64,000 nucleotides of DNA from a virus: IMG/VR virus record IMGVR_UViG_3300025000_000005, positions 1 to 64,000 of that record, one strand, 5' to 3'. Under the pieces are notes generated by a model. The model did not search any database and had not been told where the DNA came from. It saw nothing but the letters and a program-made list of their open reading frames with translations. The translations under genes and the position numbers were made by a program. Positions 1-64,000 of this stretch are shown piece after piece. Positions within the stretch are counted from its first letter, which is position 1. Every line of letters begins with the position of its first letter.

Positions 1-79
1 AGTATTCAACAACGCGGTTTTTCAGGTTATAAAATAAAGTTTTCTTTTTATCTTTATTAATTTAAAAGGAGTTAGACCA

Positions 80-1153
80 ATGGCAAACGGAAACGATCAT
101 TCAAAAACACCTTACGAATTGGCGGGGTGGAATAGCGGAAACGCCAATATCTTGGTCCCGAATATATCGCTTTGGGACCCGACCGGCATGTATGAGCCGG
201 TTGTGGAACATCTTCAACTCAACCCGGACCCGAACGGGTGCGATGTTTACCCGGGAGGGAAGAAAAAATCCGGAAATACCGAAGTCACATTCTTGAGGCT
301 TCAGGGATTCGCCCTCGAAAAACTGGCCAACATGGCCAATATCAAGTGGGACCCCATCAACTCGGCGGTGGTAGAGCATACCCGCCAGCAGTATGTCCGG
401 TACCGGGCAGTCGGCTATATGCATAAGATTGATGGCGAACCCCTGGTTCAGGCCGCGTATGGGGAAATGGACACCGATACGCTTCGGGAGGATCTGACCG
501 CTGAATATATAGGAAAGGTCCGATACGACAAGAAGAAGTCCGAAAAGGAAAAGAACGAGTACGTGGACTATTGCGTGAACCGTGATCTTCGGCAAAAACG
601 CAAGTTCATGATTCCTCTGGCCGAGTCGAACGCCAAAAACAGGGTAATCCGGAAATTGCTCAATATCCAGCACGAATACCATCCGGACGATATCAAAAAA
701 CCGTTCGTGGTCGTATGGTTCCGGATGTCTCTCGATTTCAACGATCCGGAGATTAAAAGAATGGTTGTCCAGGCTAAGTTGGCGGCCACCATCGGTCTTT
801 TTGGCAGCCGGATAGGCCTTTCCGCACTTCCGCAATCACAGCAACGGGCACTCCCTCAGACAGTCGAAGAACCGCCGATCGACATCCCCCGGAATATCAC
901 CCCCCAGGAACAACCGGTTCCTCAGACGGACGATGGCGGTTTCACCCCTCCGTCTGACCGGGATCTTTTCTCGGACTATGACCGAGGTACAAAAAACAGC
1001 ATGCTAACGTCGATGCTGAAAATAAAGGGGTATGTGGAATCGGACGTGCTTAGAACTGGAACCATAGAAAGCCTGAAAGACACCCATGTCATGGCTTTTT
1101 ACGACAAGGTTCGATCGCTACCGCAAAAAGAAAAGGAGGTTGCCCATGCTTAA
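80..1153 (+). CDS. Putative single-strand annealing/recombination protein
   Basis: AGGAG RBS; AESNAKNRVIRKLL motif resembling SSAP-type AExxAxxRA motifs; Pro/Gln-rich linker; coupled to sbcD-sbcC. Confidence 0.5.
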   Translation: MANGNDHSKTPYELAGWNSGNANILVPNISLWDPTGMYEPVVEHLQLNPDPNGCDVYPGGKKKSGNTEVTFLRLQGFALEKLANMANIKWDPINSAVVEHTRQQYVRYRAVGYMHKIDGEPLVQAAYGEMDTDTLREDLTAEYIGKVRYDKKKSEKEKNEYVDYCVNRDLRQKRKFMIPLAESNAKNRVIRKLLNIQHEYHPDDIKKPFVVVWFRMSLDFNDPEIKRMVVQAKLAATIGLFGSRIGLSALPQSQQRALPQTVEEPPIDIPRNITPQEQPVPQTDDGGFTPPSDRDLFSDYDRGTKNSMLTSMLKIKGYVESDVLRTGTIESLKDTHVMAFYDKVRSLPQKEKEVAHA

Positions 1154-2360
1154 AATATTGCATTCCGGGGACTGGCATGTGCGCGAAAAGGACCTCGCCG
1201 AGGTCGAAAAGTGCCTCATGTATTTGGTCGAACGCGCCCGGACCGAAAAGCCGGACCTCATCATCATCGCAGGGGACCTATCCGACAGCGAAGAGATCCG
1301 AATGAAAAGCCTTTCGGCCCAACTCCTTTTCCGTGTCGTGACCGAGCTGTCAACCATCGCGCCGGTATCAATCATTACCGGGACCCCGAGTCATGACGGG
1401 GATGCACCGCTTCTTTTCAGCTTTTTGTATCCGAAGCGAGTCCATGTGTCGGCGGGCCCGGAACAAATCTACCTGATGCACCATGGGCTGAGCCTGGTCG
1501 CTGAGCCCGGTGTGCCAATGGCTGTCATTTCCTGCATGCCGGCCGTCACAAAGCAATTTTTCCAGAGTAGCGACAACTCGGTCGATGGCACCGATGCCGA
1601 GATAGGGCAGGCAATGACACAGATTTTTACCGGGTTCGGCGCCATGGCCTCTTTATACGATGCCCCGCACATCCTGGTAGGGCACTGGAATGTGTCCGGC
1701 GCCTACGTGTCGGATACACAGATTCTTACCGGCCGGGAAATCGAGGTATCGAAGGATCAAGTGGCCATGGCCAATGCGGATCTGGTTTGTTTGGGTCATA
1801 TCCACCTCCGCCAGCAGATTGGGATGAATATCTTCTTCTCCGGGTCGATTTTTAGGAAGGATTTTGGGGAGCTTGACGAGAAGGGGCTGTACTTTCACAC
1901 GATTGGCAATGGCCTTCGAACCTCTGAATTCGTCCAGGTACCGACCCGTAAGCTCGTAAAAGTATCAATTGATACCACGAAATGGAATGAATTCGACCCG
2001 AATCGGCTCAAAACGGTCCGGGAGGATATCAAGGACGCTATCGTCCAGTACGTCATCCGGGTTTACACCGACGATGCGACCCAAATCAACCAGTCCGCGC
2101 TTGAGCGTGACCTTGTGGCCGCCGGCGCGATTAAGGTCGATGTCCAGCTTCACAGAATCCCCAGGGAGACGGTCCGGTGTGAAAGAATCCTCCAGCTCGA
2201 AACCCTGCCGGACAAAATCGACATGCTGGCCGAAACCAAGGGGGATACCGTGCCAGATAGCATCCGGGAAAAGGCACTACTACTCGAAACCGAATCGCCA
2301 GAGAGGGTATTGGAAATCGTGTCGGGCGCCGCCATCGCAATCGTTACCGCCGCTGCATAA
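1146..2360 (+). CDS. sbcD: SbcD/Mre11-like metallophosphoesterase nuclease
   Basis: ILHSGDWH, IAGDL, GTPSHD and LGHIH motifs; start re-assigned to ATG 1146 behind AAGGAGGT. Confidence 0.9.
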   Translation: MLKILHSGDWHVREKDLAEVEKCLMYLVERARTEKPDLIIIAGDLSDSEEIRMKSLSAQLLFRVVTELSTIAPVSIITGTPSHDGDAPLLFSFLYPKRVHVSAGPEQIYLMHHGLSLVAEPGVPMAVISCMPAVTKQFFQSSDNSVDGTDAEIGQAMTQIFTGFGAMASLYDAPHILVGHWNVSGAYVSDTQILTGREIEVSKDQVAMANADLVCLGHIHLRQQIGMNIFFSGSIFRKDFGELDEKGLYFHTIGNGLRTSEFVQVPTRKLVKVSIDTTKWNEFDPNRLKTVREDIKDAIVQYVIRVYTDDATQINQSALERDLVAAGAIKVDVQLHRIPRETVRCERILQLETLPDKIDMLAETKGDTVPDSIREKALLLETESPERVLEIVSGAAIAIVTAAA

Positions 2361-2387
2361 ATAAAAAAAACGAAAGGGGAGTGAATC

Positions 2388-5087
2388 ATGGAAATCGAAT
2401 CGTTAAAACTACGTGGTGCCATCGGCATTATGAGAGGCATGGGGCTTGAGGAGGTATCTCTCGACTTTTCCGGATTGTCCGGCCTGGTCGCCTTCTCCGG
2501 GCCATGCGGGCGGGGAAAAACGACAATACTTGAAAACATGCAGCCATACCGGACACTGGTCAGCCGGAAACAGAAGCTCCAGGATCATTTTTACCTGCGA
2601 GACTCCTTTAGGGAATTGTCCTTCCGAATGGCCGGAGACCATTACCGGTCATTGATCCGGATCGATGCGAAGTCCGGCCGAAGCGAGGGGTTCTTGTATC
2701 GGAATCACGCTACCGAGTCGATGGTGAATGGCAAGCTTGGGGAATACGACAAGGCCGTTACCGACCTATTCGGTACCGATGAACTGTTTTTCAACTCGGT
2801 CTTTTGCGCTCAGAACTCGGCAAAGTTATCCGATATGAAAACCAGTGCGTTAAAATCGCTCATGAGTGAATTCCTTCGGCTCGATCGGTATATCAGGGAT
2901 GAAAAGACGTCATCACAGTGCGAGTCGATTATCAATGGTCGAATCATGAGGCTCGATCAGGATATCGAGATCGCCGGTAAAACGATTTCAGCAATCCTGG
3001 TCACTCCGGAAACCGTTGCGGCGATGGAGTCGGGTATCCATACCGACGAAGCGGAAATCGTTGCAACCCGCGATAGCATCACAGTTACAGAAAGATGTAT
3101 CGCCGATCAGGAGCAAAAAGCCATCGGCCGGGAGCGAATCATTAAGGAAATTGAAAGAATCCATGCCGACATCAAAACGGCCGAGGATGAGATTGAGGGA
3201 TACCGATCTCAGATGGATATCGAGACCCTGGCGGCCATTGCCAATGCGAAACAGGGTATTGAGTCGGACATGGCGGCCATACGCGCCGATATCGGGAAAT
3301 ATACGACTGAAAAGGAATCCGAACTGGCGACTATCCGCGTAAGTGCCCAGGCGGCGCTGGCGGCCATAAAAGAGGTTTCCGCCCTCCTTCTTCAAGAGGA
3401 GGAAATAAAGAAAGCTGTAAATGAAGAAAAAAAGGTCATAGAAGAGCGGGACAAAATGACCATGGCCATGGCCGAGAAGACCCAAAAGCGGTCCGTGCTC
3501 GTTGATCAGCGGACCGAAAAGCAGAGTCGGATAGAAGCGCACCGGCTTGAATGGGAAAAGGCCAAGGCCAAACATGACGATATCGTCCGAAATGGCAACG
3601 AGCTGGTTAAAAAATGCGTCAGGGACCTGGACCAACTGCAAAAGGACCTTTCGGCGGCCGATTCGGATACTCGGTTAGGGAAACTTCAGACCGAGAGAAG
3701 CTTTTCGGTACAGCAAACGGTAGCGCTTGAAAAAAGAAGCCCGAATTGCACAGATGATTCGTGCCTATTTATCCGGAATGCCGTCCTCGCAAAAGGGGAT
3801 ATTTCCCGACTTGATATCGAAATAGCCCAAAGAAAAAAAGAGCTGGCAGAGGTCCGGGCGGAAATCGTGACGAGGATCACCACCCGTGAGCAGGAAAAGC
3901 TTGAATTTGAAGATGATGTCAAGCGATACAATACGCTCAAAGCAGATGCCTGCGCTGAAAATATTTCAAAAGTCAGGGAATTATCGAAGGCCTTTGACAC
4001 TATCCAGGCCGAAATAACAGGTGTCATATCCGAAATAGCAAATATCAACAAACGCCTCTCCCAAATCCCGGCCGAACTGGCAACCCTCCATGCCCTATCA
4101 CAACGCGCCTATGAAATCCGTGGCGCCAAGGAAAAGTTGTCCACCTACACGGCCGAGAAAGCCGATCTCGTTGAAAAGGGCATGACGATTTCGGCCCGGT
4201 GGGATTCCATGATTAGCGGAAAGCAGGCCATTTTAAGCCAAAAAATGGAGCAACTCCTGTCCATCGAAACGGATCTCGCCGTCTTGCAGGATATCAAGGA
4301 CCGCTGGAACCGGATGATTGCCGGCAAAGAAGAGCAGGTATCTACGCTCCGGCGCCAGGGCATGGAGTTGTCGTTGAGTATCGAAACAAACCCGACAGAC
4401 GAAATTGACCGGCTGGTTGCCGAGGTCGCCACACTAAAGAATAACCTGAGAGTCATTGAATCCGGTATCGCGGAAAAGAAAGCGGCCCACATCAAGGCCC
4501 GCGAAGATCTGGCAACCAAGGCACGAATGCAGGCTGAATTGAACGCCAAACAGGCCGAGCGTAACGCAATGGCGAGGGAAGCGTCCGAGTGGGCCTACAT
4601 CAAAAACGCATGCGGGAAAGATGGTCTCAGAGCGCTTGAAATCGATTCAGTGGCACCGGCAATCGCTTCCTATGCGAACAACCTGCTTCATTCAGCTTTC
4701 GGCACCCAGGAGAGCTTAGAAATCCAAACCCAGGACGAAACTGGGAAGGAAGTGCTCGATATCATCGTGCATACCGCGGACGGGAATCGGGTCCCCATCG
4801 AAATGTTCTCCGGTGGGCAAAAGGTATGGTTGTTGAAGGCTGCCCGGTTGGCCCTGACGATGATCAGTAAGGAAAGATCCGGCAGGGCGATTCTGACGTG
4901 CCTTGCCGATGAAGAGGATGGCAGTTTAGACGCCGAAAGCGCCAAGATGTTCATTTCCTTGTATCGGACCTTCGCTCAGCAGGGCGGATTCAACACGAAT
5001 TTTTTTATCTCACATAAACCAGAATGTGTTGCCATGGCCGATTCGCAAGTGGTTTTCAACAGTAACGGCATAACGATTCGGAATTGA
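2388..5087 (+). CDS. sbcC: SbcC/Rad50-like SMC ATPase
   Basis: Walker A GPCGRGKTT, long coiled coil with central CTDDSC, signature FSGGQK, Walker B ADEEDGSLD, ISH. Confidence 0.9.
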   Translation: MEIESLKLRGAIGIMRGMGLEEVSLDFSGLSGLVAFSGPCGRGKTTILENMQPYRTLVSRKQKLQDHFYLRDSFRELSFRMAGDHYRSLIRIDAKSGRSEGFLYRNHATESMVNGKLGEYDKAVTDLFGTDELFFNSVFCAQNSAKLSDMKTSALKSLMSEFLRLDRYIRDEKTSSQCESIINGRIMRLDQDIEIAGKTISAILVTPETVAAMESGIHTDEAEIVATRDSITVTERCIADQEQKAIGRERIIKEIERIHADIKTAEDEIEGYRSQMDIETLAAIANAKQGIESDMAAIRADIGKYTTEKESELATIRVSAQAALAAIKEVSALLLQEEEIKKAVNEEKKVIEERDKMTMAMAEKTQKRSVLVDQRTEKQSRIEAHRLEWEKAKAKHDDIVRNGNELVKKCVRDLDQLQKDLSAADSDTRLGKLQTERSFSVQQTVALEKRSPNCTDDSCLFIRNAVLAKGDISRLDIEIAQRKKELAEVRAEIVTRITTREQEKLEFEDDVKRYNTLKADACAENISKVRELSKAFDTIQAEITGVISEIANINKRLSQIPAELATLHALSQRAYEIRGAKEKLSTYTAEKADLVEKGMTISARWDSMISGKQAILSQKMEQLLSIETDLAVLQDIKDRWNRMIAGKEEQVSTLRRQGMELSLSIETNPTDEIDRLVAEVATLKNNLRVIESGIAEKKAAHIKAREDLATKARMQAELNAKQAERNAMAREASEWAYIKNACGKDGLRALEIDSVAPAIASYANNLLHSAFGTQESLEIQTQDETGKEVLDIIVHTADGNRVPIEMFSGGQKVWLLKAARLALTMISKERSGRAILTCLADEEDGSLDAESAKMFISLYRTFAQQGGFNTNFFISHKPECVAMADSQVVFNSNGITIRN

Positions 5088-5255
5088 TATCGCGGCGTGG
5101 CGCATAGCTCCACCGGTATACGTGCGGTCGCCGGGAATAAAGTAACCCATCCCTGCGCCGCGCCTCGATCCATGTCCATCGGGATGGGTGAATGATCGTC
5201 AATGCTCCCCGGCACGTCTGCAAACGTGCCGGGGGGAAACCAAAAGGGGGTTCAA

Positions 5256-5603
5256 ATGTATAAAATCGTTTCGGATGTATTTGCTGAGACTTTATCAAAA
5301 GAGGTGAATGAGGAAATTGACAAAGGCTTTTTTCCGATAGGTGGCGTTTGCTGCGACGGAAATGGAAGCGATTGCCGCACTTTATACCAGGCAATGATAT
5401 CCAAACAGGAGAAACAGCAGGATGAAACGGAATATCAAGACCATGAATTTTGCGAATCAATCCGTTGCGCCTCGTTTAAAAACGAAAAATGCAACTGGTT
5501 CGAGCCCTTCCTTGATGACTGTGGTTGCCACAAATCAGCAAAAAGGTTCCATAAATGGTTGAACGAAAACGGGTTCAAGATCGTAAGAAAGGTTAAAAAA
5601 TGA
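5256..5603 (+). CDS. Small phage protein (DUF1737-like N-terminus, Cys-rich C-terminus)
   Basis: ATG after AAGGGGG; YKIV...LSKEVNEEIDKGFFPIGG pattern. Confidence 0.55.
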   Translation: MYKIVSDVFAETLSKEVNEEIDKGFFPIGGVCCDGNGSDCRTLYQAMISKQEKQQDETEYQDHEFCESIRCASFKNEKCNWFEPFLDDCGCHKSAKRFHKWLNENGFKIVRKVKK

Positions 5604-5821
5604 AAGCACCAAAAGAAAAAAAGCGGCAAACCGCAACATGGTTCATCTACCTCGATACGGAATGCCCGAAATGCCGTTGCGACGTGGACCTTTTAGAAGC
5701 GCCAGGATTTTGGGACAACGCGAAATTTCAGGTAGGTGAAAACGGTACGAAAGGCACCCGTGGCGTCTCTGTCGTATGCCCTGCTTGTGGCCATGGGTTT
5801 GATGTTGATTTTATTTGTTAA
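5600..5821 (+). CDS. Zn-ribbon protein
   Basis: CPKC...CPACG; ATGA overlap with upstream gene. Confidence 0.7.
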   Translation: MKAPKEKKRQTATWFIYLDTECPKCRCDVDLLEAPGFWDNAKFQVGENGTKGTRGVSVVCPACGHGFDVDFIC

Positions 5822-5831
5822 AGGAGGATTC

Positions 5832-6287
5832 GTGAACAACTTCGAAGCAAGGATTATTTCGGATGGCAATGGCGTTTGTCTGTTTATGGAAAGGAGTGGG
5901 CAACTATACCGGACGCTATCTTTCGAAAAACCAGAGGTGGAAATACCGGCCATCATGGCGGCGTTACAAGAACATTGCCCAAACGAACAGAGAATTTTAA
6001 CCTGCGTTTACTGCGGAATGCATTACCCACCGGGCACCCCGTCTCACGGCGCCCAGGTGCTCACGGATCATATTCGGGTTTGCGAGAAGCACCCGATGCG
6101 GAAATTGGAGGAAGATCGCCAAAAGCTTATCATGGCATTGGCCGGGTTGGTCGGATCAATCGATTCCGAGGAGTTGAAAGCGATGCGTACCGCTACCGAA
6201 ATTGTTCCCTTACCTGCTGACGATAGGTCGGCCGCCCTGAACGCAATCGATACACTAATCGATCTTTTACCGACAATCCAACAATAA
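5832..6287 (+). CDS. Hypothetical phage protein with C2HC zinc finger
   Basis: GTG after AAGGAGG; CVYCG...HIRVCEKHP. Confidence 0.65.
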   Translation: MNNFEARIISDGNGVCLFMERSGQLYRTLSFEKPEVEIPAIMAALQEHCPNEQRILTCVYCGMHYPPGTPSHGAQVLTDHIRVCEKHPMRKLEEDRQKLIMALAGLVGSIDSEELKAMRTATEIVPLPADDRSAALNAIDTLIDLLPTIQQ

Positions 6288-6304
6288 TAAGGAGACCACT
6301 GTAA

Positions 6305-7111
6305 ATGCTCTATCCACACTCAATCGATGCCCGTGACCTACCCGACCTATGGTTCCAGGCAGTTCATGACATCCTTGACCACGGTCGCCGGTTCACCGTT
6401 GACCGAGGATCCTACGCCGGACAAACCCGACTTGAATACGATTTCTTTACCGGGCACATCAGCTTCCCCGGCACTCTGCCCCTGCTTCCGGACATCCCGC
6501 CAGCATGCGGACTACCGAACCCGGTTGAGCACGATTATATTTATGGCGGCCCGGGGTACGAAAGATCCTATCTCGAATACCTCATGACGGACCGCAAGGC
6601 GAAGGGTGAATCCTACACTTACGGCGAACGGCTGACAGCGGCGCCGTTTGATGCGATCATTGCCCGGTATCCTGCACTTGACGGCCGTGCCGACATTTAC
6701 ATCCAGGACGATGATATTTGGCACAACCCGAAAATAGTCCATTGGAGGGCAGGAAACCCGTTCATCAATCAGATAGAGCTTGCCATTCACACGTACCGGG
6801 AACACGGGCACCGGAACAATCAGATGGTGCTCCAGGTCGCACAGCCAACAGACATGACGCTCAAGGACCCGCCCTGCCTGAGATCGATTGATACCCGGAT
6901 TCAGGACGATGCGCTTCATTTCATCGTCTATTTCCGGTCATGGGACCTTTGGGGGGGGCTTCCTGCGAATCTGGCCGGGATTCAGATTCTCAAGGAATAC
7001 ATGGCGTCCGAAATCGGCGTTGCTGACGGGGAAATGATCGTTGAAAGCAAGGGGCTGCACCTGTATGGGTATGCTGAGGATTTGGCTCGGATTCGGTGCA
7101 TGATGGGTTGA
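6305..7111 (+). CDS. thyA: Thymidylate synthase (ThyA family, short type)
   Basis: PPCL catalytic Cys, FRSWD, PANL (Asn, dUMP-specific position), LHLY. Confidence 0.85.
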   Translation: MLYPHSIDARDLPDLWFQAVHDILDHGRRFTVDRGSYAGQTRLEYDFFTGHISFPGTLPLLPDIPPACGLPNPVEHDYIYGGPGYERSYLEYLMTDRKAKGESYTYGERLTAAPFDAIIARYPALDGRADIYIQDDDIWHNPKIVHWRAGNPFINQIELAIHTYREHGHRNNQMVLQVAQPTDMTLKDPPCLRSIDTRIQDDALHFIVYFRSWDLWGGLPANLAGIQILKEYMASEIGVADGEMIVESKGLHLYGYAEDLARIRCMMG

Positions 7112-7138
7112 ATTTATACCGGATTGAATGAGGTCTCT

Positions 7139-7540
7139 ATGGATAAAACAAACCATAAAAAAGTTTATGGTGCTGGTTATTATGCAGGGGTAAAAGACGC
7201 CAGCAATAATTCGAAAAAGATCTGCGGTTCAAACAGGGGATACAGAAACGCTACAAATGCGATGTTGTGTTGGAAGCCACATAGTTCAGAAGTAAAGGTG
7301 ATTCCATGGCCTGATCGCGACGGAAAAAGCGACAAGTATCCTATGTCAGGGCTTGCGGCGTATTCTCACATAAGGCAAATGGATTTTGAGCAAAGGAAGA
7401 CGATTATTTTTATAGAAGCAATGCATTTGATCGTCAGGGACTGGTGCGACCCCGCTTCGGTCCATTTGGCATTACTCGAACTCGAAGAATATAGGGATGG
7501 TTGTTCATCCGACATGCCATGGATGAACAATTGGATATAA
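7139..7540 (+). CDS. Hypothetical protein
   Basis: Open frame with GAGG RBS. Confidence 0.55.
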   Translation: MDKTNHKKVYGAGYYAGVKDASNNSKKICGSNRGYRNATNAMLCWKPHSSEVKVIPWPDRDGKSDKYPMSGLAAYSHIRQMDFEQRKTIIFIEAMHLIVRDWCDPASVHLALLELEEYRDGCSSDMPWMNNWI

Positions 7541-7713
7541 TCGGCCACGTTCCGCGCCCACCGGAACCCGAAACCCCCTGATAACAAATGCGTCCGACGG
7601 TGCGAGCCTAAGAGCGGAATAACGCAAGGCAACAGAATGGGACGGCAGGTTGGTCAAATGGGCGCATAACCGATTTTAAAAGCGGTCCACAGAAAAAAAA
7701 GGATGGAGAAACC

Positions 7714-7977
7714 ATGAAACAACCAGGAATGAGAGCAGGCGCAATACTGAGCGCTGATGCAGCCACGGTCCAGCTTTTGGGCTATGGCACATACGACGGC
7801 GATTTAGAGCACCCAGAAATGGGTATCCCAAACCCACACATCACGCTGGACGATGGGAGCGTAGTGTGGGGTTGCGAGTGCTGGTGGGGTCCCGAAGAAA
7901 AAATAAAGGCTATCATCGGAAACCGAAAGGTTGAAATCGTCACAATGGCGGATTCACGATCCTCGAACCCGTCATAA
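7714..7977 (+). CDS. Hypothetical phage protein
   Basis: GGAG RBS; VWGCECWWG motif. Confidence 0.7.
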   Translation: MKQPGMRAGAILSADAATVQLLGYGTYDGDLEHPEMGIPNPHITLDDGSVVWGCECWWGPEEKIKAIIGNRKVEIVTMADSRSSNPS

Positions 7978-8562
7978 GCCAGCAAGCCCAAGCGTTGCGC
8001 TCCGTCGATACTCGCTCATCCGGACCGTGGAGTGCAACGCAAACCGCCTTAACGTCTCCACCTGGACCTCATGCGATGTGCCATACCCGTGGGCAAGGCC
8101 AACGAACATCCTGGTCGTGTCGAATGTCAATGTTTCCTCGCTCATAATTTCATAATGAAACAGCACACGGGACGGCACCCAGAACAACAGTGCCATCATT
8201 TGGGCCTCACAATCGCACTTGACGATCGACGTCGATGTATAATTTTGCCGAATCGACATTAAATCGGTATGCCCGAGCATGATATGGGAGAACTCGTGAG
8301 CAACGACAAGATCTAAAATAGGCCTATTCAGTGCTGGATTGTAAACGATCACGTACTTACTGCCGACCTTGAAACTGCATCCATACGGCTCATTGGCATT
8401 CGGAATAATGGAGATCCGCCTGTCCTTATGATTTGCTACGTACGCCTCAAATTCGGCAAGGCGCCACGCCCGGGAATTAAACCCATCGATTCTTGATTCG
8501 AAATCACTCACAAGACCAGGAAGGCGTCCGGATACTGACGTCAGTTCGTTGACCGATACCAT
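7972..8562 (-). CDS. ImmA/IrrE-family metallopeptidase (putative anti-repressor protease)
   Basis: AHEFSH (HExxH) plus downstream CEAQ; overlaps the 3' end of the XRE repressor gene. Confidence 0.75.
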   Translation of the reverse strand: MVSVNELTSVSGRLPGLVSDFESRIDGFNSRAWRLAEFEAYVANHKDRRISIIPNANEPYGCSFKVGSKYVIVYNPALNRPILDLVVAHEFSHIMLGHTDLMSIRQNYTSTSIVKCDCEAQMMALLFWVPSRVLFHYEIMSEETLTFDTTRMFVGLAHGYGTSHEVQVETLRRFALHSTVRMSEYRRSATLGLAGL

Positions 8563-9140
8563 TGCCTTTTTACCCTCTCTTCAGCATCGGAAATATCCGA
8601 TTCAAGCTGCGTTTTGATGGCGGCAAAATGCTCACATGCCTGTTCATAGAGACCTGTTAGTGATATTTCTCCAGCATAATATTTTCGGATAAAGGGCGGG
8701 AGGCTGTCCGCCGACATTTTTAAAATCTCATCACCTGCATGCATCAGCATGCCGGACATACCGTATTTCTCGGAAACGATTCTGATAACCTCGACGGCTA
8801 TTTTCTTCTTATCGTGTAGACGCAACAGGGAAAGATACCCCGGGAACGGCTCGGAGCCTTTCTTTTTGCCGATATCCCGGCCCATTGCCACCATCTCTTC
8901 GATCGAGTACCCGAAAAAATCAGCGATAGCCTCCTGGAGGGGCGGCGACATGGCTTTCTTAAAACTCTTTTTGGCGGCTGAAAGCCACTGAGGGGTTTTC
9001 CCGGTTGCTTTTGCCACCTTGGTCATGGTGCCATGGCCGCTGTCGTTAACCAGACGAACGAATGCCTTCATAAAATTTCGATAATTCTTGCTGTCCTTTG
9101 AACTGCGACTGAGCGATATTTTTGGCGTTTCACCGTTCAT
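8541..9140 (-). CDS. XRE-family HTH repressor (CI/ImmR-like)
   Basis: TMTKVAKATGKTPQWLS...LQEAIADFFGYSIEEM HTH; divergent from the Cro-like gene. Confidence 0.75.
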   Translation of the reverse strand: MNGETPKISLSRSSKDSKNYRNFMKAFVRLVNDSGHGTMTKVAKATGKTPQWLSAAKKSFKKAMSPPLQEAIADFFGYSIEEMVAMGRDIGKKKGSEPFPGYLSLLRLHDKKKIAVEVIRIVSEKYGMSGMLMHAGDEILKMSADSLPPFIRKYYAGEISLTGLYEQACEHFAAIKTQLESDISDAEERVKRQWYRSTN

Positions 9141-9318
9141 TTTTTTCCGAAATACACGATCAGATTTAGCCTTGTCAAGGCATCGGTAAAAATTAATCTA
9201 AAAGTTTAACTTTCCCCTTGACAACTTAATCTTTTGGTTGATAGTTAATCCGAAAAATACTAGTTCGGAGTGACATCGACCACGAGTATTGGCTGATAAC
9301 TTCAAGGGGGTACCAGAA
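9141..9318. promoter_or_regulatory. Divergent promoter/operator region (lysis-lysogeny switch)
   Basis: TTGACA on + (9218-9223) followed by GATAGT; TTGACA on - (9173-9178) inside palindrome CCTTGTCAAGG; three TTAATC boxes. Confidence 0.7.
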
Positions 9319-9714
9319 ATGGAATTGTCAAAACTGTCCGAGCTGGTAGGATGCAGTTACCAGCACCTTCATGCGGTTCAATCTCGGAAAAAGGGACTCT
9401 CAAAAGAGTTGGCAGAGTCCCTGGAAAAGGCTACAGGAATCGTTGCGGCCGCATGGATGTGGCCTGAACGGCATCCGGTCAACCCATGGACGGGAAAACC
9501 GAACGTGGAAGGGGAGGTGCCGCCCAAGGAAGAAACGCCGGATCAGCCGACACTCGAAGGGGAATGCCTTGACGACTACCCGGCCGTTATTGCATTTCAT
9601 CAGGCGCTTCGGGATGGAAAATCGATTGAAGAAGCCGAAAGGCTTTTGGACGTGGCTATTGGGGAGTTAAAGCAAACGCTCACAAGATGGAGGGGAGAAA
9701 AGGAAAATGTATGA
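9319..9714 (+). CDS. Cro-like HTH protein
   Basis: LSKLSELVGCSYQHL...LSKELAESLEKATGI; ATG after AAGGGGG. Confidence 0.7.
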   Translation: MELSKLSELVGCSYQHLHAVQSRKKGLSKELAESLEKATGIVAAAWMWPERHPVNPWTGKPNVEGEVPPKEETPDQPTLEGECLDDYPAVIAFHQALRDGKSIEEAERLLDVAIGELKQTLTRWRGEKENV

Positions 9715-9973
9715 TTTTTTCATGGAGTATGCTCCGGATGCCTTAAAAGAGGTTGAAAATGTCGTGGCTGATGGGCGGATGGATGTTGAGGATATAGCAG
9801 AAAGTTTTTCTGTGATGCCTGGCATCCCGCAAATTATTGCGGATGCCATAAGGGAAGCGGTTTTGGTTTCGGCCCAAAACGGAATGAAGCGACGGACCGG
9901 AGGGGCATACCCGATTGACGTGCTCGATTTCGGGACTGATGGTGAGCCCGAACTCTGTAAACTTTTCAGGTAA
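9707..9973 (+). CDS. Hypothetical protein
   Basis: Overlapping ORF with RBS. Confidence 0.6.
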   Translation: MYDFFMEYAPDALKEVENVVADGRMDVEDIAESFSVMPGIPQIIADAIREAVLVSAQNGMKRRTGGAYPIDVLDFGTDGEPELCKLFR

Positions 9974-9975
9974 AA

Positions 9976-10197
9976 ATGAAGATCGGAATCAGAAAGCCGT
10001 CCCTGAATAAACGAATCTCCGCGAGGCTATCCGTGAAGCGGTTTTTGCGGCATAGCCTTGGGTTGAAAGCGCCCAGGGGGTGGGGTTGGATCACGAACCC
10101 GAGGAGAGCGCTTTACAACCGGATCTATTACCGGACAACGGTTGGCGTTGGCCTTCTCGGCGCCGTGGTTTATGCCCTTATCGGCTGGCTTTTTTAG
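9976..10197 (+). CDS. Small basic phage protein with C-terminal hydrophobic tail
   Basis: MKIGIRKPSL..RISAR...GWGWITNP..ALYNRIY, a recurrent phage pattern. Confidence 0.7.
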   Translation: MKIGIRKPSLNKRISARLSVKRFLRHSLGLKAPRGWGWITNPRRALYNRIYYRTTVGVGLLGAVVYALIGWLF

Positions 10198-10268
10198 GGA
10201 CCGTGCATAAAGAAAAAAAGTTCTATTGATAGAAAGATAGATTTTTTTCTTTAAATAAAGGATTGTCT

Positions 10269-10934
10269 ATGCGTAACATGTCGTTCGCAATGACCACTGA
10301 GCAGATCCGGCTCGGTTGTAAAGACGTGACCCGGCGCTTCGGTTGGTGGTTTTTGAAGCCTGGGGATTTGGTTTCTCCAGTAAAAAAGGGAATGGGCCTC
10401 AAAAAAGGCGAGACGGTCAAGAAAATCAGAGGCCCCATCCGGATTGTAAGCGTCCGGTCCGAACAGCTTATCTCTATTAATGACGTTGATGTTTTAAGGG
10501 AGGGGTTTGCCGTCTGGACTCCGGCCCAATACGTCGAAATGATGTGCAAGCATTACCGGTGCGATCCAAGTGAACCGGTCAACCGGATCGAGTTTACCTA
10601 TACCGATTCACCGCACACTAACAAGGCGTTTATCTCAACGAATGAATCAGCCGCCCGAGCCGCCGAATTCTGCAAATGCCATCCGGGGTGGCAACGCATT
10701 TGCGATATCGATGATTCATTTAATCTATATTTGTCGTTTGAGGAGATCCCAAAAGAAGAAAGGAAGTTTTGGAAACACGCTCATGGCGAATACGCCGCCG
10801 ATGCATGGGCGGAATTCGGTGTTGGCAAATGCAGGTTTCCGACCGGTTATATCTCCGGTACCGGCCTTTTTTATTCACACAACCACCACATACCGAAATT
10901 CCACAACTCAATGATGGTCATTAAAACGGGGTGA
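10269..10934 (+). CDS. ASCH-domain protein with C-terminal extra domain
   Basis: MSFAMTTEQIRLGCKDVTRR (ASCH GxKxxTxR-like)...VNRIEF. Confidence 0.7.
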   Translation: MRNMSFAMTTEQIRLGCKDVTRRFGWWFLKPGDLVSPVKKGMGLKKGETVKKIRGPIRIVSVRSEQLISINDVDVLREGFAVWTPAQYVEMMCKHYRCDPSEPVNRIEFTYTDSPHTNKAFISTNESAARAAEFCKCHPGWQRICDIDDSFNLYLSFEEIPKEERKFWKHAHGEYAADAWAEFGVGKCRFPTGYISGTGLFYSHNHHIPKFHNSMMVIKTG

Positions 10935-10937
10935 GTC

Positions 10938-11765
10938 ATGTCAACAAGCAAGATAGAATGGCTGGCAGATAAAAGCGGTAAGCCCGGAGTCACCTGGAAT
11001 CCAATATCGGGATGTTCCCCTATAAGCCACGGCTGCCAAAACTGCTACGCGGCCCGTATGGCGAAGCGTCTTGCCGGCCGATGCGGTTACCCGGCAGATG
11101 ATCCGTTCCGGGTGACACTGCATCAGGATAAAATGAACGAACCGTTGCTATGGAAAAAGCCGAAGCGAATCTTTGTTTGCTCCATGGGGGACCTCTTCCA
11201 TGACAATGTGGCTGACAGCGCCCTCGACCAGATATTCCAGACCATATTCACGTCGATGCGACACACATTCATAGTGCTCACGAAACGGCCCGAGAGGATG
11301 CTTGACTATTTCAACCATTTTTTATGGGGGAAGATTCCGGATAATCTATGGGTCGGCGTAACGGCAGAGAATCAGGAATGGGCCGATAAGCGGATACCGA
11401 TTCTGATGGAGGTCCAGGCTAAGGTCCGTTTCGTTTCGGTGGAACCCATGCTCGGGCCGGTGGATTTAACGCCGTGGTTACCGCATTTCCTCGATTTTTC
11501 GTACACGACCGATCCGCCGCGGCTTGATTGGGTTATTGTCGGCGGGGAAAATGGGCATAGAGCAAGGCCGATGAACCTTGAATGGGTGAGGCTATTACGC
11601 GATCAGTGCGTTCAAGCCGGAACCCCGTTCTTCTTTAAAGGGTGGGGGGAATGGATGCCCGGAGACGAAAAGGACCGGGTCGATCACTTCAAGGTCGGGA
11701 AAAAGAGATCCGGTCGGATGCTCGACGGAAAAGAGTGGAATGAATACCCGGAAGGAGGCTCATGA
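10938..11765 (+). CDS. Phage Gp37/Gp68 (DUF5131) radical-SAM-like protein
   Basis: SKIEW, TWNP, GCSPISHGCQNCYA, FVCSMGDLFH, LTKRPER, WVIVGGE, PFFFK. Confidence 0.9.
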   Translation: MSTSKIEWLADKSGKPGVTWNPISGCSPISHGCQNCYAARMAKRLAGRCGYPADDPFRVTLHQDKMNEPLLWKKPKRIFVCSMGDLFHDNVADSALDQIFQTIFTSMRHTFIVLTKRPERMLDYFNHFLWGKIPDNLWVGVTAENQEWADKRIPILMEVQAKVRFVSVEPMLGPVDLTPWLPHFLDFSYTTDPPRLDWVIVGGENGHRARPMNLEWVRLLRDQCVQAGTPFFFKGWGEWMPGDEKDRVDHFKVGKKRSGRMLDGKEWNEYPEGGS

Positions 11766-12142
11766 AAAGGCTAAAAGTATATGATTTCAAAAATGTAAAC
11801 GATTTTGTCCATGATATAGACGTTGAGTTCGAGGATATGCAGGGGGCTTGCCTTGAGCTGGTGGCTGAGATTGAAAAGCTAAAAAAAGATGTGAGCTACC
11901 TGCTGACCAGGGCGGCCAAGGCTGGCGGTATCGGTTTCGGTGGTGATCGTGATTATGGAGAATCGAGCAACGCCTTGGTCCATTTCGCGTTTACCGGGAA
12001 AACACCGACTGCTTGGCCGTATGACGAAAGCGATTATAAAGCATGCGTATTGGCTGTTAAAAAGCTCCCGAAACATCGAAAATCCGAGGCTGTCTTTAAA
12101 AATTTAGAAATTGCAAAGGCGAAATATGAGTCAAGACGGTAA
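11762..12142 (+). CDS. Hypothetical protein
   Basis: ATGA overlap, GGAGG RBS. Confidence 0.65.
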   Translation: MKRLKVYDFKNVNDFVHDIDVEFEDMQGACLELVAEIEKLKKDVSYLLTRAAKAGGIGFGGDRDYGESSNALVHFAFTGKTPTAWPYDESDYKACVLAVKKLPKHRKSEAVFKNLEIAKAKYESRR

Positions 12143-12332
12143 TGGCGAATGCTGGACGTGCAAGCATTCATTCGTAAAAATACCCATCAATCCAAATCCT
12201 GGCGACTCTTGCGATTTCTGCCGTCGCTTCGGGATTTGGATTCCCTATACGCCTGGAGTCAGGCGCCCTCCGAAGGAATGCAGCTCGTGGTTGCCATATG
12301 CGCCGGAAGAAAAGGCACAGCAAGCTGCATGA
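12126..12332 (+). CDS. Small Cys-rich protein
   Basis: CWTC...CDFC...C; stop overlaps next ATG. Confidence 0.5.
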   Translation: MSQDGNGECWTCKHSFVKIPINPNPGDSCDFCRRFGIWIPYTPGVRRPPKECSSWLPYAPEEKAQQAA

Positions 12333-12477
12333 CCGAAAAGTTTCTTGATATCCTACCTATAATCATCATGGCCGAATCATTTCTGGCCGCTATCCCTTTG
12401 CTTATAGCCCACCGGTGGGGGAGCGCCTCCTATTGGATAGCTGCCTGACTTCTGAATTTCGCGGTTGTTTTCGGAAT
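12329..12477 (+). pseudogene. Small membrane-protein gene with internal TGA, abutting the CRISPR array
   Basis: MTEKFLDILPIII...YWIAA*LLNFAVVFGM: the hydrophobic frame continues past TGA 12446-12448 into repeat 1. Confidence 0.45.
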
Positions 12478-13097
12478 GTCTCATGAACTAACCCCACGAG
12501 CAGGGACTTGAAAGCCATCAGTAATTTCCTCCATCACGTCAATCCACTCAGTCTCATGTACAAACCCCACGAGCAGGGATTGAAAGCCTTTCCCCTTGTC
12601 CTTTATCGTTTCCGGTAACAAGTCTCATGAACAAACCCCATGAGCAGGGGATTGAAAGCACCTGGAATATTTCCGGAATAATTTGTTTGAGCCGGTCTCA
12701 GAAACGACTCCTCTGAGCAGGATACTGAAACTTGACCCATCATAAAACATCAAACAACGACAACACAAGTCTCAGAAACGACTCCTCTGAGCAGGATACT
12801 GAAACCGGATACCGGTGGGCAACTTTACAAAACGAGAAGTTGTCTCAGAAACGACTCCTCTGAGCAGGATACTGAAACGGGCGGAAACCAAAAGAGATAG
12901 TTGAAGCAGTTAAGGTCTCAGAAACGACTCCTCTGAGCAGGATACTGAAACGCCGGACAAAAAAAACAATCCGCACTTGCCCCAAAAGTCTCAGAAACGA
13001 CTCCTCTGAGCAGGATACTGAAACAGAATCTACCTTGAAAAAAATTGCGCCGCCGATGGGGTCTCAGAAACGACTCCTCTGAGCAGGATACTGAAAC
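12478..13097 (-). CRISPR. CRISPR array: 9 repeats (36-37 nt), 8 spacers (35-37 nt), two repeat types
   Basis: Six identical GTCTCAGAAACGACTCCTCTGAGCAGGATACTGAAAC at 12695, 12769, 12842, 12915, 12988, 13061; three variant repeats of type GTCTCATGAACAAACCCCATGAGCAGGGGATTGAAAG at 12478, 12551, 12622. Minus orientation inferred from leader position and cas gene strand. Confidence 0.97.
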
Positions 13098-13251
13098 AGT
13101 ATACCTAAAAACCGTTTAAAAAGCAACACATTATCCATGGTTTTTCGAGAGGTCGGCATCCCGGAACCCACCATACCGCCGACCTCTCAAATAGAGCCCA
13201 CCATTTTTAAACAAAATTCAAAAATAACAACGGCATAAACTTTTCGAGCGC
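13098..13251 (-). promoter_or_regulatory. CRISPR leader
   Basis: AT-rich, lies between the cas stop and the conserved array end; perfect 11-bp inverted repeat GAGAGGTCGGC (13147-13157)/GCCGACCTCTC (13178-13188); TTTTCGAG direct repeat. Confidence 0.7.
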
Positions 13252-15051
13252 TCACGGGGTTTCCGGCGGAACATCACCGCTCGAATCGAGGTAGGCGGTC
13301 AAAAGATTCTTGGACGCCGCCCAATCCTGATCGTAGACCTTCCCGCACTTGCTGCACTGGACCATGATGTTCGTTTTCCGGCCCGGCTTGATAGTCCCGC
13401 CGCAAAACGGGCATGTTTTTGTGATATTCTTCGAGTCTAACTTGACGTGTTCCTTCCCGGCAGAGCGCATGGCCCGTATGGTTTCCGTCCTAAAAGTCGA
13501 AACGGAAGCGAGATCGCTCATTCTCCTGATATGGTCGTCATTGTCCGCGCCCTCCTCGGCTTTCTTCTTCCCCTTCGTTTTTCGGAGGTCAAAATCCTCC
13601 TGGATGACGACATCATATTCTTTTGAAAGTTTGAGCGCAATCTTCCGGTATTCGCACAATCGCCGGCCGCGGATACGGTCCGACAAATTAGCATGCCATT
13701 GCCATAAATGCTTGTCCTGTTTGCGCCACGCCTCAATTTTGTTAAACGCCTCTTCGTCTCCATGGAATCGAAACTCGGGCGGGTCCCCTTCGCGCCGGAA
13801 TCCTCTGCCACTCCACTGAATCGCTACCGATGCCAGTTGAGCCTCAGATTTCCAGCTCATCATCATTTTTGTCCTCTCCGATAGCCACGGCGGAACGATA
13901 TCGGCGTTTGCCTTTTTCCACTCATTGAACCATGCAACGGTTTCATTGAAATTTTTCTTCCGGATGCCTTGAAGCGATGCCGCCTTTTCGTTCGAGACGG
14001 TATATTCACTTCCCAGCAGGATCTCTTCTTCGACTCCCCGGCTGTCAAGCATATAGGCTATGCGTGTCGCCAGACCCTTGGCCCTCCATCCTATATTTAT
14101 GGCGACACAATGCCCGGTCCTTTCAAGCGGGACCGAACAATCTTCCCGGACGGTGACAGTTAAGGACCACACGAATTTATCGGCCAGCTTCGAAACATGT
14201 ATTGAAACAGACTTGATTTCGGCTGATTCCGGGATTGGTCTATGCATGACGATGGGTATTTCAAGCCAAATGGGAACGGTCTTTTTTTCTCCGGAACCTA
14301 TCCGGATTCGCGCTTTGGTCCTTTTCAACCGCCCTCGCTCTCCCCTGGACGGGTGAGTCCAAGCATCGGCTGGCAATCGGTCGATCTGAAAATAGTTGTT
14401 GGACCCAAGAAAAGCCTGAGTGATGTTCATGCCGCCTTGTATTTGGCATGTCCACCGGCCAACCCGCTCAAATCGGTGGAATTGAAGCTCGGGTCTTTTT
14501 TGGCCATCCTCTACTTGCGTCTTCATGATTGCCATTCGAGCCGTTTCGAATGAATCCATTACAGCCAGATAGTTGCCCCAATAAAGGCCGTTTTGGGCAT
14601 ATTCTTGACGAATGGCCACGTTCTTATCGTATCGCTCACCATCCAACTCGTGGAGCTGAGGCTTAACCGTGTCCTTCACGAATGCCCATATCTCTTTCTT
14701 TTCGGCTATCAGGGGTTTCTTTTGCGCCTTCAGTTCGACAATCTCGGCCTTGAGGTCGGAAGGCGTGCCTTTGATGCCGTCCTGGCGCCCCTTCTTGATC
14801 TCGGTTCGTATCTCTTCTGTCCTCACCTTGATATCCTCTATTTGCTTCCTCAGAACCGGCAACCGGGCATCGGCACCATCTCGAATAGCCCAGTATTTTT
14901 CCGTAAAAACCTTGTCGGCTTCCACGAGCGCATTCCAGAAACGGTTTTGAAGGCGAAGCTGCTCCATGGCGACCTCGCTTTCGACAGCCGTTTTTAGCGG
15001 GGATCCAAATTTGTAGACTCGGGCACTTTTGTCGGACTTTGACCTTTTCAT
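13252..15051 (-). CDS. cas12m: Type V-M CRISPR effector Cas12m (V-U1/C2c4), RuvC predicted nuclease-dead
   Basis: 599 aa; colinear Cas12m motifs GLYWGNY, FHRFE.VGR..CQIQ, MHRPIP, VAINIGWR (RuvC-I), WKS..QL, W..QDKHLWQW, IQEDFD (RuvC-II), CPFC/CSKC zinc finger, YDQD (RuvC-III); adjacent to the array. Confidence 0.88.
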   Translation of the reverse strand: MKRSKSDKSARVYKFGSPLKTAVESEVAMEQLRLQNRFWNALVEADKVFTEKYWAIRDGADARLPVLRKQIEDIKVRTEEIRTEIKKGRQDGIKGTPSDLKAEIVELKAQKKPLIAEKKEIWAFVKDTVKPQLHELDGERYDKNVAIRQEYAQNGLYWGNYLAVMDSFETARMAIMKTQVEDGQKRPELQFHRFERVGRWTCQIQGGMNITQAFLGSNNYFQIDRLPADAWTHPSRGERGRLKRTKARIRIGSGEKKTVPIWLEIPIVMHRPIPESAEIKSVSIHVSKLADKFVWSLTVTVREDCSVPLERTGHCVAINIGWRAKGLATRIAYMLDSRGVEEEILLGSEYTVSNEKAASLQGIRKKNFNETVAWFNEWKKANADIVPPWLSERTKMMMSWKSEAQLASVAIQWSGRGFRREGDPPEFRFHGDEEAFNKIEAWRKQDKHLWQWHANLSDRIRGRRLCEYRKIALKLSKEYDVVIQEDFDLRKTKGKKKAEEGADNDDHIRRMSDLASVSTFRTETIRAMRSAGKEHVKLDSKNITKTCPFCGGTIKPGRKTNIMVQCSKCGKVYDQDWAASKNLLTAYLDSSGDVPPETP

Positions 15052-15060
15052 GCATTCTCC

Positions 15061-15591
15061 TTATTTTTTCTTGAACGTGGTCGACATCTGGAACAAATCA
15101 TCGGTGGAATAGGAATACATAGCTGCCAGATACAAATCGAAATCGTCTTGCGTGTATTCGGTTTCGAGTTGCTTCCGGACCGTGGCATGAAACAGCTTCA
15201 CGGCGTCCGGTTTCAATCCGACGATTTTCATCCCTTTTAGGATAGGCCCATCGAGCAGGTAAAACGTGATCGCGTTTTTCACCTGACCGTTTTCGGGTTC
15301 CATGTAGTCGTCTATCCGTGCCTGGTCCACAACCCGTGCGTTAAAGCTGCAATCGATCCGCCCGAACGGTTTCGGGAAATCGAAGATCCAGATGGCTATA
15401 GGAACCGGAGTTGAGGATTCAAGGTATCCGTACCACTGGAAGGATTTTTTGAACATCTGCCGCTCAGGGCGGGCAAGTTGGGGGAACTGAATCAGGCAGG
15501 TGAGCCCGCCGCCCCAAAGCTCCAGCGTAATTCCCTCGACTATCGGGACCGGACCGGGAAAGATTTCGCCTACTCTAAATGTGGTCAGCAT
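15061..15591 (-). CDS. Hypothetical protein immediately upstream of cas12m
   Basis: Start MLTTFRVGE after AGGAG; stop lies 9 nt before the cas12m ATG. Confidence 0.7.
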   Translation of the reverse strand: MLTTFRVGEIFPGPVPIVEGITLELWGGGLTCLIQFPQLARPERQMFKKSFQWYGYLESSTPVPIAIWIFDFPKPFGRIDCSFNARVVDQARIDDYMEPENGQVKNAITFYLLDGPILKGMKIVGLKPDAVKLFHATVRKQLETEYTQDDFDLYLAAMYSYSTDDLFQMSTTFKKK

Positions 15592-16048
15592 TATCGGTCT
15601 CCTTTCTGTCGCAACGCGCAACCATCTGCTCGTCAATTCCCTTCGAGTATGATGGCTTTTTCCCCGGGGAGCGATACCGGACCATCTCAAGATCATCTTG
15701 AGCTATTACCCACCGGCCGTCTTCATCCATTTTAGCCGGGAGGTCCTTGTTGCTTATTAAGGCATTGACTCGTCGCCGTGCCACTCCAAGCGCTTTGGCC
15801 GCCGCCGCCGTACCGATCGTTTTGATGGTGATGATATGGCCAAGTCCGAGTTCTGAAAATCTGAAAAAGAACTTTTCCGGCCATACCGTGGTTCCGGAAA
15901 ACATCCGGACCACTTCAGAGGAAGGGACCTCATCGGGGATATCCACAATGATATATGTGCTGGTTCGACCGTCAGTGCCCGGTTTTGCCAGTGGGTTTTG
16001 AAGCGTTGGCGCACCCCCGCAAACGACTTTGATTTTTAGTGACTTCAT
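15575..16048 (-). CDS. Protein with C-terminal MerR/excisionase-like HTH
   Basis: IGTAAAAKALGVARRRVNALISNKDLPA...GRWVI; ATG after GGAGG. Confidence 0.7.
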   Translation of the reverse strand: MKSLKIKVVCGGAPTLQNPLAKPGTDGRTSTYIIVDIPDEVPSSEVVRMFSGTTVWPEKFFFRFSELGLGHIITIKTIGTAAAAKALGVARRRVNALISNKDLPAKMDEDGRWVIAQDDLEMVRYRSPGKKPSYSKGIDEQMVARCDRKETDNADHI

Positions 16049-17247
16049 TTCGCCTCCCCGTCCGCTATCGCCGTGCATGCCCAAATCCTGCCTGACAGCT
16101 CCGGCGAAAAAGGAACCCGCCAGCCGATCGCCCCCGCGCCGCCCGTCCGGATATTGTTACGACTCCACATATCGCCGTCCGCCCCGTTGTTTTGGACATA
16201 CCAAATCCATTCCGGACCGATGACAAACCAATCACCGCCGCCATAGATGGTTCCCCTATCGGAAACACGGCCGCCTTCCGGGAAAATCGGTCCATCAGGA
16301 TACTCTCCGGATTTTTTGATCTCTTCGCTGATGGCACTGCGTTCTTTCTCAGCGGCTTTCTTTTGCTCACGTTCGGAAATTCGCAATCTCACCGGCGCCG
16401 ACTCCTCATCCGTGGCCGCCCTGCACCTGGCTGAAAAATAATATCCCTGATCATCTCCAACGCCGAACGAAAGGCCATCCTCCCTGAAATATTTTTTCGT
16501 GCAGGAAACTACATAGACGAATTCGGGATAATCTGGATATCGCTCAGGGGAGTTTTTCAGCACTTGCCCGACATGGTATTCTTCATATCCATATCCGGAA
16601 CCGCCGCCGATCCGGTAGGGCGCTTCCGCTTCCAGTTTTTCCGCCTGAACTTTGGCCGCGGAACAATCAACATGCTCAAGAAACTTCTCCCCGCCCTGGT
16701 ACCGGTAATGCGCTTCTTGCCCCGGGTCGATCCTGCTTTCGAACTTTGAACAATAACCGGTCCGTTCGGCGATCCAGCTTTTCCCGAAACTGGACTTTTG
16801 GGCCTTTGCCTCTTTGGCCTTTTGCGAAGCGGCCCTGGCATCTGCAACGGCAACCAGCATGCGGTTGTGCAGGTCCGCGTGATCCTCGACACCAAGTTCC
16901 TTCAGCTTGGAGACACCTTTTTCGTAGACATACCCCTCTGCGACCTTCGATTCGACAAACCCGAGCCACCGTTCAAGCTCTTTTCGGTTCGAGGCGCCCG
17001 CTGTTCCGGAAATCGACTTGATCCAGTTCTTTAAAACTGTCGTGAAGGATTTGGCCTTATCCAGGGGGACCACGAACAGCTTACGGTTTTCCCTGGCTTT
17101 GCCGTCCCAGTATCCGCCGAGTCGCTTTATCCGGCCGGCAAGATCCTCATCGTATCGGCCTTCGATAAGAATGTCGGATCCAAAAAGCTTGGTCGTGTAC
17201 CCGGTCGGGAGTTCGACTTTTTCTTCCCTATATATCCACATTGCCAT
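16045..17247 (-). CDS. Hypothetical multidomain phage protein
   Basis: 400-aa ORF, GGAG RBS, stop overlaps next start. Confidence 0.75.
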   Translation of the reverse strand: MAMWIYREEKVELPTGYTTKLFGSDILIEGRYDEDLAGRIKRLGGYWDGKARENRKLFVVPLDKAKSFTTVLKNWIKSISGTAGASNRKELERWLGFVESKVAEGYVYEKGVSKLKELGVEDHADLHNRMLVAVADARAASQKAKEAKAQKSSFGKSWIAERTGYCSKFESRIDPGQEAHYRYQGGEKFLEHVDCSAAKVQAEKLEAEAPYRIGGGSGYGYEEYHVGQVLKNSPERYPDYPEFVYVVSCTKKYFREDGLSFGVGDDQGYYFSARCRAATDEESAPVRLRISEREQKKAAEKERSAISEEIKKSGEYPDGPIFPEGGRVSDRGTIYGGGDWFVIGPEWIWYVQNNGADGDMWSRNNIRTGGAGAIGWRVPFSPELSGRIWACTAIADGEAK

Positions 17248-17257
17248 GATGCTCCCT

Positions 17258-17295
17258 TTCTGGCCGAATCTTAAAATTCTGGCCGAATCTTAAAA
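17258..17295. repeat. 19-bp perfect tandem duplication TTCTGGCCGAATCTTAAAA x2
   Basis: Copies at 17258-17276 and 17277-17295. Confidence 0.9.
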
Positions 17296-17652
17296 ATTAT
17301 CGATGTAAAATTTCTTGATAGCCTCGCCAACCGCCTGCGAGGAGAACTCCCCGCCTTCGCCGCCGAGGTGCGTGATCCATACGCCGGTTCCTTCCGGGGA
17401 TCTCGACAAAAGGAATTCCCCGATCAGGATCTTTGGATTCCGAAGCAGCAAGGCCATGTTCGGCGCTTCGGAGATCAGGCGTGCATTCGCCATCATTTCG
17501 TTTTGGGATATGGCGCGACGGACCCAATACCCATCGGTTTGGGCTATCCGGACCATTTGGCCGCCTACGCCCGCGCGGATCGAGACTGAGTTCGTAACCT
17601 TATCCATGTCTGTCAGCCATGGGCCGGGGGTGTGGTCGTTTAATATGGTCAT
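17290..17652 (-). CDS. Phage protein of the HTPGPW...ANARLI family
   Basis: HTPGPW and ANARLISEAP motifs. Confidence 0.75.
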   Translation of the reverse strand: MTILNDHTPGPWLTDMDKVTNSVSIRAGVGGQMVRIAQTDGYWVRRAISQNEMMANARLISEAPNMALLLRNPKILIGEFLLSRSPEGTGVWITHLGGEGGEFSSQAVGEAIKKFYIDNF

Positions 17653-17963
17653 GGCATATCCCCGTCTATCCCCAAAATATCCCCAAGCATTGCGTGTATC
17701 GTTTCCTTAACTTTTTTGATCGCTGCCTTTTCCGCACTTTTAAACGGGCAGGCGCTTGAGCATAACTCATAGTCTTCAATTCCGAGCTGCTCGGAATCCA
17801 GTGTGTATTTCCCTTCAAGGCCCGGATAATTTTTTTCGATGGAGATCAAAAAACTATTACACTGCCACACCCACCGGCTTTGATGATCACTCTTTCTCTT
17901 ACTACGACCGTAAACCGTTTGATCCTCCCATTTCATCTCCCCGCTTCCGAATTCTTTTTTCAT
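17649..17963 (-). CDS. Hypothetical protein
   Basis: ATG after GGAGG; overlapping stop/start. Confidence 0.65.
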   Translation of the reverse strand: MKKEFGSGEMKWEDQTVYGRSKRKSDHQSRWVWQCNSFLISIEKNYPGLEGKYTLDSEQLGIEDYELCSSACPFKSAEKAAIKKVKETIHAMLGDILGIDGDMP

Positions 17964-17964
17964 T

Positions 17965-18168
17965 TTAATCCTCCACGATTTCAACTTCGTCTTTGAAAAA
18001 ATAATAACACCGGCATGCTTCTATCTTTTTGCCGAATATGATCGTCTGCGTTTTTCCGGGGAGAGTCACCATATAATCGTATTTATAGTAATCGCTTGGC
18101 AGTACATCCCCTGTTTCTCCAGCGCGGAACCTATCCATCGGATCGGTATATAGTATCTTCCCCTTCAT
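17965..18168 (-). CDS. Hypothetical protein
   Basis: MKGKILYTD start after AAGGA. Confidence 0.55.
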   Translation of the reverse strand: MKGKILYTDPMDRFRAGETGDVLPSDYYKYDYMVTLPGKTQTIIFGKKIEACRCYYFFKDEVEIVED

Positions 18169-18173
18169 CGAAC

Positions 18174-18305
18174 CTAATCCTTTATACAAACCATGATCAA
18201 GAGCGCACATGTGAGCCCAAAGCCTGTCGCCACGCCTTCAAGATGCATCACGTATGCGCCAAGTCCGCAAATCCCGATTACCCCCAACCCTTTGCCGATG
18301 CTCAT
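18174..18305 (-). CDS. 43-aa small hydrophobic protein (not in ORF track)
   Basis: MSIGKGLGVIGICGLGAYVMHLEGVATGFGLTCALLIMVCIKD; GAGGAGG RBS; ATGA overlap with the upstream stop. Confidence 0.55.
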   Translation of the reverse strand: MSIGKGLGVIGICGLGAYVMHLEGVATGFGLTCALLIMVCIKD

Positions 18306-18523
18306 TGTCCCTCCTCGACATGCGATATTTCGAGCCACTCCCCGTCCATGAGCTGTGCGGCCGCATCCTGTGCTGAGTGAATATCGTCCGGGTCGATGTC
18401 GTATTGGTCTAACCCGTAAGCACTAACATAATCGAATAAATCAAACTCTCTCCCGGCCTCGACGTAAAATTTAAATCCTGAAAAATCAGGCGTTTTCGTT
18501 TTTGTGATTTCTAATTTTTTCAT
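18302..18523 (-). CDS. Small acidic protein
   Basis: 73 aa, D/E-rich; AAGGA RBS. Confidence 0.65.
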   Translation of the reverse strand: MKKLEITKTKTPDFSGFKFYVEAGREFDLFDYVSAYGLDQYDIDPDDIHSAQDAAAQLMDGEWLEISHVEEGQ

Positions 18524-18534
18524 GATCCAGTCCT

Positions 18535-18711
18535 TTATTTAGTTGCCGTGTAGGTATTCGGTGCGAAAATCGGGTCACGCCGGATAGCAGCATGCTCGTT
18601 TATCCACCCAACGACATTCATGAGTTCCGGTAAAGATCCGCACCCTTTTGGGCATGAAGTTTTCCCGCAGTTTTTAGACTGGCACGCTTGGGGATACTGC
18701 CTTGTTTCCAT
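18535..18711 (-). CDS. 58-aa Cys-rich protein (not in ORF track)
   Basis: METRQYPQACQSKNCGKTSCPKGC...; GGAGG RBS. Confidence 0.6.
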   Translation of the reverse strand: METRQYPQACQSKNCGKTSCPKGCGSLPELMNVVGWINEHAAIRRDPIFAPNTYTATK

Positions 18712-18753
18712 GGTCTCAATCCTCCATTATTTCCAGCCGGAAGCCGGTCGGGT

Positions 18754-19032
18754 TTATCGGCGTTTTTTTTCGAAACCCCATTTCCCAAACCCAATTTCCA
18801 CCATTCCGGGTTGAATATCCTCCCCGGACATTTTCCCCCACTCTGTGCCATCCTCACCGACAACGCTTCGGCCGGAGCCTATCTCCACCGGCGACAACCC
18901 GTGACGGTTGCAGATTTCCTGCATTGCGGCTTGAACCCTATCCACTCTCCCGGAATCGTTGGTATGATCGTATGTAATGGCATCGATTATTTCCCCGTTC
19001 TCATTTATCGCTACAACCTGGTATTTTATCAT
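18754..19032 (-). CDS. Small acidic protein, first gene of the leftward operon
   Basis: GGGGG RBS; downstream of a TTGACA promoter. Confidence 0.6.
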   Translation of the reverse strand: MIKYQVVAINENGEIIDAITYDHTNDSGRVDRVQAAMQEICNRHGLSPVEIGSGRSVVGEDGTEWGKMSGEDIQPGMVEIGFGKWGFEKKRR

Positions 19033-19083
19033 GTCTCAATCCCCCGTTTTTTGGTTTTTGGTTTTTCCCTCACCTTTTTCTCG

Positions 19084-19213
19084 ACACTATTCCAACCCTG
19101 GTATAGTTGTCAAGAAAAAAATAAAGAAATGAAGAAATAAATTTAAAAAGCTGGCAACAATCCTTTTTAAATACATTTATTTCTTGCACTCGAAAAAGAT
19201 TTTATTATATGAT
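19084..19213. promoter_or_regulatory. Divergent sigma70-type promoters (leftward operon ending in cas12m; rightward int-par-rep operon)
   Basis: Minus-strand TTGACA at 19108-19113; plus-strand TTGCAC (19184)-18 nt-TATGAT (19208); AT-rich. Confidence 0.5.
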
Positions 19214-19544
19214 GGCTAATCATCTGGCAAATAGCGTCCGGATCAACTCAAAGATTCATGCTTAAGTGATTAAAATTATGAATAACCCAAACTGTAAAGC
19301 GGAAAAGGCGGGCCACAACACACCAATAATAGGCGCCGTCATCAGCTTTCCGGTTAAAACCGAATCCGCCACCCATAATAGCGACTCGCCAACTTTACGG
19401 GAAAAGATAGCGAGCCGAAAACGCGCAAAATATGGATATATTCTAATAGGTTGCGAATCAAAACAGGCCATACCGGTATCTTTAAGGGTCGGTCTGTCGC
19501 CAACTTTTAACGATTTTTCAATGTTTCTTGGCGAGGGGTGAAAA

Positions 19545-20150
19545 ATGAAAAACGGATCTCAGCTTGCTCTCAACAGGCCACAAAAAGGGGATATAATCTC
19601 CGTTTCACCGGTCCGGAGCTTAAGGGATATTTCCCATATCAAGAAGAACCTCTGGCGGCACCCCCGGAATTATGCCCTGTTCGTGGTCGGGATCAATACC
19701 AGCTTCCGAGCGTCCGAACTGGTATCGATCCGGGTCGGGGACGTGAAGCACCTCCGGCCTATGGATTCGTTCAAGCTCAGGGAGAAAAAAACCGGCAAGG
19801 TGCGGGAAATCCATTTTAACCAAGCGTGCGTTCTTGCCGTCCGCAAGCTGCTCTCATCCAGGAAATATTCGGATGATGATTTTCTATTCCGTAGCGAAAG
19901 GACCGGAGGCGCCCTGACCGTATCGGCAGTCCACAGGTTGGTCAAGTCCTGGTGCCGGGATCTTAACCTGCTCGGCAATTTTGGCAGCCACACTCTCCGA
20001 AAAACGTGGGGGTATCATCAGCACTCGACCTACGGAGTGAGTCTGGCAAGCTTGATGAAATGTTTCGGTCATAGCGATTCGGCAATAACGCTACGGTATC
20101 TCTGCATTTCGGATGCCGACCTACAAAGGGTCTACTCGAATGAATTGTGA
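19545..20150 (+). CDS. Tyrosine recombinase, catalytic-domain only (multimer resolvase type)
   Basis: RNYALF..GINTSFRASEL, EKKTGK, HTLRKTWGY, FGHS, TLRYL. Confidence 0.9.
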   Translation: MKNGSQLALNRPQKGDIISVSPVRSLRDISHIKKNLWRHPRNYALFVVGINTSFRASELVSIRVGDVKHLRPMDSFKLREKKTGKVREIHFNQACVLAVRKLLSSRKYSDDDFLFRSERTGGALTVSAVHRLVKSWCRDLNLLGNFGSHTLRKTWGYHQHSTYGVSLASLMKCFGHSDSAITLRYLCISDADLQRVYSNEL

Positions 20151-20159
20151 GGTGTCCGG

Positions 20160-20828
20160 ATGATCATCAGTTTTGTAAACCAGAAGGGCGGAGTCGGGAA
20201 AACCACCATGGCAATAAATATCGCCCATGCGCTATCGACCCGCAACAAGGTGCTGCTGATCGATACCGACCCGCAGGGGAGTGTCGGCCGATGGCAGGGG
20301 ATATCGGGCGCCAGTTATTTTGACGTACTCCATCACCCAAAAGTCATTCACCAAAAAATTGAGGCGCTTTCGGCAGGCTACACTCATACCGTGATCGATG
20401 CCCCTCCAGGCATCAGCGAATTAACCCTTTCGTGCCTGCTGAGTTCCGACATGGCGATCATACCGATTACGCCCAGCCCACTCGACATTTGGGCGAGTGA
20501 CGACATTTTGCCGCTTGCCAGTGAGGCAAAAACGTACCGGCCTGGCTTGGCGATAAAAATCCTCATTACAAAAAAACAGCCCAATACGGTTGTCGGTAGA
20601 GAGGTGCGGCAGGCATTAGAATATTACCGCATGGAAATTTTTAAAACGGAAATAGGCCACAGGATTGCGTATGTCAACGCCATGATAAATGGAGAGACCG
20701 TCCTGTCTCACGCACCTATGAGCGCACCCGCCCGGGAAATAAGCGCCCTTTTACGCGAAATTTTAACTAATAAGGAGAAAAAACAAAATGGTAAAATCAT
20801 TAAAGGACATGCCCGCCGTAGTAAATAA
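20160..20828 (+). CDS. parA: ParA (type Ib/ParF-like) Walker ATPase
   Basis: NQKGGVGKTT, IDTDPQGS, IDAPP; no N-terminal HTH. Confidence 0.92.
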   Translation: MIISFVNQKGGVGKTTMAINIAHALSTRNKVLLIDTDPQGSVGRWQGISGASYFDVLHHPKVIHQKIEALSAGYTHTVIDAPPGISELTLSCLLSSDMAIIPITPSPLDIWASDDILPLASEAKTYRPGLAIKILITKKQPNTVVGREVRQALEYYRMEIFKTEIGHRIAYVNAMINGETVLSHAPMSAPAREISALLREILTNKEKKQNGKIIKGHARRSK

Positions 20829-21282
20829 GCCGGAAGCACGGCAAAAACGTTCTAAAAAAGACGCCAAAGGCATACCAGGAACCGTATTTATGAATGCGAA
20901 AATCAATTCAAGCCTGAAAAAGGAGATAAAAAAGCATTGCACGCTGAGGAGAATAACCATTCGATATTTTGTCGAAGAGACGATTCGTGAATACCTTCAC
21001 GCGGGGTTGCTGTCACGCAAACAGAGCATATCGTCCAAAATTACGGGGGATATGTCCATTAGACTCGCCGAACTGGCGGCGGAGCGAAGTGGTGGTGTCG
21101 TGCACATGCTCAGGCCCAAAAGCAAAAGAGCCGGTCGACTCAACGTAGAGGTGAGCATCGACGCGCAATGTAAAATGAAGCTGCTTTGCGTAAGCACAGG
21201 GGCGACTATTCAATATTTTTTAGAGGAGGCTATTACCTGGAAACTGAAAAAGGAATCGAATGAGAAGGAGGGGGGGGGGTAG
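20788..21282 (+). CDS. Putative centromere-binding protein with two RHH-like repeats
   Basis: NAKINSSLKKEIKKHC...TIRYFVEETIREYL and NVEVSIDAQCKMKLLC...TIQYFLEEAITWKL; directly after parA. Confidence 0.6.
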   Translation: MVKSLKDMPAVVNKPEARQKRSKKDAKGIPGTVFMNAKINSSLKKEIKKHCTLRRITIRYFVEETIREYLHAGLLSRKQSISSKITGDMSIRLAELAAERSGGVVHMLRPKSKRAGRLNVEVSIDAQCKMKLLCVSTGATIQYFLEEAITWKLKKESNEKEGGG

Positions 21283-21284
21283 CC

Positions 21285-22370
21285 GTGAAGATGCCAGCAG
21301 ACGGAACCCGACCAAAAGAGCGCCAGTCAAAACCCGCAAAGGTAATAGATATCAAGAGATTGCCAAAAACAAAAAAAGAGATCAAGCAGTTGGCCTTGTT
21401 CCCTTTTTTCACAACCGATGATGTAAAATATTCGAACACTGTGCACCTGTATGATGCCATACCGAAGTACGTCCGGAGTAAGCTGGAAAGGTCCGGACCT
21501 TCAATGCCGACAATGGTCCGCGATTTCGTGTTCAGGGGTGTGATGTACCATTCCGTTATTATCCCGGCAAGAGTCTTGGGCGATGACGGGAAAACATATT
21601 ATGAAGTTTTCCCTGGAGATAGGGAGGAATTCGTAGAAGACGCCCTGAGAAAAATGGCAACGACTTCCGATTCGGGGCGCACGCTGAACGGTCTTGCAAG
21701 CGTCGTCTTTACGCTCAGCGAACTCCAGAAAGAGTTAAAAAGCACCGGCCACGATTTTAATATCGATGACATAAAAGAGGCTTTATACGTCTGCAACAGG
21801 ACGCACATATCTTTGAGCGCTCAAGGCCAAGGCGTTGTCGCCTCGACCATGTTTCCGTCGCTTCAACTGCATTCCAAAGAGGAGTGGGAAGAGTCCGGCA
21901 GAGAGACGTGCTGCTTTGTCAGATTTAATCCTCTTGTGAGCTTGTCCATAAGGGATCGCTCATTCCGACAATACGATTACCTGACATGCATGAGCTACCG
22001 ATGGTCATTATCCAGGTACATCCACAAGCGCCTCTCCCACACGTTTTTACAGGCGAGTATCTCCAATTCATATACCATAAAGCTCTTGACGCTTCTGAGG
22101 GATTCTGGGACCACGCTATATAAAAGCCTGTCCGATAATATCAGAGAGGTCAAAAAAGCCCTCGAAGAAATGAAAGGTAAAGATGTCGTCAGGGAATACA
22201 CCATCACCCCGATAATAAATGATAAACGGAAAATAATGGATGCCGATATTGATATCAGGGTGACGCTTTCTTTCGTTGGTGACATGAAACGCGCAAACGC
22301 TCTTTCGAGGGATATAACATTAATACAGGAATGCTCGGTTGGGGACGATGAGGGTGACGGAGAAAATTAA
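21285..22370 (+). CDS. Plasmid replication initiator (Rep)
   Basis: QLALF...YSNTVHLYDAIPKY, PGDREEFVEDALRK and VFTLSELQKEL resemble winged-helix Rep proteins; followed directly by iterons. Confidence 0.75.
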   Translation: MKMPADGTRPKERQSKPAKVIDIKRLPKTKKEIKQLALFPFFTTDDVKYSNTVHLYDAIPKYVRSKLERSGPSMPTMVRDFVFRGVMYHSVIIPARVLGDDGKTYYEVFPGDREEFVEDALRKMATTSDSGRTLNGLASVVFTLSELQKELKSTGHDFNIDDIKEALYVCNRTHISLSAQGQGVVASTMFPSLQLHSKEEWEESGRETCCFVRFNPLVSLSIRDRSFRQYDYLTCMSYRWSLSRYIHKRLSHTFLQASISNSYTIKLLTLLRDSGTTLYKSLSDNIREVKKALEEMKGKDVVREYTITPIINDKRKIMDADIDIRVTLSFVGDMKRANALSRDITLIQECSVGDDEGDGEN

Positions 22371-22374
22371 AGGG

Positions 22375-22600
22375 CATTATGGTTTTCGTTCGAAGATCAT
22401 GGTGGTTTTCGTTCGAAATGGGGTTTTTTTATTATGGTTTTCGTTCGAAGTCGGGGCTTTTCATTATGGTTTTCGTTCGAAGTCATTATGGTTTTCGTTC
22501 GAAGTGAGGCGCTTTCATTATGGTTTTCGTTCGAAGTGGGAAGGTTTTATTATGGTTTTCGTTCGAAGTGGTATGCCTCATAGTGGTTTTCGTTCGAAGT
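22375..22600 (+). repeat. Iteron array/plasmid origin: 8 copies of TGGTTTTCGTTCGAA
   Basis: Cores start at 22380, 22403, 22435, 22467, 22489, 22521, 22553, 22584 (spacings 23, 32, 32, 22, 32, 32, 31); followed by an AT-rich tract. Confidence 0.9.
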
Positions 22601-22672
22601 CGAAAATATAAAAACTGTTTAGATTCGCCACATTAGCGCGTTTTTCCTCCCCCTATCCTTTAACCCTTATTT

Positions 22673-22703
22673 ATAAAAAGAAAGGGGCACCCGAAGGCAC
22701 CCC
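22673..22703 (-). terminator. Rho-independent terminator of the late operon
   Basis: GGGGUGCC-UUCG-GGUGCCCC followed by UUUCUUUUU on the minus strand. Confidence 0.85.
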
Positions 22704-22732
22704 AAATTTTAACCCAAAAAAGAACCGATCCC

Positions 22733-23410
22733 TCACTCATCCTCGATCAGCAAACACCCGCAAATCTTCAACGCTACGGACCGTAGCGAATCCATCTGAT
22801 TATCGCTCAATTCAACCGGCCTGCTATAGGCAATCCCGACGAAGGCAAGGGGCTCACTCGATTCGAACTTGAACACGCTTACCAGATAGAGGGCTGCCAC
22901 CTGAGCGTCTTTCAAAATCTGATACCCACTCGTATCGGTCCCCTTTATCGCATCGGCGTCCGGAATCTGCATTTCGTTATCCTTTTGCAGTCTTTCGTAC
23001 CAATTTGCGAACAGCCCCAGGGGGAGGCTCTGCCAGTTCGGCGAACACAGAGAAACCCCAGGTTCGGCAAACTCATGGGTCATAGAGATTTTCTTGAATG
23101 AATTGCCGGTGATCGCATTATGATCCCCGTTATGGCGCTGAAAAACAAAGGCCCTTTTTGCTGATAAGGAAAAAACAATGTGTGCCAACGCATCGTTGAT
23201 CACAACATCCTGCTTTATCGACAGCGATAATTTTTTTTCTGAGCCGATACCAATCCGATGAATTATCTTTTCGATATGTTCCTTGAGCACCTTTTTCATC
23301 AAAAAAAGCTGCCCGACAATGGTGACAGCGATCAACCCCGCCGCGAAAGGGTTGATGCCCAAAAAAGATCCGATAAAATCAGCCAGTGCTGAAACCGTTT
23401 CCATTTCCAT
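22733..23410 (-). CDS. Membrane protein with GAF-like soluble domain (putative holin-like)
   Basis: N-terminal hydrophobic segment; AFVFQRHNG..FKKISMTHE...AFVGIAY; occupies the position of P1 lysis genes after pro. Confidence 0.5.
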   Translation of the reverse strand: MEMETVSALADFIGSFLGINPFAAGLIAVTIVGQLFLMKKVLKEHIEKIIHRIGIGSEKKLSLSIKQDVVINDALAHIVFSLSAKRAFVFQRHNGDHNAITGNSFKKISMTHEFAEPGVSLCSPNWQSLPLGLFANWYERLQKDNEMQIPDADAIKGTDTSGYQILKDAQVAALYLVSVFKFESSEPLAFVGIAYSRPVELSDNQMDSLRSVALKICGCLLIEDE

Positions 23411-23412
23411 GG

Positions 23413-24450
23413 TTAAAACAGGGGACCCCAAAGAGAAAACGAATCTGAATTGAATGCGGCGGCGGCCCGGCCGTATTCACGCTCAATTTTTTTCTGTTCA
23501 TCCACCTTTTTGACCAAAAGGGATTGCCGTTCCTGCCCCGGGAGCGGGTATCTCGACAGGTCGGTCATCCCGGCCGTTTCGAAAAAGCCTTTGATCTTGA
23601 AAAAATCCTCCTCGGATGCCATGCCTATAAGCGCATCCGCGATATCGGCGGGGACCACTACCGGCATTTTACCTGCGCACTCGGCCACAAGCGCCTTCCT
23701 GCCGTCGATCATCGCCTCAAGGGCTTCTAATTTAGCCTTGGCATTCCCGATTTCTATTTGCAGGGCACCCGCCTTTTCAACCATGGCCGCTTCAAAGATC
23801 TCAGCTTCCTCAAGGCGCCGCTCAAGCTCTGCCGCATAAAACTGACTGGATGCCGCCCACCCCTGGACTATTTTCTCGGCGCCGGCGTCATCCACCCCGA
23901 GAATAGAGCAAACGCTTTCGAGGATCATGTCTTTTGATTCGGCCGATTCGAGGATGTATCCGCGGTTTTCAGAGAACCCCGGGTCGATCACATAATCAAA
24001 GCCCTCGAAAGAGGATAACCGGGTCGCCCCATGCTTACCTCCGTCCCTTCCGCCCATGGCCCAGGAGAAGCCGCCTACTCGATTCTGGTTCAGCCCCGCG
24101 ACGATCTTTCCCGGCGCGTTTTCCAGCAGCATTTCTTGCGTATGGGACACATTCCCGGCCGCATCGATTTCAAAGGATGTGGTAACATTGCTGGGGATGT
24201 TTTCAAGAACAAGAGAAGACCCGTCCGGAGTGACAATCTTTTCGACTTCCCCTATCCGGACCTTCCCGGCTAATTGCCGGCGTCCATGGCCGAAGTACCC
24301 AAGCTTCTCCCGCATCCTGATCCCCTCTCGTGTCTCAGGGGAATAGCAAACCTCGCGGGCGTTCTCCAGAATGTAGGCCCGGTGATGCCCCGTGTATTTC
24401 CGCCCCTCCCGAAATAGATTGAACCCGCACTTGATAACATTTTCGGCCAT
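23413..24450 (-). CDS. pro: Prohead protease, P1 Pro-like
   Basis: ETREGIRMREKLGYFGHGRRQLAGK, VSHTQE, PGKIV, GGFSWAMGG, FEGFDYV. Confidence 0.88.
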   Translation of the reverse strand: MAENVIKCGFNLFREGRKYTGHHRAYILENAREVCYSPETREGIRMREKLGYFGHGRRQLAGKVRIGEVEKIVTPDGSSLVLENIPSNVTTSFEIDAAGNVSHTQEMLLENAPGKIVAGLNQNRVGGFSWAMGGRDGGKHGATRLSSFEGFDYVIDPGFSENRGYILESAESKDMILESVCSILGVDDAGAEKIVQGWAASSQFYAAELERRLEEAEIFEAAMVEKAGALQIEIGNAKAKLEALEAMIDGRKALVAECAGKMPVVVPADIADALIGMASEEDFFKIKGFFETAGMTDLSRYPLPGQERQSLLVKKVDEQKKIEREYGRAAAAFNSDSFSLWGPLF

Positions 24451-24459
24451 GACATCCTC

Positions 24460-26103
24460 CTAATCGTAAATTTGATCCATCGCTTTTTTGATAATTTCCT
24501 CAATCCGGGCGGATTCTGAGACCTCTGCATCCTGTTCGGCCGATTCGGGCTGAACCGGCTTTATTAATTTGGGGAATATCCCCTTGAATTTTTCCTCATC
24601 CACTCTCAATATGTCGGTCCATAGGTAATTATTGAGCGCGTTCCAGTCGACTTTTGAAAATTCCGGGTCTACGATCTGCGCCAGTGTCGCGGTAAGGGTC
24701 GCATAATTGAGCCTGCTCTCCTGGTTTTCCTGCTCTTCGCGTTCCATGGCGGTCGAAACCGAGTTAAAGACGATTCGCCATGGACGTTGCCCTGGCAAAA
24801 AGTACTTCCCGTGCTTCATCGCAACGTGAATGCAAAAAAGCTCTTCCAGGCCGTTACGAATCGCGTGGCGTAGCGCATTGGATTTGATCGCGGCAATGAG
24901 GCTTAGCCGAAGGTAACCGCCCTCCCCGAGGCCTCCGGAGAGCATGTCGCCAAAACCGATCAGGCTTGGGTCCACGCCGAGTGAACTTGAAAGACGTTTG
25001 ACATGGAACATGACGTCCTCAAGCCCCTCAATATTCGGGGACCCTTCCACCGTAGATATGTCAAGCCGCCCCTTGTCGCCAAATATCGGAAGCAGGTGAT
25101 TTATGACAGTCTGAAAAAAGCCTTTCGAAAGAACCTGATTCGCATGGTCCTCATTGGCACGCTTCAATTGCCTTGCGACCGTGTTCAGGTATTCCGCCGC
25201 TTTCGTCGGGGATAATTTCCCGGTATTGACCCCCACTATCCGCTCAAGCCTGGCAGCGTTCCTGCGACTCATATTGAGGGACACAATTGCGTTTAATAGA
25301 TCAAACCATGGGCCATACGATGTATCGAGGAGGCTCGTTCCGTAATTCTGTGACTCGACAATTTCCTCGCGGTATAAATCATCGTCAGCAATGTCGAAAA
25401 CGTCCTGGTCGAACCGGATAGGCTCAATCGCGCCCTGGACATGCCATTGCGGAATTTTAAAGGATACGATTTTCCATGGCTCCATCACGATCAACTGCCC
25501 GTCTCTCGCAACGTTCTGGTACGCATGCGTGTAGCCGGCCAACTGGCCGCCATGCTGGTATTCTTTGATAAATCGGGGATGGGTATAGTAATCGCTTCGA
25601 ATATGCTCAATGCCGCGGCCTTGCTTTCCATAGGGGCGGACATACCAAACGCCGTAGACCGCGGCATTGTAGGCCCATTCCTGGCAATTCTGGTTGATGA
25701 TTTCCTTAAATGTATTTCTTAAATCTTCGGTTATCGGGTCATCCGAATCGCTGGTTGATTCGATAGAAACGATCTCGCTTGTTCCGGCCTTGGCCGAAAG
25801 GGCCTGCTCGACATGGAGTTGTAACGCGCTATGGATAGTAGGGTCCTGGCGCATCGTTGCGAACACGGCATAGGCGGATAATCGATCACTCGGTATGGCA
25901 ATGCCAAGCTGCTCATCCTCGACACTGACGACAGAATCAGCTTCCGGAACCGGAGATACCGACCACGGGGAGGCGGAGATTGACCCCTGGCTTTCTACGG
26001 CGACAATATCCCTGCTGTTTTCGTTTCGGTTCTTGTCGAACCCGGGGAAGATTTTCTTCCAGATTGATTTCGAGCCGTCAATCAGATCGCCGATCGTAGC
26101 CAT
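24460..26103 (-). CDS. prt: Portal protein, P1 Prt-like
   Basis: 547 aa; DPTIHSAL, YYTHPRFIKEY, NYGTSLL, LGVDPSLIGFGDMLSGGLGEGG; upstream of pro. Confidence 0.85.
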   Translation of the reverse strand: MATIGDLIDGSKSIWKKIFPGFDKNRNENSRDIVAVESQGSISASPWSVSPVPEADSVVSVEDEQLGIAIPSDRLSAYAVFATMRQDPTIHSALQLHVEQALSAKAGTSEIVSIESTSDSDDPITEDLRNTFKEIINQNCQEWAYNAAVYGVWYVRPYGKQGRGIEHIRSDYYTHPRFIKEYQHGGQLAGYTHAYQNVARDGQLIVMEPWKIVSFKIPQWHVQGAIEPIRFDQDVFDIADDDLYREEIVESQNYGTSLLDTSYGPWFDLLNAIVSLNMSRRNAARLERIVGVNTGKLSPTKAAEYLNTVARQLKRANEDHANQVLSKGFFQTVINHLLPIFGDKGRLDISTVEGSPNIEGLEDVMFHVKRLSSSLGVDPSLIGFGDMLSGGLGEGGYLRLSLIAAIKSNALRHAIRNGLEELFCIHVAMKHGKYFLPGQRPWRIVFNSVSTAMEREEQENQESRLNYATLTATLAQIVDPEFSKVDWNALNNYLWTDILRVDEEKFKGIFPKLIKPVQPESAEQDAEVSESARIEEIIKKAMDQIYD

Positions 26104-26114
26104 GGCAAAGCCCT

Positions 26115-26678
26115 TTATTTATCAAAACTGCCCATTCCTGTATGACCGAATCCGCCCGTTCCGCGTTCGGTACGGGATAGATCGCCTACCTGATTAAAAA
26201 CTCCACGGTAAAACGGGGTGATAACGCCCTGCGCGATTGGGTCACCGACTGATATCTTGACCCCGTGGGTGCCGATATTATCCATGACAACATGGACCGG
26301 GCCGCGGTAATCAGGATCGATCGTCCCCTGAAGGACCCTGAGCATGGTTTTCGAACTCATTCCTGATCTTGGGCGGATTTCCATCTGCTTGTCCGGTGGG
26401 AGTGCTATTGCAAACTTGAGCGGTATCTTAACCGGCGTCCCTGGTCTGACGATTACCTCGACGGCGGCGAACAGATCACAGCCGGCCGCAACCGGAGTCG
26501 CATAAACCGGAATCGTAGCGTTTTCCGACAACAGTTTGATAGCGATGTTGGCAGTTGGGGTAAGCATCGGCATATCGGCAGGCTTGACACGCATTAATGA
26601 GGAGATGAAGGTGCGTGCGTTCTCCACGATAATCAGCACGCGCTTTGCGGTAAGAATCATGGACTTAAAGCTGATCAC
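26115..26678 (-). CDS. dut: Trimeric dUTPase
   Basis: All five motifs: AGCDL, RPRSG, GTIDPDYRG, IAQ, RGTGGFGHTG. Confidence 0.92.
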   Translation of the reverse strand: MISFKSMILTAKRVLIIVENARTFISSLMRVKPADMPMLTPTANIAIKLLSENATIPVYATPVAAGCDLFAAVEVIVRPGTPVKIPLKFAIALPPDKQMEIRPRSGMSSKTMLRVLQGTIDPDYRGPVHVVMDNIGTHGVKISVGDPIAQGVITPFYRGVFNQVGDLSRTERGTGGFGHTGMGSFDK

Positions 26679-27085
26679 ATCGCCTCCATTTCATCGTCAT
26701 GGGAAATAAAGAGAATCCCCTCGCCCGTTTCCGCATCATGGAGTTGATGCTCCGGTTCAAAAATATTGGTCGAATCGAACCGGGCACTCTCGTAAAAGAA
26801 TGCTGCCGCAAGGTTGAATTCTGGCGATCCATAGCCAAGAGCATCTACCCAATCCTGGTCCACATCGGTTCCGAAAACGAAATCTCCACTGTCAACGAAC
26901 ATTTTCTTTAAGAGCCACCAGTATGGGCCATAAGCCCTGTAGCGTACCGGCTTTTTCAGCAGGAAGAACCGGACCCCGCCCATCAGGCTTTTGATCCACG
27001 CATCGGACGCTTCCTTCCCCGGGCGATTATCCGTCCCGAGGTCGATTATTTTCTGCAACTCCTCTTTGGGCGCTTTTTCGATCAT
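26675..27085 (-). CDS. ulx: Ulx-like Dar accessory protein
   Basis: YRAYGPYWW motif and position right after darB, as in P1; ATG after AGGAG. Confidence 0.6.
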   Translation of the reverse strand: MIEKAPKEELQKIIDLGTDNRPGKEASDAWIKSLMGGVRFFLLKKPVRYRAYGPYWWLLKKMFVDSGDFVFGTDVDQDWVDALGYGSPEFNLAAAFFYESARFDSTNIFEPEHQLHDAETGEGILFISHDDEMEAM

Positions 27086-27153
27086 TGGCTTTCTCCTTTT
27101 TTTACCTATTAACAGAAAAAATGAAAAAAACAAATCTTTAAAGCTTTAAATCT

Positions 27154-30100
27154 TTACGACATTATGGCGAAAATATCCTTCAAGTCGGTTTTCGAGTCGA
27201 TATACCAGTAGGCGCCGTTACTAAGTTCGCCAGCGCTCCCGGCGAAGAACTGAGCCCCATACCGAGCTTTCAGAATTTCCTTCGTGCGGTATAGCACTCC
27301 TTGCTTGGCGTTTCTATCCAAAAAAAACCACTTAGAGAATGCCGCAACCGCGATATTCTTGTATTTGCCTTGAAGTGTCACGTCCCGAGAGTTGATCTTC
27401 ACCGTAATACCGAGCTGCGCGAAAGCGTTTTTAACCTCTTCCGGAATCTCTTTGTAATTTGGGTGCTGCTTTATCGCTTCAGCGGCTTTTCGGTCCGCTT
27501 CGGCTTTTTCTTTTGCCATCTGGTCAAGAAGCGTGTCAAGCTGTTCGCGTCTGCACTTGTTGGCAATGGTCTCTATATCGCTTCTGTTATCCCCCAGGGC
27601 GGACGCCGCCACGGTAAGGTCGTTTTGGAATCCGTATCCGCCAAGGATGCTATGGATTTCGGACGGGCTGGCCTGGTTGACTTTATCCCCAAGCTTATCA
27701 TCAAGAAAATCGTTCACAAATTTCGCGTAAAATTCACGAATCTGTGTTTCGGTTGCCACCGTCCCGTACTGCATGACGGTTACCTTCCAGTCGGATCCAA
27801 AAACGGTGGCCACGATCCCGGTAACGGTAGAATCCACATAGTCATAAGCCGTCTTCATCTTGGCCGCCTCAAGATACGCCTCGCTCAGATTCTTTCGATA
27901 CGTTTCGTTTGTCGGTTCAGGAAAAACGATATCAGCCTTATTTTCTATATAATAATTGTCCTGAAATGCGAAACCGTCGCCTTTCCGAACGAAAAATTTT
28001 CCATAGATCTTGATATCGGCTATGTTTTCGAAAAATGTCTGTTTATCAATATCAGCACTGCCGACCAGATCAATATACCGGATCTCCTCGGACAGGAGCT
28101 TTTTGAGGGCCAACTCCTTTTCAGAGTACGAAACCTTGATCGCATCGTCCGGGAAATCAGTTAGCAGGATTACCGTTTTGCTCGACCCGTTGATCCTGAT
28201 ATATTCGGTCTCAATGAGACGATCAGATCCCATAATTACATCATACGTGAAAGCCTTTTGTGGTGACTGGAATGCGTCCGTAAGCTTGAAAATCACCATG
28301 CCGCGGCCGGTGCGCCGTTCATAGACATCGCCAGCAGCATAAACCTTTCCTGAAAGGGAGCATATCGCCTTTTCGGGATGATCCAAAACCGAGGCATCAA
28401 AAGGAAGTTCCCCTTTTTTGCCTTTGGCCGTCAGCACATTCATGGATTGCTGCTTCTGCGCTTCGAGATGGACACGTTCCCGCTCAAAAGCTGCATCCAG
28501 GTCATCAAGATCGGCCTTGGCTTTTACGAGGGACTTTTTACCATCATTTATTCGCTTGGCCAGTTTTTTCTTTTCCGGATCCTCGTCATCCATGGCGAGG
28601 CCTTTTTTCTTAAGCCGCTCAATCGTTTCGGTCAGGTTCTCAACTTTGGTGGTTAAATCCTGTTTCCGCTTAACCTTCGCCTCCCCGAGCCCGGAGAGCG
28701 CCTCGGTAACATTCCCAAGAAGTTGGAGCATATTGACAAGCCGCTTTCTCTCCCGTTCATCCCGTTCCGTATTTTTCTGAGCGAGTTTTTCAAGGCGCCG
28801 CTTCTTCGCCTCTTCCGGATTGTCGGCCAGCAAATCCAACATGTCATCGTCCGAAACAACATTCCCGTTGTCCGCCTCAATGTCGGTGCCGGTCAGGAGG
28901 TCCCGTATCCAGCTCGCCTTTCGCTTGAGGAGGTCCAGCCGGTAAAAGTCGAACGAATTTTTCCCGAGGTAATAATAAATTTTGACGCTACTCGACGTGT
29001 TTCCCTGGCGGACACCGCGGCCGTTTCTCTGTTGAATCGATGCAGGTGTCCAGGGAAGCGTCAGGTGGTGAATCGCCGTGGTGCCCTTTTGCAGGTTTAC
29101 ACCGACCTCCGCCTTCTTATTTGCAATGACAAGCTTTATTTTCCCGGAATTGTAGTTGTCGGAGATCTTTTGCAATTTGGTCCCGGACGCTTCGTCCGCG
29201 TTGATAATCGCAATGACGTCACGCGATAGCGGCACGTGGTGGGACAAGATCCGTTTCAGCTTCCCGTGCTGTGATTTTTCTTCCGTGAAAACGACCTGCT
29301 TGCCATTAGCCTCAAGGTGGGCGCGGACATTTTCAACGAGTTTCGCGTATTTCGGAGGCAGGGGGTGAGATACGTCATTTTCATCGATACCAACGACTGC
29401 GAGCTTTGAAATTACATGCGCCTCAAGCTCTTCGAAAGTTGTGAGGCAATAAGTATCGCCTTTTGTTTCAAGCTTGTTAACGACATCGACATCGACATCG
29501 ACATCAATCGTTTTTCCTTCTTCGTCTTTCGCCTTGCGGGAAACCGTTTTAGGGAGTCCGGAAACTATCTTGTCGACCTTTTCCTTATCGGCCAGCTTGA
29601 AATAAAACGTCATGGTATGGGTATAGAGGTCCATGTCCGTGGTAACGCGGTCCATGTTTCTGATTATGGAAAACATGCTGATTTTTGATCCGGGTTTGGA
29701 CGCTTCCTTCGCATCCTCCCTGAGATCCGCATAAACGTCCCCCTGCACTTCTGAAAGATCAACCTCTTCATTCGCCTCATCGCTTCCGGGGAGTTCAAGA
29801 CCTACATCATCCGCTGTTCGATAGAGCACGTATTTATGGAAAAGGTTCCGGAGACCATCAAGTTTTTTAAACCCGACAAGGCCATCCTTGGTTTTGATTT
29901 CACCGGAAACCATCACCTTGTCAACGGATTCTATCTTTCCGAAAGCTCTAACAAAATCATCAACGGTATAGACTCCGAACCGTTCGAATTCCTCCATCGG
30001 CGCGACGAGCGATAGTACATTGTAGATTTCAAGGGGGGAGTTGGTAACCGGGGTCGCCGAAAGGGGATACACGCCCTTCCCGCCGAATCTTTCTTTCATG

Positions 30101-33100
30101 TACGCGGATTTGAGCTGCATATCAATTGCCCTCTGAGCGCTTTTAACAACCGAAAGGTAGGCAACGTCGCTGGTTTTCTCCCCAGATTTGAACGAATTCT
30201 TGTACTCGTGGGCCTCATCTATGATCACATTGGTAAAACCCATATCCTCAAAATAGGGAAGCTCACCCTTTTTGCGCGTTCCCTCATCCGAATACTTGGC
30301 TTCCGCCCGAAGTCCGGCCTTATCGTCATCATAGGTTTTCTTTTTTGATCCGCCGTCATCCTCAGCCACACCGTTTGCGCTTAAGGACTTAGCCATCTTG
30401 TCGCTGATCAAAGAGCGGTCCGACATCTTCTTGGCATACCTCGCTTTCGTGTCCGGCCGCATCGGTATTGACCCGAATTTCGTGCTTGTCATCACCACAA
30501 GGGACTTGTTTGTGTTAGGTATTTCCCACATCTTGGCCCATATGTCATCAGGGTCTTTTTTGGTTATAAGGAGAGTTTGCTTCTCAACCTCGTTCGTGAA
30601 TTTGTTGATTTTAGGGTTTCCAAACTCATCCTGGACAATTTCCTGCCGAGGCTTCCCGTTTTTGTCCAGCCTTGCCTCTATGCCAACGAAAAGTACGTCA
30701 TCAATGTCGGTCACGAACTTATTTGTCTCATGATACCAGTTATTCAGGACCGCATCCGGAACGACTATACACGTCTTTTTAGTCCGCCCCATCTGTTTGT
30801 TGTAGAGGTGCAGGGCAATGGCCGAAAGGGTTTTCCCCAAGCCGACATCATCCGCCAGAATCCCGCCGCCCTCTTCTGAGAGCCTACGAATTGCCGAATA
30901 TTGGTACCCGTGGGGTTTAATTCGGTCAGAGAAACCCTCTATATGCAAGGGCGAATCATCGTATTCGTGGGGGATGAAAGCATTGAATTTGCGGTTATAA
31001 ACGGCCGCGACCTGCGCCATGTCCGGATGCTGCTGCATCCAGGCATTGAAGTTTTCAGTCGTTGCCTTTATCGCTTGCGTGTATGCCTCTCTTCGTTCTT
31101 GTGCGCCTTCTCCAGTCGGTGCGACATTATCCCCATTGAGAAACTTTAAGAACTGATTTTTGAATCCGGGCCCCTCGATACCGATCCATTTGCCGAACGG
31201 GTTGTCAAAATCCTCAACGAACTTGTTTGCGGTTATCGTTTCACCTGTTACCGAATCCTCCTTCTCAACCTCTGCATCAGCCCCGAAGCTGGCATGCGGG
31301 TATCCGTTGGCCCTCAAAAACTCCACCAGGTATTTTTTAGGAAACCACTTTTCCTGCAATCCCAGATCGATATCTTCAGGTGGAGTCAGCTTTAATTTCG
31401 ACTGAATGGTGTCGATTTGCTGCTGCCACTTTTCCTTGAGGCGGGAATCCTCCTCATCGGCCATCACTTGCGTTAGCTCGACCATCTTGGGGTACACATC
31501 GCCGGAGGCATACCGTCCCATAGGCATGATCATGCCGCTCGGCGCAATGGCAATACCATCGGCAGATGCCAGATCCCCCAGGTTCTCTATCGCCATTTTT
31601 CCGGTATAGATCTTCTTTACATCCTCAAGTTCAATATTTTGCATGCCTTCCCGGACATAAAGGTGCTCAACAATCGATTGGATATTCGTGGAGTCGAAGG
31701 CCGTTCGATCCTCGGATAGCGTCCCAGCCAGCAGATCGGAAAAAACGCCTTTCTGATCGACCGAACTCAAAAACATCCCGAATGCGCGGGAGCTTTCACC
31801 GGTCAAGACGAGCCACTTACACCCTTTTGGATGCCCGTAGCGCTCGATCTCTGCCGCCACCATGCTTTGCAAGCGGTCTCTTTCCATGTCGTCAGAACTG
31901 GTTCTCAGCCTGCCTATGAGTCCGCCGATAACGGTCCCCCGGAAGGCCTGCTCCCTAAACTTGTCATCGGTCTGGCTCATGGAAAATAAAACGGCATCGG
32001 TATGGAGGCTCGACAAGAGTTCCGGCCATGTCTTGTAAATGGCGAAGGCCTGCTCAGCCGTTAACTGCAATGCTCCATCCGGGCTCGAAAGAATCGCTTT
32101 CAGGTCGTCAAGTGTCGCGGCGCCATATTTTTTCGCATCAAGCGCCATTCCGGAATCTGCCTGGATGGTTGCGACCCACCTCCCCCCGATGAATTCACAC
32201 TGCCGACCATTAATGATTCGGTGATCGCCCTCAACATAGGTTGGCGGATCCGCCGGCGCGACGTCCAGCATGTCCCAATCGATTCTTGAGTCGAACCTGA
32301 CCGCTATTTTCTGCTTCAGCGCGGCCGGGTCGATATCCCCGTCAACTACCTCCCGGCTCCATCGGTCGCCGTCGATTTTCGGGACGTAGGTCCCATGGAT
32401 AAACTGCCGCCCCTCGCCCTGCCAGTACGACCCGTTTACGAATTCACCCCAAACCACTTTTGCATCTTGCAAGGTCTTGAAATCTATATTGTCTATCTTT
32501 TCAATCAGATCGGATGGATGCTTTTTAAAAACGATAATATCGACAACCGTGTCCGTTCCCTGAGCCCGGAATGTCTTTGATGGCAATTTATGAGCGCCCA
32601 GGAACTCGGCCTTTTTCGAAACGGCTATCCTGAATTGGTTCCATCGATCCGATTTATTGGTCAGGATATTCGTGGGGACTACCAGGCACGCCAAACCGCC
32701 AGGGCGGGTCTTGTCCAATGCGCGGAGGATGAAATACCGCTCGATTCGTTTCTCGTTTTTATAGGCCGGGTCGTCATGGATCGATTTGCCGCGGGCATCC
32801 CCGAAAGGAACGTTCCCTATTACCGAATCAAAATGATTATCATCGGTTTTCCCTACGAGAGACTCGAAACTTCCGGTCCTTATCGAATCTTCAGGGTTAA
32901 AAAGCTGCGCTATTTTGGATCCAACCGGATCTATGTCCGTACCAGTCACAACCAGGCCGGCCGGTTTTGTGGACGGGAAAACGCCCGCACCCGTGCAAGG
33001 GTCCAAAATATTCCCGGCCGTAATGCCATACCCCTTCAAAATGTCCCACATTCCCTCGGCTACCGGAGTCGGCGTGTAATATTCGAACTGTGAGTTTTCG

Positions 33101-33396
33101 GTAAGCCCGCCGCGGCCGGAATACTGCTTCAGAACGGCCGCGTCTTCATCCGACAGGTCGGCCGGGTCATGGACACGATCGAGGATGTCTCGCGCCATGG
33201 CGTTCAGGTTTTCTCTGGCTTTGATACCACGGACCTTGAGCCCATAATCAGACGTGTCGGGCTTTGAATCGGATGGAATACCCAGAATGGCCTTGAATGC
33301 CTGCGCCAGTTCATCGAATGTTTTTGCGCTTAAAATAGCGGAATTGCCTGGGAGTGCTTTTTCGAGGACCATATCGAATAATTGTTGCTGTGGCAT
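27154..33396 (-). CDS. darB: DarB-like antirestriction protein (N6-methyltransferase + SNF2 helicase)
   Basis: YSGRGG, EYYTP, ILDPCTGAGVF, GNVPF; ADDVGLGKT, IIDEAH, SATP, QRNGR; 2080 aa. Confidence 0.9.
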   Translation of the reverse strand: MPQQQLFDMVLEKALPGNSAILSAKTFDELAQAFKAILGIPSDSKPDTSDYGLKVRGIKARENLNAMARDILDRVHDPADLSDEDAAVLKQYSGRGGLTENSQFEYYTPTPVAEGMWDILKGYGITAGNILDPCTGAGVFPSTKPAGLVVTGTDIDPVGSKIAQLFNPEDSIRTGSFESLVGKTDDNHFDSVIGNVPFGDARGKSIHDDPAYKNEKRIERYFILRALDKTRPGGLACLVVPTNILTNKSDRWNQFRIAVSKKAEFLGAHKLPSKTFRAQGTDTVVDIIVFKKHPSDLIEKIDNIDFKTLQDAKVVWGEFVNGSYWQGEGRQFIHGTYVPKIDGDRWSREVVDGDIDPAALKQKIAVRFDSRIDWDMLDVAPADPPTYVEGDHRIINGRQCEFIGGRWVATIQADSGMALDAKKYGAATLDDLKAILSSPDGALQLTAEQAFAIYKTWPELLSSLHTDAVLFSMSQTDDKFREQAFRGTVIGGLIGRLRTSSDDMERDRLQSMVAAEIERYGHPKGCKWLVLTGESSRAFGMFLSSVDQKGVFSDLLAGTLSEDRTAFDSTNIQSIVEHLYVREGMQNIELEDVKKIYTGKMAIENLGDLASADGIAIAPSGMIMPMGRYASGDVYPKMVELTQVMADEEDSRLKEKWQQQIDTIQSKLKLTPPEDIDLGLQEKWFPKKYLVEFLRANGYPHASFGADAEVEKEDSVTGETITANKFVEDFDNPFGKWIGIEGPGFKNQFLKFLNGDNVAPTGEGAQERREAYTQAIKATTENFNAWMQQHPDMAQVAAVYNRKFNAFIPHEYDDSPLHIEGFSDRIKPHGYQYSAIRRLSEEGGGILADDVGLGKTLSAIALHLYNKQMGRTKKTCIVVPDAVLNNWYHETNKFVTDIDDVLFVGIEARLDKNGKPRQEIVQDEFGNPKINKFTNEVEKQTLLITKKDPDDIWAKMWEIPNTNKSLVVMTSTKFGSIPMRPDTKARYAKKMSDRSLISDKMAKSLSANGVAEDDGGSKKKTYDDDKAGLRAEAKYSDEGTRKKGELPYFEDMGFTNVIIDEAHEYKNSFKSGEKTSDVAYLSVVKSAQRAIDMQLKSAYMKERFGGKGVYPLSATPVTNSPLEIYNVLSLVAPMEEFERFGVYTVDDFVRAFGKIESVDKVMVSGEIKTKDGLVGFKKLDGLRNLFHKYVLYRTADDVGLELPGSDEANEEVDLSEVQGDVYADLREDAKEASKPGSKISMFSIIRNMDRVTTDMDLYTHTMTFYFKLADKEKVDKIVSGLPKTVSRKAKDEEGKTIDVDVDVDVVNKLETKGDTYCLTTFEELEAHVISKLAVVGIDENDVSHPLPPKYAKLVENVRAHLEANGKQVVFTEEKSQHGKLKRILSHHVPLSRDVIAIINADEASGTKLQKISDNYNSGKIKLVIANKKAEVGVNLQKGTTAIHHLTLPWTPASIQQRNGRGVRQGNTSSSVKIYYYLGKNSFDFYRLDLLKRKASWIRDLLTGTDIEADNGNVVSDDDMLDLLADNPEEAKKRRLEKLAQKNTERDERERKRLVNMLQLLGNVTEALSGLGEAKVKRKQDLTTKVENLTETIERLKKKGLAMDDEDPEKKKLAKRINDGKKSLVKAKADLDDLDAAFERERVHLEAQKQQSMNVLTAKGKKGELPFDASVLDHPEKAICSLSGKVYAAGDVYERRTGRGMVIFKLTDAFQSPQKAFTYDVIMGSDRLIETEYIRINGSSKTVILLTDFPDDAIKVSYSEKELALKKLLSEEIRYIDLVGSADIDKQTFFENIADIKIYGKFFVRKGDGFAFQDNYYIENKADIVFPEPTNETYRKNLSEAYLEAAKMKTAYDYVDSTVTGIVATVFGSDWKVTVMQYGTVATETQIREFYAKFVNDFLDDKLGDKVNQASPSEIHSILGGYGFQNDLTVAASALGDNRSDIETIANKCRREQLDTLLDQMAKEKAEADRKAAEAIKQHPNYKEIPEEVKNAFAQLGITVKINSRDVTLQGKYKNIAVAAFSKWFFLDRNAKQGVLYRTKEILKARYGAQFFAGSAGELSNGAYWYIDSKTDLKDIFAIMS

Positions 33397-33423
33397 TTTG
33401 CCTCGCGTGGTATGAAGGGGTTT

Positions 33424-33452
33424 AAAAAATGCCGCCCGTGGTTGGGCGGCAT
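33424..33452 (-). terminator. Rho-independent terminator
   Basis: ATGCCGCCC/GGGCGGCAT 9-bp stem followed by a U-run on the minus strand. Confidence 0.75.
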
Positions 33453-33481
33453 CTATAATTTTATTGGAAAATCTTTAGCTT

Positions 33482-33805
33482 TTAATACGAAAACACGACC
33501 GCGGGAGAATCCTTGTTTGGTTTAAACCGGCAATCCCTAACCGCATCGTCAGGCCATTCCATGTTCCCGGAACCGGAATGGCTTGCGACAATTTCGGCGG
33601 AAGGTGCCGCCTCATCAGCATCCGATTCTACCAAACACCATTTTGAAGTTACAGGATCGAAAACAAAGACTGCCGGGAAAGCAGAATCTCCGGATAAAGA
33701 AACGACTGTGTCGTTCCGGTCCCCCAAAAATCCGGGCGGTGCGCCCAAAAACATAACGAAAAATGCCAGAAAAACGCCGATCAGAAATAAGCTCTTTCTT
33801 TTCAC
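33482..33805 (-). CDS. Small exported/membrane protein
   Basis: KRK + hydrophobic N-terminus; GGAGG RBS. Confidence 0.55.
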   Translation of the reverse strand: MKRKSLFLIGVFLAFFVMFLGAPPGFLGDRNDTVVSLSGDSAFPAVFVFDPVTSKWCLVESDADEAAPSAEIVASHSGSGNMEWPDDAVRDCRFKPNKDSPAVVFSY

Positions 33806-34383
33806 GACCCCTCCTTTGAACAGGTAAAAGTGTTATTGATTCCCTTCCACGTACCTTCAAACGCTATTCGATAAATCGCTGTTCGGTCCCGGGCATAATC
33901 CTCCAGCATCGCTGGCGTTGTGCCTCTCCAAAAACACACCCTGCTCTGAATCTTCTCACAAAAAGCAACTACTTCAGAACATATCGCCCGAGACCCGATC
34001 CCTATTTTGGATAACCACGGGAAAATAATTGAAGAAAGCCCTAATAGTATCAGTCTGGCTACCGGGTAATGGTCCCCGTCGAACATTTCTTTCGTTTCTT
34101 TGTATGCGGCATCAAAGCTGAGATCCCCGCCGACCGGCTCAACAATCATCACCTTCGCCCCTATATAGTCGTCTATGCCTGCCCGATATTCGCGGGTTTT
34201 CAGCCTGGCCGCAAAAGTATCCCCGAATGGGGTAACGATAATTTCCGCATGCCCATATTCAGCGCGGCTATCGGGTTCCCGGATCTTCTGGCCCGCGATA
34301 ATAACCTTTGCCAGCAGTGAGCTTTTCCAGTCGGTACCGCCCACTCCGGATGTCAGAAGGAAACTGCCCGGTTTAAGTTCCAT
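33802..34383 (-). CDS. Permuted papain-like (NlpC/P60, YiiX-type) enzyme
   Basis: His before Cys: YGHAEI ... AICSEVVA ... TPAML. Confidence 0.65.
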   Translation of the reverse strand: MELKPGSFLLTSGVGGTDWKSSLLAKVIIAGQKIREPDSRAEYGHAEIIVTPFGDTFAARLKTREYRAGIDDYIGAKVMIVEPVGGDLSFDAAYKETKEMFDGDHYPVARLILLGLSSIIFPWLSKIGIGSRAICSEVVAFCEKIQSRVCFWRGTTPAMLEDYARDRTAIYRIAFEGTWKGINNTFTCSKEGS

Positions 34384-34544
34384 CGAGTGCAGAGCCTTTC
34401 AATAAAGATTAATTTAAAAATTTATATCATTAAAACTTTATTTGTGTGAAAAAATCAAGCCCAAAATGAGCGGGAATAAAAACACCATGCCAATTTGCCT
34501 GTAAGTGATAGAATTGGCATGGCGCTCAAATTGGATCGTGGCAT

Positions 34545-34889
34545 TTATGCAGGGTCACTCAGACCGAAAGTCGCCGCGGTAAGCCGGTATATTCCAGCCG
34601 CGCCGTAGACCTCCGCCGTAACATCGTCTCGCGCGATGAGCGCACCACCGGTTAATGCGTTATAGTACCCCACATAATTCACAGTCGCACCCGCCTCAAT
34701 GGCGAACTCCAATGCAGGATCACAATCGCCTGCCACCGACCCGTCAGCAGGCGTCCCCAAAGTAATAGCCTGCCTGGTCGCCAGTTCGGTTCCGGCCGCG
34801 GCAGGGTCCCCATTGCAGGGCGCACAGTGCGTAATCCCGGTTGCTGCAAGCATATTGTTTTTTCCGGTTGCAGTAAATCCCATAGCCAT
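34545..34889 (-). CDS. Small virion structural protein (copy A)
   Basis: Paralogue of 52399-52740; FTATGKNNML...YNALTGG pattern. Confidence 0.75.
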   Translation of the reverse strand: MAMGFTATGKNNMLAATGITHCAPCNGDPAAAGTELATRQAITLGTPADGSVAGDCDPALEFAIEAGATVNYVGYYNALTGGALIARDDVTAEVYGAAGIYRLTAATFGLSDPA

Positions 34890-34915
34890 AATATCACCTC
34901 TTAATTATTAGAATG

Positions 34916-37192
34916 TTATTCCGTAGGAGGCACAATAGCCGCCCGTTTTATTGTCATGACGCCGACCGTCACAGTACTGACGTTCCCTTCACCGTCTATT
35001 ATCTCCGCCTCATGGTGGTATTGCCCGGGAATTAATTCCGTGTCATCAGGCGACAGAGCGATTGATATAACCAAAACCCCGCTATCGTTTGACAGTGTGA
35101 TCCCGCCATCGGCATCCGAGCTTTTAGAAATCACCGGGGACGCTTTAACCGTCAATGCCGCCTGCCACCTCGCCGTAGTGGTTTCGGCATCCAGGTTTTC
35201 GGGAACGGTGATTCGTATTATCTTCGAATCCCCTTGATACATCTCGAAATTTTGGTTTTTTGCTGTCACAGCTATCCCTCCAATTATGGCTATTATCCGA
35301 TCGATGTTGCCAGCAATGTCTACCACCCTATCAATGTTGCCAGTCAAATTGACAATTTGGAGAGCCGTGCCCCATACAGCAGATGTCCCGACCGAAACGA
35401 TATGCCCAACGCCCGAAACACTTGATTGTGCGATCCGTATTGTTTCAGCAACGGCAAGTGCCTGCCCGGTCGCAGTGACGGCAGTCGGTCCGGCGCGGAT
35501 CGGTGTCCCGGAGGATGAGACCGAGGCCGTGGCCGATATAACCGTGTGACCTGATCCGGATGAAGATTGCTCTCCATCCGATTCGACGCTCCCAACAGCG
35601 GTCACATCGGTAGTGGATACGGCAATTTTAAGGCCAAATGTATCCATCACCGATATGGCCGATGCCCCGGTCAGGGCTTCTACGACTTTCAGCCCGTTTG
35701 ACGCGATGTCGCCTACTATGCACAAAATTGACGTCGAGCCACCGAGGATCGCCGTTCCATTGGTGTCTATGGCACCGCTTGCTAATATCTCAGTAGTGCC
35801 ACCATCTACTTTCGACCCCGTTGAGGATAAGGCTCCTACACATTGGACCGATGTTGAGCCGATTCGGATCGATATTCCGGACGACGCGATGGCCCCTGCC
35901 GCGACAATAGTGGTCGATCCTTCGGCAAAAGAATCCTCTTCGATTTTGACGCCAGTTGATTCAACGACACCGATTCCAGATATTGCGCTTTCTGCAACCG
36001 CTATTTTTGCTCCGGTTCCTGAACATGCACTGACAGATTCGACATTTACTTGCCCTACAGATAGCTTTTCGGCAGTGGCGGAGACGGACGCAATGCCAGA
36101 ACTATTAGTATCGTTTACGGATAGTTTTAGTGAATCAGATAATATCGACCCGGTTGATGTAATGGATGTGCTTGATAGTCCTATCTTATCCCCGGAGCCC
36201 GTGACGCCGCCCGTGCCGGAAATGTCCGTGTCGCATTCTGATATTTTTAGTGTTTCCGCAACCGTTAATCCTATTGCGGAAATGTCCGTGCCTGATTCCC
36301 CTGCCTTTGATGCTGTTGCGGAAATCTGCCCGACTGCTGATATCGACGTTTCATCGCTGGAGTGCTTATCTCCAGAGGTAATTAATTCGCCAACGGCCTG
36401 AATGGATGTCTGGCCTTCAGCCGTCTCCCCGCCCCCAGCGCTCGGGAAGAAATAAACCGGCACTGAGCGGGGTTGAACATCGGCATATGGCTGTGAAAAA
36501 TCGGCGGCTATGATATTAGAGGATAGCGCTGAAGGAAAAACTTTGACATAATCTAAGAGGCCTGAAGCATAACCGCCAAAAGCGTTACCAAGATAAAAAG
36601 ATGCAGCGGCGGATTGGCCCGTGGTAAGTCCACCTGTATACGGTGTCGGATCTTGCACGCCGTCTTTATACAGCCGCCACGTTGTGCCATCTCCGGTTAC
36701 AGCAATAGTAAACCAAACGCCCTCGTTCGACCATGTTAAATTATTCCACCTATACCCACCGTTACAGTATACGTCGATTGTTCGGGTGGCATATTGGGTG
36801 TTGTGGGTACAAAACAACCAAGGTGACCCATCGGAAAGAGCGTCAGCCCACTGGAAAAGTCCTTTATCGCCGGACACAGCAGCGGTCGTTTTCCATCGCA
36901 TGATGACGGTTACACCGGCAAGAGTTTTCCCGGATACATCCGCCTTGGCATAATCGTTTGAACCATCGAAATATACGTTTTCGTTTGATCTGATGGGACC
37001 AACAAGGGAAAAGTTGATTAGTTGAGACCCATAATTATGGATTGACGCATTATCGGATGTCTCCCAACACGGAGACAGAACAAGAGGCGGCACAACGCCT
37101 ATCTTTTCATAGTAATCACGTCCGGCATTACGTACAGCCTCATTTGGTCCCCACTGGCGGGGTTTATTTTTTGGAAACGCTTTGATTATCAT
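34916..37192 (-). CDS. Appendage/fibre protein: LamG-like lectin domain + 20-aa repeats + BppU-like C-terminal domain
   Basis: YFDGSNDY...W..IAVT.DG...LYKDG...LDYVKVFPSALS; tandem 20-aa Ser/Gly/Thr repeats; YQGDS...YHHEAEI. Confidence 0.75.
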   Translation of the reverse strand: MIIKAFPKNKPRQWGPNEAVRNAGRDYYEKIGVVPPLVLSPCWETSDNASIHNYGSQLINFSLVGPIRSNENVYFDGSNDYAKADVSGKTLAGVTVIMRWKTTAAVSGDKGLFQWADALSDGSPWLFCTHNTQYATRTIDVYCNGGYRWNNLTWSNEGVWFTIAVTGDGTTWRLYKDGVQDPTPYTGGLTTGQSAAASFYLGNAFGGYASGLLDYVKVFPSALSSNIIAADFSQPYADVQPRSVPVYFFPSAGGGETAEGQTSIQAVGELITSGDKHSSDETSISAVGQISATASKAGESGTDISAIGLTVAETLKISECDTDISGTGGVTGSGDKIGLSSTSITSTGSILSDSLKLSVNDTNSSGIASVSATAEKLSVGQVNVESVSACSGTGAKIAVAESAISGIGVVESTGVKIEEDSFAEGSTTIVAAGAIASSGISIRIGSTSVQCVGALSSTGSKVDGGTTEILASGAIDTNGTAILGGSTSILCIVGDIASNGLKVVEALTGASAISVMDTFGLKIAVSTTDVTAVGSVESDGEQSSSGSGHTVISATASVSSSGTPIRAGPTAVTATGQALAVAETIRIAQSSVSGVGHIVSVGTSAVWGTALQIVNLTGNIDRVVDIAGNIDRIIAIIGGIAVTAKNQNFEMYQGDSKIIRITVPENLDAETTTARWQAALTVKASPVISKSSDADGGITLSNDSGVLVISIALSPDDTELIPGQYHHEAEIIDGEGNVSTVTVGVMTIKRAAIVPPTE

Positions 37193-37581
37193 TAGCTATC
37201 CGTTATCTTCAGCCCTTCCCATGAGCCGGAGAGGGTTATATCTTGAGCAGCAGAATTGCCATTGTAAACGCCTATTTCAGCGTAATTAAATTTCTCAAGC
37301 CGAACCGTGATTATTTTCGTTGTGCTCACGGTATAAGCAACGCTGTTCAAGTCAATAGCCTGATCACTGTCAGTTGTTCCGCCATCGGCGCTCACCCGGC
37401 ATTTGATAGTTGCGTTACCGTCAGCAGCATTGCCGAACGCTATTGATAGCTGGATGTTCACATAATCAAAAAACGCACCTGCACCCGCGCTGATAGGAGC
37501 CCATCCGGTGACGGTTTTAGCTGGCGTACTGTCATCAAAAGTAAGCGAGTTTCCGCTTGTATGATCAAGAGTAAATGCCAT
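37192..37581 (-). CDS. Putative virion structural protein
   Basis: Beta-rich, small-residue composition; coupled stop/start. Confidence 0.65.
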   Translation of the reverse strand: MAFTLDHTSGNSLTFDDSTPAKTVTGWAPISAGAGAFFDYVNIQLSIAFGNAADGNATIKCRVSADGGTTDSDQAIDLNSVAYTVSTTKIITVRLEKFNYAEIGVYNGNSAAQDITLSGSWEGLKITDS

Positions 37582-37904
37582 TATAGATTCCCCTCCACAT
37601 GACTGACGACATCGGCAATGATCTCGTCGATTGACTGCTTGCCAGTTTTTGCCAGCACCGATGTCATATTGATGATGAAAAGCGAAACAATTTCTTGCGC
37701 CTTTCTGAGTAATTCAGCTTTCATCAGCGGATACCAATCAGATGAATCAGCCACCTCACGTTTACCGGAAAAGGAATCAGACCAAAGAACTTGCCCGGTT
37801 CCTGACTCTTCATTGTAATCGTCTGTTGCGATCTGGACGGAAGCAGAAAACGTGATCGTTCCGTTTGAGTATGACCAGTTAGGGCTCACTATTTTTATTT
37901 GCAT
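37581..37904 (-). CDS. Hypothetical protein
   Basis: AGGAG RBS; coupled to next gene. Confidence 0.65.
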   Translation of the reverse strand: MQIKIVSPNWSYSNGTITFSASVQIATDDYNEESGTGQVLWSDSFSGKREVADSSDWYPLMKAELLRKAQEIVSLFIINMTSVLAKTGKQSIDEIIADVVSHVEGNL

Positions 37905-38113
37905 TTCATCTCTCCTATCTTCAATTCTCTATCCAAAAGATTCTCCAGCGCTTCCCACGCTTTTTTATTCTCTTTCACCGCCCGATTCGCAATCCGTCCA
38001 GCCCGGTGAAAGAACGACATCACCATGGCCGTTTCGTCAATCGTCTTGACGAGATTTAGGATTTCATATTTTTTGGAGATGTCCAAGCTTTTGCCACACT
38101 CCCAAATTTTCAA
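37895..38113 (-). CDS. Hypothetical small protein
   Basis: ORF overlapping the next start; start codon uncertain. Confidence 0.4.
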   Translation of the reverse strand: MKIWECGKSLDISKKYEILNLVKTIDETAMVMSFFHRAGRIANRAVKENKKAWEALENLLDRELKIGEMKCK

Positions 38114-38184
38114 AGAACGGTTGTATAAAACTTTTTTTATTTATTACTTTAAATCTTTATGCGAAGGCAAGCGGAAATGCCGCT

Positions 38185-39846
38185 TTAAATGCCTGGCTTT
38201 ATTTCTTCCGGAATCTCGGCATCCTGCATCTTTCGCCATTCGTCCGCAACAAGGCTTGATAATCCATCGGGAATATCGGCTATGTCGTTGAATTTCCAAA
38301 CATCCCCCATTTTGTCTAACCGCCATGCCCATTCGGCGGCCTGAACCTTTGAGGCAATTCCCCTGCCGACAGCCCTACCTGTTGGAAGATGGGTTACCGA
38401 CCACTGAGATCCCCTACCATCCTCCTTATGCACTGCGAAAAGCTCACCATATCGCCACCCCGACACGGTTCTTTTCCCGCCGCCATCGGGATTAGCATCC
38501 CAAGCGGTTGAATACTCATGCTTTTTAAGCTTTATGTTTTTAAAAAAAGCTTCCAGGATCGGGCGGTTTTCGGATCGTTGCTTTTTTACTCGCTCATCAT
38601 GCTCAACCGTTGCGGCAAGCTCTTTGCGTTCAGCCTCTTCTTTTTCGGCCTTGGCCTTTAATTCGCGCTTAAACGGATCGAGAATATTTTTTTTGATTTC
38701 GGGAATCAGATTATCGAGTGCAAAAAAACGGCCATCACGAATATACCGGCCGATATCACCGAGATATCCTTTGGCCGCCGTATATCTCCCGTGTAAAACC
38801 CTGTTTTTTTGCGGGTCAACATAAGGGACATCGTGCATGGTATTGATAATCCCGGCGTATTTCTCGGCGGCTGCATAAAGATGAGCAGGCGCAATTTTTT
38901 TGAACACGGGAATGTTTTTGGAACTTCCGGATACTATGGCATCAACAATCGCATTTACCATTGCCGCATCGGGGGTGACCCCACTGCCGATATCATAGCT
39001 CGGCACAGTCGCGATATCGACCTTATCGTTTTCATCCCACAAGGATGCTCTTCGGATAACATAGCCATAATACCCGACCCCACGGGAAAGAATCAGCGCA
39101 TTATATATTCCGGGCTTTATTTCCATTCGCCCCAGCTCAATGAAATTTTCCTTTTGCGCCCTTTCCGATAATCGATTTTCTGCGCGTTCTCGAAGGTCTT
39201 TTTTACCATCCTCCGTTTCGAACCATTCTATATCCTCTCGCAAACGGTCCTTTCTTTCACGGTCAAGTTTTGATCTCTTAGGCCATAGAGATTGCAGTTC
39301 GGACTTGAAGCCATCAACTATTTTTACGGACTCGGTATAGATTTCCAGCTTAGTCGGTTTTGGTGGGTCTGGAAGCTCTGGCATCGTCTCCAACTTATAG
39401 TCCAAAAGCCCTGCACCGATAAAAGCGCGTTTTATATCATCCACGCTCCCGGCATTTCGGATATCATCACGCCAATAATAACCGGCAGACTCGGCAACCA
39501 ACTGCATAGGCCCATCATCAACCGGAATATCCTCCGGCAGAAACCCCTCAACGAGATCAAAACTTAAAATCAAGTCCGGATTTGCCATCAAAAGCGCATT
39601 GTAAATGTCGGCCGGCGGTGAATTTTGAAGACTTACCGGTTTTCCGGTCATTCCTATAGCCCCAGCCGAGAAGAGCGCCTCAAGGCATCGCATGGCGCCC
39701 ACGCTCCCCATGTCATCAACCGTAACAGGCGCCGGAACGTCCCACTGCGTTTCTTCGGTCCGGATAACGGCGTACCCGGCCGTAGTGGCCACGAAAAACC
39801 GGTATTCACTTTCGGGGTAAATAATATCGTCTTCTAAAAATTGCAT
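38185..39846 (-). CDS. Putative internal head (Dar-operon) protein
   Basis: Start MQFLEDD after GGAGG; last gene of the hdf-darA-ddr cluster; carries a DarB/DdrB-like helix motif. Confidence 0.6.
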   Translation of the reverse strand: MQFLEDDIIYPESEYRFFVATTAGYAVIRTEETQWDVPAPVTVDDMGSVGAMRCLEALFSAGAIGMTGKPVSLQNSPPADIYNALLMANPDLILSFDLVEGFLPEDIPVDDGPMQLVAESAGYYWRDDIRNAGSVDDIKRAFIGAGLLDYKLETMPELPDPPKPTKLEIYTESVKIVDGFKSELQSLWPKRSKLDRERKDRLREDIEWFETEDGKKDLRERAENRLSERAQKENFIELGRMEIKPGIYNALILSRGVGYYGYVIRRASLWDENDKVDIATVPSYDIGSGVTPDAAMVNAIVDAIVSGSSKNIPVFKKIAPAHLYAAAEKYAGIINTMHDVPYVDPQKNRVLHGRYTAAKGYLGDIGRYIRDGRFFALDNLIPEIKKNILDPFKRELKAKAEKEEAERKELAATVEHDERVKKQRSENRPILEAFFKNIKLKKHEYSTAWDANPDGGGKRTVSGWRYGELFAVHKEDGRGSQWSVTHLPTGRAVGRGIASKVQAAEWAWRLDKMGDVWKFNDIADIPDGLSSLVADEWRKMQDAEIPEEIKPGI

Positions 39847-39847
39847 A

Positions 39848-41668
39848 TTACGCCGCATTCGCCTCCGCACGGGGAAGAAGGGTTGTGTCAATTTCGGGAA
39901 CTCCGCCCTTTTGGGCTTTGTCGATAAAATGATCCTGCAACATTGAGCGCTCTTCGATGTATTGGCGAATGCCATGCGCCCACTGAATAGCGGTATCTCT
40001 ACCATACTGATTATACGAAAAAACAAGCATATACAGCCCCATGCGTAATTCTTTTTGGGACGTGAAAAGCGTTACGAAAGCCCCGTCAAGTATCACCTGA
40101 AACCGGTTATCAGCCCCGAGGCTCGGCTTTGATTTCCAGGAAGATACGGCAATGATGGTTCCAGCTATCTTCTGCTCAATATCAGCACTCTTTTTCTCAA
40201 GCACGGAATAAAAGGCCTCGCTCAATTTCGCCTTTTGTTTTTCATTCTCGATCATCGATTCCTGCTTTGCCAGGACCTCTTTTTCGACGGTCCCAAGTGG
40301 AGCCTTCATGATTCCGAGTATGAGCTGAAAAAGCTCAGAGTCTTTCTCGTAAAGGAAAGCCATTCCGTCCGCGGTCGCAAACTGCTGCATGCCCATGCTG
40401 CACACCTCGGTAACGCCAGAGGAATACCGCTTCCCAACATAGGGATGGAAGAAGTCATCTTCAAAGGCGACCTCTCCACCACGGTAAGCCTTATTGCCGG
40501 TAAGCCGACTCAATTTTACCGGAGGCGCCATCCTCCCGCCCGTCCTTTTATCGAGATATTGATTCGTTGCCGACTTAACCCTGGCATTATTTTCAAGTAT
40601 GTGGCCCATTTCGTGAAATAGTGTCGTTTTCGAAAAGTTCCCGTCCAGGTAGATGGTCCCGGTATCCGAGTTGGCGCATGCCCTGCGATGCCCCTTCGTG
40701 ACGATATTCACTTTCGGTGCCCGGCCGCCGACCAGCCTATAGAACTCGGCCATGTCTTTTTTTAGGGTCTCGACCGGATATCTGATCTTTTTCAGCCTTG
40801 CCTTTGAGCTGGCCGTAATTTCCTGGCTATTCGCCCATGCTTCGGCCTGATCGGCTGTCACGGGAGATGCTGAAAGCACGGTCGCCATTACGGCATCCTT
40901 AAATTCTGCCTTTTCGGCGTCGCTTTTTTCTTTCAGGGCTACAAGGCGCTCTTCCAGCGGCGCCACCTTTTCACGCACCGAAGCGTTAATTCCGGCTTGA
41001 AGGTCATAAAGCTTTTCGAGGAAGGCCTCCATTTTTGGTTTCAGATCCCTCGTTTCCGCCTCTCTCCACGCCCTCAACTCTCTAAGCTTTTCTGTATAAT
41101 TTTCAGATCCAATAGTGATACCAACCGAACGTTCCAAATCGCTGACCTTTTTTCTGTAATCAATCTCGATCGATGTCAACTTGGTGTTCACCTGCTCATA
41201 ATCCGAGTTTTCCCTCAACGCATCAGCCGTCTTGTTGAGCGCCTCTTGGTGCTTGGCGTAAATCTCCTTAATTTCGATAGAAACGGATTCCATTTCCGCC
41301 CGACTTTTTGACTGCAAAATCTTATCGGCACCTTCAATGATTTTCCCTGATTCAAGAAAATGGTCAAAAGTTAATGAGCCCATAGACGCCTTCGGACTCA
41401 ATTCCGATATTTCCCTCAAAACATCTTCACGCTCAACCCCGACAGCTCGATAGGAATTCCCGCCGCGATTGCCTATCGGAATAAGTAGTTCCCACCGTTC
41501 AAGGGGATCATCTGTCGCGCGGGCTTTTTCGAGATGGTCCAATATTGATTTGCCCTCGTTGTAGTGGCTCACCCATGAATCATAGCCGATACCGATATAA
41601 GAGCTAAATACGAGTGCCAATGACTCAAAGGACTGCGCTTCTCTCACCCTGTCGGCAACCGTCACCAT
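39848..41668 (-). CDS. DdrB-like internal head protein with zincin HExxH motif
   Basis: Position after darA/ddrA; N-terminus DRVREAQSFESL; LFHEMGHILE, PYVGKRY, TEVCSMG. Confidence 0.6.
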   Translation of the reverse strand: MVTVADRVREAQSFESLALVFSSYIGIGYDSWVSHYNEGKSILDHLEKARATDDPLERWELLIPIGNRGGNSYRAVGVEREDVLREISELSPKASMGSLTFDHFLESGKIIEGADKILQSKSRAEMESVSIEIKEIYAKHQEALNKTADALRENSDYEQVNTKLTSIEIDYRKKVSDLERSVGITIGSENYTEKLRELRAWREAETRDLKPKMEAFLEKLYDLQAGINASVREKVAPLEERLVALKEKSDAEKAEFKDAVMATVLSASPVTADQAEAWANSQEITASSKARLKKIRYPVETLKKDMAEFYRLVGGRAPKVNIVTKGHRRACANSDTGTIYLDGNFSKTTLFHEMGHILENNARVKSATNQYLDKRTGGRMAPPVKLSRLTGNKAYRGGEVAFEDDFFHPYVGKRYSSGVTEVCSMGMQQFATADGMAFLYEKDSELFQLILGIMKAPLGTVEKEVLAKQESMIENEKQKAKLSEAFYSVLEKKSADIEQKIAGTIIAVSSWKSKPSLGADNRFQVILDGAFVTLFTSQKELRMGLYMLVFSYNQYGRDTAIQWAHGIRQYIEERSMLQDHFIDKAQKGGVPEIDTTLLPRAEANAA

Positions 41669-41669
41669 A

Positions 41670-41999
41670 TTAAAGGCCCTCTATACGCTTTTCGATATAC
41701 CGGATAGTGGGCGGCTTCACAGGCTCAACATCCTTGATCTCATCCACAATTTCCTTCAGGATGCTCAAAAATCGAATCGGTGTTTCATCGTCAAATTTCC
41801 CGGAGATAAGATCCTTCAACTTCTGGTTTTCATCCCCGGCTCCGGTGTCCAGCTTCTCATCAAGCTGCTTTAAAAGCTCTCCGATCTCGCGCCGAACCGC
41901 GTTTTTCTCTTTAAAACTGAGCGTCCCGGCTTCCAGCTCGCTCAGTTTTGCGCCGATCTGCTTCCGGATCTGGTTTCTTTCCTTGAATGATAAGGCCAT
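41670..41999 (-). CDS. DdrA-like small protein
   Basis: 109 aa between darA and the ddrB-like gene; duplicated LSFKE(R/K)N helix. Confidence 0.5.
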   Translation of the reverse strand: MALSFKERNQIRKQIGAKLSELEAGTLSFKEKNAVRREIGELLKQLDEKLDTGAGDENQKLKDLISGKFDDETPIRFLSILKEIVDEIKDVEPVKPPTIRYIEKRIEGL

Positions 42000-42013
42000 G
42001 GTGCGATTCTCCT

Positions 42014-44725
42014 TTAAGCCGCGGCTTTCTTGGTCAGTGCGGTTGCGTAAGCGTCAACTTTTTCCATCAGGTCGGCGTATTGATCTTCCGGAAGGTCAAA
42101 GACTTGTTCAATCACATCGGCAAGGGCGCCCGGTGTCAAGTGATCGTATTTCCCGGAAAGGACGTCATTGGCCACGGTTACCGCCGCGAGTTCTTGCGGT
42201 TCGACAGACGGGGAGGGTTCGGGTTCGTTCTGGTCGGGTACCGGGGTTGGTTCCGGTTCTATTACCGGTTCGGGTTCTGGCTCGTTTTGCTCGGCAGGCG
42301 GGACGATTGGTTCCGGTTCAGGCGCGGGCTCTGGCTCAGGCACAGAAGCGGACTTTTCTTGAAGGTATTGAGCATAATCCATGCCGGTTTTGGTTAATGA
42401 TTTCTCGGTCAAAAAGGCGCCGTCATCAGTCGTAAAAAAACGCTCACCGTCGCGCATAACTACCTTGCGGCCAGCGCTGATTTCCGACTCGACCTTTCCC
42501 TTTATGGTCATGACAACGCCATCAAATCTTCGTTGAGAGTTGAGGTTGACCAGGGTCTTCTCTTTTCGCATCGGGTCCATGCCGTCTGTAAATCCGTTCA
42601 CGTTTTCGAATTCCTTTCGAGCCTCATCTGCACGCGACTTCCCTTCCGCATCTCGCACCGCCTGCTCTTTCCTCGACTTACTATTGGCAGTATCGACCTC
42701 TATCATCCTGTCTATCTGATCGACGGGAATAAGTTCAGTAAACCCAAGCTCCATCCAGCTCGACTTTACACCGTAAGCCCACTTCCCGCCGTCAAACTCG
42801 AAAGACGAAATCGTCCTGGTACCATCGGGGTATGCCTCCCACGAAAACCCTATGTCGTATTTTTGCTCGGGCTTTTGCGGTTCTTCGACGCTCTTATTGG
42901 GAGGTTCTTCCCCCTCGACCCAACCCTTATCAAACCCCTGACTCAAAAGATTCTTAGAGAACGTGTTCGCCCAGCTTCTTTCCGGCCGGCCAACCTTGGT
43001 GCGCCGGACCTCCCCAAGCGGACCGCGATAGGCAATACCGCTCAACCGAAGGCGCCCGGTATCAGCGCTGGTCGTAAAAACCATTTCCGAGTCGGTCACA
43101 AGGTCGCCGTTCATTTCAATGTATTGCGTAAAATAAATCACCCGTTGTCCGTCCGGGCCTTCATCACGCGCTTCTATGACAAGATCAGTATAAGATCCGC
43201 TCTTGACCTTCCGGTGGAAATCCCCATCCATTACCGAGGCTTCATACCCGAGGCTATAGAGAAGCTTCGCGGCGCGTTGGGCGGGCATACCATCGGTTTG
43301 ATCTGCTGGCGGCAAGACGGGAACGATAGGGGCTTTCCCCTCTTCTTTTGGCATTGTTTCATCGGCCTTTTTCTCCTCGGCAGGCAACGCGGCCATGATG
43401 GATTCCTTCACAGCCTCAACCGTCACATTCAGCGACCCACCAGGAGTGTGCGGATCTCCATTTACCTGAACCACGCCGCCGCCAGAAACATGCAACCGAA
43501 GCTCGGTGCCATTAATGGTAAGGGTCGTCTTTTCCCACTCGCCAAGCCTGTTTTTATCTGGTTCCCATGTGCCCAGGACTCCCCCGAGATCTTTCACAAC
43601 GGCATCGATGTTGGCCTTGCCTTCAGAGATACGGCTTTCAACTGGCAAGGGGTCAGGCTTCGTAACCTCAGTCGATGCCGCCGTTTCATCTTCGGCCGGA
43701 CCTTCATCGGCAGGCAATGGATCTGTCAGCACGATTCTGTTTTCAGCCTTCAATTGGTCCACATATTTATCCCATTCGGCCTGTGTGATCTCGCCCTTGT
43801 CCAGCAACTCGGCCATAATCCCGGCCTGTTCAAGGTCCTGGAGGCGTAACCCCGGGACGCGCTCTGCCCCCAATGCTACTCGGCGATTGTATTCTGACAC
43901 CTTGCTGTCACTGGCGGCCTGCTCATCCCTCCTAATTTTCAAAGCGTCAATCTCAGCCCGCAAATCGGCATTGCTCTGTTTTACTTTTTCCAGCCTCGCC
44001 GAAGCGTCTTTGATATCCGCATCAACACTACCGGACCGTTCGGTAAGCGCCGATACCTCATCCAAAATGGATAGCCGTTGAGCCTCAAGGGCATCAATAT
44101 TTTGCGTCACCTCTGCCAATTCCGCCTTTTGCGCCGCAACGTCCCCTTGGCCTTTCTGAAACGCCTCGGAATTCTTAGCCGCGAGTTGCATCAGCCGGAT
44201 ACATGTCTGCTCCAAAGAGACGTCCTTCCCGGATTCAGGGGAAACGACATGCGTGATATCCTTTTTGTTCAGCTTCCAGGCAAAGGCAACGATGGTATCG
44301 TCCGGCAAGATCTTCTTGTCGTTTCCGCCCGGGGCATGGAAGAGGATGCTGATCACCTGCCCGTCTGACAGCGGTATCTGGACCGTAACCGTTGCGAACA
44401 AACCGGACTTTCGAGGCGTACCGATAACAGGCGCCGCCGCAACAATCCCGGATTCGCCATGCTTATTGAGGGATTTCACCAGGGCAAGCATTTTCGCCTC
44501 GGTATTGGCAAACCGCTTTACCCGGACCGACTCGACTATGATATCCTCACCGGCATTCCATGCATCATCAATATCGGAAAAGGACGCCGATTCGCACAAC
44601 AGGCGGGCATCCTCCGGATCAGCCGACAACCCGTAATAGATGGTATTCATCTCCTGGTCCGAATACCCTTTTGCAAAGAAATCGACTCCGGTCAGTATAC
44701 GGACACCATCATGTAGGGGATTCAT
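42014..44725 (-). CDS. darA: DarA-like antirestriction head protein
   Basis: LSDGQVISILFHAP...AFAWKLNKKDITHVVSPESG (DarA N-terminal domain), coiled coil, Pro-Glu-rich tail; start MNPLHDG after GGAGG. Confidence 0.8.
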   Translation of the reverse strand: MNPLHDGVRILTGVDFFAKGYSDQEMNTIYYGLSADPEDARLLCESASFSDIDDAWNAGEDIIVESVRVKRFANTEAKMLALVKSLNKHGESGIVAAAPVIGTPRKSGLFATVTVQIPLSDGQVISILFHAPGGNDKKILPDDTIVAFAWKLNKKDITHVVSPESGKDVSLEQTCIRLMQLAAKNSEAFQKGQGDVAAQKAELAEVTQNIDALEAQRLSILDEVSALTERSGSVDADIKDASARLEKVKQSNADLRAEIDALKIRRDEQAASDSKVSEYNRRVALGAERVPGLRLQDLEQAGIMAELLDKGEITQAEWDKYVDQLKAENRIVLTDPLPADEGPAEDETAASTEVTKPDPLPVESRISEGKANIDAVVKDLGGVLGTWEPDKNRLGEWEKTTLTINGTELRLHVSGGGVVQVNGDPHTPGGSLNVTVEAVKESIMAALPAEEKKADETMPKEEGKAPIVPVLPPADQTDGMPAQRAAKLLYSLGYEASVMDGDFHRKVKSGSYTDLVIEARDEGPDGQRVIYFTQYIEMNGDLVTDSEMVFTTSADTGRLRLSGIAYRGPLGEVRRTKVGRPERSWANTFSKNLLSQGFDKGWVEGEEPPNKSVEEPQKPEQKYDIGFSWEAYPDGTRTISSFEFDGGKWAYGVKSSWMELGFTELIPVDQIDRMIEVDTANSKSRKEQAVRDAEGKSRADEARKEFENVNGFTDGMDPMRKEKTLVNLNSQRRFDGVVMTIKGKVESEISAGRKVVMRDGERFFTTDDGAFLTEKSLTKTGMDYAQYLQEKSASVPEPEPAPEPEPIVPPAEQNEPEPEPVIEPEPTPVPDQNEPEPSPSVEPQELAAVTVANDVLSGKYDHLTPGALADVIEQVFDLPEDQYADLMEKVDAYATALTKKAAA

Positions 44726-44726
44726 A

Positions 44727-45329
44727 TTATGCAGCCTCCTGTAATTCGGACAGCTCGGCCCGAAGGGTTTCATTCGTTTTGTTCTCCACCTCAAGCTCGG
44801 CCATGATCCCGGAATAATCGGACATTTTTACGTCAACCGTTCCCTTGATTTCGGCCAGAGCGACCTTAATCTCCTCGGTTTCCACCGTAACGGTCTCAAG
44901 CTCGGCCTTTTTATCCGCAAGCTGCTTTTTTGTGCTGGTTGAAACGGCCGGCGTCCCGCCCTGCTCTTTTTTGAGCGCCCGCTTCCGCCGCTGCTTAAGG
45001 TAGGTCGATTCGTTCTTTTTCAAATACCCGGCAATTTCCCCAATCGCCTTCGCAAGCTCACCAGCTTCGGATATGTCGGCATGCTTGATCGGCACCACCT
45101 TGCTGTTGATCCTCGCCTGGAAGATCGACCCGTTCCCCTTGATTTTAAGCACCAGCTTTTGGCCCGACTCAAAAGTGATGGTCGCCGTTTTTACGGAAAA
45201 TCCATCTTCTCGCTTCGGCATGTTCGGGGCATCGACTTTGGCAATCACCTGCCCGTGCTTTTGGGTCAGAGCGTCCGTGATGGGGGATAGCCCCTTCTCG
45301 TTGAAATTCGTGAAATTAATTTTGTCCAT
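44727..45329 (-). CDS. hdf: Hdf-like protein (DarA_N homologue)
   Basis: KREDGFSVK...FESGQKL.L.IK..GSIFQARINSKVVPI; immediately upstream of darA. Confidence 0.75.
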   Translation of the reverse strand: MDKINFTNFNEKGLSPITDALTQKHGQVIAKVDAPNMPKREDGFSVKTATITFESGQKLVLKIKGNGSIFQARINSKVVPIKHADISEAGELAKAIGEIAGYLKKNESTYLKQRRKRALKKEQGGTPAVSTSTKKQLADKKAELETVTVETEEIKVALAEIKGTVDVKMSDYSGIMAELEVENKTNETLRAELSELQEAA

Positions 45330-45355
45330 AGAGATTACTCCATTAATTGAATCGT

Positions 45356-47446
45356 TTATTGGACCCTATAACTCCCGGAAACGCTTATGACCGAAGTGTC
45401 TAACAGATGCGCATCCGTAATCTGAGCGCTTGATCCATCAGTGGCTCCAGTATACACCTTAACCGAGGTTGAGCTGTACAGCGCTAAAGCGTAAAGTCCC
45501 TGGTTCATCGCTCCAGACGCCAATGCAGTAGCCCTGATAGCACACGGGAAGCTCAGCGCGTTATGAACCGTGTAGGGAAGTCCTTCGATCAAAACGTAAC
45601 CTGTTTCACTACCTTTACTTGTCAAGGTAATATTAATCCCGAAATGGACAATGTTGCCGACCCGCGTATACCGGCCAACTTGGTTGCTGTAAGTGATGCC
45701 AGTTGAGCTTCCGCCGATGGTTATCGTTGGTGTCCATGTGCCCTCCAGATACCAATCGAGCACCGTTGTTCCGGCGTTGTCTTCATTCCCCAGGATCGAC
45801 CCGTTAAGGATTTTAGTGGTGCAGTTTGACACATTGCCAGATTGGACAAATTTCCCGGAAATTGTGGCAGTATTGATCAGATCAGTGGTACATGTCTGAA
45901 CTAAATTGCCCACAATGGTCGCGGCAGTAATCGTCCCTGAAAGGTTGATACCGGCCGAACCGGTTCCGGTAGCACCAGATATTTTGTTTCCGGAAACGAC
46001 CACTCGGTTGGCGCTCGCTATCCTAATATCTGCCATGTCGTCCACCGTGGCAGATCCACCGAACGAATTACCGACAATCGAGGCATCCAGCGCGCTACTG
46101 CTGCCAGATAGCGAAACAACATCGTTCGGGATATTTACAAACTCATTGTCAGACACCGAGACGGTCCCGAGGCCCGTCCCCCCGTAGATTCCGTAATCCG
46201 TTTGACCAATAATATTCCCCATGATTTTTACGAGCATGCTTTGATTCGAGGAGTTATTTGCGTAGATCGCATAATCAGTATTCGGTGTATTAACTCCATC
46301 CAAAAACAAGCCGGGGCCTATGGTCAGTGCGGAGATTTTTGTATCGTTCGATTCATTGATTCTGATTAAGTAATCTTTGGCCCAACTGACGTAGCCGTTC
46401 ATTATGGTCAGGCCGTCGCATGCGAGTACACTGATACAACTTTCAGCTATTGTCGCGCCTCCAATAGAAAAATTACTCACCTGGCAAGTGAACGGAGCTT
46501 GGTATGTTGCCCCGTCCGAGTTTAGTGTCCGTGTGAAATACAGCAACCCGGCACCAGCTATGGCAGCTCCGGTATATCCGGAGCATGACAAAACGAAATC
46601 GGATAACTGATTAAGCTGCCCACCAGCGACTTGAATGCCCTTAAGATACCTACTAACAGATACGTTTTTGAGAGTAAAACCAGCAACCTGTCTCAAATAA
46701 ATTCCAATCCCTGTCGATACGGTACCGGCATTTGTAACGCTCAGATCGGAAATCCCGCAATTATAAAGGAACTCGTTCCCGGAGCTTGGAGAAGGCGGGT
46801 AGAAATAAATACAATTCGCAGAATTCGAAGTATTTGTAATCGTCGTAACGCTTCGACCCGCCCCTCTCAATTTTTGATTTGCCTTGGTCAATGTAAGCGC
46901 TGTTACAAGATAATTCCCCTCCGGAAGGAAATTATCGTTTTTCCCGACCGCCAGCATCGCCATAATGGCCGCTGTGCTGTCGGACGTTCCGGTTTTGTCC
47001 GCGCCGAACCACAGCGCGTTTATTGCTCTCGGAGCGTATGTCCTCCACCAAGCACCACCAGAGCCGGTTGGAAGAGCGCTGGGAGCGGCGGTGATCCCTT
47101 TTTGCGTATCAGCGGTAACATTCGCTACGCATGGGGTACTATCCCACTCGAAGTCTCCCTCGTACCCATCGCCTGCCGATGTGCGGCCTGCAACATGAAC
47201 GATCGTACCATCCGCCGGGAGGGGTAGCGCAATAAGCTCGGCAAGGGTGGCAACCGTGTCCAGCTTGCTGTTAACCGCCGCCTTTATTGCATTTGCGTCC
47301 TCCTCCGAGAATTTCTCCGTATCAAGGAGTGGCGGAATCCAGTCGTTCGCAATTTTGTCGGCCCAAACAATATCAGATGCCGAAGATGTAGACACAGATC
47401 CAACCAACATCGAAAACAAACAAAAAATCCAGAGTATTTTTTTCAC
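45356..47446 (-). CDS. Tailspike/depolymerase-like beta-helix protein with N-terminal signal peptide
   Basis: NALWFGADKTGTSDSTAAI..FLPEGNY..LRGAG pectate-lyase-3-like start; beta-helix repeats; EGTWTP..GRYTRVGNIV C-terminal module; GTG start MKKILWIFCLFSMLVGSVSTSSA. Confidence 0.75.
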   Translation of the reverse strand: MKKILWIFCLFSMLVGSVSTSSASDIVWADKIANDWIPPLLDTEKFSEEDANAIKAAVNSKLDTVATLAELIALPLPADGTIVHVAGRTSAGDGYEGDFEWDSTPCVANVTADTQKGITAAPSALPTGSGGAWWRTYAPRAINALWFGADKTGTSDSTAAIMAMLAVGKNDNFLPEGNYLVTALTLTKANQKLRGAGRSVTTITNTSNSANCIYFYPPSPSSGNEFLYNCGISDLSVTNAGTVSTGIGIYLRQVAGFTLKNVSVSRYLKGIQVAGGQLNQLSDFVLSCSGYTGAAIAGAGLLYFTRTLNSDGATYQAPFTCQVSNFSIGGATIAESCISVLACDGLTIMNGYVSWAKDYLIRINESNDTKISALTIGPGLFLDGVNTPNTDYAIYANNSSNQSMLVKIMGNIIGQTDYGIYGGTGLGTVSVSDNEFVNIPNDVVSLSGSSSALDASIVGNSFGGSATVDDMADIRIASANRVVVSGNKISGATGTGSAGINLSGTITAATIVGNLVQTCTTDLINTATISGKFVQSGNVSNCTTKILNGSILGNEDNAGTTVLDWYLEGTWTPTITIGGSSTGITYSNQVGRYTRVGNIVHFGINITLTSKGSETGYVLIEGLPYTVHNALSFPCAIRATALASGAMNQGLYALALYSSTSVKVYTGATDGSSAQITDAHLLDTSVISVSGSYRVQ

Positions 47447-47499
47447 AGTGTCATTCCTCTCTCTTATAGCCTTCGGCCGAACAACCGACCCCATCTTCA

Positions 47500-47922
47500 T
47501 CAATTTAGCCTGTACGCCAGTATGGTTTCGGCCTTGCCTTCTCCAATAATTCCGAATTGCTCCAACGTTTGCAGTGCCTCGACTGTCGCCGGGTCCTTCA
47601 AATCCACCTCTTTATCCTTGACCGATTCGAGTCGCCGCGTGATGGTTCTGAGAATCTTTTTCTGGTCGGCCGTCAAGTCGGCATTCTCCTCAAAATTGTC
47701 GAAAGCAACCTCCTCTTCCAGCGTAAAGAGCGTCCGCAATTTCCAATGGCTGATAAACACGGATACAGGTTCCGGTTCTGTGTAATCGTCAAGGGGCAGC
47801 GCGCCTGAATATTCGGCGACGATAAAATTACCATGCGGGGTCGCATTTCTGAATTTCGAGACATCGTCAGGGTAGGCCACGATGCCGTTATTTATTACTA
47901 TCGGGAATTGTACTATTCTCAT
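47500..47922 (-). CDS. Tail-fibre-associated protein
   Basis: LFTLEEEVAF...VDLKDP...LEQFGII...ETIL pattern; GGAG RBS. Confidence 0.55.
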   Translation of the reverse strand: MRIVQFPIVINNGIVAYPDDVSKFRNATPHGNFIVAEYSGALPLDDYTEPEPVSVFISHWKLRTLFTLEEEVAFDNFEENADLTADQKKILRTITRRLESVKDKEVDLKDPATVEALQTLEQFGIIGEGKAETILAYRLN

Positions 47923-47935
47923 TTATATCTCCAAT

Positions 47936-48808
47936 TTATGCCGACGCTTCCGGCAACCCAAGTATGTCGGCAATGTCGTTTAACCACCTGTCGAAGTCTA
48001 CTCGTTCGAAATATCTCGGTCCATATGGGGTTGAGACCGCTGAATCCGCGAACCCAACGCTTGTGGCAACATAGCTGTCCCATAGAATGCAGCATGCATA
48101 TTGATTATATACGCCGAACCCATTCCCGTCCGTGCTACCATAAAACAGAATTTCGCCTACTCCACCGCCACGATAAACAGACACCAGGAACGCCGCTCCG
48201 GTATAGAGGGGTCCCGTCCTAATCATCGTCATGCCGTCAGCCGTACGATAACCAGGGTGATGTGGAGTTATGCCACCGAGAGTAATCCCGACAGGACCCG
48301 ATACGATTGACCCGTCTGATGACGAAATGACATAGCTGTCGTTATCGTCGCAAATCGTGAAATCTCCAGATCCGTGCGCCGCTCTCTCGATAAAACCGCC
48401 CTGATCTCCGCGGGATAGATTGACATCCGCCTGGAAAGAACCGATGGATGTAATGGTTCCGGTTAGGTCGTCAAGCTTTGCGACATAAACCCTATCAGGA
48501 GTTGCCCCTGTATCGATGGCAAACACCCACAACGCCTCGTCTACGTTGTCATACCAGATGAGCCCTCCCCATTTGTCACATGCCGCATTGACATAGGTGC
48601 ATGCCCTGGTCCAAACCACGTTTCCAGCCGAGTCATAACGCTCTACCGAACCTGTTCCATTTGTCGGCAGGCGAATCATACTGCCGTCATTCGCTATGGT
48701 CGGGAGCCAATTCGCATAGGTTAACGCATCTGCCCCACAATAAAATTTTCTATGAATGGTCATTGGAGGTCTTAGGCCACCGACCTCGCCTTCAAATCCT
48801 CTAATCAT
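47936..48808 (-). CDS. Putative tail fibre/receptor-binding component
   Basis: 290-aa beta-rich ORF in the tail-fibre cluster. Confidence 0.55.
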   Translation of the reverse strand: MIRGFEGEVGGLRPPMTIHRKFYCGADALTYANWLPTIANDGSMIRLPTNGTGSVERYDSAGNVVWTRACTYVNAACDKWGGLIWYDNVDEALWVFAIDTGATPDRVYVAKLDDLTGTITSIGSFQADVNLSRGDQGGFIERAAHGSGDFTICDDNDSYVISSSDGSIVSGPVGITLGGITPHHPGYRTADGMTMIRTGPLYTGAAFLVSVYRGGGVGEILFYGSTDGNGFGVYNQYACCILWDSYVATSVGFADSAVSTPYGPRYFERVDFDRWLNDIADILGLPEASA

Positions 48809-49131
48809 GATACCTCCAAGCCCATTAACGCGAACGCTATCATGTCGGCAGCACCGGATTTTACGCGAATGGTTTGGCCCGCACTCAGCGTAACGCTGAT
48901 CTGTTGAGGTGCGCCTCCGACACGGTTGAGACCGTAGGCCACCAGGGGGAGATTACCCGATACGCCGGTAACGCCAGTGAGATAAACCCCGTATGGGTGG
49001 TATTCGCTATCAATGTTGCAGACATTTATTACAGCGGCCGGCACCGAGGTATTAGCGGGGCATTCGTACAGCTCTACCTCGTCGGTCGAATCCGGGATCA
49101 ACCCGGCAATGGCTTTATATGTGTCCGTCAT
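48805..49131 (-). CDS. Small tail structural protein
   Basis: LYECPA...INVCN...TLSAGQTIRVKS...GLEVS pattern. Confidence 0.6.
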   Translation of the reverse strand: MTDTYKAIAGLIPDSTDEVELYECPANTSVPAAVINVCNIDSEYHPYGVYLTGVTGVSGNLPLVAYGLNRVGGAPQQISVTLSAGQTIRVKSGAADMIAFALMGLEVS

Positions 49132-49142
49132 GCTTTGGCCCC

Positions 49143-49808
49143 CTATATCATTATTGCGTAGTGATATGCGCGTGTTGCTATAGCCGTTACGTCATGGATT
49201 GATGCCGTTACAACCAACTCGCTAATTGTGAATGTGAGGTTTTCGGCCTGCCCAATGGCCGTCATTACATCGACCCATTTCTCCATGGTTGTGGACCCGG
49301 CACCAGGGGGGATAAAATCCGCCTCATCAGCGAAGGATATCCCGTAAAGGACTTCCCCGACATCCGGATCTTGTGCAAAAATACCGAATTCTGACAGCCG
49401 AAACCCAGTGAAGACGTCCCTGTTAGAGAATCGGAACCGTATTCTTGCGACCCCTCCGCCTGGGGCATAGAGTGACGATATAGGGGCGTAATATTTTAAA
49501 TCAAATAATTCGGTCAGACTGTCATAGGTTGGTGTCCCGGCAAACAGATCCCACTTAATATCCGTTTCATCCGGTTCCGGCAGCTCCGAAGTATGCGCCA
49601 CGGTGCATACCAGCGTCTCTGCGCCAGAATCCACGTCAACGACATCGCCAACCGCATAATCGACACCCGCCGCCCATACAGCCCCGTTATCGATAGGCAG
49701 TTTTCCGGCTCCAAGGCCGACCCTCGTGTATTCGAGAGTGGTCCCGGTTTGTGCCTTCGCCAGTAGGTCAGCCCCGAGGGATGTTAATCTTATGCCAGGG
49801 AATTGCAT
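49143..49808 (-). CDS. Tail fibre N-terminal/collar protein with carbohydrate-binding-like insert
   Basis: LTSLGADLLAKA..YTRVGLGAG...GFRLSEFGIFA.DPD.GEVLY; insert WAAGVDYAVGDVV...CTVAHTS. Confidence 0.7.
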   Translation of the reverse strand: MQFPGIRLTSLGADLLAKAQTGTTLEYTRVGLGAGKLPIDNGAVWAAGVDYAVGDVVDVDSGAETLVCTVAHTSELPEPDETDIKWDLFAGTPTYDSLTELFDLKYYAPISSLYAPGGGVARIRFRFSNRDVFTGFRLSEFGIFAQDPDVGEVLYGISFADEADFIPPGAGSTTMEKWVDVMTAIGQAENLTFTISELVVTASIHDVTAIATRAYHYAIMI

Positions 49809-49820
49809 ATTTGCACCATG

Positions 49821-50504
49821 TTAAAACGTAAATGGAAGTGTGTAAGGGAACCCACCATCGAGAACGCCAATTTCAATGACGTCACCGTCCCGGACGAAGG
49901 ACACAAAGTTAATCGGTAAATCGACCTCTGAAAAAATCTTCACCCCGTCAAAAACGATATGCGCGGGCCTCACGCGCAACATCTCATCCCAAACCTGAGT
50001 TACGAAATTTTCTATTGTAATGCCAAGGGTTGAGAGTGTGGATAGACCTATATCTACGGACCCGTGGCAAGTCAGAAAATAGTCCTCGATATTTTTACCG
50101 ACTAACGATAGTTGGGTTTGACCAACGAACTCTGTGCCATAAGGCGTATCCCTCGGAGCATATAGCGGCGTCCATGTCACTCCAGTAGTCCAGAATTTTC
50201 GGAGCAACGTCGATTCGATCATGAGCTGAGTATCTTTGAACTCTATGGCAATTCTGCGCCACTCAATAGCGATCCGCTTATCTTCTGCACCTGACAGGTT
50301 GTCGTCTGCGCACAGGTCTTTTAGATCCCGCAATCGCCTTAACAGCACTTCATCAGATGCCGTATAGATAGATTTTGCATTATCCGAATCGGCAACATGG
50401 GGGTCGACCTCTTCTTCCCAAATGGCCTCTATGGATTCGGCGAGATCGACCCATCTGGCTATCTGCTGCTTCGCATATGTAAGCCTTTCCGACAGCCACC
50501 CCAT
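49821..50504 (-). CDS. Baseplate protein, P1 gp16-like
   Basis: WLSERLT.AKQ...W.PLYAP...YFLT..G...RPAHIVFDG; after bplA. Confidence 0.75.
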   Translation of the reverse strand: MGWLSERLTYAKQQIARWVDLAESIEAIWEEEVDPHVADSDNAKSIYTASDEVLLRRLRDLKDLCADDNLSGAEDKRIAIEWRRIAIEFKDTQLMIESTLLRKFWTTGVTWTPLYAPRDTPYGTEFVGQTQLSLVGKNIEDYFLTCHGSVDIGLSTLSTLGITIENFVTQVWDEMLRVRPAHIVFDGVKIFSEVDLPINFVSFVRDGDVIEIGVLDGGFPYTLPFTF

Positions 50505-51913
50505 CAGTACGATACCTCCAGGGTGATGTGGTCGGTATCTGTGGCGTAAAACTCGTTTAAAACGCCTGTCGGATCTCCGGATTTCGTAACTGTGAAATAC
50601 TCTCCGGTATCTGAAAAGAGATTAAGCGCCTGTACGATCGCATAGCATTCGTGAAGGATGAACTCTTTGCCGAGAGAGGCAGAAGTGGCGCCATAATTTG
50701 CAAGGAGAGCGGTCCGTATCGCAAAATTTACCGCATCTATATTCCGGGCCCTGGAGACTTTCCCGGAAACGGTTATGGTGTAAAGGGTTACGACCGGATC
50801 AACCCACTCGAAGGTCCGATTCAGCCGCGGTTCAGCCTCAAGGGCGGCGATGACATCGACTTCGACTGTAGACATGTCTTCCGCATAAGCTGATATAAAG
50901 ATCTTGTTGACGAAATCAAGGCTACTAACACCGCCATTGGCGAGTGTCGCTTCCTGCTCACCCCATGCCCGAGCCCAGAAGACGTTTGGGAAGCGTTTTT
51001 TTATGAAAAACTCGTAATCCTCTTTCCATACGAGCCGGCCATTATAGATCGGCCAGTACTGCAAATTCCGCCGAATCGACTCATAGCCCTCCATGTCGGT
51101 CCCGCCGATAACCGGCGTCACTGTCGTTACCTTGACATTGGCAGGCTCACCAGCAGAATCAAGGACCTCGCCAACGATGCTTAAGGACTGCCCTGAGTTA
51201 AGCGTGGTCTCCCCGTTGGTAATGGACAGGATAATTTTTATCGTGCTGCCAAGCGGCGGAATGAGCCCAAAAACACCGTTTCCAAATCTGATGCCGGTCT
51301 GAGCCGTATGCGCGTAAAACTCGTCGTAAACATGAGCCGTTGCGCTCACGTTTTGAAACCGAGAAGAAAAGGTCCACGGCTCGAACCCAGCACCTTCTCC
51401 AAGATCCACCTGGACCGAAATGCCACATATTTTATCCGACAATTCCTGATCGAACAGAATCTCATAAAAGGCCATTTCTTCAGTAACGGGATAATCCGTT
51501 TCGGTAATCTCCAACTGCTTCAATTCGGCTGTTTCGGTGTCGCCAGGGGCAATTTCTATTGTCGGCACCAGGATATAATCTTCCTGCGTATCTGAGAAAA
51601 AGGGTTGGTTTGCGAGAAGAACTACATTGGCAGTGCCGTTATTTTTGATATTTGCGGTCCCGACAGACGGGGCGGCCTTCGTCGGGATGTAATTTTCATC
51701 CTCAACGTGGGCAAGAATGCTCGATCTGCTAACAGCGGTTGAGCGAAAGTATTCCTGAAAAGATCTCTCTATTCGGTAAAGCGCCTGCCTGAGCGCCCAT
51801 GAAACGAAAATAGCCAAATGCTGAACGAACTGCGAGTCTTTAAGCTGAGTCCATGACGCCTTGGCGCCCAAGATCTCTTTAAATTTCTCTATCGCCTCTT
51901 CTTTGCTGATCAT
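50504..51913 (-). CDS. bplA: Baseplate wedge protein, P1 BplA-like
   Basis: SQFVQHL, STA..RSSILA, GIRFGNG.FG.IPP, LVWKEDY, WGEQE. Confidence 0.8.
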   Translation of the reverse strand: MISKEEAIEKFKEILGAKASWTQLKDSQFVQHLAIFVSWALRQALYRIERSFQEYFRSTAVSRSSILAHVEDENYIPTKAAPSVGTANIKNNGTANVVLLANQPFFSDTQEDYILVPTIEIAPGDTETAELKQLEITETDYPVTEEMAFYEILFDQELSDKICGISVQVDLGEGAGFEPWTFSSRFQNVSATAHVYDEFYAHTAQTGIRFGNGVFGLIPPLGSTIKIILSITNGETTLNSGQSLSIVGEVLDSAGEPANVKVTTVTPVIGGTDMEGYESIRRNLQYWPIYNGRLVWKEDYEFFIKKRFPNVFWARAWGEQEATLANGGVSSLDFVNKIFISAYAEDMSTVEVDVIAALEAEPRLNRTFEWVDPVVTLYTITVSGKVSRARNIDAVNFAIRTALLANYGATSASLGKEFILHECYAIVQALNLFSDTGEYFTVTKSGDPTGVLNEFYATDTDHITLEVSY

Positions 51914-52260
51914 ACATACACCCGCATGTCAAAAATTCCATTAGCATGTTCGATAGTTATGTGCATCATGTCTATTTCGGAAAATTCTGCATAAACCCTT
52001 CCAACAACGAGGTCTTCAATGTCCTGAATTATTTTTTTCCGGATTGCCATACTGGCGATAATGCTCAGATTCGGGCTTGTCGGATCGTGTTTGTAAATGT
52101 TAAGCGGATGCCCCCAGGATGGATGATCCGCCACTGTGCCGGTGGGAGTGTTTAGCCACTCAAGGATGCGCTGATTCATGGCATCGCTATCATCATGGGT
52201 TTTGATCCCCTCTGATGGAGATAGGCCTATCTCCCAGTTATATTCACGGATGACGCTCAT
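51910..52260 (-). CDS. pmgA: Baseplate gp25-like protein, P1 PmgA-like
   Basis: EWLNTP.GTVADHPSWGH; upstream of bplA. Confidence 0.75.
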   Translation of the reverse strand: MSVIREYNWEIGLSPSEGIKTHDDSDAMNQRILEWLNTPTGTVADHPSWGHPLNIYKHDPTSPNLSIIASMAIRKKIIQDIEDLVVGRVYAEFSEIDMMHITIEHANGIFDMRVYV

Positions 52261-52290
52261 GGGTAGCCTTTAAAGATTTATTGCTTTATA

Positions 52291-52328
52291 ACTTTATTTC
52301 TTTATACATGCGGGCACGAAAAATGCAA
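52291..52328 (-). promoter_or_regulatory. Putative baseplate-operon promoter; identical 38-bp copy at 54450-54487
   Basis: Minus strand TTGCAT-16 nt-TATAAA followed by 8-bp periodic boxes. Confidence 0.55.
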
Positions 52329-52398
52329 CAGGAAAAATATAAGGAGACAAAGGCCATGCAGATTCTTGCCAATGAATCAGCATGGCCTTGACGGATCA

Positions 52399-52740
52399 TC
52401 ACGGATCGCTCAAAGAGAAAGTCGCCGCGGTAAGCCGGTATATCCCGGCCGCGCCGTAGACCTCCGCCGTAACATCGTCTCGCGCGATGAGCGCACCACC
52501 GGTTAATGCGTTATAGTACCCAATATGGTTGACGGTCTGCCCAGCCGCGATGCTGAATTCCAAGGCTGGATCGCAATCGCCAACTCTCGACCCGCCTGAC
52601 GCCGCCGCAAGCGTGATTGCTTGACGCGCCGCAAGCTCGGTACCTCCGGTTGACGGGTCCCCGTTGCAAGGAACGCAATGGGTTATGCCGACCGCCGTTA
52701 ACATATTGTTCTTACCAGTTACCGTAAAGCCCATCGTCAT
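52399..52740 (-). CDS. Small virion structural protein (copy B)
   Basis: Paralogue of 34545-34889; about 105 bp with only 2 mismatches. Confidence 0.75.
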   Translation of the reverse strand: MTMGFTVTGKNNMLTAVGITHCVPCNGDPSTGGTELAARQAITLAAASGGSRVGDCDPALEFSIAAGQTVNHIGYYNALTGGALIARDDVTAEVYGAAGIYRLTAATFSLSDP

Positions 52741-52779
52741 TTTGTCACCTCGTAATTAAAATGTTATTGGTTTTTCTAT

Positions 52780-54303
52780 CTAAAACGTAAAGGGGAAGGT
52801 GTATGTGAACCCTTCAAAGAACGGTTCCCCGGCAGCCGTCACAGACCCGGCAGCAACCACGGCCGTGGCCGCGCCCGCCACCTTCACGCCACTCGACGCT
52901 GTGGTGCCTATGCTCGATACGGCTGTTGGTGTGCTCTGCACCTTGGTCCCGTCCGTCACAACGGACGCGGCAGCGGTTACACCGGTGACAGCCCATGCGA
53001 CCTTCACTCCACTCGACGTGATACTGCCGATGCCAGAGATGGCCGTTAATACACCCAGGGCTTTTGCCCCAACCGTCGCAACGGACCCGGCCGCGGTCAC
53101 GGCCGTGGTCGCTGCCGCAACCTTTGTCCAACTCGACGTGATACCACCTAAGCCAGAGACGGCTGTCGATGCGCTTCGAACCTTTGTCCAGGACGTTGAC
53201 ACGACTCCATCTGCGGTCACGGCAGTGGTAGCGCCCGCCACTTTTACCCCGATCGACACGATGGTGCCGATGTCAGAGACGATTGTTGCGGCGCTCGGTG
53301 TTTTTGATCCGGTCGCAACCACGGACCCGGCAGAGACCACGGCCGTGGCCGCGCCCGCTACTTTCAGGTATGTCGTGTCTATTACCGATATAGCAGATAC
53401 GGCTGCAACGCTCCCAACCACTTTCGCCCATGCCGAAGACAGGTTTCCTATAGCCGATACCTGCGATACACCGCTTCCAACCTCAAATTTAACGCCGGTT
53501 GATTCAACGATGCCGCTTGCGGATATCACACTTAATGCCAGTGCTGTTTTTGCCCCAGGCCCGGAAATAATACCCGTTGCGCCAATTGCTGTTTGATCCG
53601 ATGAGAGCTTTTCGCCAAGGCATGAAACTATTCCTACGCCGACAACTATAGATTCGGGGAGAAGGCCGATTTCGATAATATCCCCGTCACGGACGAATGA
53701 GACGAAGTTGATCGGCAGATCCACCTCAGACGAAATGGTAACCCCGTCAAAAACGATATGCGCGGGCCGAACACGCGATATTTCTTCCCCCACCTGCGTA
53801 ACAAAATCCTCTATCGTTACGCCCATTTCCGCAAGTGTCGAAAGACCTATATCTACGGACCCGTGGCAAGTCAGAAAATAGTCCGAAACGTTACCGCCAA
53901 CGGATTCAAGCTGATTTTTGCCAATGAACTCCGCCCCGTAAGGCCTGCCTTTAGGCGCATATAGTGGGGTCCATGCAACCCCCGCTGTCCAGAATTTTCG
54001 GAGAAGCGTCGAATCGATCATATATCGAGCGTCTTTGAACTCAATAGCAATTCTGCGCCACTCAATAGCGATCCGTTTATCCTCGGCGCCAGAGAGGTTA
54101 TCCTCGGCGCACAGGTCCCGCAACTCGGTCAACCTTAGAGCGAGAACCTCATCCGAAGCGGTATAGATCGACTTCGAGTTATCGGCAGCATCAAGATAGG
54201 GGTCAACCTCCTCTTCCCAAATCGCCTCCAAAGATTCTGCTATATCTACCCACTTGACAATCTGCTGTTTGGCGTACGTGAGCCTGTCGGAGAGCCACCC
54301 CAT
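52780..54303 (-). CDS. Chimeric gp16-like baseplate protein with inserted 20-aa repeats
   Basis: N-terminal ~210 aa closely parallel 49821-50504; then Ala/Val/Thr/Ser/Gly 20-aa repeats; C-terminal FTYTFPFTF versus FPYTLPFTF. Confidence 0.8.
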   Translation of the reverse strand: MGWLSDRLTYAKQQIVKWVDIAESLEAIWEEEVDPYLDAADNSKSIYTASDEVLALRLTELRDLCAEDNLSGAEDKRIAIEWRRIAIEFKDARYMIDSTLLRKFWTAGVAWTPLYAPKGRPYGAEFIGKNQLESVGGNVSDYFLTCHGSVDIGLSTLAEMGVTIEDFVTQVGEEISRVRPAHIVFDGVTISSEVDLPINFVSFVRDGDIIEIGLLPESIVVGVGIVSCLGEKLSSDQTAIGATGIISGPGAKTALALSVISASGIVESTGVKFEVGSGVSQVSAIGNLSSAWAKVVGSVAAVSAISVIDTTYLKVAGAATAVVSAGSVVATGSKTPSAATIVSDIGTIVSIGVKVAGATTAVTADGVVSTSWTKVRSASTAVSGLGGITSSWTKVAAATTAVTAAGSVATVGAKALGVLTAISGIGSITSSGVKVAWAVTGVTAAASVVTDGTKVQSTPTAVSSIGTTASSGVKVAGAATAVVAAGSVTAAGEPFFEGFTYTFPFTF

Positions 54304-54412
54304 CAGTACGAAGCCCCCAGGGTGATGTGACTATGATAGGCTTGGTTGTTCGGCCCCGAAAGGATGCACCAGTTCATCGCGTCACCATATTGTATTCACG
54401 AATCGCGCTCAT
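54304..54412 (-). pseudogene. Remnant of duplicated pmgA 5' end and bplA 3' end
   Basis: ATG 54412 reads MSAIREYN (pmgA: MSVIREYN); 54301-54329 matches the last ~30 nt of bplA. Confidence 0.7.
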
Positions 54413-54512
54413 AGGGGGCAGCCTTTATAGGTTTATTTATTTCTTTAAAACTTTATTTCTTTATACATGCGGGCACGAAAAATGCAAGCGGTTTTGGTAT
54501 GAACGGATATTG

Positions 54513-54980
54513 TTACGGTTTTTGGCTCGGCAGGGTTTCTATGTCGGCGGCGATCATTACCGCGACAGTTTCGGCCTTTAAAATTCTCAGGCCAACAAGC
54601 TCATCAGCGCCGCCCGGAAGCAATATGAGGTCATAAAGTGGGGATAAAAAATTCCCGTAAACATTGTCCGTGAAAAGGGCATCGTCCGTGGTGGCAAATC
54701 CTTTGGCGAGGGTCTTATCGAGGCTATAACCGGCAGCATAAAAGCCCTTGCCGATATCGACAACGGCACGAAGGAGGCACTTCACATCGTGGAGACGGTC
54801 GCAATTGTTAAGCGTTTCGATCATATGCTCAAGGTCTATGTGCTCTAAAAGCGACGTCAGGGTCTTTGGATTTGGAACGGCAGCCCGTGGCGGTCGCCCG
54901 GGTATCCGAAAGGGAAGAATGTCCTCATGGATATAGCACATCAGGGCCGAAAACAGCACCCACGCGAATAGGGTTTTCAT
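54513..54980 (-). CDS. Exported moron protein (paralogue 2)
   Basis: Signal-like N-terminus; KGFYAAGYSLD.T..KG, VYG.FL.P. Confidence 0.7.
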   Translation of the reverse strand: MKTLFAWVLFSALMCYIHEDILPFRIPGRPPRAAVPNPKTLTSLLEHIDLEHMIETLNNCDRLHDVKCLLRAVVDIGKGFYAAGYSLDKTLAKGFATTDDALFTDNVYGNFLSPLYDLILLPGGADELVGLRILKAETVAVMIAADIETLPSQKP

Positions 54981-55453
54981 CTGTTTGATGCCCTCCGCCT
55001 GGATTCTTCTGCCTTGATGTCGGAATTTGTTTTTTGGATCACGGCGATGGTCCCGTAGCTTAGAACGCCGTCTTTTTTTAATGCGGCCACGCCCTCTTTT
55101 GTCGCCATAAGTGCGTGAACGGGCAAAAACATGTCCCCGTAAACCTTGTTCATGTAGATCATATTTTCTACGGATGACATCCCTTCTGCGACCGTTAGAT
55201 CGAAGTCGTAGCCAGCGGCCGAGAACCCCTTAGAAATTTCACGCAAAAACCTTACCATCCCATCAACCGATTGATTGCTTACCGCTACGATTGCCTCAAG
55301 CCTTTCGAAATCGATATTGTGGAAGATCTCCATGACTGCACGCTTGTCGTTGTGCGGTACCGGCTTAGGCTCTCCCCACGAGAAGGCGGACGATGAACAA
55401 ACAAAAATTGCAAGAAAACACAATACGGCGACGGAATGGCGGGCGATTTTCAT
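54977..55453 (-). CDS. Exported moron protein (paralogue 1)
   Basis: Signal peptide ending SSAFS; KGFSAAGYDFD.T..EG, VYG.MFLP. Confidence 0.7.
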   Translation of the reverse strand: MKIARHSVAVLCFLAIFVCSSSAFSWGEPKPVPHNDKRAVMEIFHNIDFERLEAIVAVSNQSVDGMVRFLREISKGFSAAGYDFDLTVAEGMSSVENMIYMNKVYGDMFLPVHALMATKEGVAALKKDGVLSYGTIAVIQKTNSDIKAEESRRRASNR

Positions 55454-55523
55454 TTCTCATATCCTTTCTTTTCGGTTTTTCGGAAGAGACGATGAGGCAA
55501 TTTATCAAGTGGAAAAAGAAAAG

Positions 55524-57920
55524 TCAAATCCTGTCATAGGCCATCAAAGTGAGGGTCGAATCGTCATATTCGGTTGGGATGTTGAACGGGTCTCTATAAT
55601 TCTTGTCCTTTTTTGCCGCAAGCTCCCGGCGAGGCCCGGCCGCCGATTGAGCTGACTGCTGACCTTTGGACGCGGCACGGGCATTCCCGGTGGAAGCGGT
55701 TCCTCCCTGAGGCGCCTCCTGGATCTCTTTCACTGCCGGCATGGGGGATACTGGTTTGATTGCGCCAACGGTTTTGGCCTGGTCGCCGGTACTTTCGGAC
55801 ACGACGCCGCCAACTGCCACTGTGCCTGCAGAAACCGCCATTGGACCTGTCACGGTTGCTTCCACCTTGGCTATTTCTTCTTTTCTGTCGGATAAAATCT
55901 GCCCTGCCAGTGCTTTGCGGTATCTCCTTTTGGAACCGTCAGGGTCATGAGGTACTTCATACTTATCCGAAACGATTTCTGCGGATGAGGCCGCGGTTTT
56001 TGCCCGTTCCAGATGGCGCCCGGCCTTTTGATAATATTCCCCGTTGCGGAGTTCATGGTCAATGAATTTGAGCTGCTCTTCCCTGCTCGATTCGCGGATA
56101 TCTTTTCCCGCCCACTCCTTAAAGGCTTCCTGCCTTGGTTTATGCCACTGCGCAAGCCCGTAAGCACGGTAAACCCCATTTTCGTCCTTATCGCCCTCTG
56201 CCTTGTGGTTACCACTGCTTTCGGCCTGAATATTTGCCGAAATGCCAGCAGCCTGCTCTTTCGTCCAGCCCATCTTTTCAAAGAATTCCGCATCAGAAGT
56301 AGCGGTTTTCCCACCCTTGGCAACCGGCATATTCTCCCCGCCAATGATGCCCTCCTTCATCAAATCACGGGCGAGAAGCAGACCGTCAATGGCAACCGAG
56401 GCAACGGTACCGACAATGGGAACGATGCTCACAAGCCCGGATGTCAGCTCGCCGGCCGCACCAACATAATCCCCGTCGATAGCCCGGTCGATAGCGAAGG
56501 CTGCACCCATGGCTGCGCCAACACCGGGAAGTTTTTTAAGGGCTGATTTTCCGGCTGCTTTTTCGATCGTCTTTGCACTGCCCTTCGCACCGCCCTTTCC
56601 CAACATCTCCATGCCGCTTTTGCCAAAATTCTTGGCACCCTGGACGATGGCACTTTCACCAATAGCCTTGGAAACGCTCTTCACGGCAGGATTTTGAGCT
56701 ATAGAGGAAACCACCTTCGCGCCTACACCACCGGCAACTGCTGCCGCCGTCTTGACACCGGGGAGATTCCCGACAAAATCACCAGCAGTCTTGACCGCCG
56801 TTTTGCCCGCATCAAGGGCTTTGCCAATAAAGCCACTTTTGGCCGCCACCTTGGTGCCTGTTTTTAGGCCCGTCTCGGCGACTTCTTCGGCGACTTTTTT
56901 TCCGAAAAACTTCCCGGTGAGCTTCCTGACCTTGTTCAGTAACCACCCGCCCGCTACCGCTTCAACTATGCCCGGGCCTGAAGATCCGGCCGCGGCACCC
57001 CCACGGGATGCAGACAGAAGCGCATAACTCCGCCTGGCATCGGCTTTATCAGCCTTTTCGATAGCCTCAATAACCCTCTCTATCGCCTCGGTCGTTTTCT
57101 CGGCCTGCTCATGGTCCCGGACGTCTTTCAGGATGCTTTTTTTGCCTGGCTGAACAGCAGCTTTTAAGAAGCGACCCTGATCATCGCGCTTATCGTCTTT
57201 GGGCTTCTCGGCCTTTTTGCCACCAAAAGCCCCTGCAATTTTATCGAACCCGGCCTTAAGGAACCGGTTGTCTTTCGTTGTTCCGGCAGCATCGGCAAGC
57301 TCCTTCGCCGCGGCCCAAAACGGTCCGCCCGCGGCCATACCGGCTGCATCGGTCGCTGAGGTTGGGGCACCGCCAGCGATAAAGTCCTTTGCTCTGGAGA
57401 TAATCCCGCCCGCTTTGGCCACGGCTTTCCCGATCGCACCAGCGAGCCAAGTGTTTTGCTTTTTCACCCTGCGCTGATTCAGGAGGTCCGCGCTTTTGGA
57501 TTGCTGGATAGCAGGTGTCGTTCCGCTTTGGGAAACCGGCCTATTCCCGGCCGCCCGCCGTTCCGCTGCCACGGTCCCGGTTTTTTCGGAGGGGATGGCT
57601 TTCGTGAACCGGCCGCTTGAATCCCGTAGTCGTTGGGTTCCCGTTCCCGGCATTACGGATCGCACCTTTTCGGCACGGCCGGCAACGGGAATATTCCCTG
57701 GCAAAAAAGAATTTCCGCCATACGGCTTTCTATACGCCCCAGGCACCGGACCGGCCGGAAGGTAAGCCACCCGTCCGGTGCCAATCCGCGTTATCGGTTT
57801 GACCGGATATTTCCGGGTCGCCGACGCCATAGCCTTTTCGAATTTGGCAAGGACCGCCGTATTCCGCTCAATCTTCTTGAGAATGGCGATGGTTTGGGGG
57901 CTATCGTTCATGATGTCCAT
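55524..57920 (-). CDS. sit: Tape measure protein with tail lysozyme domain, P1 Sit-like
   Basis: RD..GRF repeats, Ala/Gly/Lys-rich helices, AAGISANIQAES...YGLAQWH; position between pmgB and the baseplate genes. Confidence 0.8.
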   Translation of the reverse strand: MDIMNDSPQTIAILKKIERNTAVLAKFEKAMASATRKYPVKPITRIGTGRVAYLPAGPVPGAYRKPYGGNSFLPGNIPVAGRAEKVRSVMPGTGTQRLRDSSGRFTKAIPSEKTGTVAAERRAAGNRPVSQSGTTPAIQQSKSADLLNQRRVKKQNTWLAGAIGKAVAKAGGIISRAKDFIAGGAPTSATDAAGMAAGGPFWAAAKELADAAGTTKDNRFLKAGFDKIAGAFGGKKAEKPKDDKRDDQGRFLKAAVQPGKKSILKDVRDHEQAEKTTEAIERVIEAIEKADKADARRSYALLSASRGGAAAGSSGPGIVEAVAGGWLLNKVRKLTGKFFGKKVAEEVAETGLKTGTKVAAKSGFIGKALDAGKTAVKTAGDFVGNLPGVKTAAAVAGGVGAKVVSSIAQNPAVKSVSKAIGESAIVQGAKNFGKSGMEMLGKGGAKGSAKTIEKAAGKSALKKLPGVGAAMGAAFAIDRAIDGDYVGAAGELTSGLVSIVPIVGTVASVAIDGLLLARDLMKEGIIGGENMPVAKGGKTATSDAEFFEKMGWTKEQAAGISANIQAESSGNHKAEGDKDENGVYRAYGLAQWHKPRQEAFKEWAGKDIRESSREEQLKFIDHELRNGEYYQKAGRHLERAKTAASSAEIVSDKYEVPHDPDGSKRRYRKALAGQILSDRKEEIAKVEATVTGPMAVSAGTVAVGGVVSESTGDQAKTVGAIKPVSPMPAVKEIQEAPQGGTASTGNARAASKGQQSAQSAAGPRRELAAKKDKNYRDPFNIPTEYDDSTLTLMAYDRI

Positions 57921-58249
57921 GTAGAATCAAAGTTATGCCTGTTCTTGTATTCGGCCTGCTTCCCGGGGTTCCACTGGTTGACAGGCCTCAGATACCCGAC
58001 CACCCGGCTATAGACCTCGCATGGCTGAAAATTATGAAGTTTTTCGTCTTTTTCAAAGCACGCTTCGCATTTTATCCAAACCAGATCGCCCTTGCCATAA
58101 ACCGCGCCGCCTGAAACAGAAAGCAGGCCGGATTCATCAACAGCGGCGAGCACAGTTGTATTTTTCCCGCAATCATGACACTCGCCCTCCCATCCGATCT
58201 CATTCGTTTCATTGTCCGAAAAGAGTCGATCTAAATCTTCTTTCGTCAT
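57908..58249 (-). CDS. Stand-alone NrdD-type glycyl-radical domain with Zn-finger
   Basis: CHDC...CEAC, CEVYSRVVGYLRPVNQWNPGKQAEY..R; start MTKEDL. Confidence 0.8.
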   Translation of the reverse strand: MTKEDLDRLFSDNETNEIGWEGECHDCGKNTTVLAAVDESGLLSVSGGAVYGKGDLVWIKCEACFEKDEKLHNFQPCEVYSRVVGYLRPVNQWNPGKQAEYKNRHNFDSTWTS

Positions 58250-58381
58250 TTTTTCTTCTTTGCCTTCTCTATTGCTGAGTGCAGGTTCACAGCGATGCTT
58301 TTCGGGCTTTTCAGGACCCCGTGCATCTGCTGACCAGCGAACCTGCACAAATTATTTATGATATTGTGCCATGACTTCGAA

Positions 58382-59158
58382 TCATAGTTGCGGTATGAAC
58401 TCGCTATTCCGAAACGTGACCCGAACTCGGGTCGTAACCTCCTTGTCGTCAGGGCAGGCAAGTTTTGGGGAAACGAAATAGACCCGGCCATCCTCATAGA
58501 CGGATTCAAGGCCATGCTCCATTTCTTCCACCATAGCCCCCACAATGGCAATCAGCTTTTCGAGGGACTTAACCCCCATTTTTTGGATCCACAATTCGAC
58601 AGGGCTATCCTCCCCGGGCGCAGGGGCAACGCCGTCCTCAAAGGAAATCTGAGAAAGAAGGGTTTGCAGCTTCATTTTGATGCCTTGCTGTCTTGCCTCT
58701 GCCGATCCTGCCGGCAATAGTCCAAACGCTATCCGCTCAAGCTCAAGCGTCTCTATTGACCGGCCAGATATCGGTTTCACGACGAGCTTTTTACCGTCGA
58801 ATTCGGCCTTCCTGAATGCGGCGCCTTTGATTGCATGGTAGCTGTCGAGCAAGGTCTTAAGATCGAATGTGTGCCGATGCTCTTTGCCGCATTGGCACTG
58901 GTAAGTAACGGAATACCGGTGATCATCCTCGGTGCAAACGAAATACCATAGCAATGCGAAGCGCCGGTCATCGGCCGTCCAGTCGCGGGAATCAAGAAAA
59001 AAATCCTTGTTCTGAATCCGGTTTAGAAATGCGGTTGTCGCCGCTTCCTCCCTGGAGGGATCAAGTGCACTAAAATCAAGCGCATCTTCAACAGTCGCTT
59101 CCCGGAGAACGATTTCCTTTGTGGGGTCGCTCGGCAGTGTAAAAGGCGGAATTAACAT
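58382..59158 (-). CDS. pmgB: Tail/baseplate assembly protein, P1 PmgB-like
   Basis: MLIPPFTLPSDP...WTADDRRFALLW, CQCGKEH, GLES...C....RV.FR. Confidence 0.75.
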   Translation of the reverse strand: MLIPPFTLPSDPTKEIVLREATVEDALDFSALDPSREEAATTAFLNRIQNKDFFLDSRDWTADDRRFALLWYFVCTEDDHRYSVTYQCQCGKEHRHTFDLKTLLDSYHAIKGAAFRKAEFDGKKLVVKPISGRSIETLELERIAFGLLPAGSAEARQQGIKMKLQTLLSQISFEDGVAPAPGEDSPVELWIQKMGVKSLEKLIAIVGAMVEEMEHGLESVYEDGRVYFVSPKLACPDDKEVTTRVRVTFRNSEFIPQL

Positions 59159-59169
59159 GGTTCTCTCCT

Positions 59170-59667
59170 TTATGATCTGAATTGAATGAATACGATGGGG
59201 AACTCCAAAAGCCCCTCACCGTCACGGGATTCGGTAACATCGCCCATTTGGGTCGGAATAACCTCCCACTTATCGGTTTCGACCTCACCGTTCCCAGTAG
59301 ATATTATTGAAAATCTTTTAATCTCGATCTTGTATTTGTCAGGCAGGTTGACGGTGCCATCGGCGTTCACCATCTTTTTGATCTGCGATTCGAACCATTT
59401 GGAAACTCTTTGGTCCTCGTGGTCCCGCATTACCATTGATATAGTTACCGGCTGGACACCGACAGGATAGGTCAGGACTTTAAGCCCAACCTTTATAGGC
59501 TCAACATCAATCTCGTCGGGCCCATAGGATATCTCTTTAATCAGCAGGTCAAAATCATCCTGCGGATAGCCCTTGACCTCGATCCGGAATTGGTACGGAT
59601 GCCTGAACGGGGTTTCCACTAACCGCTTGACGATTTTCGTTTTGATGGAGTTGTAGTCGGTTGCCAA
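59170..59667 (-). CDS. tub: Tube-fold protein, P1 Tub-like
   Basis: QFRIEV.G...KEISYG...MRD...WF...VNADGTVNLP.KY; TTG start. Confidence 0.7.
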   Translation of the reverse strand: MATDYNSIKTKIVKRLVETPFRHPYQFRIEVKGYPQDDFDLLIKEISYGPDEIDVEPIKVGLKVLTYPVGVQPVTISMVMRDHEDQRVSKWFESQIKKMVNADGTVNLPDKYKIEIKRFSIISTGNGEVETDKWEVIPTQMGDVTESRDGEGLLEFPIVFIQFRS

Positions 59668-59676
59668 GAAGCACCC

Positions 59677-60213
59677 CTAAGCGACGGTGCTCATGGGGAT
59701 AATCGCCATGGCATCGTCCATTTCGATTTCAACAGCGCTGATATCCGCCTTAAGCACATCGTCGGACGGTAATTCACGCTGCATGCCGGTTGCCATGGCA
59801 ATGTTTCGTTCTCGGATCGTGTTCCGGTGGGTGAGGCATGCCGCGAAATGTTTCGTTATGAGGCCGATACTTTCATGCGGGAGATCGTCATCTACCTCAA
59901 GCGCTCTAAAATCTACGAGATATGAGACATCGACAGGATAGACATAGGTTCCGGACAATTCGATTTCGGTCGCCGTGACATTGTAATCGGTCCACCGCCC
60001 TCTCGCGTCCGAGGTCGACGCTACTACCAAAAAATCTGCCGGTTTTGCAATGGAGGTTTCAGGCGTCTCGATCTTGACGGACCGGATCGCGCCGGCATGA
60101 TCCTGAAATACTCCCATTGAATCTTTGATCATCTGTTCGAGCTTCGCGGAATCACTGTAATAGAGCGTGTCGAACCGGGCGGATACCTGCGCTATGATTT
60201 CAAGGGGTGTCAT
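59677..60213 (-). CDS. pmgC: Head-tail adaptor, P1 PmgC-like
   Basis: MTP.EII..V..RF..L...QDHAG.I N-terminus. Confidence 0.7.
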   Translation of the reverse strand: MTPLEIIAQVSARFDTLYYSDSAKLEQMIKDSMGVFQDHAGAIRSVKIETPETSIAKPADFLVVASTSDARGRWTDYNVTATEIELSGTYVYPVDVSYLVDFRALEVDDDLPHESIGLITKHFAACLTHRNTIRERNIAMATGMQRELPSDDVLKADISAVEIEMDDAMAIIPMSTVA

Positions 60214-60257
60214 TCTCTCTCCTTTAAAACTTCAAAACTTTAAATCTTTACGTTGGG

Positions 60258-60749
60258 TTAAAAATAAGACACCCAGTTCACGTAAAGAGTTCCGGATACC
60301 TTCAGCGGGGCATTATCTTCCGTTGAATTTTCAACCGGCTCTGAAGCAAACCAGCAAAAATCCATCAGTAGGGACGTGTAATCGTTCGGGTTCGGTTGAG
60401 CTTCGGAGAGAAGCTTCAGCGTGACTTGACGATACGATTTTTCCTTTACCCAGGTCCGCAAATCCCTCAGAACATGGCCCTGAACCGTCTCGATAAAGGT
60501 GATCGGCAGCTCGTGGGCATTCGTGATTTTGCCCTGCTGCTTCACCTGGATACCATGCGGACCAGTAATCTCAACCATCTCGCGCTTAATCGCGGGCCAC
60601 TGTGCGGTCTGAACCAGAAATTTAAGGTCGTTGAACCCCTGAATCGTCATCTGGAAGTCGTCTGCTTTGGCTTTTTCACCGAGGCCAACAAATCCCGCAA
60701 AAGCGCTTTTGATCAGTGGCACGTTCGCCGTTCCCGTAAATAGAGCCAT
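60258..60749 (-). CDS. bplB: Tail tube protein, P1 BplB-like
   Basis: GEK....FQMT..G..DL..LV.T.Q.P...RE..E..GP.G....Q.G.I.N..E....ET..G. Confidence 0.8.
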   Translation of the reverse strand: MALFTGTANVPLIKSAFAGFVGLGEKAKADDFQMTIQGFNDLKFLVQTAQWPAIKREMVEITGPHGIQVKQQGKITNAHELPITFIETVQGHVLRDLRTWVKEKSYRQVTLKLLSEAQPNPNDYTSLLMDFCWFASEPVENSTEDNAPLKVSGTLYVNWVSYF

Positions 60750-60761
60750 GTTATTTCTCCA

Positions 60762-61361
60762 TCACCACGTATGCGTGGCGTCAATGGTTGCTAAGTTGAT
60801 CATTTCTTTGGTTTCGACCTGGAGATTCACATCCGCCCAAACCATGTACCCATCGGCCGTTTTGGGGCGGCCCATGGGCACGGTAAGGCCGGTGATTACG
60901 CAATTGGGGTAATAGGCCATGTATCCGATTTGGATCGCTACGGACTTTGGCGTGCCGCCGAATGGTGAATAATCATCCGTTGCGGGCACCAGCATCCGCT
61001 CAAGCGCTCGTATCGGTTCCATGACCTCTTTTCTGGCATCCGACAGCGCATAAAAAACAAGCGGCATGGTAAAAACGGTCGGGCGATTACCCTCCCAAAC
61101 TTGCGCGCTGTTTAACTGGCTCTTGCTGGTAACGCCGGTCCCGAGTTGCGCGAGTCCAGCCATTTTTTCAAAATACCCGCCGATGGAATCCTGCTCAAAC
61201 GGACTATTCCAGTTGACCTGAAAATCCCGAGAGATTTCCTCACCGTATACAGCGCAAACGCTGACGTTTTCCTGCCAGATCCACGCTTTTAGATGGGGGC
61301 TTACGGCCTGGTCATGATTCCCCAGATCCGAAAACCCCTCCGGTCTTTTGAACTTGCCCAT
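60762..61361 (-). CDS. pmgG: Tube initiator/baseplate protein, P1 PmgG-like
   Basis: VSPHLKA, NWNSPFE, NS.QVWEG; position between gp21 and bplB. Confidence 0.7.
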   Translation of the reverse strand: MGKFKRPEGFSDLGNHDQAVSPHLKAWIWQENVSVCAVYGEEISRDFQVNWNSPFEQDSIGGYFEKMAGLAQLGTGVTSKSQLNSAQVWEGNRPTVFTMPLVFYALSDARKEVMEPIRALERMLVPATDDYSPFGGTPKSVAIQIGYMAYYPNCVITGLTVPMGRPKTADGYMVWADVNLQVETKEMINLATIDATHTW

Positions 61362-61368
61362 TCGCTTC

Positions 61369-62061
61369 CTATTTCATTCCATGTTGCTTGCGGATTCGCA
61401 TAGATTTGGCGCGGTTTCTTCTGGCGCCAGCCGTGTTGGCCCGCCGCCTCGCCGCCTTCAAGGCCGCTTTTTGAGCCGGACTCATGCGGTACTTCTTGAC
61501 CCGTTTGCGTTTAAACGTGACGGCGCCGTTTCGAATCACCTTTTTGACCGATTCGAACACGATATCTTCCTCGCCGCTGGCCGTTGCAAACCGGCTGACG
61601 ATCTCGTCATTGTCCATTTCGAGGGAATCCAGCTTGTCGGCGATGAACCGGCCGAGCTTTTTACCCTGCTCGTCATCTTCCTCGTCAAAAAAAGAGGAGA
61701 CGTTCGCCGCCGACCCGCCGAGCTGTACCAGGGCATTGCCTACTGCCGACAAGAGGTCATTGTAATCGTCCTCTTCGTCATCAGAGACTTCCCCGTCGCC
61801 GTCCAGGTCGATCATGCCAACGACAATGGCGTCCAGGTCTGCATAGGTGAATTCCTTGTTCTCGACCCATGCCATGGCAGAAGCCATGCCCATCGCTCTG
61901 ATCTGCTGGTTTGAAAAAGACGTCAGGCTCTCTTCGTCTTCTTCCGCCGCCTCAAAAATTCCGACCGGTTCCTTTTTCTCAGGAACCTGCTTGTCGTAAT
62001 TAAACGTTTTGTCGAAAATGGTGTTTGCGCCGAAGTACTGGAACGCGAAGGGAATGCTCAT
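61369..62061 (-). CDS. P1 gp21-like protein (acidic core, basic C-terminus)
   Basis: KKVIRNG...KR...MSPAQKAALK.ARR.A.T..A...R.KSMR.R. Confidence 0.8.
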   Translation of the reverse strand: MSIPFAFQYFGANTIFDKTFNYDKQVPEKKEPVGIFEAAEEDEESLTSFSNQQIRAMGMASAMAWVENKEFTYADLDAIVVGMIDLDGDGEVSDDEEDDYNDLLSAVGNALVQLGGSAANVSSFFDEEDDEQGKKLGRFIADKLDSLEMDNDEIVSRFATASGEEDIVFESVKKVIRNGAVTFKRKRVKKYRMSPAQKAALKAARRRANTAGARRNRAKSMRIRKQHGMK

Positions 62062-62103
62062 ACTGTCACCTCATTTTTAAAAAAGGGTTAAAACCCAAAA
62101 ATC

Positions 62104-63672
62104 TTATTTGATAAGTTTCGGCTGACCCGCAATACGCCGAGCCGCGCCGGTCGGGCATATTTCCCAGAGCACCAACCAGAGATCAATTTCTTGCTGAGTG
62201 ACGGTCAGGATGTAAGGCTCAATCCCATAAGCCGGGTCCCGCGGGGGGACAAGTCCGCCCGACATTACGAGATCGTCAAGAATCTCTTTCGTCTGCCGGT
62301 AAAGGCTTTCGTAGGTGATCCCGTCCGGCTCGAATTTCGCGGCCGAGGCGGCCTGAACGAACCGATGATCAATGTAGTTCAAGATCCGGTTGACCCACCC
62401 GAAACGCTCATAGTTCTCTTTGTAATAGACCGCCAAATCGTCATCGCACACGGCGCCGCCGCTTGAGGAAACTATTACCGGGTTGATTCTGGCGGTGTAG
62501 AGAGCGTCCCTATCCAGAACATCGTCGGCATAGAGCGGTTTGATCCCGGTCCGTTTCAGCTTGGCGCGTTTCTCGCCTGCCGCGGCATAATGGATGCCGG
62601 GGACCTCGCCGGAATAAATGGCATTTCCCCTCGCATGGGCAGCCGCCATCTCTCCGGAGACACCCCACACTGTTTGCCCGCCGTAGAATCGGTCCGAAGC
62701 GGAAAAAGGCGCATGGTAACATCTGGCCTGCCGGCTATCGATACTGGTCGTTGCGATCCAGGTGATCGCGGCATCGTGTTTTATGGCCGGCGAAGCGTCG
62801 AAAAGAAACGTGTTGTGCCTCAACTCAGCAATGGCCGCGCAATTTGCGAGGACATCGGTGTCAAGGCTTCCGGCCGCAAACATGAGATCGGCAGCAAACG
62901 ACTCGTTTCTGAACAGGTCCCATGCCGCTATAAATTCCTCGGATGTTGGCGTCCCGCCATTGGTTCCACCGGTGAAAGTCGTCGCTACGGCGAGCCCTGT
63001 CGTTGCGGCTGTCGAAAACTGAGCAAACGTGAACGTATCGTTAAAGTCGCACCGGTACCGGCTCGAATTGTTTTCGAGAACGGTTTCGATAAAGGCCGGA
63101 AGCCCCATGTCATCAACATCGGTTGCGGCCAGGCCCACCGTATAGGTTTCGGTGGCGGCCGGGTCCGTTTCGCCGTTTTCGTCCAGATCGGTAAAGGTAA
63201 TTTTGAACCGCTCGGTCGTCGCGTCAATGTCCGACACGACAACTTTTCGGTTGGTAGACGGGTCCCCATCGATGACCCAGATGGACAAAACGATTCCGGT
63301 CCCGGCTTCTACCGGTACAACCGGATAGGCATTGCCGTCCTTCACCAGCACGCCCTCATCATCCATGGTGATGGACGGGTACTCAGCAGTGCTGTCGACA
63401 ACCCTAACGACATTGACATAATCGCAATCCCGCAAGGCGTCAGCAACGTGCCGAAGGCCCTCCATTTTGGCGCCGCCCACCTTTTTGGAAAACGGTTTCC
63501 CGAGGATTTCCTGCCAATCCGAATAAAGCACCTTCAGAACCGTGTTTGGCTGACCTCGCGGCGCCTCAACAACAGTTGCGCCAACGGACACGAGCCCGCC
63601 TCCAGTGGTTTCGGTCGCATCGATCGGCGCCAGAACGGTTATTTCGGCGGCATTCGTAATGGTATTCTTCAT
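62104..63672 (-). CDS. Contractile tail sheath, P1 gp22-like
   Basis: PRGQP.TVL, LRHV..A, ARINPV, FEPDGIT, CPTGAARRI.GQP.LIK. Confidence 0.88.
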   Translation of the reverse strand: MKNTITNAAEITVLAPIDATETTGGGLVSVGATVVEAPRGQPNTVLKVLYSDWQEILGKPFSKKVGGAKMEGLRHVADALRDCDYVNVVRVVDSTAEYPSITMDDEGVLVKDGNAYPVVPVEAGTGIVLSIWVIDGDPSTNRKVVVSDIDATTERFKITFTDLDENGETDPAATETYTVGLAATDVDDMGLPAFIETVLENNSSRYRCDFNDTFTFAQFSTAATTGLAVATTFTGGTNGGTPTSEEFIAAWDLFRNESFAADLMFAAGSLDTDVLANCAAIAELRHNTFLFDASPAIKHDAAITWIATTSIDSRQARCYHAPFSASDRFYGGQTVWGVSGEMAAAHARGNAIYSGEVPGIHYAAAGEKRAKLKRTGIKPLYADDVLDRDALYTARINPVIVSSSGGAVCDDDLAVYYKENYERFGWVNRILNYIDHRFVQAASAAKFEPDGITYESLYRQTKEILDDLVMSGGLVPPRDPAYGIEPYILTVTQQEIDLWLVLWEICPTGAARRIAGQPKLIK

Positions 63673-63953
63673 TATTCAGCCCCTCCATAGACAAGCCCGT
63701 AGGCCGCCTGTTTTGCTTTTAGGTGGTGTGTCGCCTCGATTCTGAACTCGCGGCCGTCCGGAACGATTACCGTCCAGGTATCCTCCATGTCGGTAACCTT
63801 GCTGGTCTGGCACGCGCCAAAAAACTCTTCTTTGCTCATGGGAACCATGGTTTCTGGGGTTACGGCAGGATCGGCAACGGGCTCCTCTACCGGTTCTTCC
63901 CATGCAGGCCCAATCTTGATCACGGGCCGCCGTTTCCGGATATGCTCAGCCAA
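63672..63953 (-). CDS. Hypothetical protein
   Basis: 93-aa ORF whose stop overlaps the sheath ATG. Confidence 0.55.
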   Translation of the reverse strand: MAEHIRKRRPVIKIGPAWEEPVEEPVADPAVTPETMVPMSKEEFFGACQTSKVTDMEDTWTVIVPDGREFRIEATHHLKAKQAAYGLVYGGAE

Positions 63954-64000
63954 TGCCTCAACGTGCGATTGCGGGATTTCAAATGCTTTTGGTTCGAAAA

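Follow-up and report, generated by a model that had tools for sequence, protein, structure and literature searches.

A type V-M Cas12m with a hybrid array and a second mini-array in a distantly P1-like groundwater phage

Plasmids are enriched in type V-M CRISPR systems, which are also found in prophages and take part in competition between mobile genetic elements, and in surveys of those borne by mobile elements the spacers are mainly directed against such elements (PMC11656645). DED, HDD and NDD variants of their effector Cas12m all bind DNA and none of them cuts it, and pre-crRNA processing by Cas12m is RuvC independent (PMC11013384, PMC10442227). Cas12m requires a heteroduplex that is uninterrupted over about 17-18 bp (PMC11013384). 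In the crRNA of PmCas12m, positions -28 to -26 pair with -15 to -17 and positions -23 to -20 with -3 to -6 (preprint 10.64898/2026.03.26.714355). MvCas12m of myxophage MV-1 was reported as the first phage Cas12m (preprint 10.64898/2026.09.14.751636). Phage-borne Cas12m loci are numerous among public viral contigs, and with V-M systems already known from plasmids and prophages, the locus described here does not define a new category. What is new is a hybrid array, a second mini-array at 71 kb and one spacer whose origin can be traced to a tail gene.

We analyzed a window of 64,000 nucleotides (positions 1 to 64,000 of IMG/VR record IMGVR_UViG_3300025000_000005) and, where indicated, the complete genome of the phage. 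A sequence-only reading of the window had described a 599-aa TnpB/Cas12-type protein next to a leader and an eight-spacer array, and all three elements were found where that reading placed them (Table 1). Its assignment of the locus to type V-M rather than to an insertion sequence (IS) TnpB was also borne out, as HMM and structure comparisons favor Cas12m over the full length of the protein.

Table 1. Positions of the features of the Cas12m locus and of the partition region in the window
Feature	Position	Strand	Basis
cas12m, 599 aa, type V-M effector	13252..15051	-	Full-length matches to Cas12m chains 23vw, 8pm4, 8hhl, 23vu
Codon AAT of Asn319, RuvC-I (V-A-I-N-I-G-W-R, minus strand 14083-14106)	14095..14097	-	Alignment
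Codon of Glu485, RuvC-II (VVIQEDFDL)	13597..13599	-	Alignment; computed from ORF start 15051
Codon of Asp576, RuvC-III (YDQDWAAS)	13324..13326	-	Alignment with relatives
Leader, 154 nt, cas12m stop to first repeat	13098..13251	-	
Array 1, part next to the leader: six identical type A repeats of 37 nt, s1-s5	12695..13097	-	
Array 1, part away from the leader: three type B (variant) repeats, s6-s8	12478..12694	-	
Plasmid-type maintenance module	19545..21282	+	Tyrosine recombinase, ParA-like ATPase, Arc/RHH-like protein
Tyrosine recombinase, 201 aa	19545-20150	+	PF00589, phrog_216
ParA-like partition ATPase	20160-20828	+	CbiA 50 bits; phrog_164 at 3e-46
Small Arc/RHH-like protein	20788-21282	+	Weak phrog_582

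A phmmer search of the PDB with the 599-aa protein returned the Cas12m structure 23vw (1.3e-76), GoCas12m 8pm4 (1e-28), MmCas12m2 8hhl (1e-24) and UnCas12m4a (5e-17), with matches spanning residues ~5-590. When a family profile was used, the four Cas12m structures were found with E values of 5e-177, 3e-113, 2e-111 and 3e-79; the next-best matches, TnpB and Cas12f, scored 6e-13 or worse and covered the C-terminus only. The AlphaFold model (pLDDT 87.8) superimposed on 8hhl and 8pm4 with TM scores of 0.79-0.80, as opposed to at most 0.42 for Cas12f and TnpB, and long helices at residues 26-182 and 348-478 provide the REC 'roof' and the RuvC helical insertion of the Cas12m fold. As judged from both sequence and predicted fold, the locus is a type V-M Cas12m and not an IS-borne TnpB. 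Models of IS607 and IS200 TnpB gave 24 and 20 bits against cut-offs of 350 and 425, in the C-terminal part only. TnpB of the IS200/IS605 type, with a core of about 400 aa, no REC2/roof and no array, was ruled out by the length of the protein and the adjoining array.

The RuvC triad of the phage protein is N319-E485-D576. The sequence-only reading had noted the Asn in RuvC-I together with retained Glu and Asp in RuvC-II and RuvC-III, which held when the motifs were reread and aligned. E485 and D576 line up with the Glu and Asp that are catalytic in relatives, D576 being nearly invariant (alignment A1). The RuvC-I position is occupied by Asp in most relatives, as well as at the aligned site of 23vw, and the closest relatives, at 47% identity, are D-E-D proteins. 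N319 stands at the position of the first metal-binding Asp. In RuvC/RNase H chemistry, replacement of that Asp by Asn means the loss of a metal ligand at the two-metal site. Outside the triad, a zinc ribbon of four Cys residues (C547, C550, C566, C569) is conserved, and the His270-Arg271 pair of the WED domain is invariant across 30 relatives. The latter corresponds, by motif and alignment position rather than by superposition, to H269/R270 of MmCas12m2, which are crRNA recognition residues (PMC10442227).

Array 1 consists of nine 37-nt repeats (starting at 12478, 12551, 12622, 12695, 12769, 12842, 12915, 12988 and 13061) and eight spacers of 34-37 nt, in the orientation of cas12m. The leader contains a hairpin with a 15-bp stem at about 13144-13191 (MFE -46.9 kcal/mol, z -2.8). 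A TTGCTT-17-TATACT site that ends at the first repeat, spotted by eye, might be a weak promoter; a scan of the leader for sigma-70 consensus promoters reported none. Two repeat types are combined in this hybrid array. The type B repeats differ from type A by compensatory changes that keep both stems of the crRNA pseudoknot, and they are 89-91% identical to the V-M array repeats of a Desulfosudis oleivorans MAG. Neither these three co-varying, cas-distal repeats nor a three-repeat mini-array beyond the window (see below) had been mentioned in the sequence-only reading.

The pairs described for PmCas12m are satisfied on the cas12m strand by the phage repeats and by the 18 related IMG/VR arrays that were scored, out of 24 examined. 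We lengthened the second pseudoknot stem to -18 with -8. Paired cells numbered 206 of 225, versus 89-119 when the partner was slid, and many of the changes were compensatory, including those between types A and B. This pairing pattern indicates that the repeats fold into the pseudoknot published for Cas12m crRNAs. Exactly 12 repeat units, nine in array 1 and three in the mini-array, emerged from a position-weight scan of the entire genome on both strands, with no further repeat-like or anti-repeat-like site above the shuffled-genome maximum; there were no solitary repeats elsewhere in the genome. The earlier statement that no tracr-like anti-repeat is visible thus holds for strong ones, as a weakly complementary anti-repeat could escape the scan. 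The reported lack of cas1, cas2 and cas4 extends to the complete 90,778-bp genome, in which the Pfam models for Cas1, Cas2 and Cas4 found no match, although they did match control genomes.

The mini-array, which comprises three repeats and two spacers, is located outside the window at genome positions 70960-71140. Its spacer 2 resembles the tail-protein gene of the phage itself (phrog_1722, 2e-84) at positions 72068-72102, with 27 of 35 ungapped identities compared with a maximum of 25 in 200 shuffles. All but one of the eight differences are synonymous, the exception being an R-to-K change (FDRKARSARKKY versus ...RKRY). Five of the mismatches fall within the 11 PAM-proximal positions, and the phage's own tail gene should therefore escape. 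The non-target strand carries a 5' TTTA flank at this site, and the PAM of the phage Cas12m is probably T-rich. Database homologues of the tail protein are at most 56% identical to it, those in IMG/VR 34-38%, so that the donor of the spacer was a much closer relative. The true protospacer was found neither among the tail-gene homologues in IMG/VR nor by searching IMG/VR for exact 24-mers, a search in which s1-s3 and both mini-array spacers had no match. From the nature of its differences, we conclude that spacer 2 is a synonymously diverged copy derived from the tail gene of a related phage, which points to interference against related phages.

The spacers of array 1 were less informative. The BLAST of the eight spacers proposed along with the sequence-only reading yielded only chance-level hits in phage and plasmid collections (whole array 1, blastn, E<=10, 50,697 phage and 72,556 plasmid records; E>=0.6). 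Against the phage's own genome, the best DNA matches were 21-23 of 36, inside the null, and no match was found at the peptide level; self-targeting by array 1 was rejected on both counts. Across the two arrays, nine of the ten spacers have no identified target. It had also been proposed that the phage borrows host Cas1-Cas2 for spacer acquisition. This was not supported, as a phage-type repeat array was absent from 185,579 species genomes (no occurrence of a degenerate repeat pattern, nor any in IMG/VR), and no array variants were seen when DNA contigs from four groundwater runs were compared, the joints reported in these contigs corresponding to the second array. One solitary, GC-rich metagenome match to the degenerate pattern was judged uninformative.

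The system is carried by a complete groundwater phage that is distantly related to P1 and whose host is suspected to belong to the Desulfobacterota. The genome has terminal repeats of 127 bp. Its portal protein is 36% identical to P1 Prt, with matches restricted to P1/P7/D6-like phages, and other P1-type genes code for a DarB-like giant protein of 2080 aa, a tail tube, a baseplate and tail proteins. The P1 relationship is distant, as no deposited phage or plasmid matched at the nucleotide level; megablast with positions 5000-25000 returned nothing from either the plasmid or the phage collection. The ParA-like ATPase, the RHH-like protein and the short tyrosine recombinase, which could be a resolvase or an integrase, make a plasmid prophage plausible. 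Of the P1-like phage-plasmid posited earlier, the P1-like phage with ParA and RHH proteins stands, whereas no match to a Rep_3 replication initiator or a ParB_N domain was obtained in the carrier. We consider it probably a phage-plasmid, a lifestyle suggested by ParA. Identical Cas12m is encoded on 12 contigs, one of them of 274 kb, and the sequence is identical among contigs of the four groundwater runs. IMG/VR holds 46 related Cas12m loci, 29 of which have the same layout of cas12m followed by an array, 100-250 nt past the stop codon.

We propose that the locus is a phage-carried, non-cutting V-M system aimed at competing mobile elements, above all close relatives, and we hold this reading to be reasonably probable. 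Cas12m would be produced from the minus strand, and array 1, downstream on the same strand, and the mini-array would be transcribed. The transcripts would be processed without the help of RuvC into crRNAs, each with a pseudoknotted repeat handle of about 30 nt and then the spacer, with the type B repeats and the mini-array as candidate sources of guides for the phage Cas12m. The complex would read a T-rich 5' PAM and the protospacer and bind the dsDNA tightly with no cut, so that transcription or replication of the bound element would be blocked. By analogy with characterized orthologues, binding without cutting, crRNA self-processing and silencing are what we expect of the phage protein. The likely targets would be competing mobile elements, chiefly close phage relatives, one guide corresponding to a relative's copy of the tail gene. 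The CRISPR interference role against competitors or host genes put forward by the sequence-only reading is consistent with this spacer as far as competitors are concerned, and the spacer belongs to the mini-array rather than to array 1; for the second part, no spacer match to a host gene came out of these searches.

Other readings of the effector itself were weighed. The protein might still be a nuclease that cuts or nicks its target with the N-E-D or another site, providing conventional cleaving immunity on a phage. We regard this as improbable, as Asn319 removes a metal ligand, even though E485 and D576 are kept and the closest relatives are D-E-D. Omura et al. speculated that the DED and NED clades might hydrolyze DNA, but conversion of the HDD triad of MmCas12m2 to DED did not restore cutting (PMC10442227). 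Similarly, the MV-1 preprint takes its DED Cas12m as active (10.64898/2026.09.14.751636), but four of four tested D-E-D orthologues showed neither dsDNA nor collateral cleavage (PMC11013384). The Asn noted earlier adds little: Wu et al., as cited in PMC10442227, already list NED among the Cas12m triads, in clades 3 and 4, and orthologues with other triads, intact D-E-D included, do not cut. Even harder to credit, and largely refuted, is the idea that the locus is non-functional, an IS-type TnpB or a decaying relic lying beside repeats by chance. Pfam and NCBIfam do name only the C-terminal TNB/TnpB part, and the guided_TnpB model scores 52.6 bits, below its curated cut-off of 100. Nevertheless, the match to Cas12m is full length in sequence and fold, the frame is open and intact with its zinc ribbon and His-Arg pair conserved, six repeats of array 1 are identical, and both the recurrent layout in viral relatives and the identity of the sequence across samples argue against decay.

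The choice of targets could also differ from the one that we favor. Guides that silence host chromosomal genes for defense or metabolism during lysogeny or infection would serve host manipulation or counter-defense, and reversible repression of host genes suits a non-cutting effector; most spacers, moreover, have no identified target. We nonetheless find this unlikely, given that a phage tail gene is the source of the sole spacer whose origin could be traced, that array searches of the five MAGs carrying the nearest genomic Cas12m relatives gave repeat matches and chance-level hits only, and that V-M spacers on mobile elements are mainly directed against such elements (PMC11656645). The same five MAGs had no portal homologues. 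Self-regulation, in which Cas12m would control the phage's own genes, for instance by repressing late (tail) genes in the prophage by means of partially matching guides, or of repeat handles within the phage transcripts, is very improbable. The resemblance of the mini-array spacer to the phage's tail gene and the TTTA flank speak for it, but the distribution of the mismatches is at odds with the heteroduplex length that Cas12m needs (PMC11013384), and mostly synonymous differences are the signature of homologous divergence rather than of a tuned partial match. In addition, solitary repeats are absent from the whole genome and the remaining spacers show no likeness to it.

Returning to competition between relatives, we tentatively extend it to a form of guide-RNA warfare, in which P1-like phage-plasmids of anoxic groundwater would use Cas12m to silence each other's late genes, escape by synonymous recoding and recombine their arrays between phages without Cas1-Cas2. 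Silencing would then affect essential late genes, such as that of a tail protein, in co-residing or superinfecting close relatives. Building and exchange of arrays by phage recombination would explain the hybrid repeat types and a chimeric repeat in the mini-array, and Cas1-Cas2 would have no part in it.

The locus offers a clean natural case in which a phage, and probably a phage-plasmid, has a programmable effector of its own, expected from the orthologues to bind DNA rather than cut it. With the tail gene of a close relative as a traceable hint of its aim, it supports the view of V-M systems as weapons between mobile elements, and the hybrid nature of its arrays leads one to ask how arrays can evolve without adaptation genes. 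For technology, it provides a compact N-E-D Cas12m of 599 aa whose crRNA handle is defined and whose PAM is probably T-rich.

Among the characterized V-M effectors, MmCas12m2 (8hhl/8hio), GoCas12m (8pm4), MsCas12m, PmCas12m and 23vw share with the phage protein a size of about 600 aa and the same fold. They also have in common the WED His-Arg pair, the zinc ribbon, the lack of adaptation genes, a 36-37-nt repeat whose two-stem pseudoknot ends 2 nt before the spacer, and a T-rich 5' flank, here at the one traceable protospacer homologue. The characterized effectors use no tracrRNA, and in the phage no strong anti-repeat was seen. In contrast, the tested proteins are D-E-D, H-D-D or N-D-D rather than N-E-D, the HDD proteins are only about 20% identical to that of the phage, and the phage genome carries two arrays and two repeat types.

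Plasmid and prophage V-M systems and type IV-A3 systems (PMC11656645; preprint 10.1101/2023.06.23.546257) resemble the phage system, as read here, in interfering by binding, in having no adaptation genes of their own, in probably residing on an extrachromosomal element and in being directed against competitors. Type IV is, however, multi-subunit with DinG, and IV-A3 systems have been shown to acquire spacers in trans through host Cas1-Cas2, whereas no host array with the phage repeat was found here. Viral mini-arrays of the SPV1/SPV2 type (PMC11656645) likewise have two spacers, a spacer derived from a relative and a diverged copy in the carrier itself, but classical viral mini-arrays use the host repeat and host Cas proteins, whereas the repeat here is that of the phage's own Cas12m family. 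Another compact phage type V effector with an array, no adaptation genes and a presumed role in targeting competitors is Cas12j/CasPhi of huge phages (PDB 7odf); it is an active nuclease of another subtype and matches the phage Cas12m weakly (profile E 3e-5, C-terminal part only). The closest parallel in organization is MV-1, also a complete phage genome in which Cas12m adjoins an array of eight spacers, with no cas1/2/4 and no protospacers found, as for the window array here, and with no tracrRNA, where the phage genome studied here shows no strong anti-repeat. In MV-1, Cas12m is a 610-aa D-E-D protein (D305/E463/D555), the array has a single consensus repeat and the host is a myxobacterium, whereas the phage described here combines an N-E-D Cas12m, a hybrid array and a second mini-array with a P1-like backbone that encodes ParA and with one spacer of traceable origin.

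The cas12m product (P0001, the Cas12m protein of this phage) matched Pfam and NCBIfam models over its C-terminal TNB/TnpB-like part alone, with scores under the TnpB cut-offs. Among solved structures, its best match was 23vw, a 577-aa 'CRISPR-associated DNA-binding protein Cas12m' (1.3e-76, residues 14-585), and GoCas12m (8pm4), MmCas12m2 (8hhl/8hio) and UnCas12m4a (23vu) were matched as well. A profile of 30 relatives gave 5e-177, 3e-113, 2e-111 and 3e-79 against 23vw, 8pm4, 8hhl/8hio and 23vu, respectively; TnpB, Cas12f, Fanzor and CasPhi appeared only from 6e-13, restricted to the last ~140 residues. An AlphaFold model from the same alignment (pLDDT 87.8, pTM 0.76) superposed on MmCas12m2 and GoCas12m with TM scores of 0.79-0.80, compared with 0.37-0.42 for Cas12f and TnpB, which ranked next. 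H270 and R271 are invariant across the alignment and appear to correspond to His269 and Arg270 of MmCas12m2, which read the crRNA scaffold (PMC10442227), and little or no variation is seen at the four zinc-ribbon cysteines. We rejected the alternative that P0001 is an IS-borne TnpB, since it has full-length Cas12m matches and a Cas12m fold, whereas the TnpB match is C-terminal only. No clustering with IS-borne TnpB was found, and both sequence and fold identify the protein as Cas12m.

Coordinates of the features discussed (phage genome positions; L050 denotes a stretch of the genome that includes the mini-array)
Feature	Position	Strand	Details
SbcD- and SbcC-like genes	1086-5087
Array 1	12478-13097	minus	nine 37-nt repeats, eight spacers of 34-37 nt
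Leader	13098-13251	minus	154 nt, downstream of cas12m
cas12m	13252-15051	minus	599 aa (P0001)
ParA-like ATPase	20160-20828		phrog_164, 3e-46; CbiA, 50 bits
DarB-like methyltransferase-helicase	27154-33396		2080 aa; phrog_1685, phrog_11801, phrog_10089
Mini-array	70960-71140 (L050:8960-9140)	plus	three repeats, two spacers; outside the window

The RuvC-I motif VAINIGWR is encoded by the minus strand of 14083-14106, with the Asn codon AAT at 14097-14095, and alignment with relatives places E485 at the RuvC-II and D576 at the RuvC-III position. The triad of the 30 metagenomic relatives is mostly D-E-D, including in the closest ones (45-47% identity), and several are N-D-D, H-D-D, N-G-D or N-E-D; D-E-D is also the majority triad in 46 IMG/VR relatives. 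Judged by E-value, the nearest protein to P0001 is 23vw, whose triad is D-E-D, and the HDD clade is distant. Bigelyte et al. reported binding of PAM-flanked dsDNA by D-E-D, H-D-D and N-D-D orthologues alike, with neither dsDNA cleavage nor collateral activity in any of them, and RuvC-independent processing of pre-crRNA (PMC11013384). According to Omura et al., Wu et al. sort Cas12m by triad into four clades, with NED under clades 3 and 4 (PMC10442227). The Asn at RuvC-I would thus fit a non-cutting protein, but as orthologues with other triads likewise bind without cutting and NED is already listed, it is neither novel nor the cause of the non-cutting behavior of the family.

In 29 of 46 viral relatives from IMG/VR, an array on the coding strand starts 100-250 nt past the cas12m stop, with a period of mostly 72-74 nt, repeats of 36-37 nt where fully resolved, and the pattern ...CCTGC-stem-GG(C)-loop-stem-GAC. 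In the PmCas12m crRNA, positions -28..-26 pair with -15..-17 and -23..-20 with -3..-6 (preprint 10.64898/2026.03.26.714355). The phage repeats fit these pairs when read on the minus strand. We lengthened the second stem beyond the published pairs, as far as -18 with -8, and assessed 25 repeat types, of which 7 belong to this phage and 18 to related arrays in IMG/VR: 206 of 225 cells were paired, against 89-119 in a control with the partner slid by 1-2 nt. The formation of the published pairs by the minus-strand repeats argues that array 1 is transcribed with cas12m and that the 154-nt region is its leader. A strong hairpin in the leader (13144-13191, 15-bp stem, z -2.8) has a U-tract on neither strand and is no canonical terminator.

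The six leader-proximal repeats of array 1 are identical (type A), and the three distal ones form a second type (type B) that retains both stems through compensatory changes, from U:A to C:G in stem I and from CUCAGA/UCUGAG to CUCGUG/CAUGAG in stem II. Type B repeats are 89-91% identical to V-M array repeats in a Desulfosudis oleivorans MAG, in which no P1-like portal was found. That array (L055:9750-9862, contig DYJD01000027.1) lies directly 3' of a 34%-identical Cas12m. A lone repeat-like unit fitting the degenerate Cas12m repeat pattern was also seen on a GC-rich, 2.2-kb metagenome contig (Ga0129333_10144980; L053:147-173), with no array around it. A DUF5131 protein (PF07505, 8e-90; phrog_2045) is encoded at 10938-11765, ~700 bp past the distal array end; at two other viral loci (L029 and L017), homologues are found no more than 6 kb away from the Cas12m genes, and ORF 16045-17247 has a homologue near the Cas12m gene of a further locus, L013. 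These shared neighbors may reflect a recurrent neighborhood or coincidence.

The mini-array, whose repeats combine features of types A and B, follows the plus-strand ORF 70351-70890 after 68 nt, and 2 nt separate it from the stop codon of a minus-strand tail gene (71143-72321; phrog_1722, 2e-84). No credible spacer match was found in deposited phage or plasmid collections, exact 24-mers of five spacers (s1-s3 of array 1 and both mini-array spacers) had no match in IMG/VR, and array 1 spacers did not resemble the phage's own genome at the DNA or peptide level. Mini-array spacer 2, however, matched the tail gene at 27 of 35 ungapped positions (72068-72102), the best of 200 shuffled spacers reaching 25. 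Of the eight differences, only one, R to K (FDRKARSARKKY vs FDRKARSARKRY), changes the amino acid in the frame of the gene; the other seven are synonymous. TTTA lies directly 5' of the match on the crRNA-identical strand, which would suit the T-rich 5' PAMs of Cas12m. The nearest database homologues of the tail protein are 50-56% identical, some of them in Desulfosarcina genomes, and none of the nearest carries the spacer-2 peptide. The simplest reading would be that spacer 2 was captured from the same tail gene in a much closer relative. As five of the mismatches fall within the eleven PAM-proximal positions, the phage's own copy is predicted to escape binding.

Models of Cas1, Cas2 and Cas4 had no match in the entire 90,778-bp genome, whereas control genomes did match, and a weight-matrix scan of both strands found 12 repeat units only and no strong anti-repeat-like site. 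The sequence-only reading had described the locus (ORF, RuvC motifs, leader, array, no visible cas1/2/4 or anti-repeat) correctly in all particulars. It had also proposed that spacers are supplied by host Cas1-Cas2, for which our analysis found no support; given the mixed repeat types in the phage arrays, we infer that exchange of array segments by recombination is at least as likely.

The V-M assignment of the sequence-only reading stood, and its description of the carrier as a P1-like phage-plasmid proved plausible. The IMG/VR record is rated complete, with 127-bp direct terminal repeats, and its first 64 kb form the window. Portal protein matches were limited to P1, P7, D6 and similar phages (35-36% identity), and tail tube, tape measure, baseplate and tail proteins, an antirepressor and several methyltransferases are also encoded. 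A large load of anti-restriction and DNA-metabolism genes, here DarB-like and SbcCD-like, is typical for P1-like phages. A tyrosine recombinase of 201 aa lies on one side of the ParA-like gene and a small, weakly Arc/RHH-like protein on the other, yet a domain search of the phage found no ParB_N or Rep_3 domain, making phage-plasmid status plausible rather than proven. The same cas12m may additionally reside in a larger or integrated element, since an identical Cas12m is recorded on 12 contigs of up to 274,338 bp, while contigs recorded with the identical tail protein (P0048) number 9 and do not exceed 90,792 bp. Phage DNA was present in groundwater metagenomes from several studies, with no sequence or array variants at the locus among four groundwater runs compared. 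A possible host group is Desulfobacterota, a lead given by the closest Cas12m relatives in genomes together with homologues of the tail protein. Two of these tail-protein homologues (P0061 and P0064, 53-55% identity) come from the genomes of Desulfosarcina alkanivorans and D. cetonica, hinting that the phage lineage may infect Desulfobacterota.

Overall, we lean toward a non-cutting V-M interference system that the phage owns and directs chiefly against related mobile elements. According to a 2024 review (PMC11656645), V-M systems show strong enrichment on plasmids and are also found in some prophages, and the first phage case, as a September 2026 preprint called it, is a complete myxophage genome that carries Cas12m and an array of eight spacers (10.64898/2026.09.14.751636). 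With at least 46 related loci in IMG/VR, the locus therefore joins an already known type, to which it adds three points of interest: a biochemically uncharacterized N-E-D variant, a hybrid main array accompanied by a mini-array, and a spacer that can be traced directly to its probable origin in the tail gene of a relative.

Follow-up and report, generated by a model that had tools for sequence, protein, structure and literature searches.

Two isostructural repeat variants in a phage-borne Cas12m array, with the probably older variant at the trailer end

A Cas12m-associated CRISPR array in a groundwater phage carries repeats of two sequence variants, denoted A and B, that keep the same fold. 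On balance, we consider it probable that the three leader-distal repeats (B) at the trailer end of this type V-M array are older units, that the leader-proximal repeats (A) are a derived variant that expanded later, and that one Cas12m loads both. The stretch of DNA analysed (64,000 nucleotides, hereafter the window) is the first 64 kb of the 90,778-bp complete virus record IMGVR_UViG_3300025000_000005. The carrier of the array is a complete 90.8-kb P1-like groundwater phage, whose record has 127-bp direct terminal repeats at its ends and whose portal protein is ~36% identical to the portals of phages P1, P7, and D6.

Nine repeats run on the minus strand from position 13097 to 12478, downstream of cas12m, and are separated by regular spacers of 35-37 nt (Table 1). 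Array and cas12m are read from the same strand, with each repeat providing the 5' handle of the spacer after it. An earlier note on this DNA had described six identical proximal and three diverged distal repeats, and both the sequences and the coordinates that it quoted were exact. It had also stated that the distal repeats resemble each other, and the B copies are indeed only 3-4 positions apart, compared with 11-13 of 37 positions from A. Neither a chimeric repeat nor irregular spacing was found at the A/B junction, where the sixth A repeat is identical to the first five, B7 is fully B-type, and the spacer between them (S6) has a regular length. The model score of B8 (40.5 bits) is the highest in the phage genome. 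The guide of the last repeat, B9, would come from flanking phage DNA if it were used. A gene of the DUF5131 family (phage Gp37/Gp68-like) and two small genes with no family assigned converge on the trailer end of the array (window 10938-11765).

Table 1 Features of the Cas12m locus and of the second array in the phage genome. Positions are those of the window, except for the mini-array, which lies outside it.
Feature	Position	Strand	Description	Basis
cas12m gene	13252..15051	-	599 aa; Asn at RuvC-I (VAINIGWR)	PDB and Pfam matches
Leader	13098..13251	-	154 nt, from the cas12m stop codon to the first repeat	Read directly from sequence
A block	12695..13097	-	Six identical 37-nt repeats and spacers S1-S5 (36-37 nt)	Direct reading
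A repeats	12695-12731, 12769-12805, 12842-12878, 12915-12951, 12988-13024, 13061-13097	-	37 nt each; stem pair U10-A23, inner pseudoknot pairs AGA/UCU; 32.5 bits per copy	
Spacer S6	12659..12694	-	36 nt, regular; junction marker between the last A-type handle and the first B-type repeat	
Repeat B7	12622..12658	-	Handle for S7; stem C10-G23, pseudoknot AUG/CAU; 39.0 bits	
Spacer S7	12587..12621	-	35 nt; purine fraction 0.74	
Repeat B8	12551..12586	-	36 nt, one-base deletion in the 5' part; pseudoknot GUG/CAU with G.U wobble	
Spacer S8	12515..12550	-	36 nt; purine fraction 0.67	
Repeat B9	12478..12514	-	Last repeat; all nine pairs kept; 36.4 bits	
Second mini-array (C1-C3)	70,962-71,140	+	Three Cas12m-type repeats between a 179-aa gene and a tail gene; outside the window	

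The effector had been named as Cas12m, and this assignment was confirmed by structure matches of the 599-aa protein to PDB 23vw_A (Cas12m, E = 1.3e-76), 8pm4 (1e-28), and 8hhl (Cas12m2, 1e-24). The protein also has a Pfam match to the Cas12f1-like TNB domain, and its match to the TnpB family was below the cut-off. Identity to characterised orthologs was only 21-30%, and identity to PDB 23vw was ~35-40% as judged by eye from the alignment, the tool giving no figure. The RuvC-I codon (window 14095-14097) encodes Asn; the same column in 15 homologs at 34-47% identity is occupied by Asp in 11, Asn in three, and His in one. N-D-D RuvC variants have been described among Cas12m (PMC11013384). An identical Cas12m is encoded by 12 public contigs, and further homologs are 45-47% identical. 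No other Cas12m in IMG/VR was closer than 31% identity.

Within the leader, a GC-rich hairpin is accompanied by an AT-rich stretch whose last bases are TATACT. A promoter scan flagged no sigma-70 site in the leader, and a TTGCTT-17-TATACT arrangement recognized by eye scores below the scan threshold. A whole-genome search found neither Cas1 nor Cas2 in the 90,778-bp phage genome. The full-model search of both strands over the same 90,778 bp returned exactly 12 repeat copies, all in the same sense. As to a tracrRNA or anti-repeat, no reverse-strand repeat copy was found in the model search of both strands of the whole genome, which a very diverged anti-repeat could escape, and the next match scored 10 bits.

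The crRNA of Cas12m2 has a 36-nt repeat-derived scaffold in which a short stem is stacked on a pseudoknot formed by C(-22..-17) and G(-8..-3); a further pair joins G(-23) to A(-2), and the first 7 nt are disordered (PMC10442227). GoCas12m has the same compact triplex-pseudoknot core (PMC11013384). Mapped onto the 37-nt repeat, this scaffold places the stem at columns 10-12/21-23, the pseudoknot at columns 15-20/30-35, and the G.A pair at G14 and A36, which are near-invariant in the family alignment. The A repeat and each of B7, B8, and B9 keep all nine pairs (3-bp stem and 6-bp pseudoknot), and the repeat has a GAGAC-type 3' end adjoining the guide. The earlier note had proposed two possible pairings. 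Both covary in ~180 distinct related repeats, but they are not alternatives, since one is the stem and the other the pseudoknot of the published scaffold, in which both are present together. Three pairs of its upstream pairing (CCCC/GGGG versus TCCT/AGGA) stand, at columns 10-12/21-23 (UCC/GGA versus CCC/GGG), whereas the fourth fails because column 20 belongs to the other helix, the pseudoknot.

Two sets of related repeats supported this fold. Among 113 distinct repeats listed from a DNA-pattern search of viral contigs and bacterial MAGs, 98.7% of cells were paired, a level reached by none of 500 shuffles. Pair 10-23 in these 113 listed repeats was G-C in 102, C-G in seven, U-A in two, and a wobble in two, and was never unpaired. 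In the 69 distinct repeats found via Cas12m homologs, 99.5% of cells were paired, all six pseudoknot pairs covary, and the stem pairs, which were not part of that search model, were paired in 100%. Single-sequence fold energies were all within 1.3 sd of shuffles and are not significant, so the case for the fold is made by covariation and the published structure. It should be noted that in the A repeat (window 13061-13097 and its five identical copies) the 5' GUUUCAG and the 3' CUGAGAC are complementary. The minimum-energy fold of the free A repeat is an end-to-end hairpin that competes with the pseudoknot, whereas the B repeats have no full end-to-end complementarity and adopt either the stem or the pseudoknot hairpin. 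Whether the 5' tail of a repeat covaries with its 3' end was also considered, and a by-eye comparison across loci showed that this does not generalise.

A and B7 differ at 11 columns (1, 7, 9, 10, 19, 20, 23, 24, 26, 30, and 31). Six of these differences make up three double changes that keep a pair (10+23, 19+31, and 20+30). From A to B7, the two pseudoknot changes turn pair 19-31 from G-C to U-A and pair 20-30 from A-U to G-C. The remaining differences lie in the disordered tail (columns 1 and 7), at the junction (column 9), and in the loop (columns 24 and 26). B8 and B9 have an extra G.U wobble at 18-32, and all 27 pair cells of B7-B9 are paired, only two of them as wobbles. When 11 random substitutions were simulated in 200,000 trials, all nine pairs survived in 0.5%, and the nine pairs were kept with at least three double changes in 0.02%. 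The suggestion that the distal repeats are not simple trailer decay was therefore borne out by the kept pairs and by changes common to B7-B9. Random trailer decay as such was contradicted by these shared changes, the intact pairing, and model scores above those of the A copies.

No near-invariant family column is lost in the B repeats, whose scores with the family model are 36-40 bits, compared with 32.5 bits for A. B is thus closer to the family consensus, and A appears derived. We infer that the three distal B repeats are the older units and that a leader-side repeat changed to the A variant by stepwise change rather than import. The A variant would then have spread as five to six newer spacers joined the array. 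Selection would maintain the fold and not the sequence, with the changes sitting at the scaffold positions that covary freely (one stem pair and the inner pseudoknot pairs) and in the 5' tail and the loop. Because the fold and the conserved positions are kept, one Cas12m most likely loads both handle variants.

The second mini-array of the phage contains intermediate repeats. C1 is B-like. C2 combines an A-type 5' half and an A-type stem (U-A) with a B-type pseudoknot (AUG/CAU), and has five differences from A and eight from B7. In C3, pair 10-23 is a U.G wobble, which is classically intermediate between a U-A and a C-G pair. The earlier notion of two clean repeat families was thus overstated, as C2 and C3 are intermediates in the same phage. 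The leader of the main array has no similarity to the sequence upstream of the mini-array, and the trailers of the two arrays are likewise unrelated.

Related Cas12m arrays varied in a similar way. These arrays lie directly downstream of a Cas12m homolog and in the same orientation (15 of 21 loci with a homolog detected, and the protein-homolog loci). Repeats were polymorphic in 18 of the 21 related arrays. In 12 of these, the phage array and its sister mini-array included, repeats diverge increasingly from the first one with distance from cas12m (rho at least 0.75). Among 192 changed pair cells in the related arrays, 180 were kept (129 by a one-sided change and 51 by a double change) and 12 were broken. 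In the phage array, 9-10 scaffold differences arise at one step; most other related arrays have at most eight differences and change gradually, and one fully heterogeneous array reaches 11. The phage array is therefore exceptional only in the degree and sharpness of its step. Its description as a discrete hybrid did not hold, since a gradual continuum, the outcome named beforehand as contradicting it, was found in related arrays. The native MsCas12m array on an Allomeiothermus silvanus plasmid (NC_014214.1; L192:5262-5731) has seven repeats that are all different and keep the pseudoknot pairing. A Desulfosudis oleivorans MAG (L091:5900-6210, minus strand) carries an array of only ATG-type repeats beside a 34%-identical Cas12m, and B7 has four differences from its repeat and 11 from A.

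Outside the phage's own records, no A- or B-type array was found in JGI metagenome contigs with a pattern covering A, B7-B9, C1, and C2; the sole other match was a single unrelated repeat. A genome scan, whose matches were mostly single chance matches, likewise gave no A-type array elsewhere among the matches listed.

Misassembly near 12660-12695 had been named as a possible refutation, and it was rejected because the A/B junction is spanned, free of mismatches, by contigs from two groundwater samples. In each of these samples (runs X1 and X3), which may include the source sample of the record's assembly, a 19,123-bp Logan contig spans 11800-12723 with 0 differences. It crosses B9, B8, B7, S6, and 29 nt of the sixth A repeat, covering all A-specific scaffold positions (columns 9-31). 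The runs of a second study held identical pieces of the locus at low depth. Short Logan contigs with A-block spacer sequence were also present in the groundwater runs, and the short-read graph was broken at the identical A repeats, as expected.

In favour of divergence in place are the intermediate repeats of the phage genome itself, the polarity seen across the family, the clean and regular junction, and a flat GC profile, in which no break was found around cas12m or the array. A leader-side block with a derived repeat state is also the commonest pattern of CRISPR repeat mutations (10.1101/2022.05.19.492656). Several observations count against it. Eleven differences arise at once, with no intermediate unit inside the main array, and no wobble intermediate leads from U-A to G-C at pair 19-31. 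B7 has fewer differences from the repeat beside the 34%-identical Cas12m of the Desulfosudis MAG than from A. The intermediates are in the other array, which has an unrelated leader, and their order fits no simple polarity. The spacers shift in purine fraction near the switch, from 0.25-0.43 in S1-S5 to 0.53 in S6 and 0.67-0.74 in S7-S8 (window 12515-13060; S1-S5 versus S6-S8, five versus three, p = 0.036, n = 8). Finally, a phage without an adaptation module would have gained six precisely spaced units.

These observations leave recombination as a possible, though tentative, origin. A module of cas12m, leader, and A repeats, or a leader-side segment only, would have come from a related phage or plasmid and joined a resident B array; the old spacers would have been kept, and both handles would still fit the effector thanks to the conserved scaffold. 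Such an event would account for the sharp step (0, 0, 0, 0, 0, 0, and then 11-13 differences), and the switch at pair 19-31, the proximity of B7 to the Desulfosudis repeat, and the change in spacer composition also fit it. Exchange is a plausible route to new guides for a phage without adaptation genes, and a preprint has reported portions of arrays moving from one genome to another (10.1101/2022.05.19.492656). However, there is no chimeric junction repeat, the spacing is regular across the junction, and GC content does not break around cas12m or the array. In addition, the JGI metagenome contigs held no A- or B-type array beyond the phage's own records, the same genome contains intermediate repeats, and the pattern is often seen in gradual form in the family.

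Expression within an array is generally lowest in the trailer units. The B units are located at the trailer end, B8 is one base short, and the three copies differ from one another, and they could on these grounds be a dead relic, i.e., decayed units that are not made into guides. We regard this as improbable, since the B repeats keep 27 of 27 pair cells with only two wobbles, retain every near-invariant column, have spacers of regular length, and score above the A copies, and random decay retains all pairs in only ~0.5% of trials.

The mean purine fraction of the coding strands of the phage is 0.546, and the newer guides look antisense-like and the older guides sense-like. None of S1-S8 had a self-match in the phage genome above shuffled controls, and a search of the INPHARED phages gave no spacer target. 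IMG/VR contained no exact 20-mer of S1, S7, or S8. The first 20 nt of S3 occur in four contigs, in unrelated genes (portal protein and 2OG-Fe(II) oxygenase), and were judged to be chance matches. When 401 genomes sampled from the phylum to which the Desulfosudis MAG belongs were searched with the array by BLAST, only partial matches of 25-27 of 36 positions were obtained, at about the chance rate. The earlier idea of regulatory and defensive guides thus found nothing in its support. That A and B handles form two functional classes differing in processing, loading, or silencing strength is the least probable of the readings weighed here: the competing end-to-end fold of the free A repeat, which the B repeats lack, and the different spacer composition of the two blocks would fit it, but the spacers give no sign of self-regulation, no fold energy deviates from shuffles by more than 1.3 sd, many related arrays show the same variation in scattered form with no division into classes, and position in the array accounts for the split without function.

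The Cas12m fold, compensatory change in CRISPR repeats, and block patterns of repeat mutations are already known, and the phage array does not reveal a new kind of system. In the literature, we found no description of structure-preserving handle polymorphism inside Cas12m arrays. A preprint of September 2026 presents a Cas12m with a single repeat consensus as the first one encoded by a phage (10.64898/2026.09.14.751636). The phage system resembles those of Cas12m2 (8HHL/8HHM/8HIO, PMC10442227) and GoCas12m (8PM4, PMC11013384) in its 36-37 nt same-strand repeat with the handle 5' of the guide, in its 3-bp stem stacked on a 6-bp pseudoknot with a G.A closing pair and a dispensable 5' tail, and in having a non-canonical RuvC-I residue, no adaptation genes, and no tracrRNA-like copy found. 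Unlike them, it has two isostructural handles ~30% apart in one array, intermediates in a mini-array, and a P1-like phage as its carrier.

The layout of the array also resembles the pattern termed Pattern 1, in which the derived state is common to the leader-side units and the ancestral state remains at the trailer, as expected from duplication of the first repeat at each acquisition (10.1101/2022.05.19.492656). However, Pattern 1 usually involves one substitution, whereas the phage array changes at 11 positions in one step, with six compensatory substitutions, and the phage has no adaptation module. A degenerate terminal repeat is comparable in its leader-distal position, but the phage has three such units with shared changes and with all pairs and conserved positions kept. 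The native MsCas12m array is alike in handle polymorphism, so this trait is not peculiar to the phage; that array is plasmid-borne with scattered variation, whereas the phage array is split into two blocks. Medvedeva et al. reportedly described in 2019 virus-borne mini-CRISPR arrays that are used against related viruses. Spacer T2 of the mini-array matches the adjacent tail gene of the phage itself at 27 of 35 positions (72,068-72,102), far above shuffled controls, and this match fits a guide from a sister phage. The main array instead adjoins its own effector.

Our study adds a clear case to a poorly described trait, namely phage and plasmid V-M arrays with polymorphic repeats and without adaptation genes. 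The locus may be seen as a natural experiment on how Cas12m reads its guide RNA, as one effector lies beside handles that differ at 11 of 37 positions with every pair kept. In ~180 related repeats the same few pairs vary freely, suggesting handle positions open to engineering, and a possible use would be multi-guide Cas12m arrays with non-identical, recombination-resistant repeats. It is also conceivable, but doubtful, that phage Cas12m arrays are kept sequence-diverse but fold-identical on purpose and that the A/B step reflects modular exchange of guide cassettes between phages. If so, non-identical handles would guard an array unable to re-acquire spacers against recombinational spacer loss. 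The effector would then tolerate ~30% handle divergence, so that stem pair 10-23 and the inner pairs of the pseudoknot could be designed freely.

Two related loci had further peculiarities of arrangement. In the Desulfosudis oleivorans MAG, a third repeat is found ~130 nt further on, after the palindrome TTGTTACCTTGTAACAA, and the palindrome occurs again after that repeat; this third repeat may be a separately promoted unit. In a viral Cas12m array (L156:2712-4047; also in L157 and L159), normal units are mixed with compact units of 46-48 nt that leave ~10 nt between repeats, and 15 of the 15 repeats in L156 differ.
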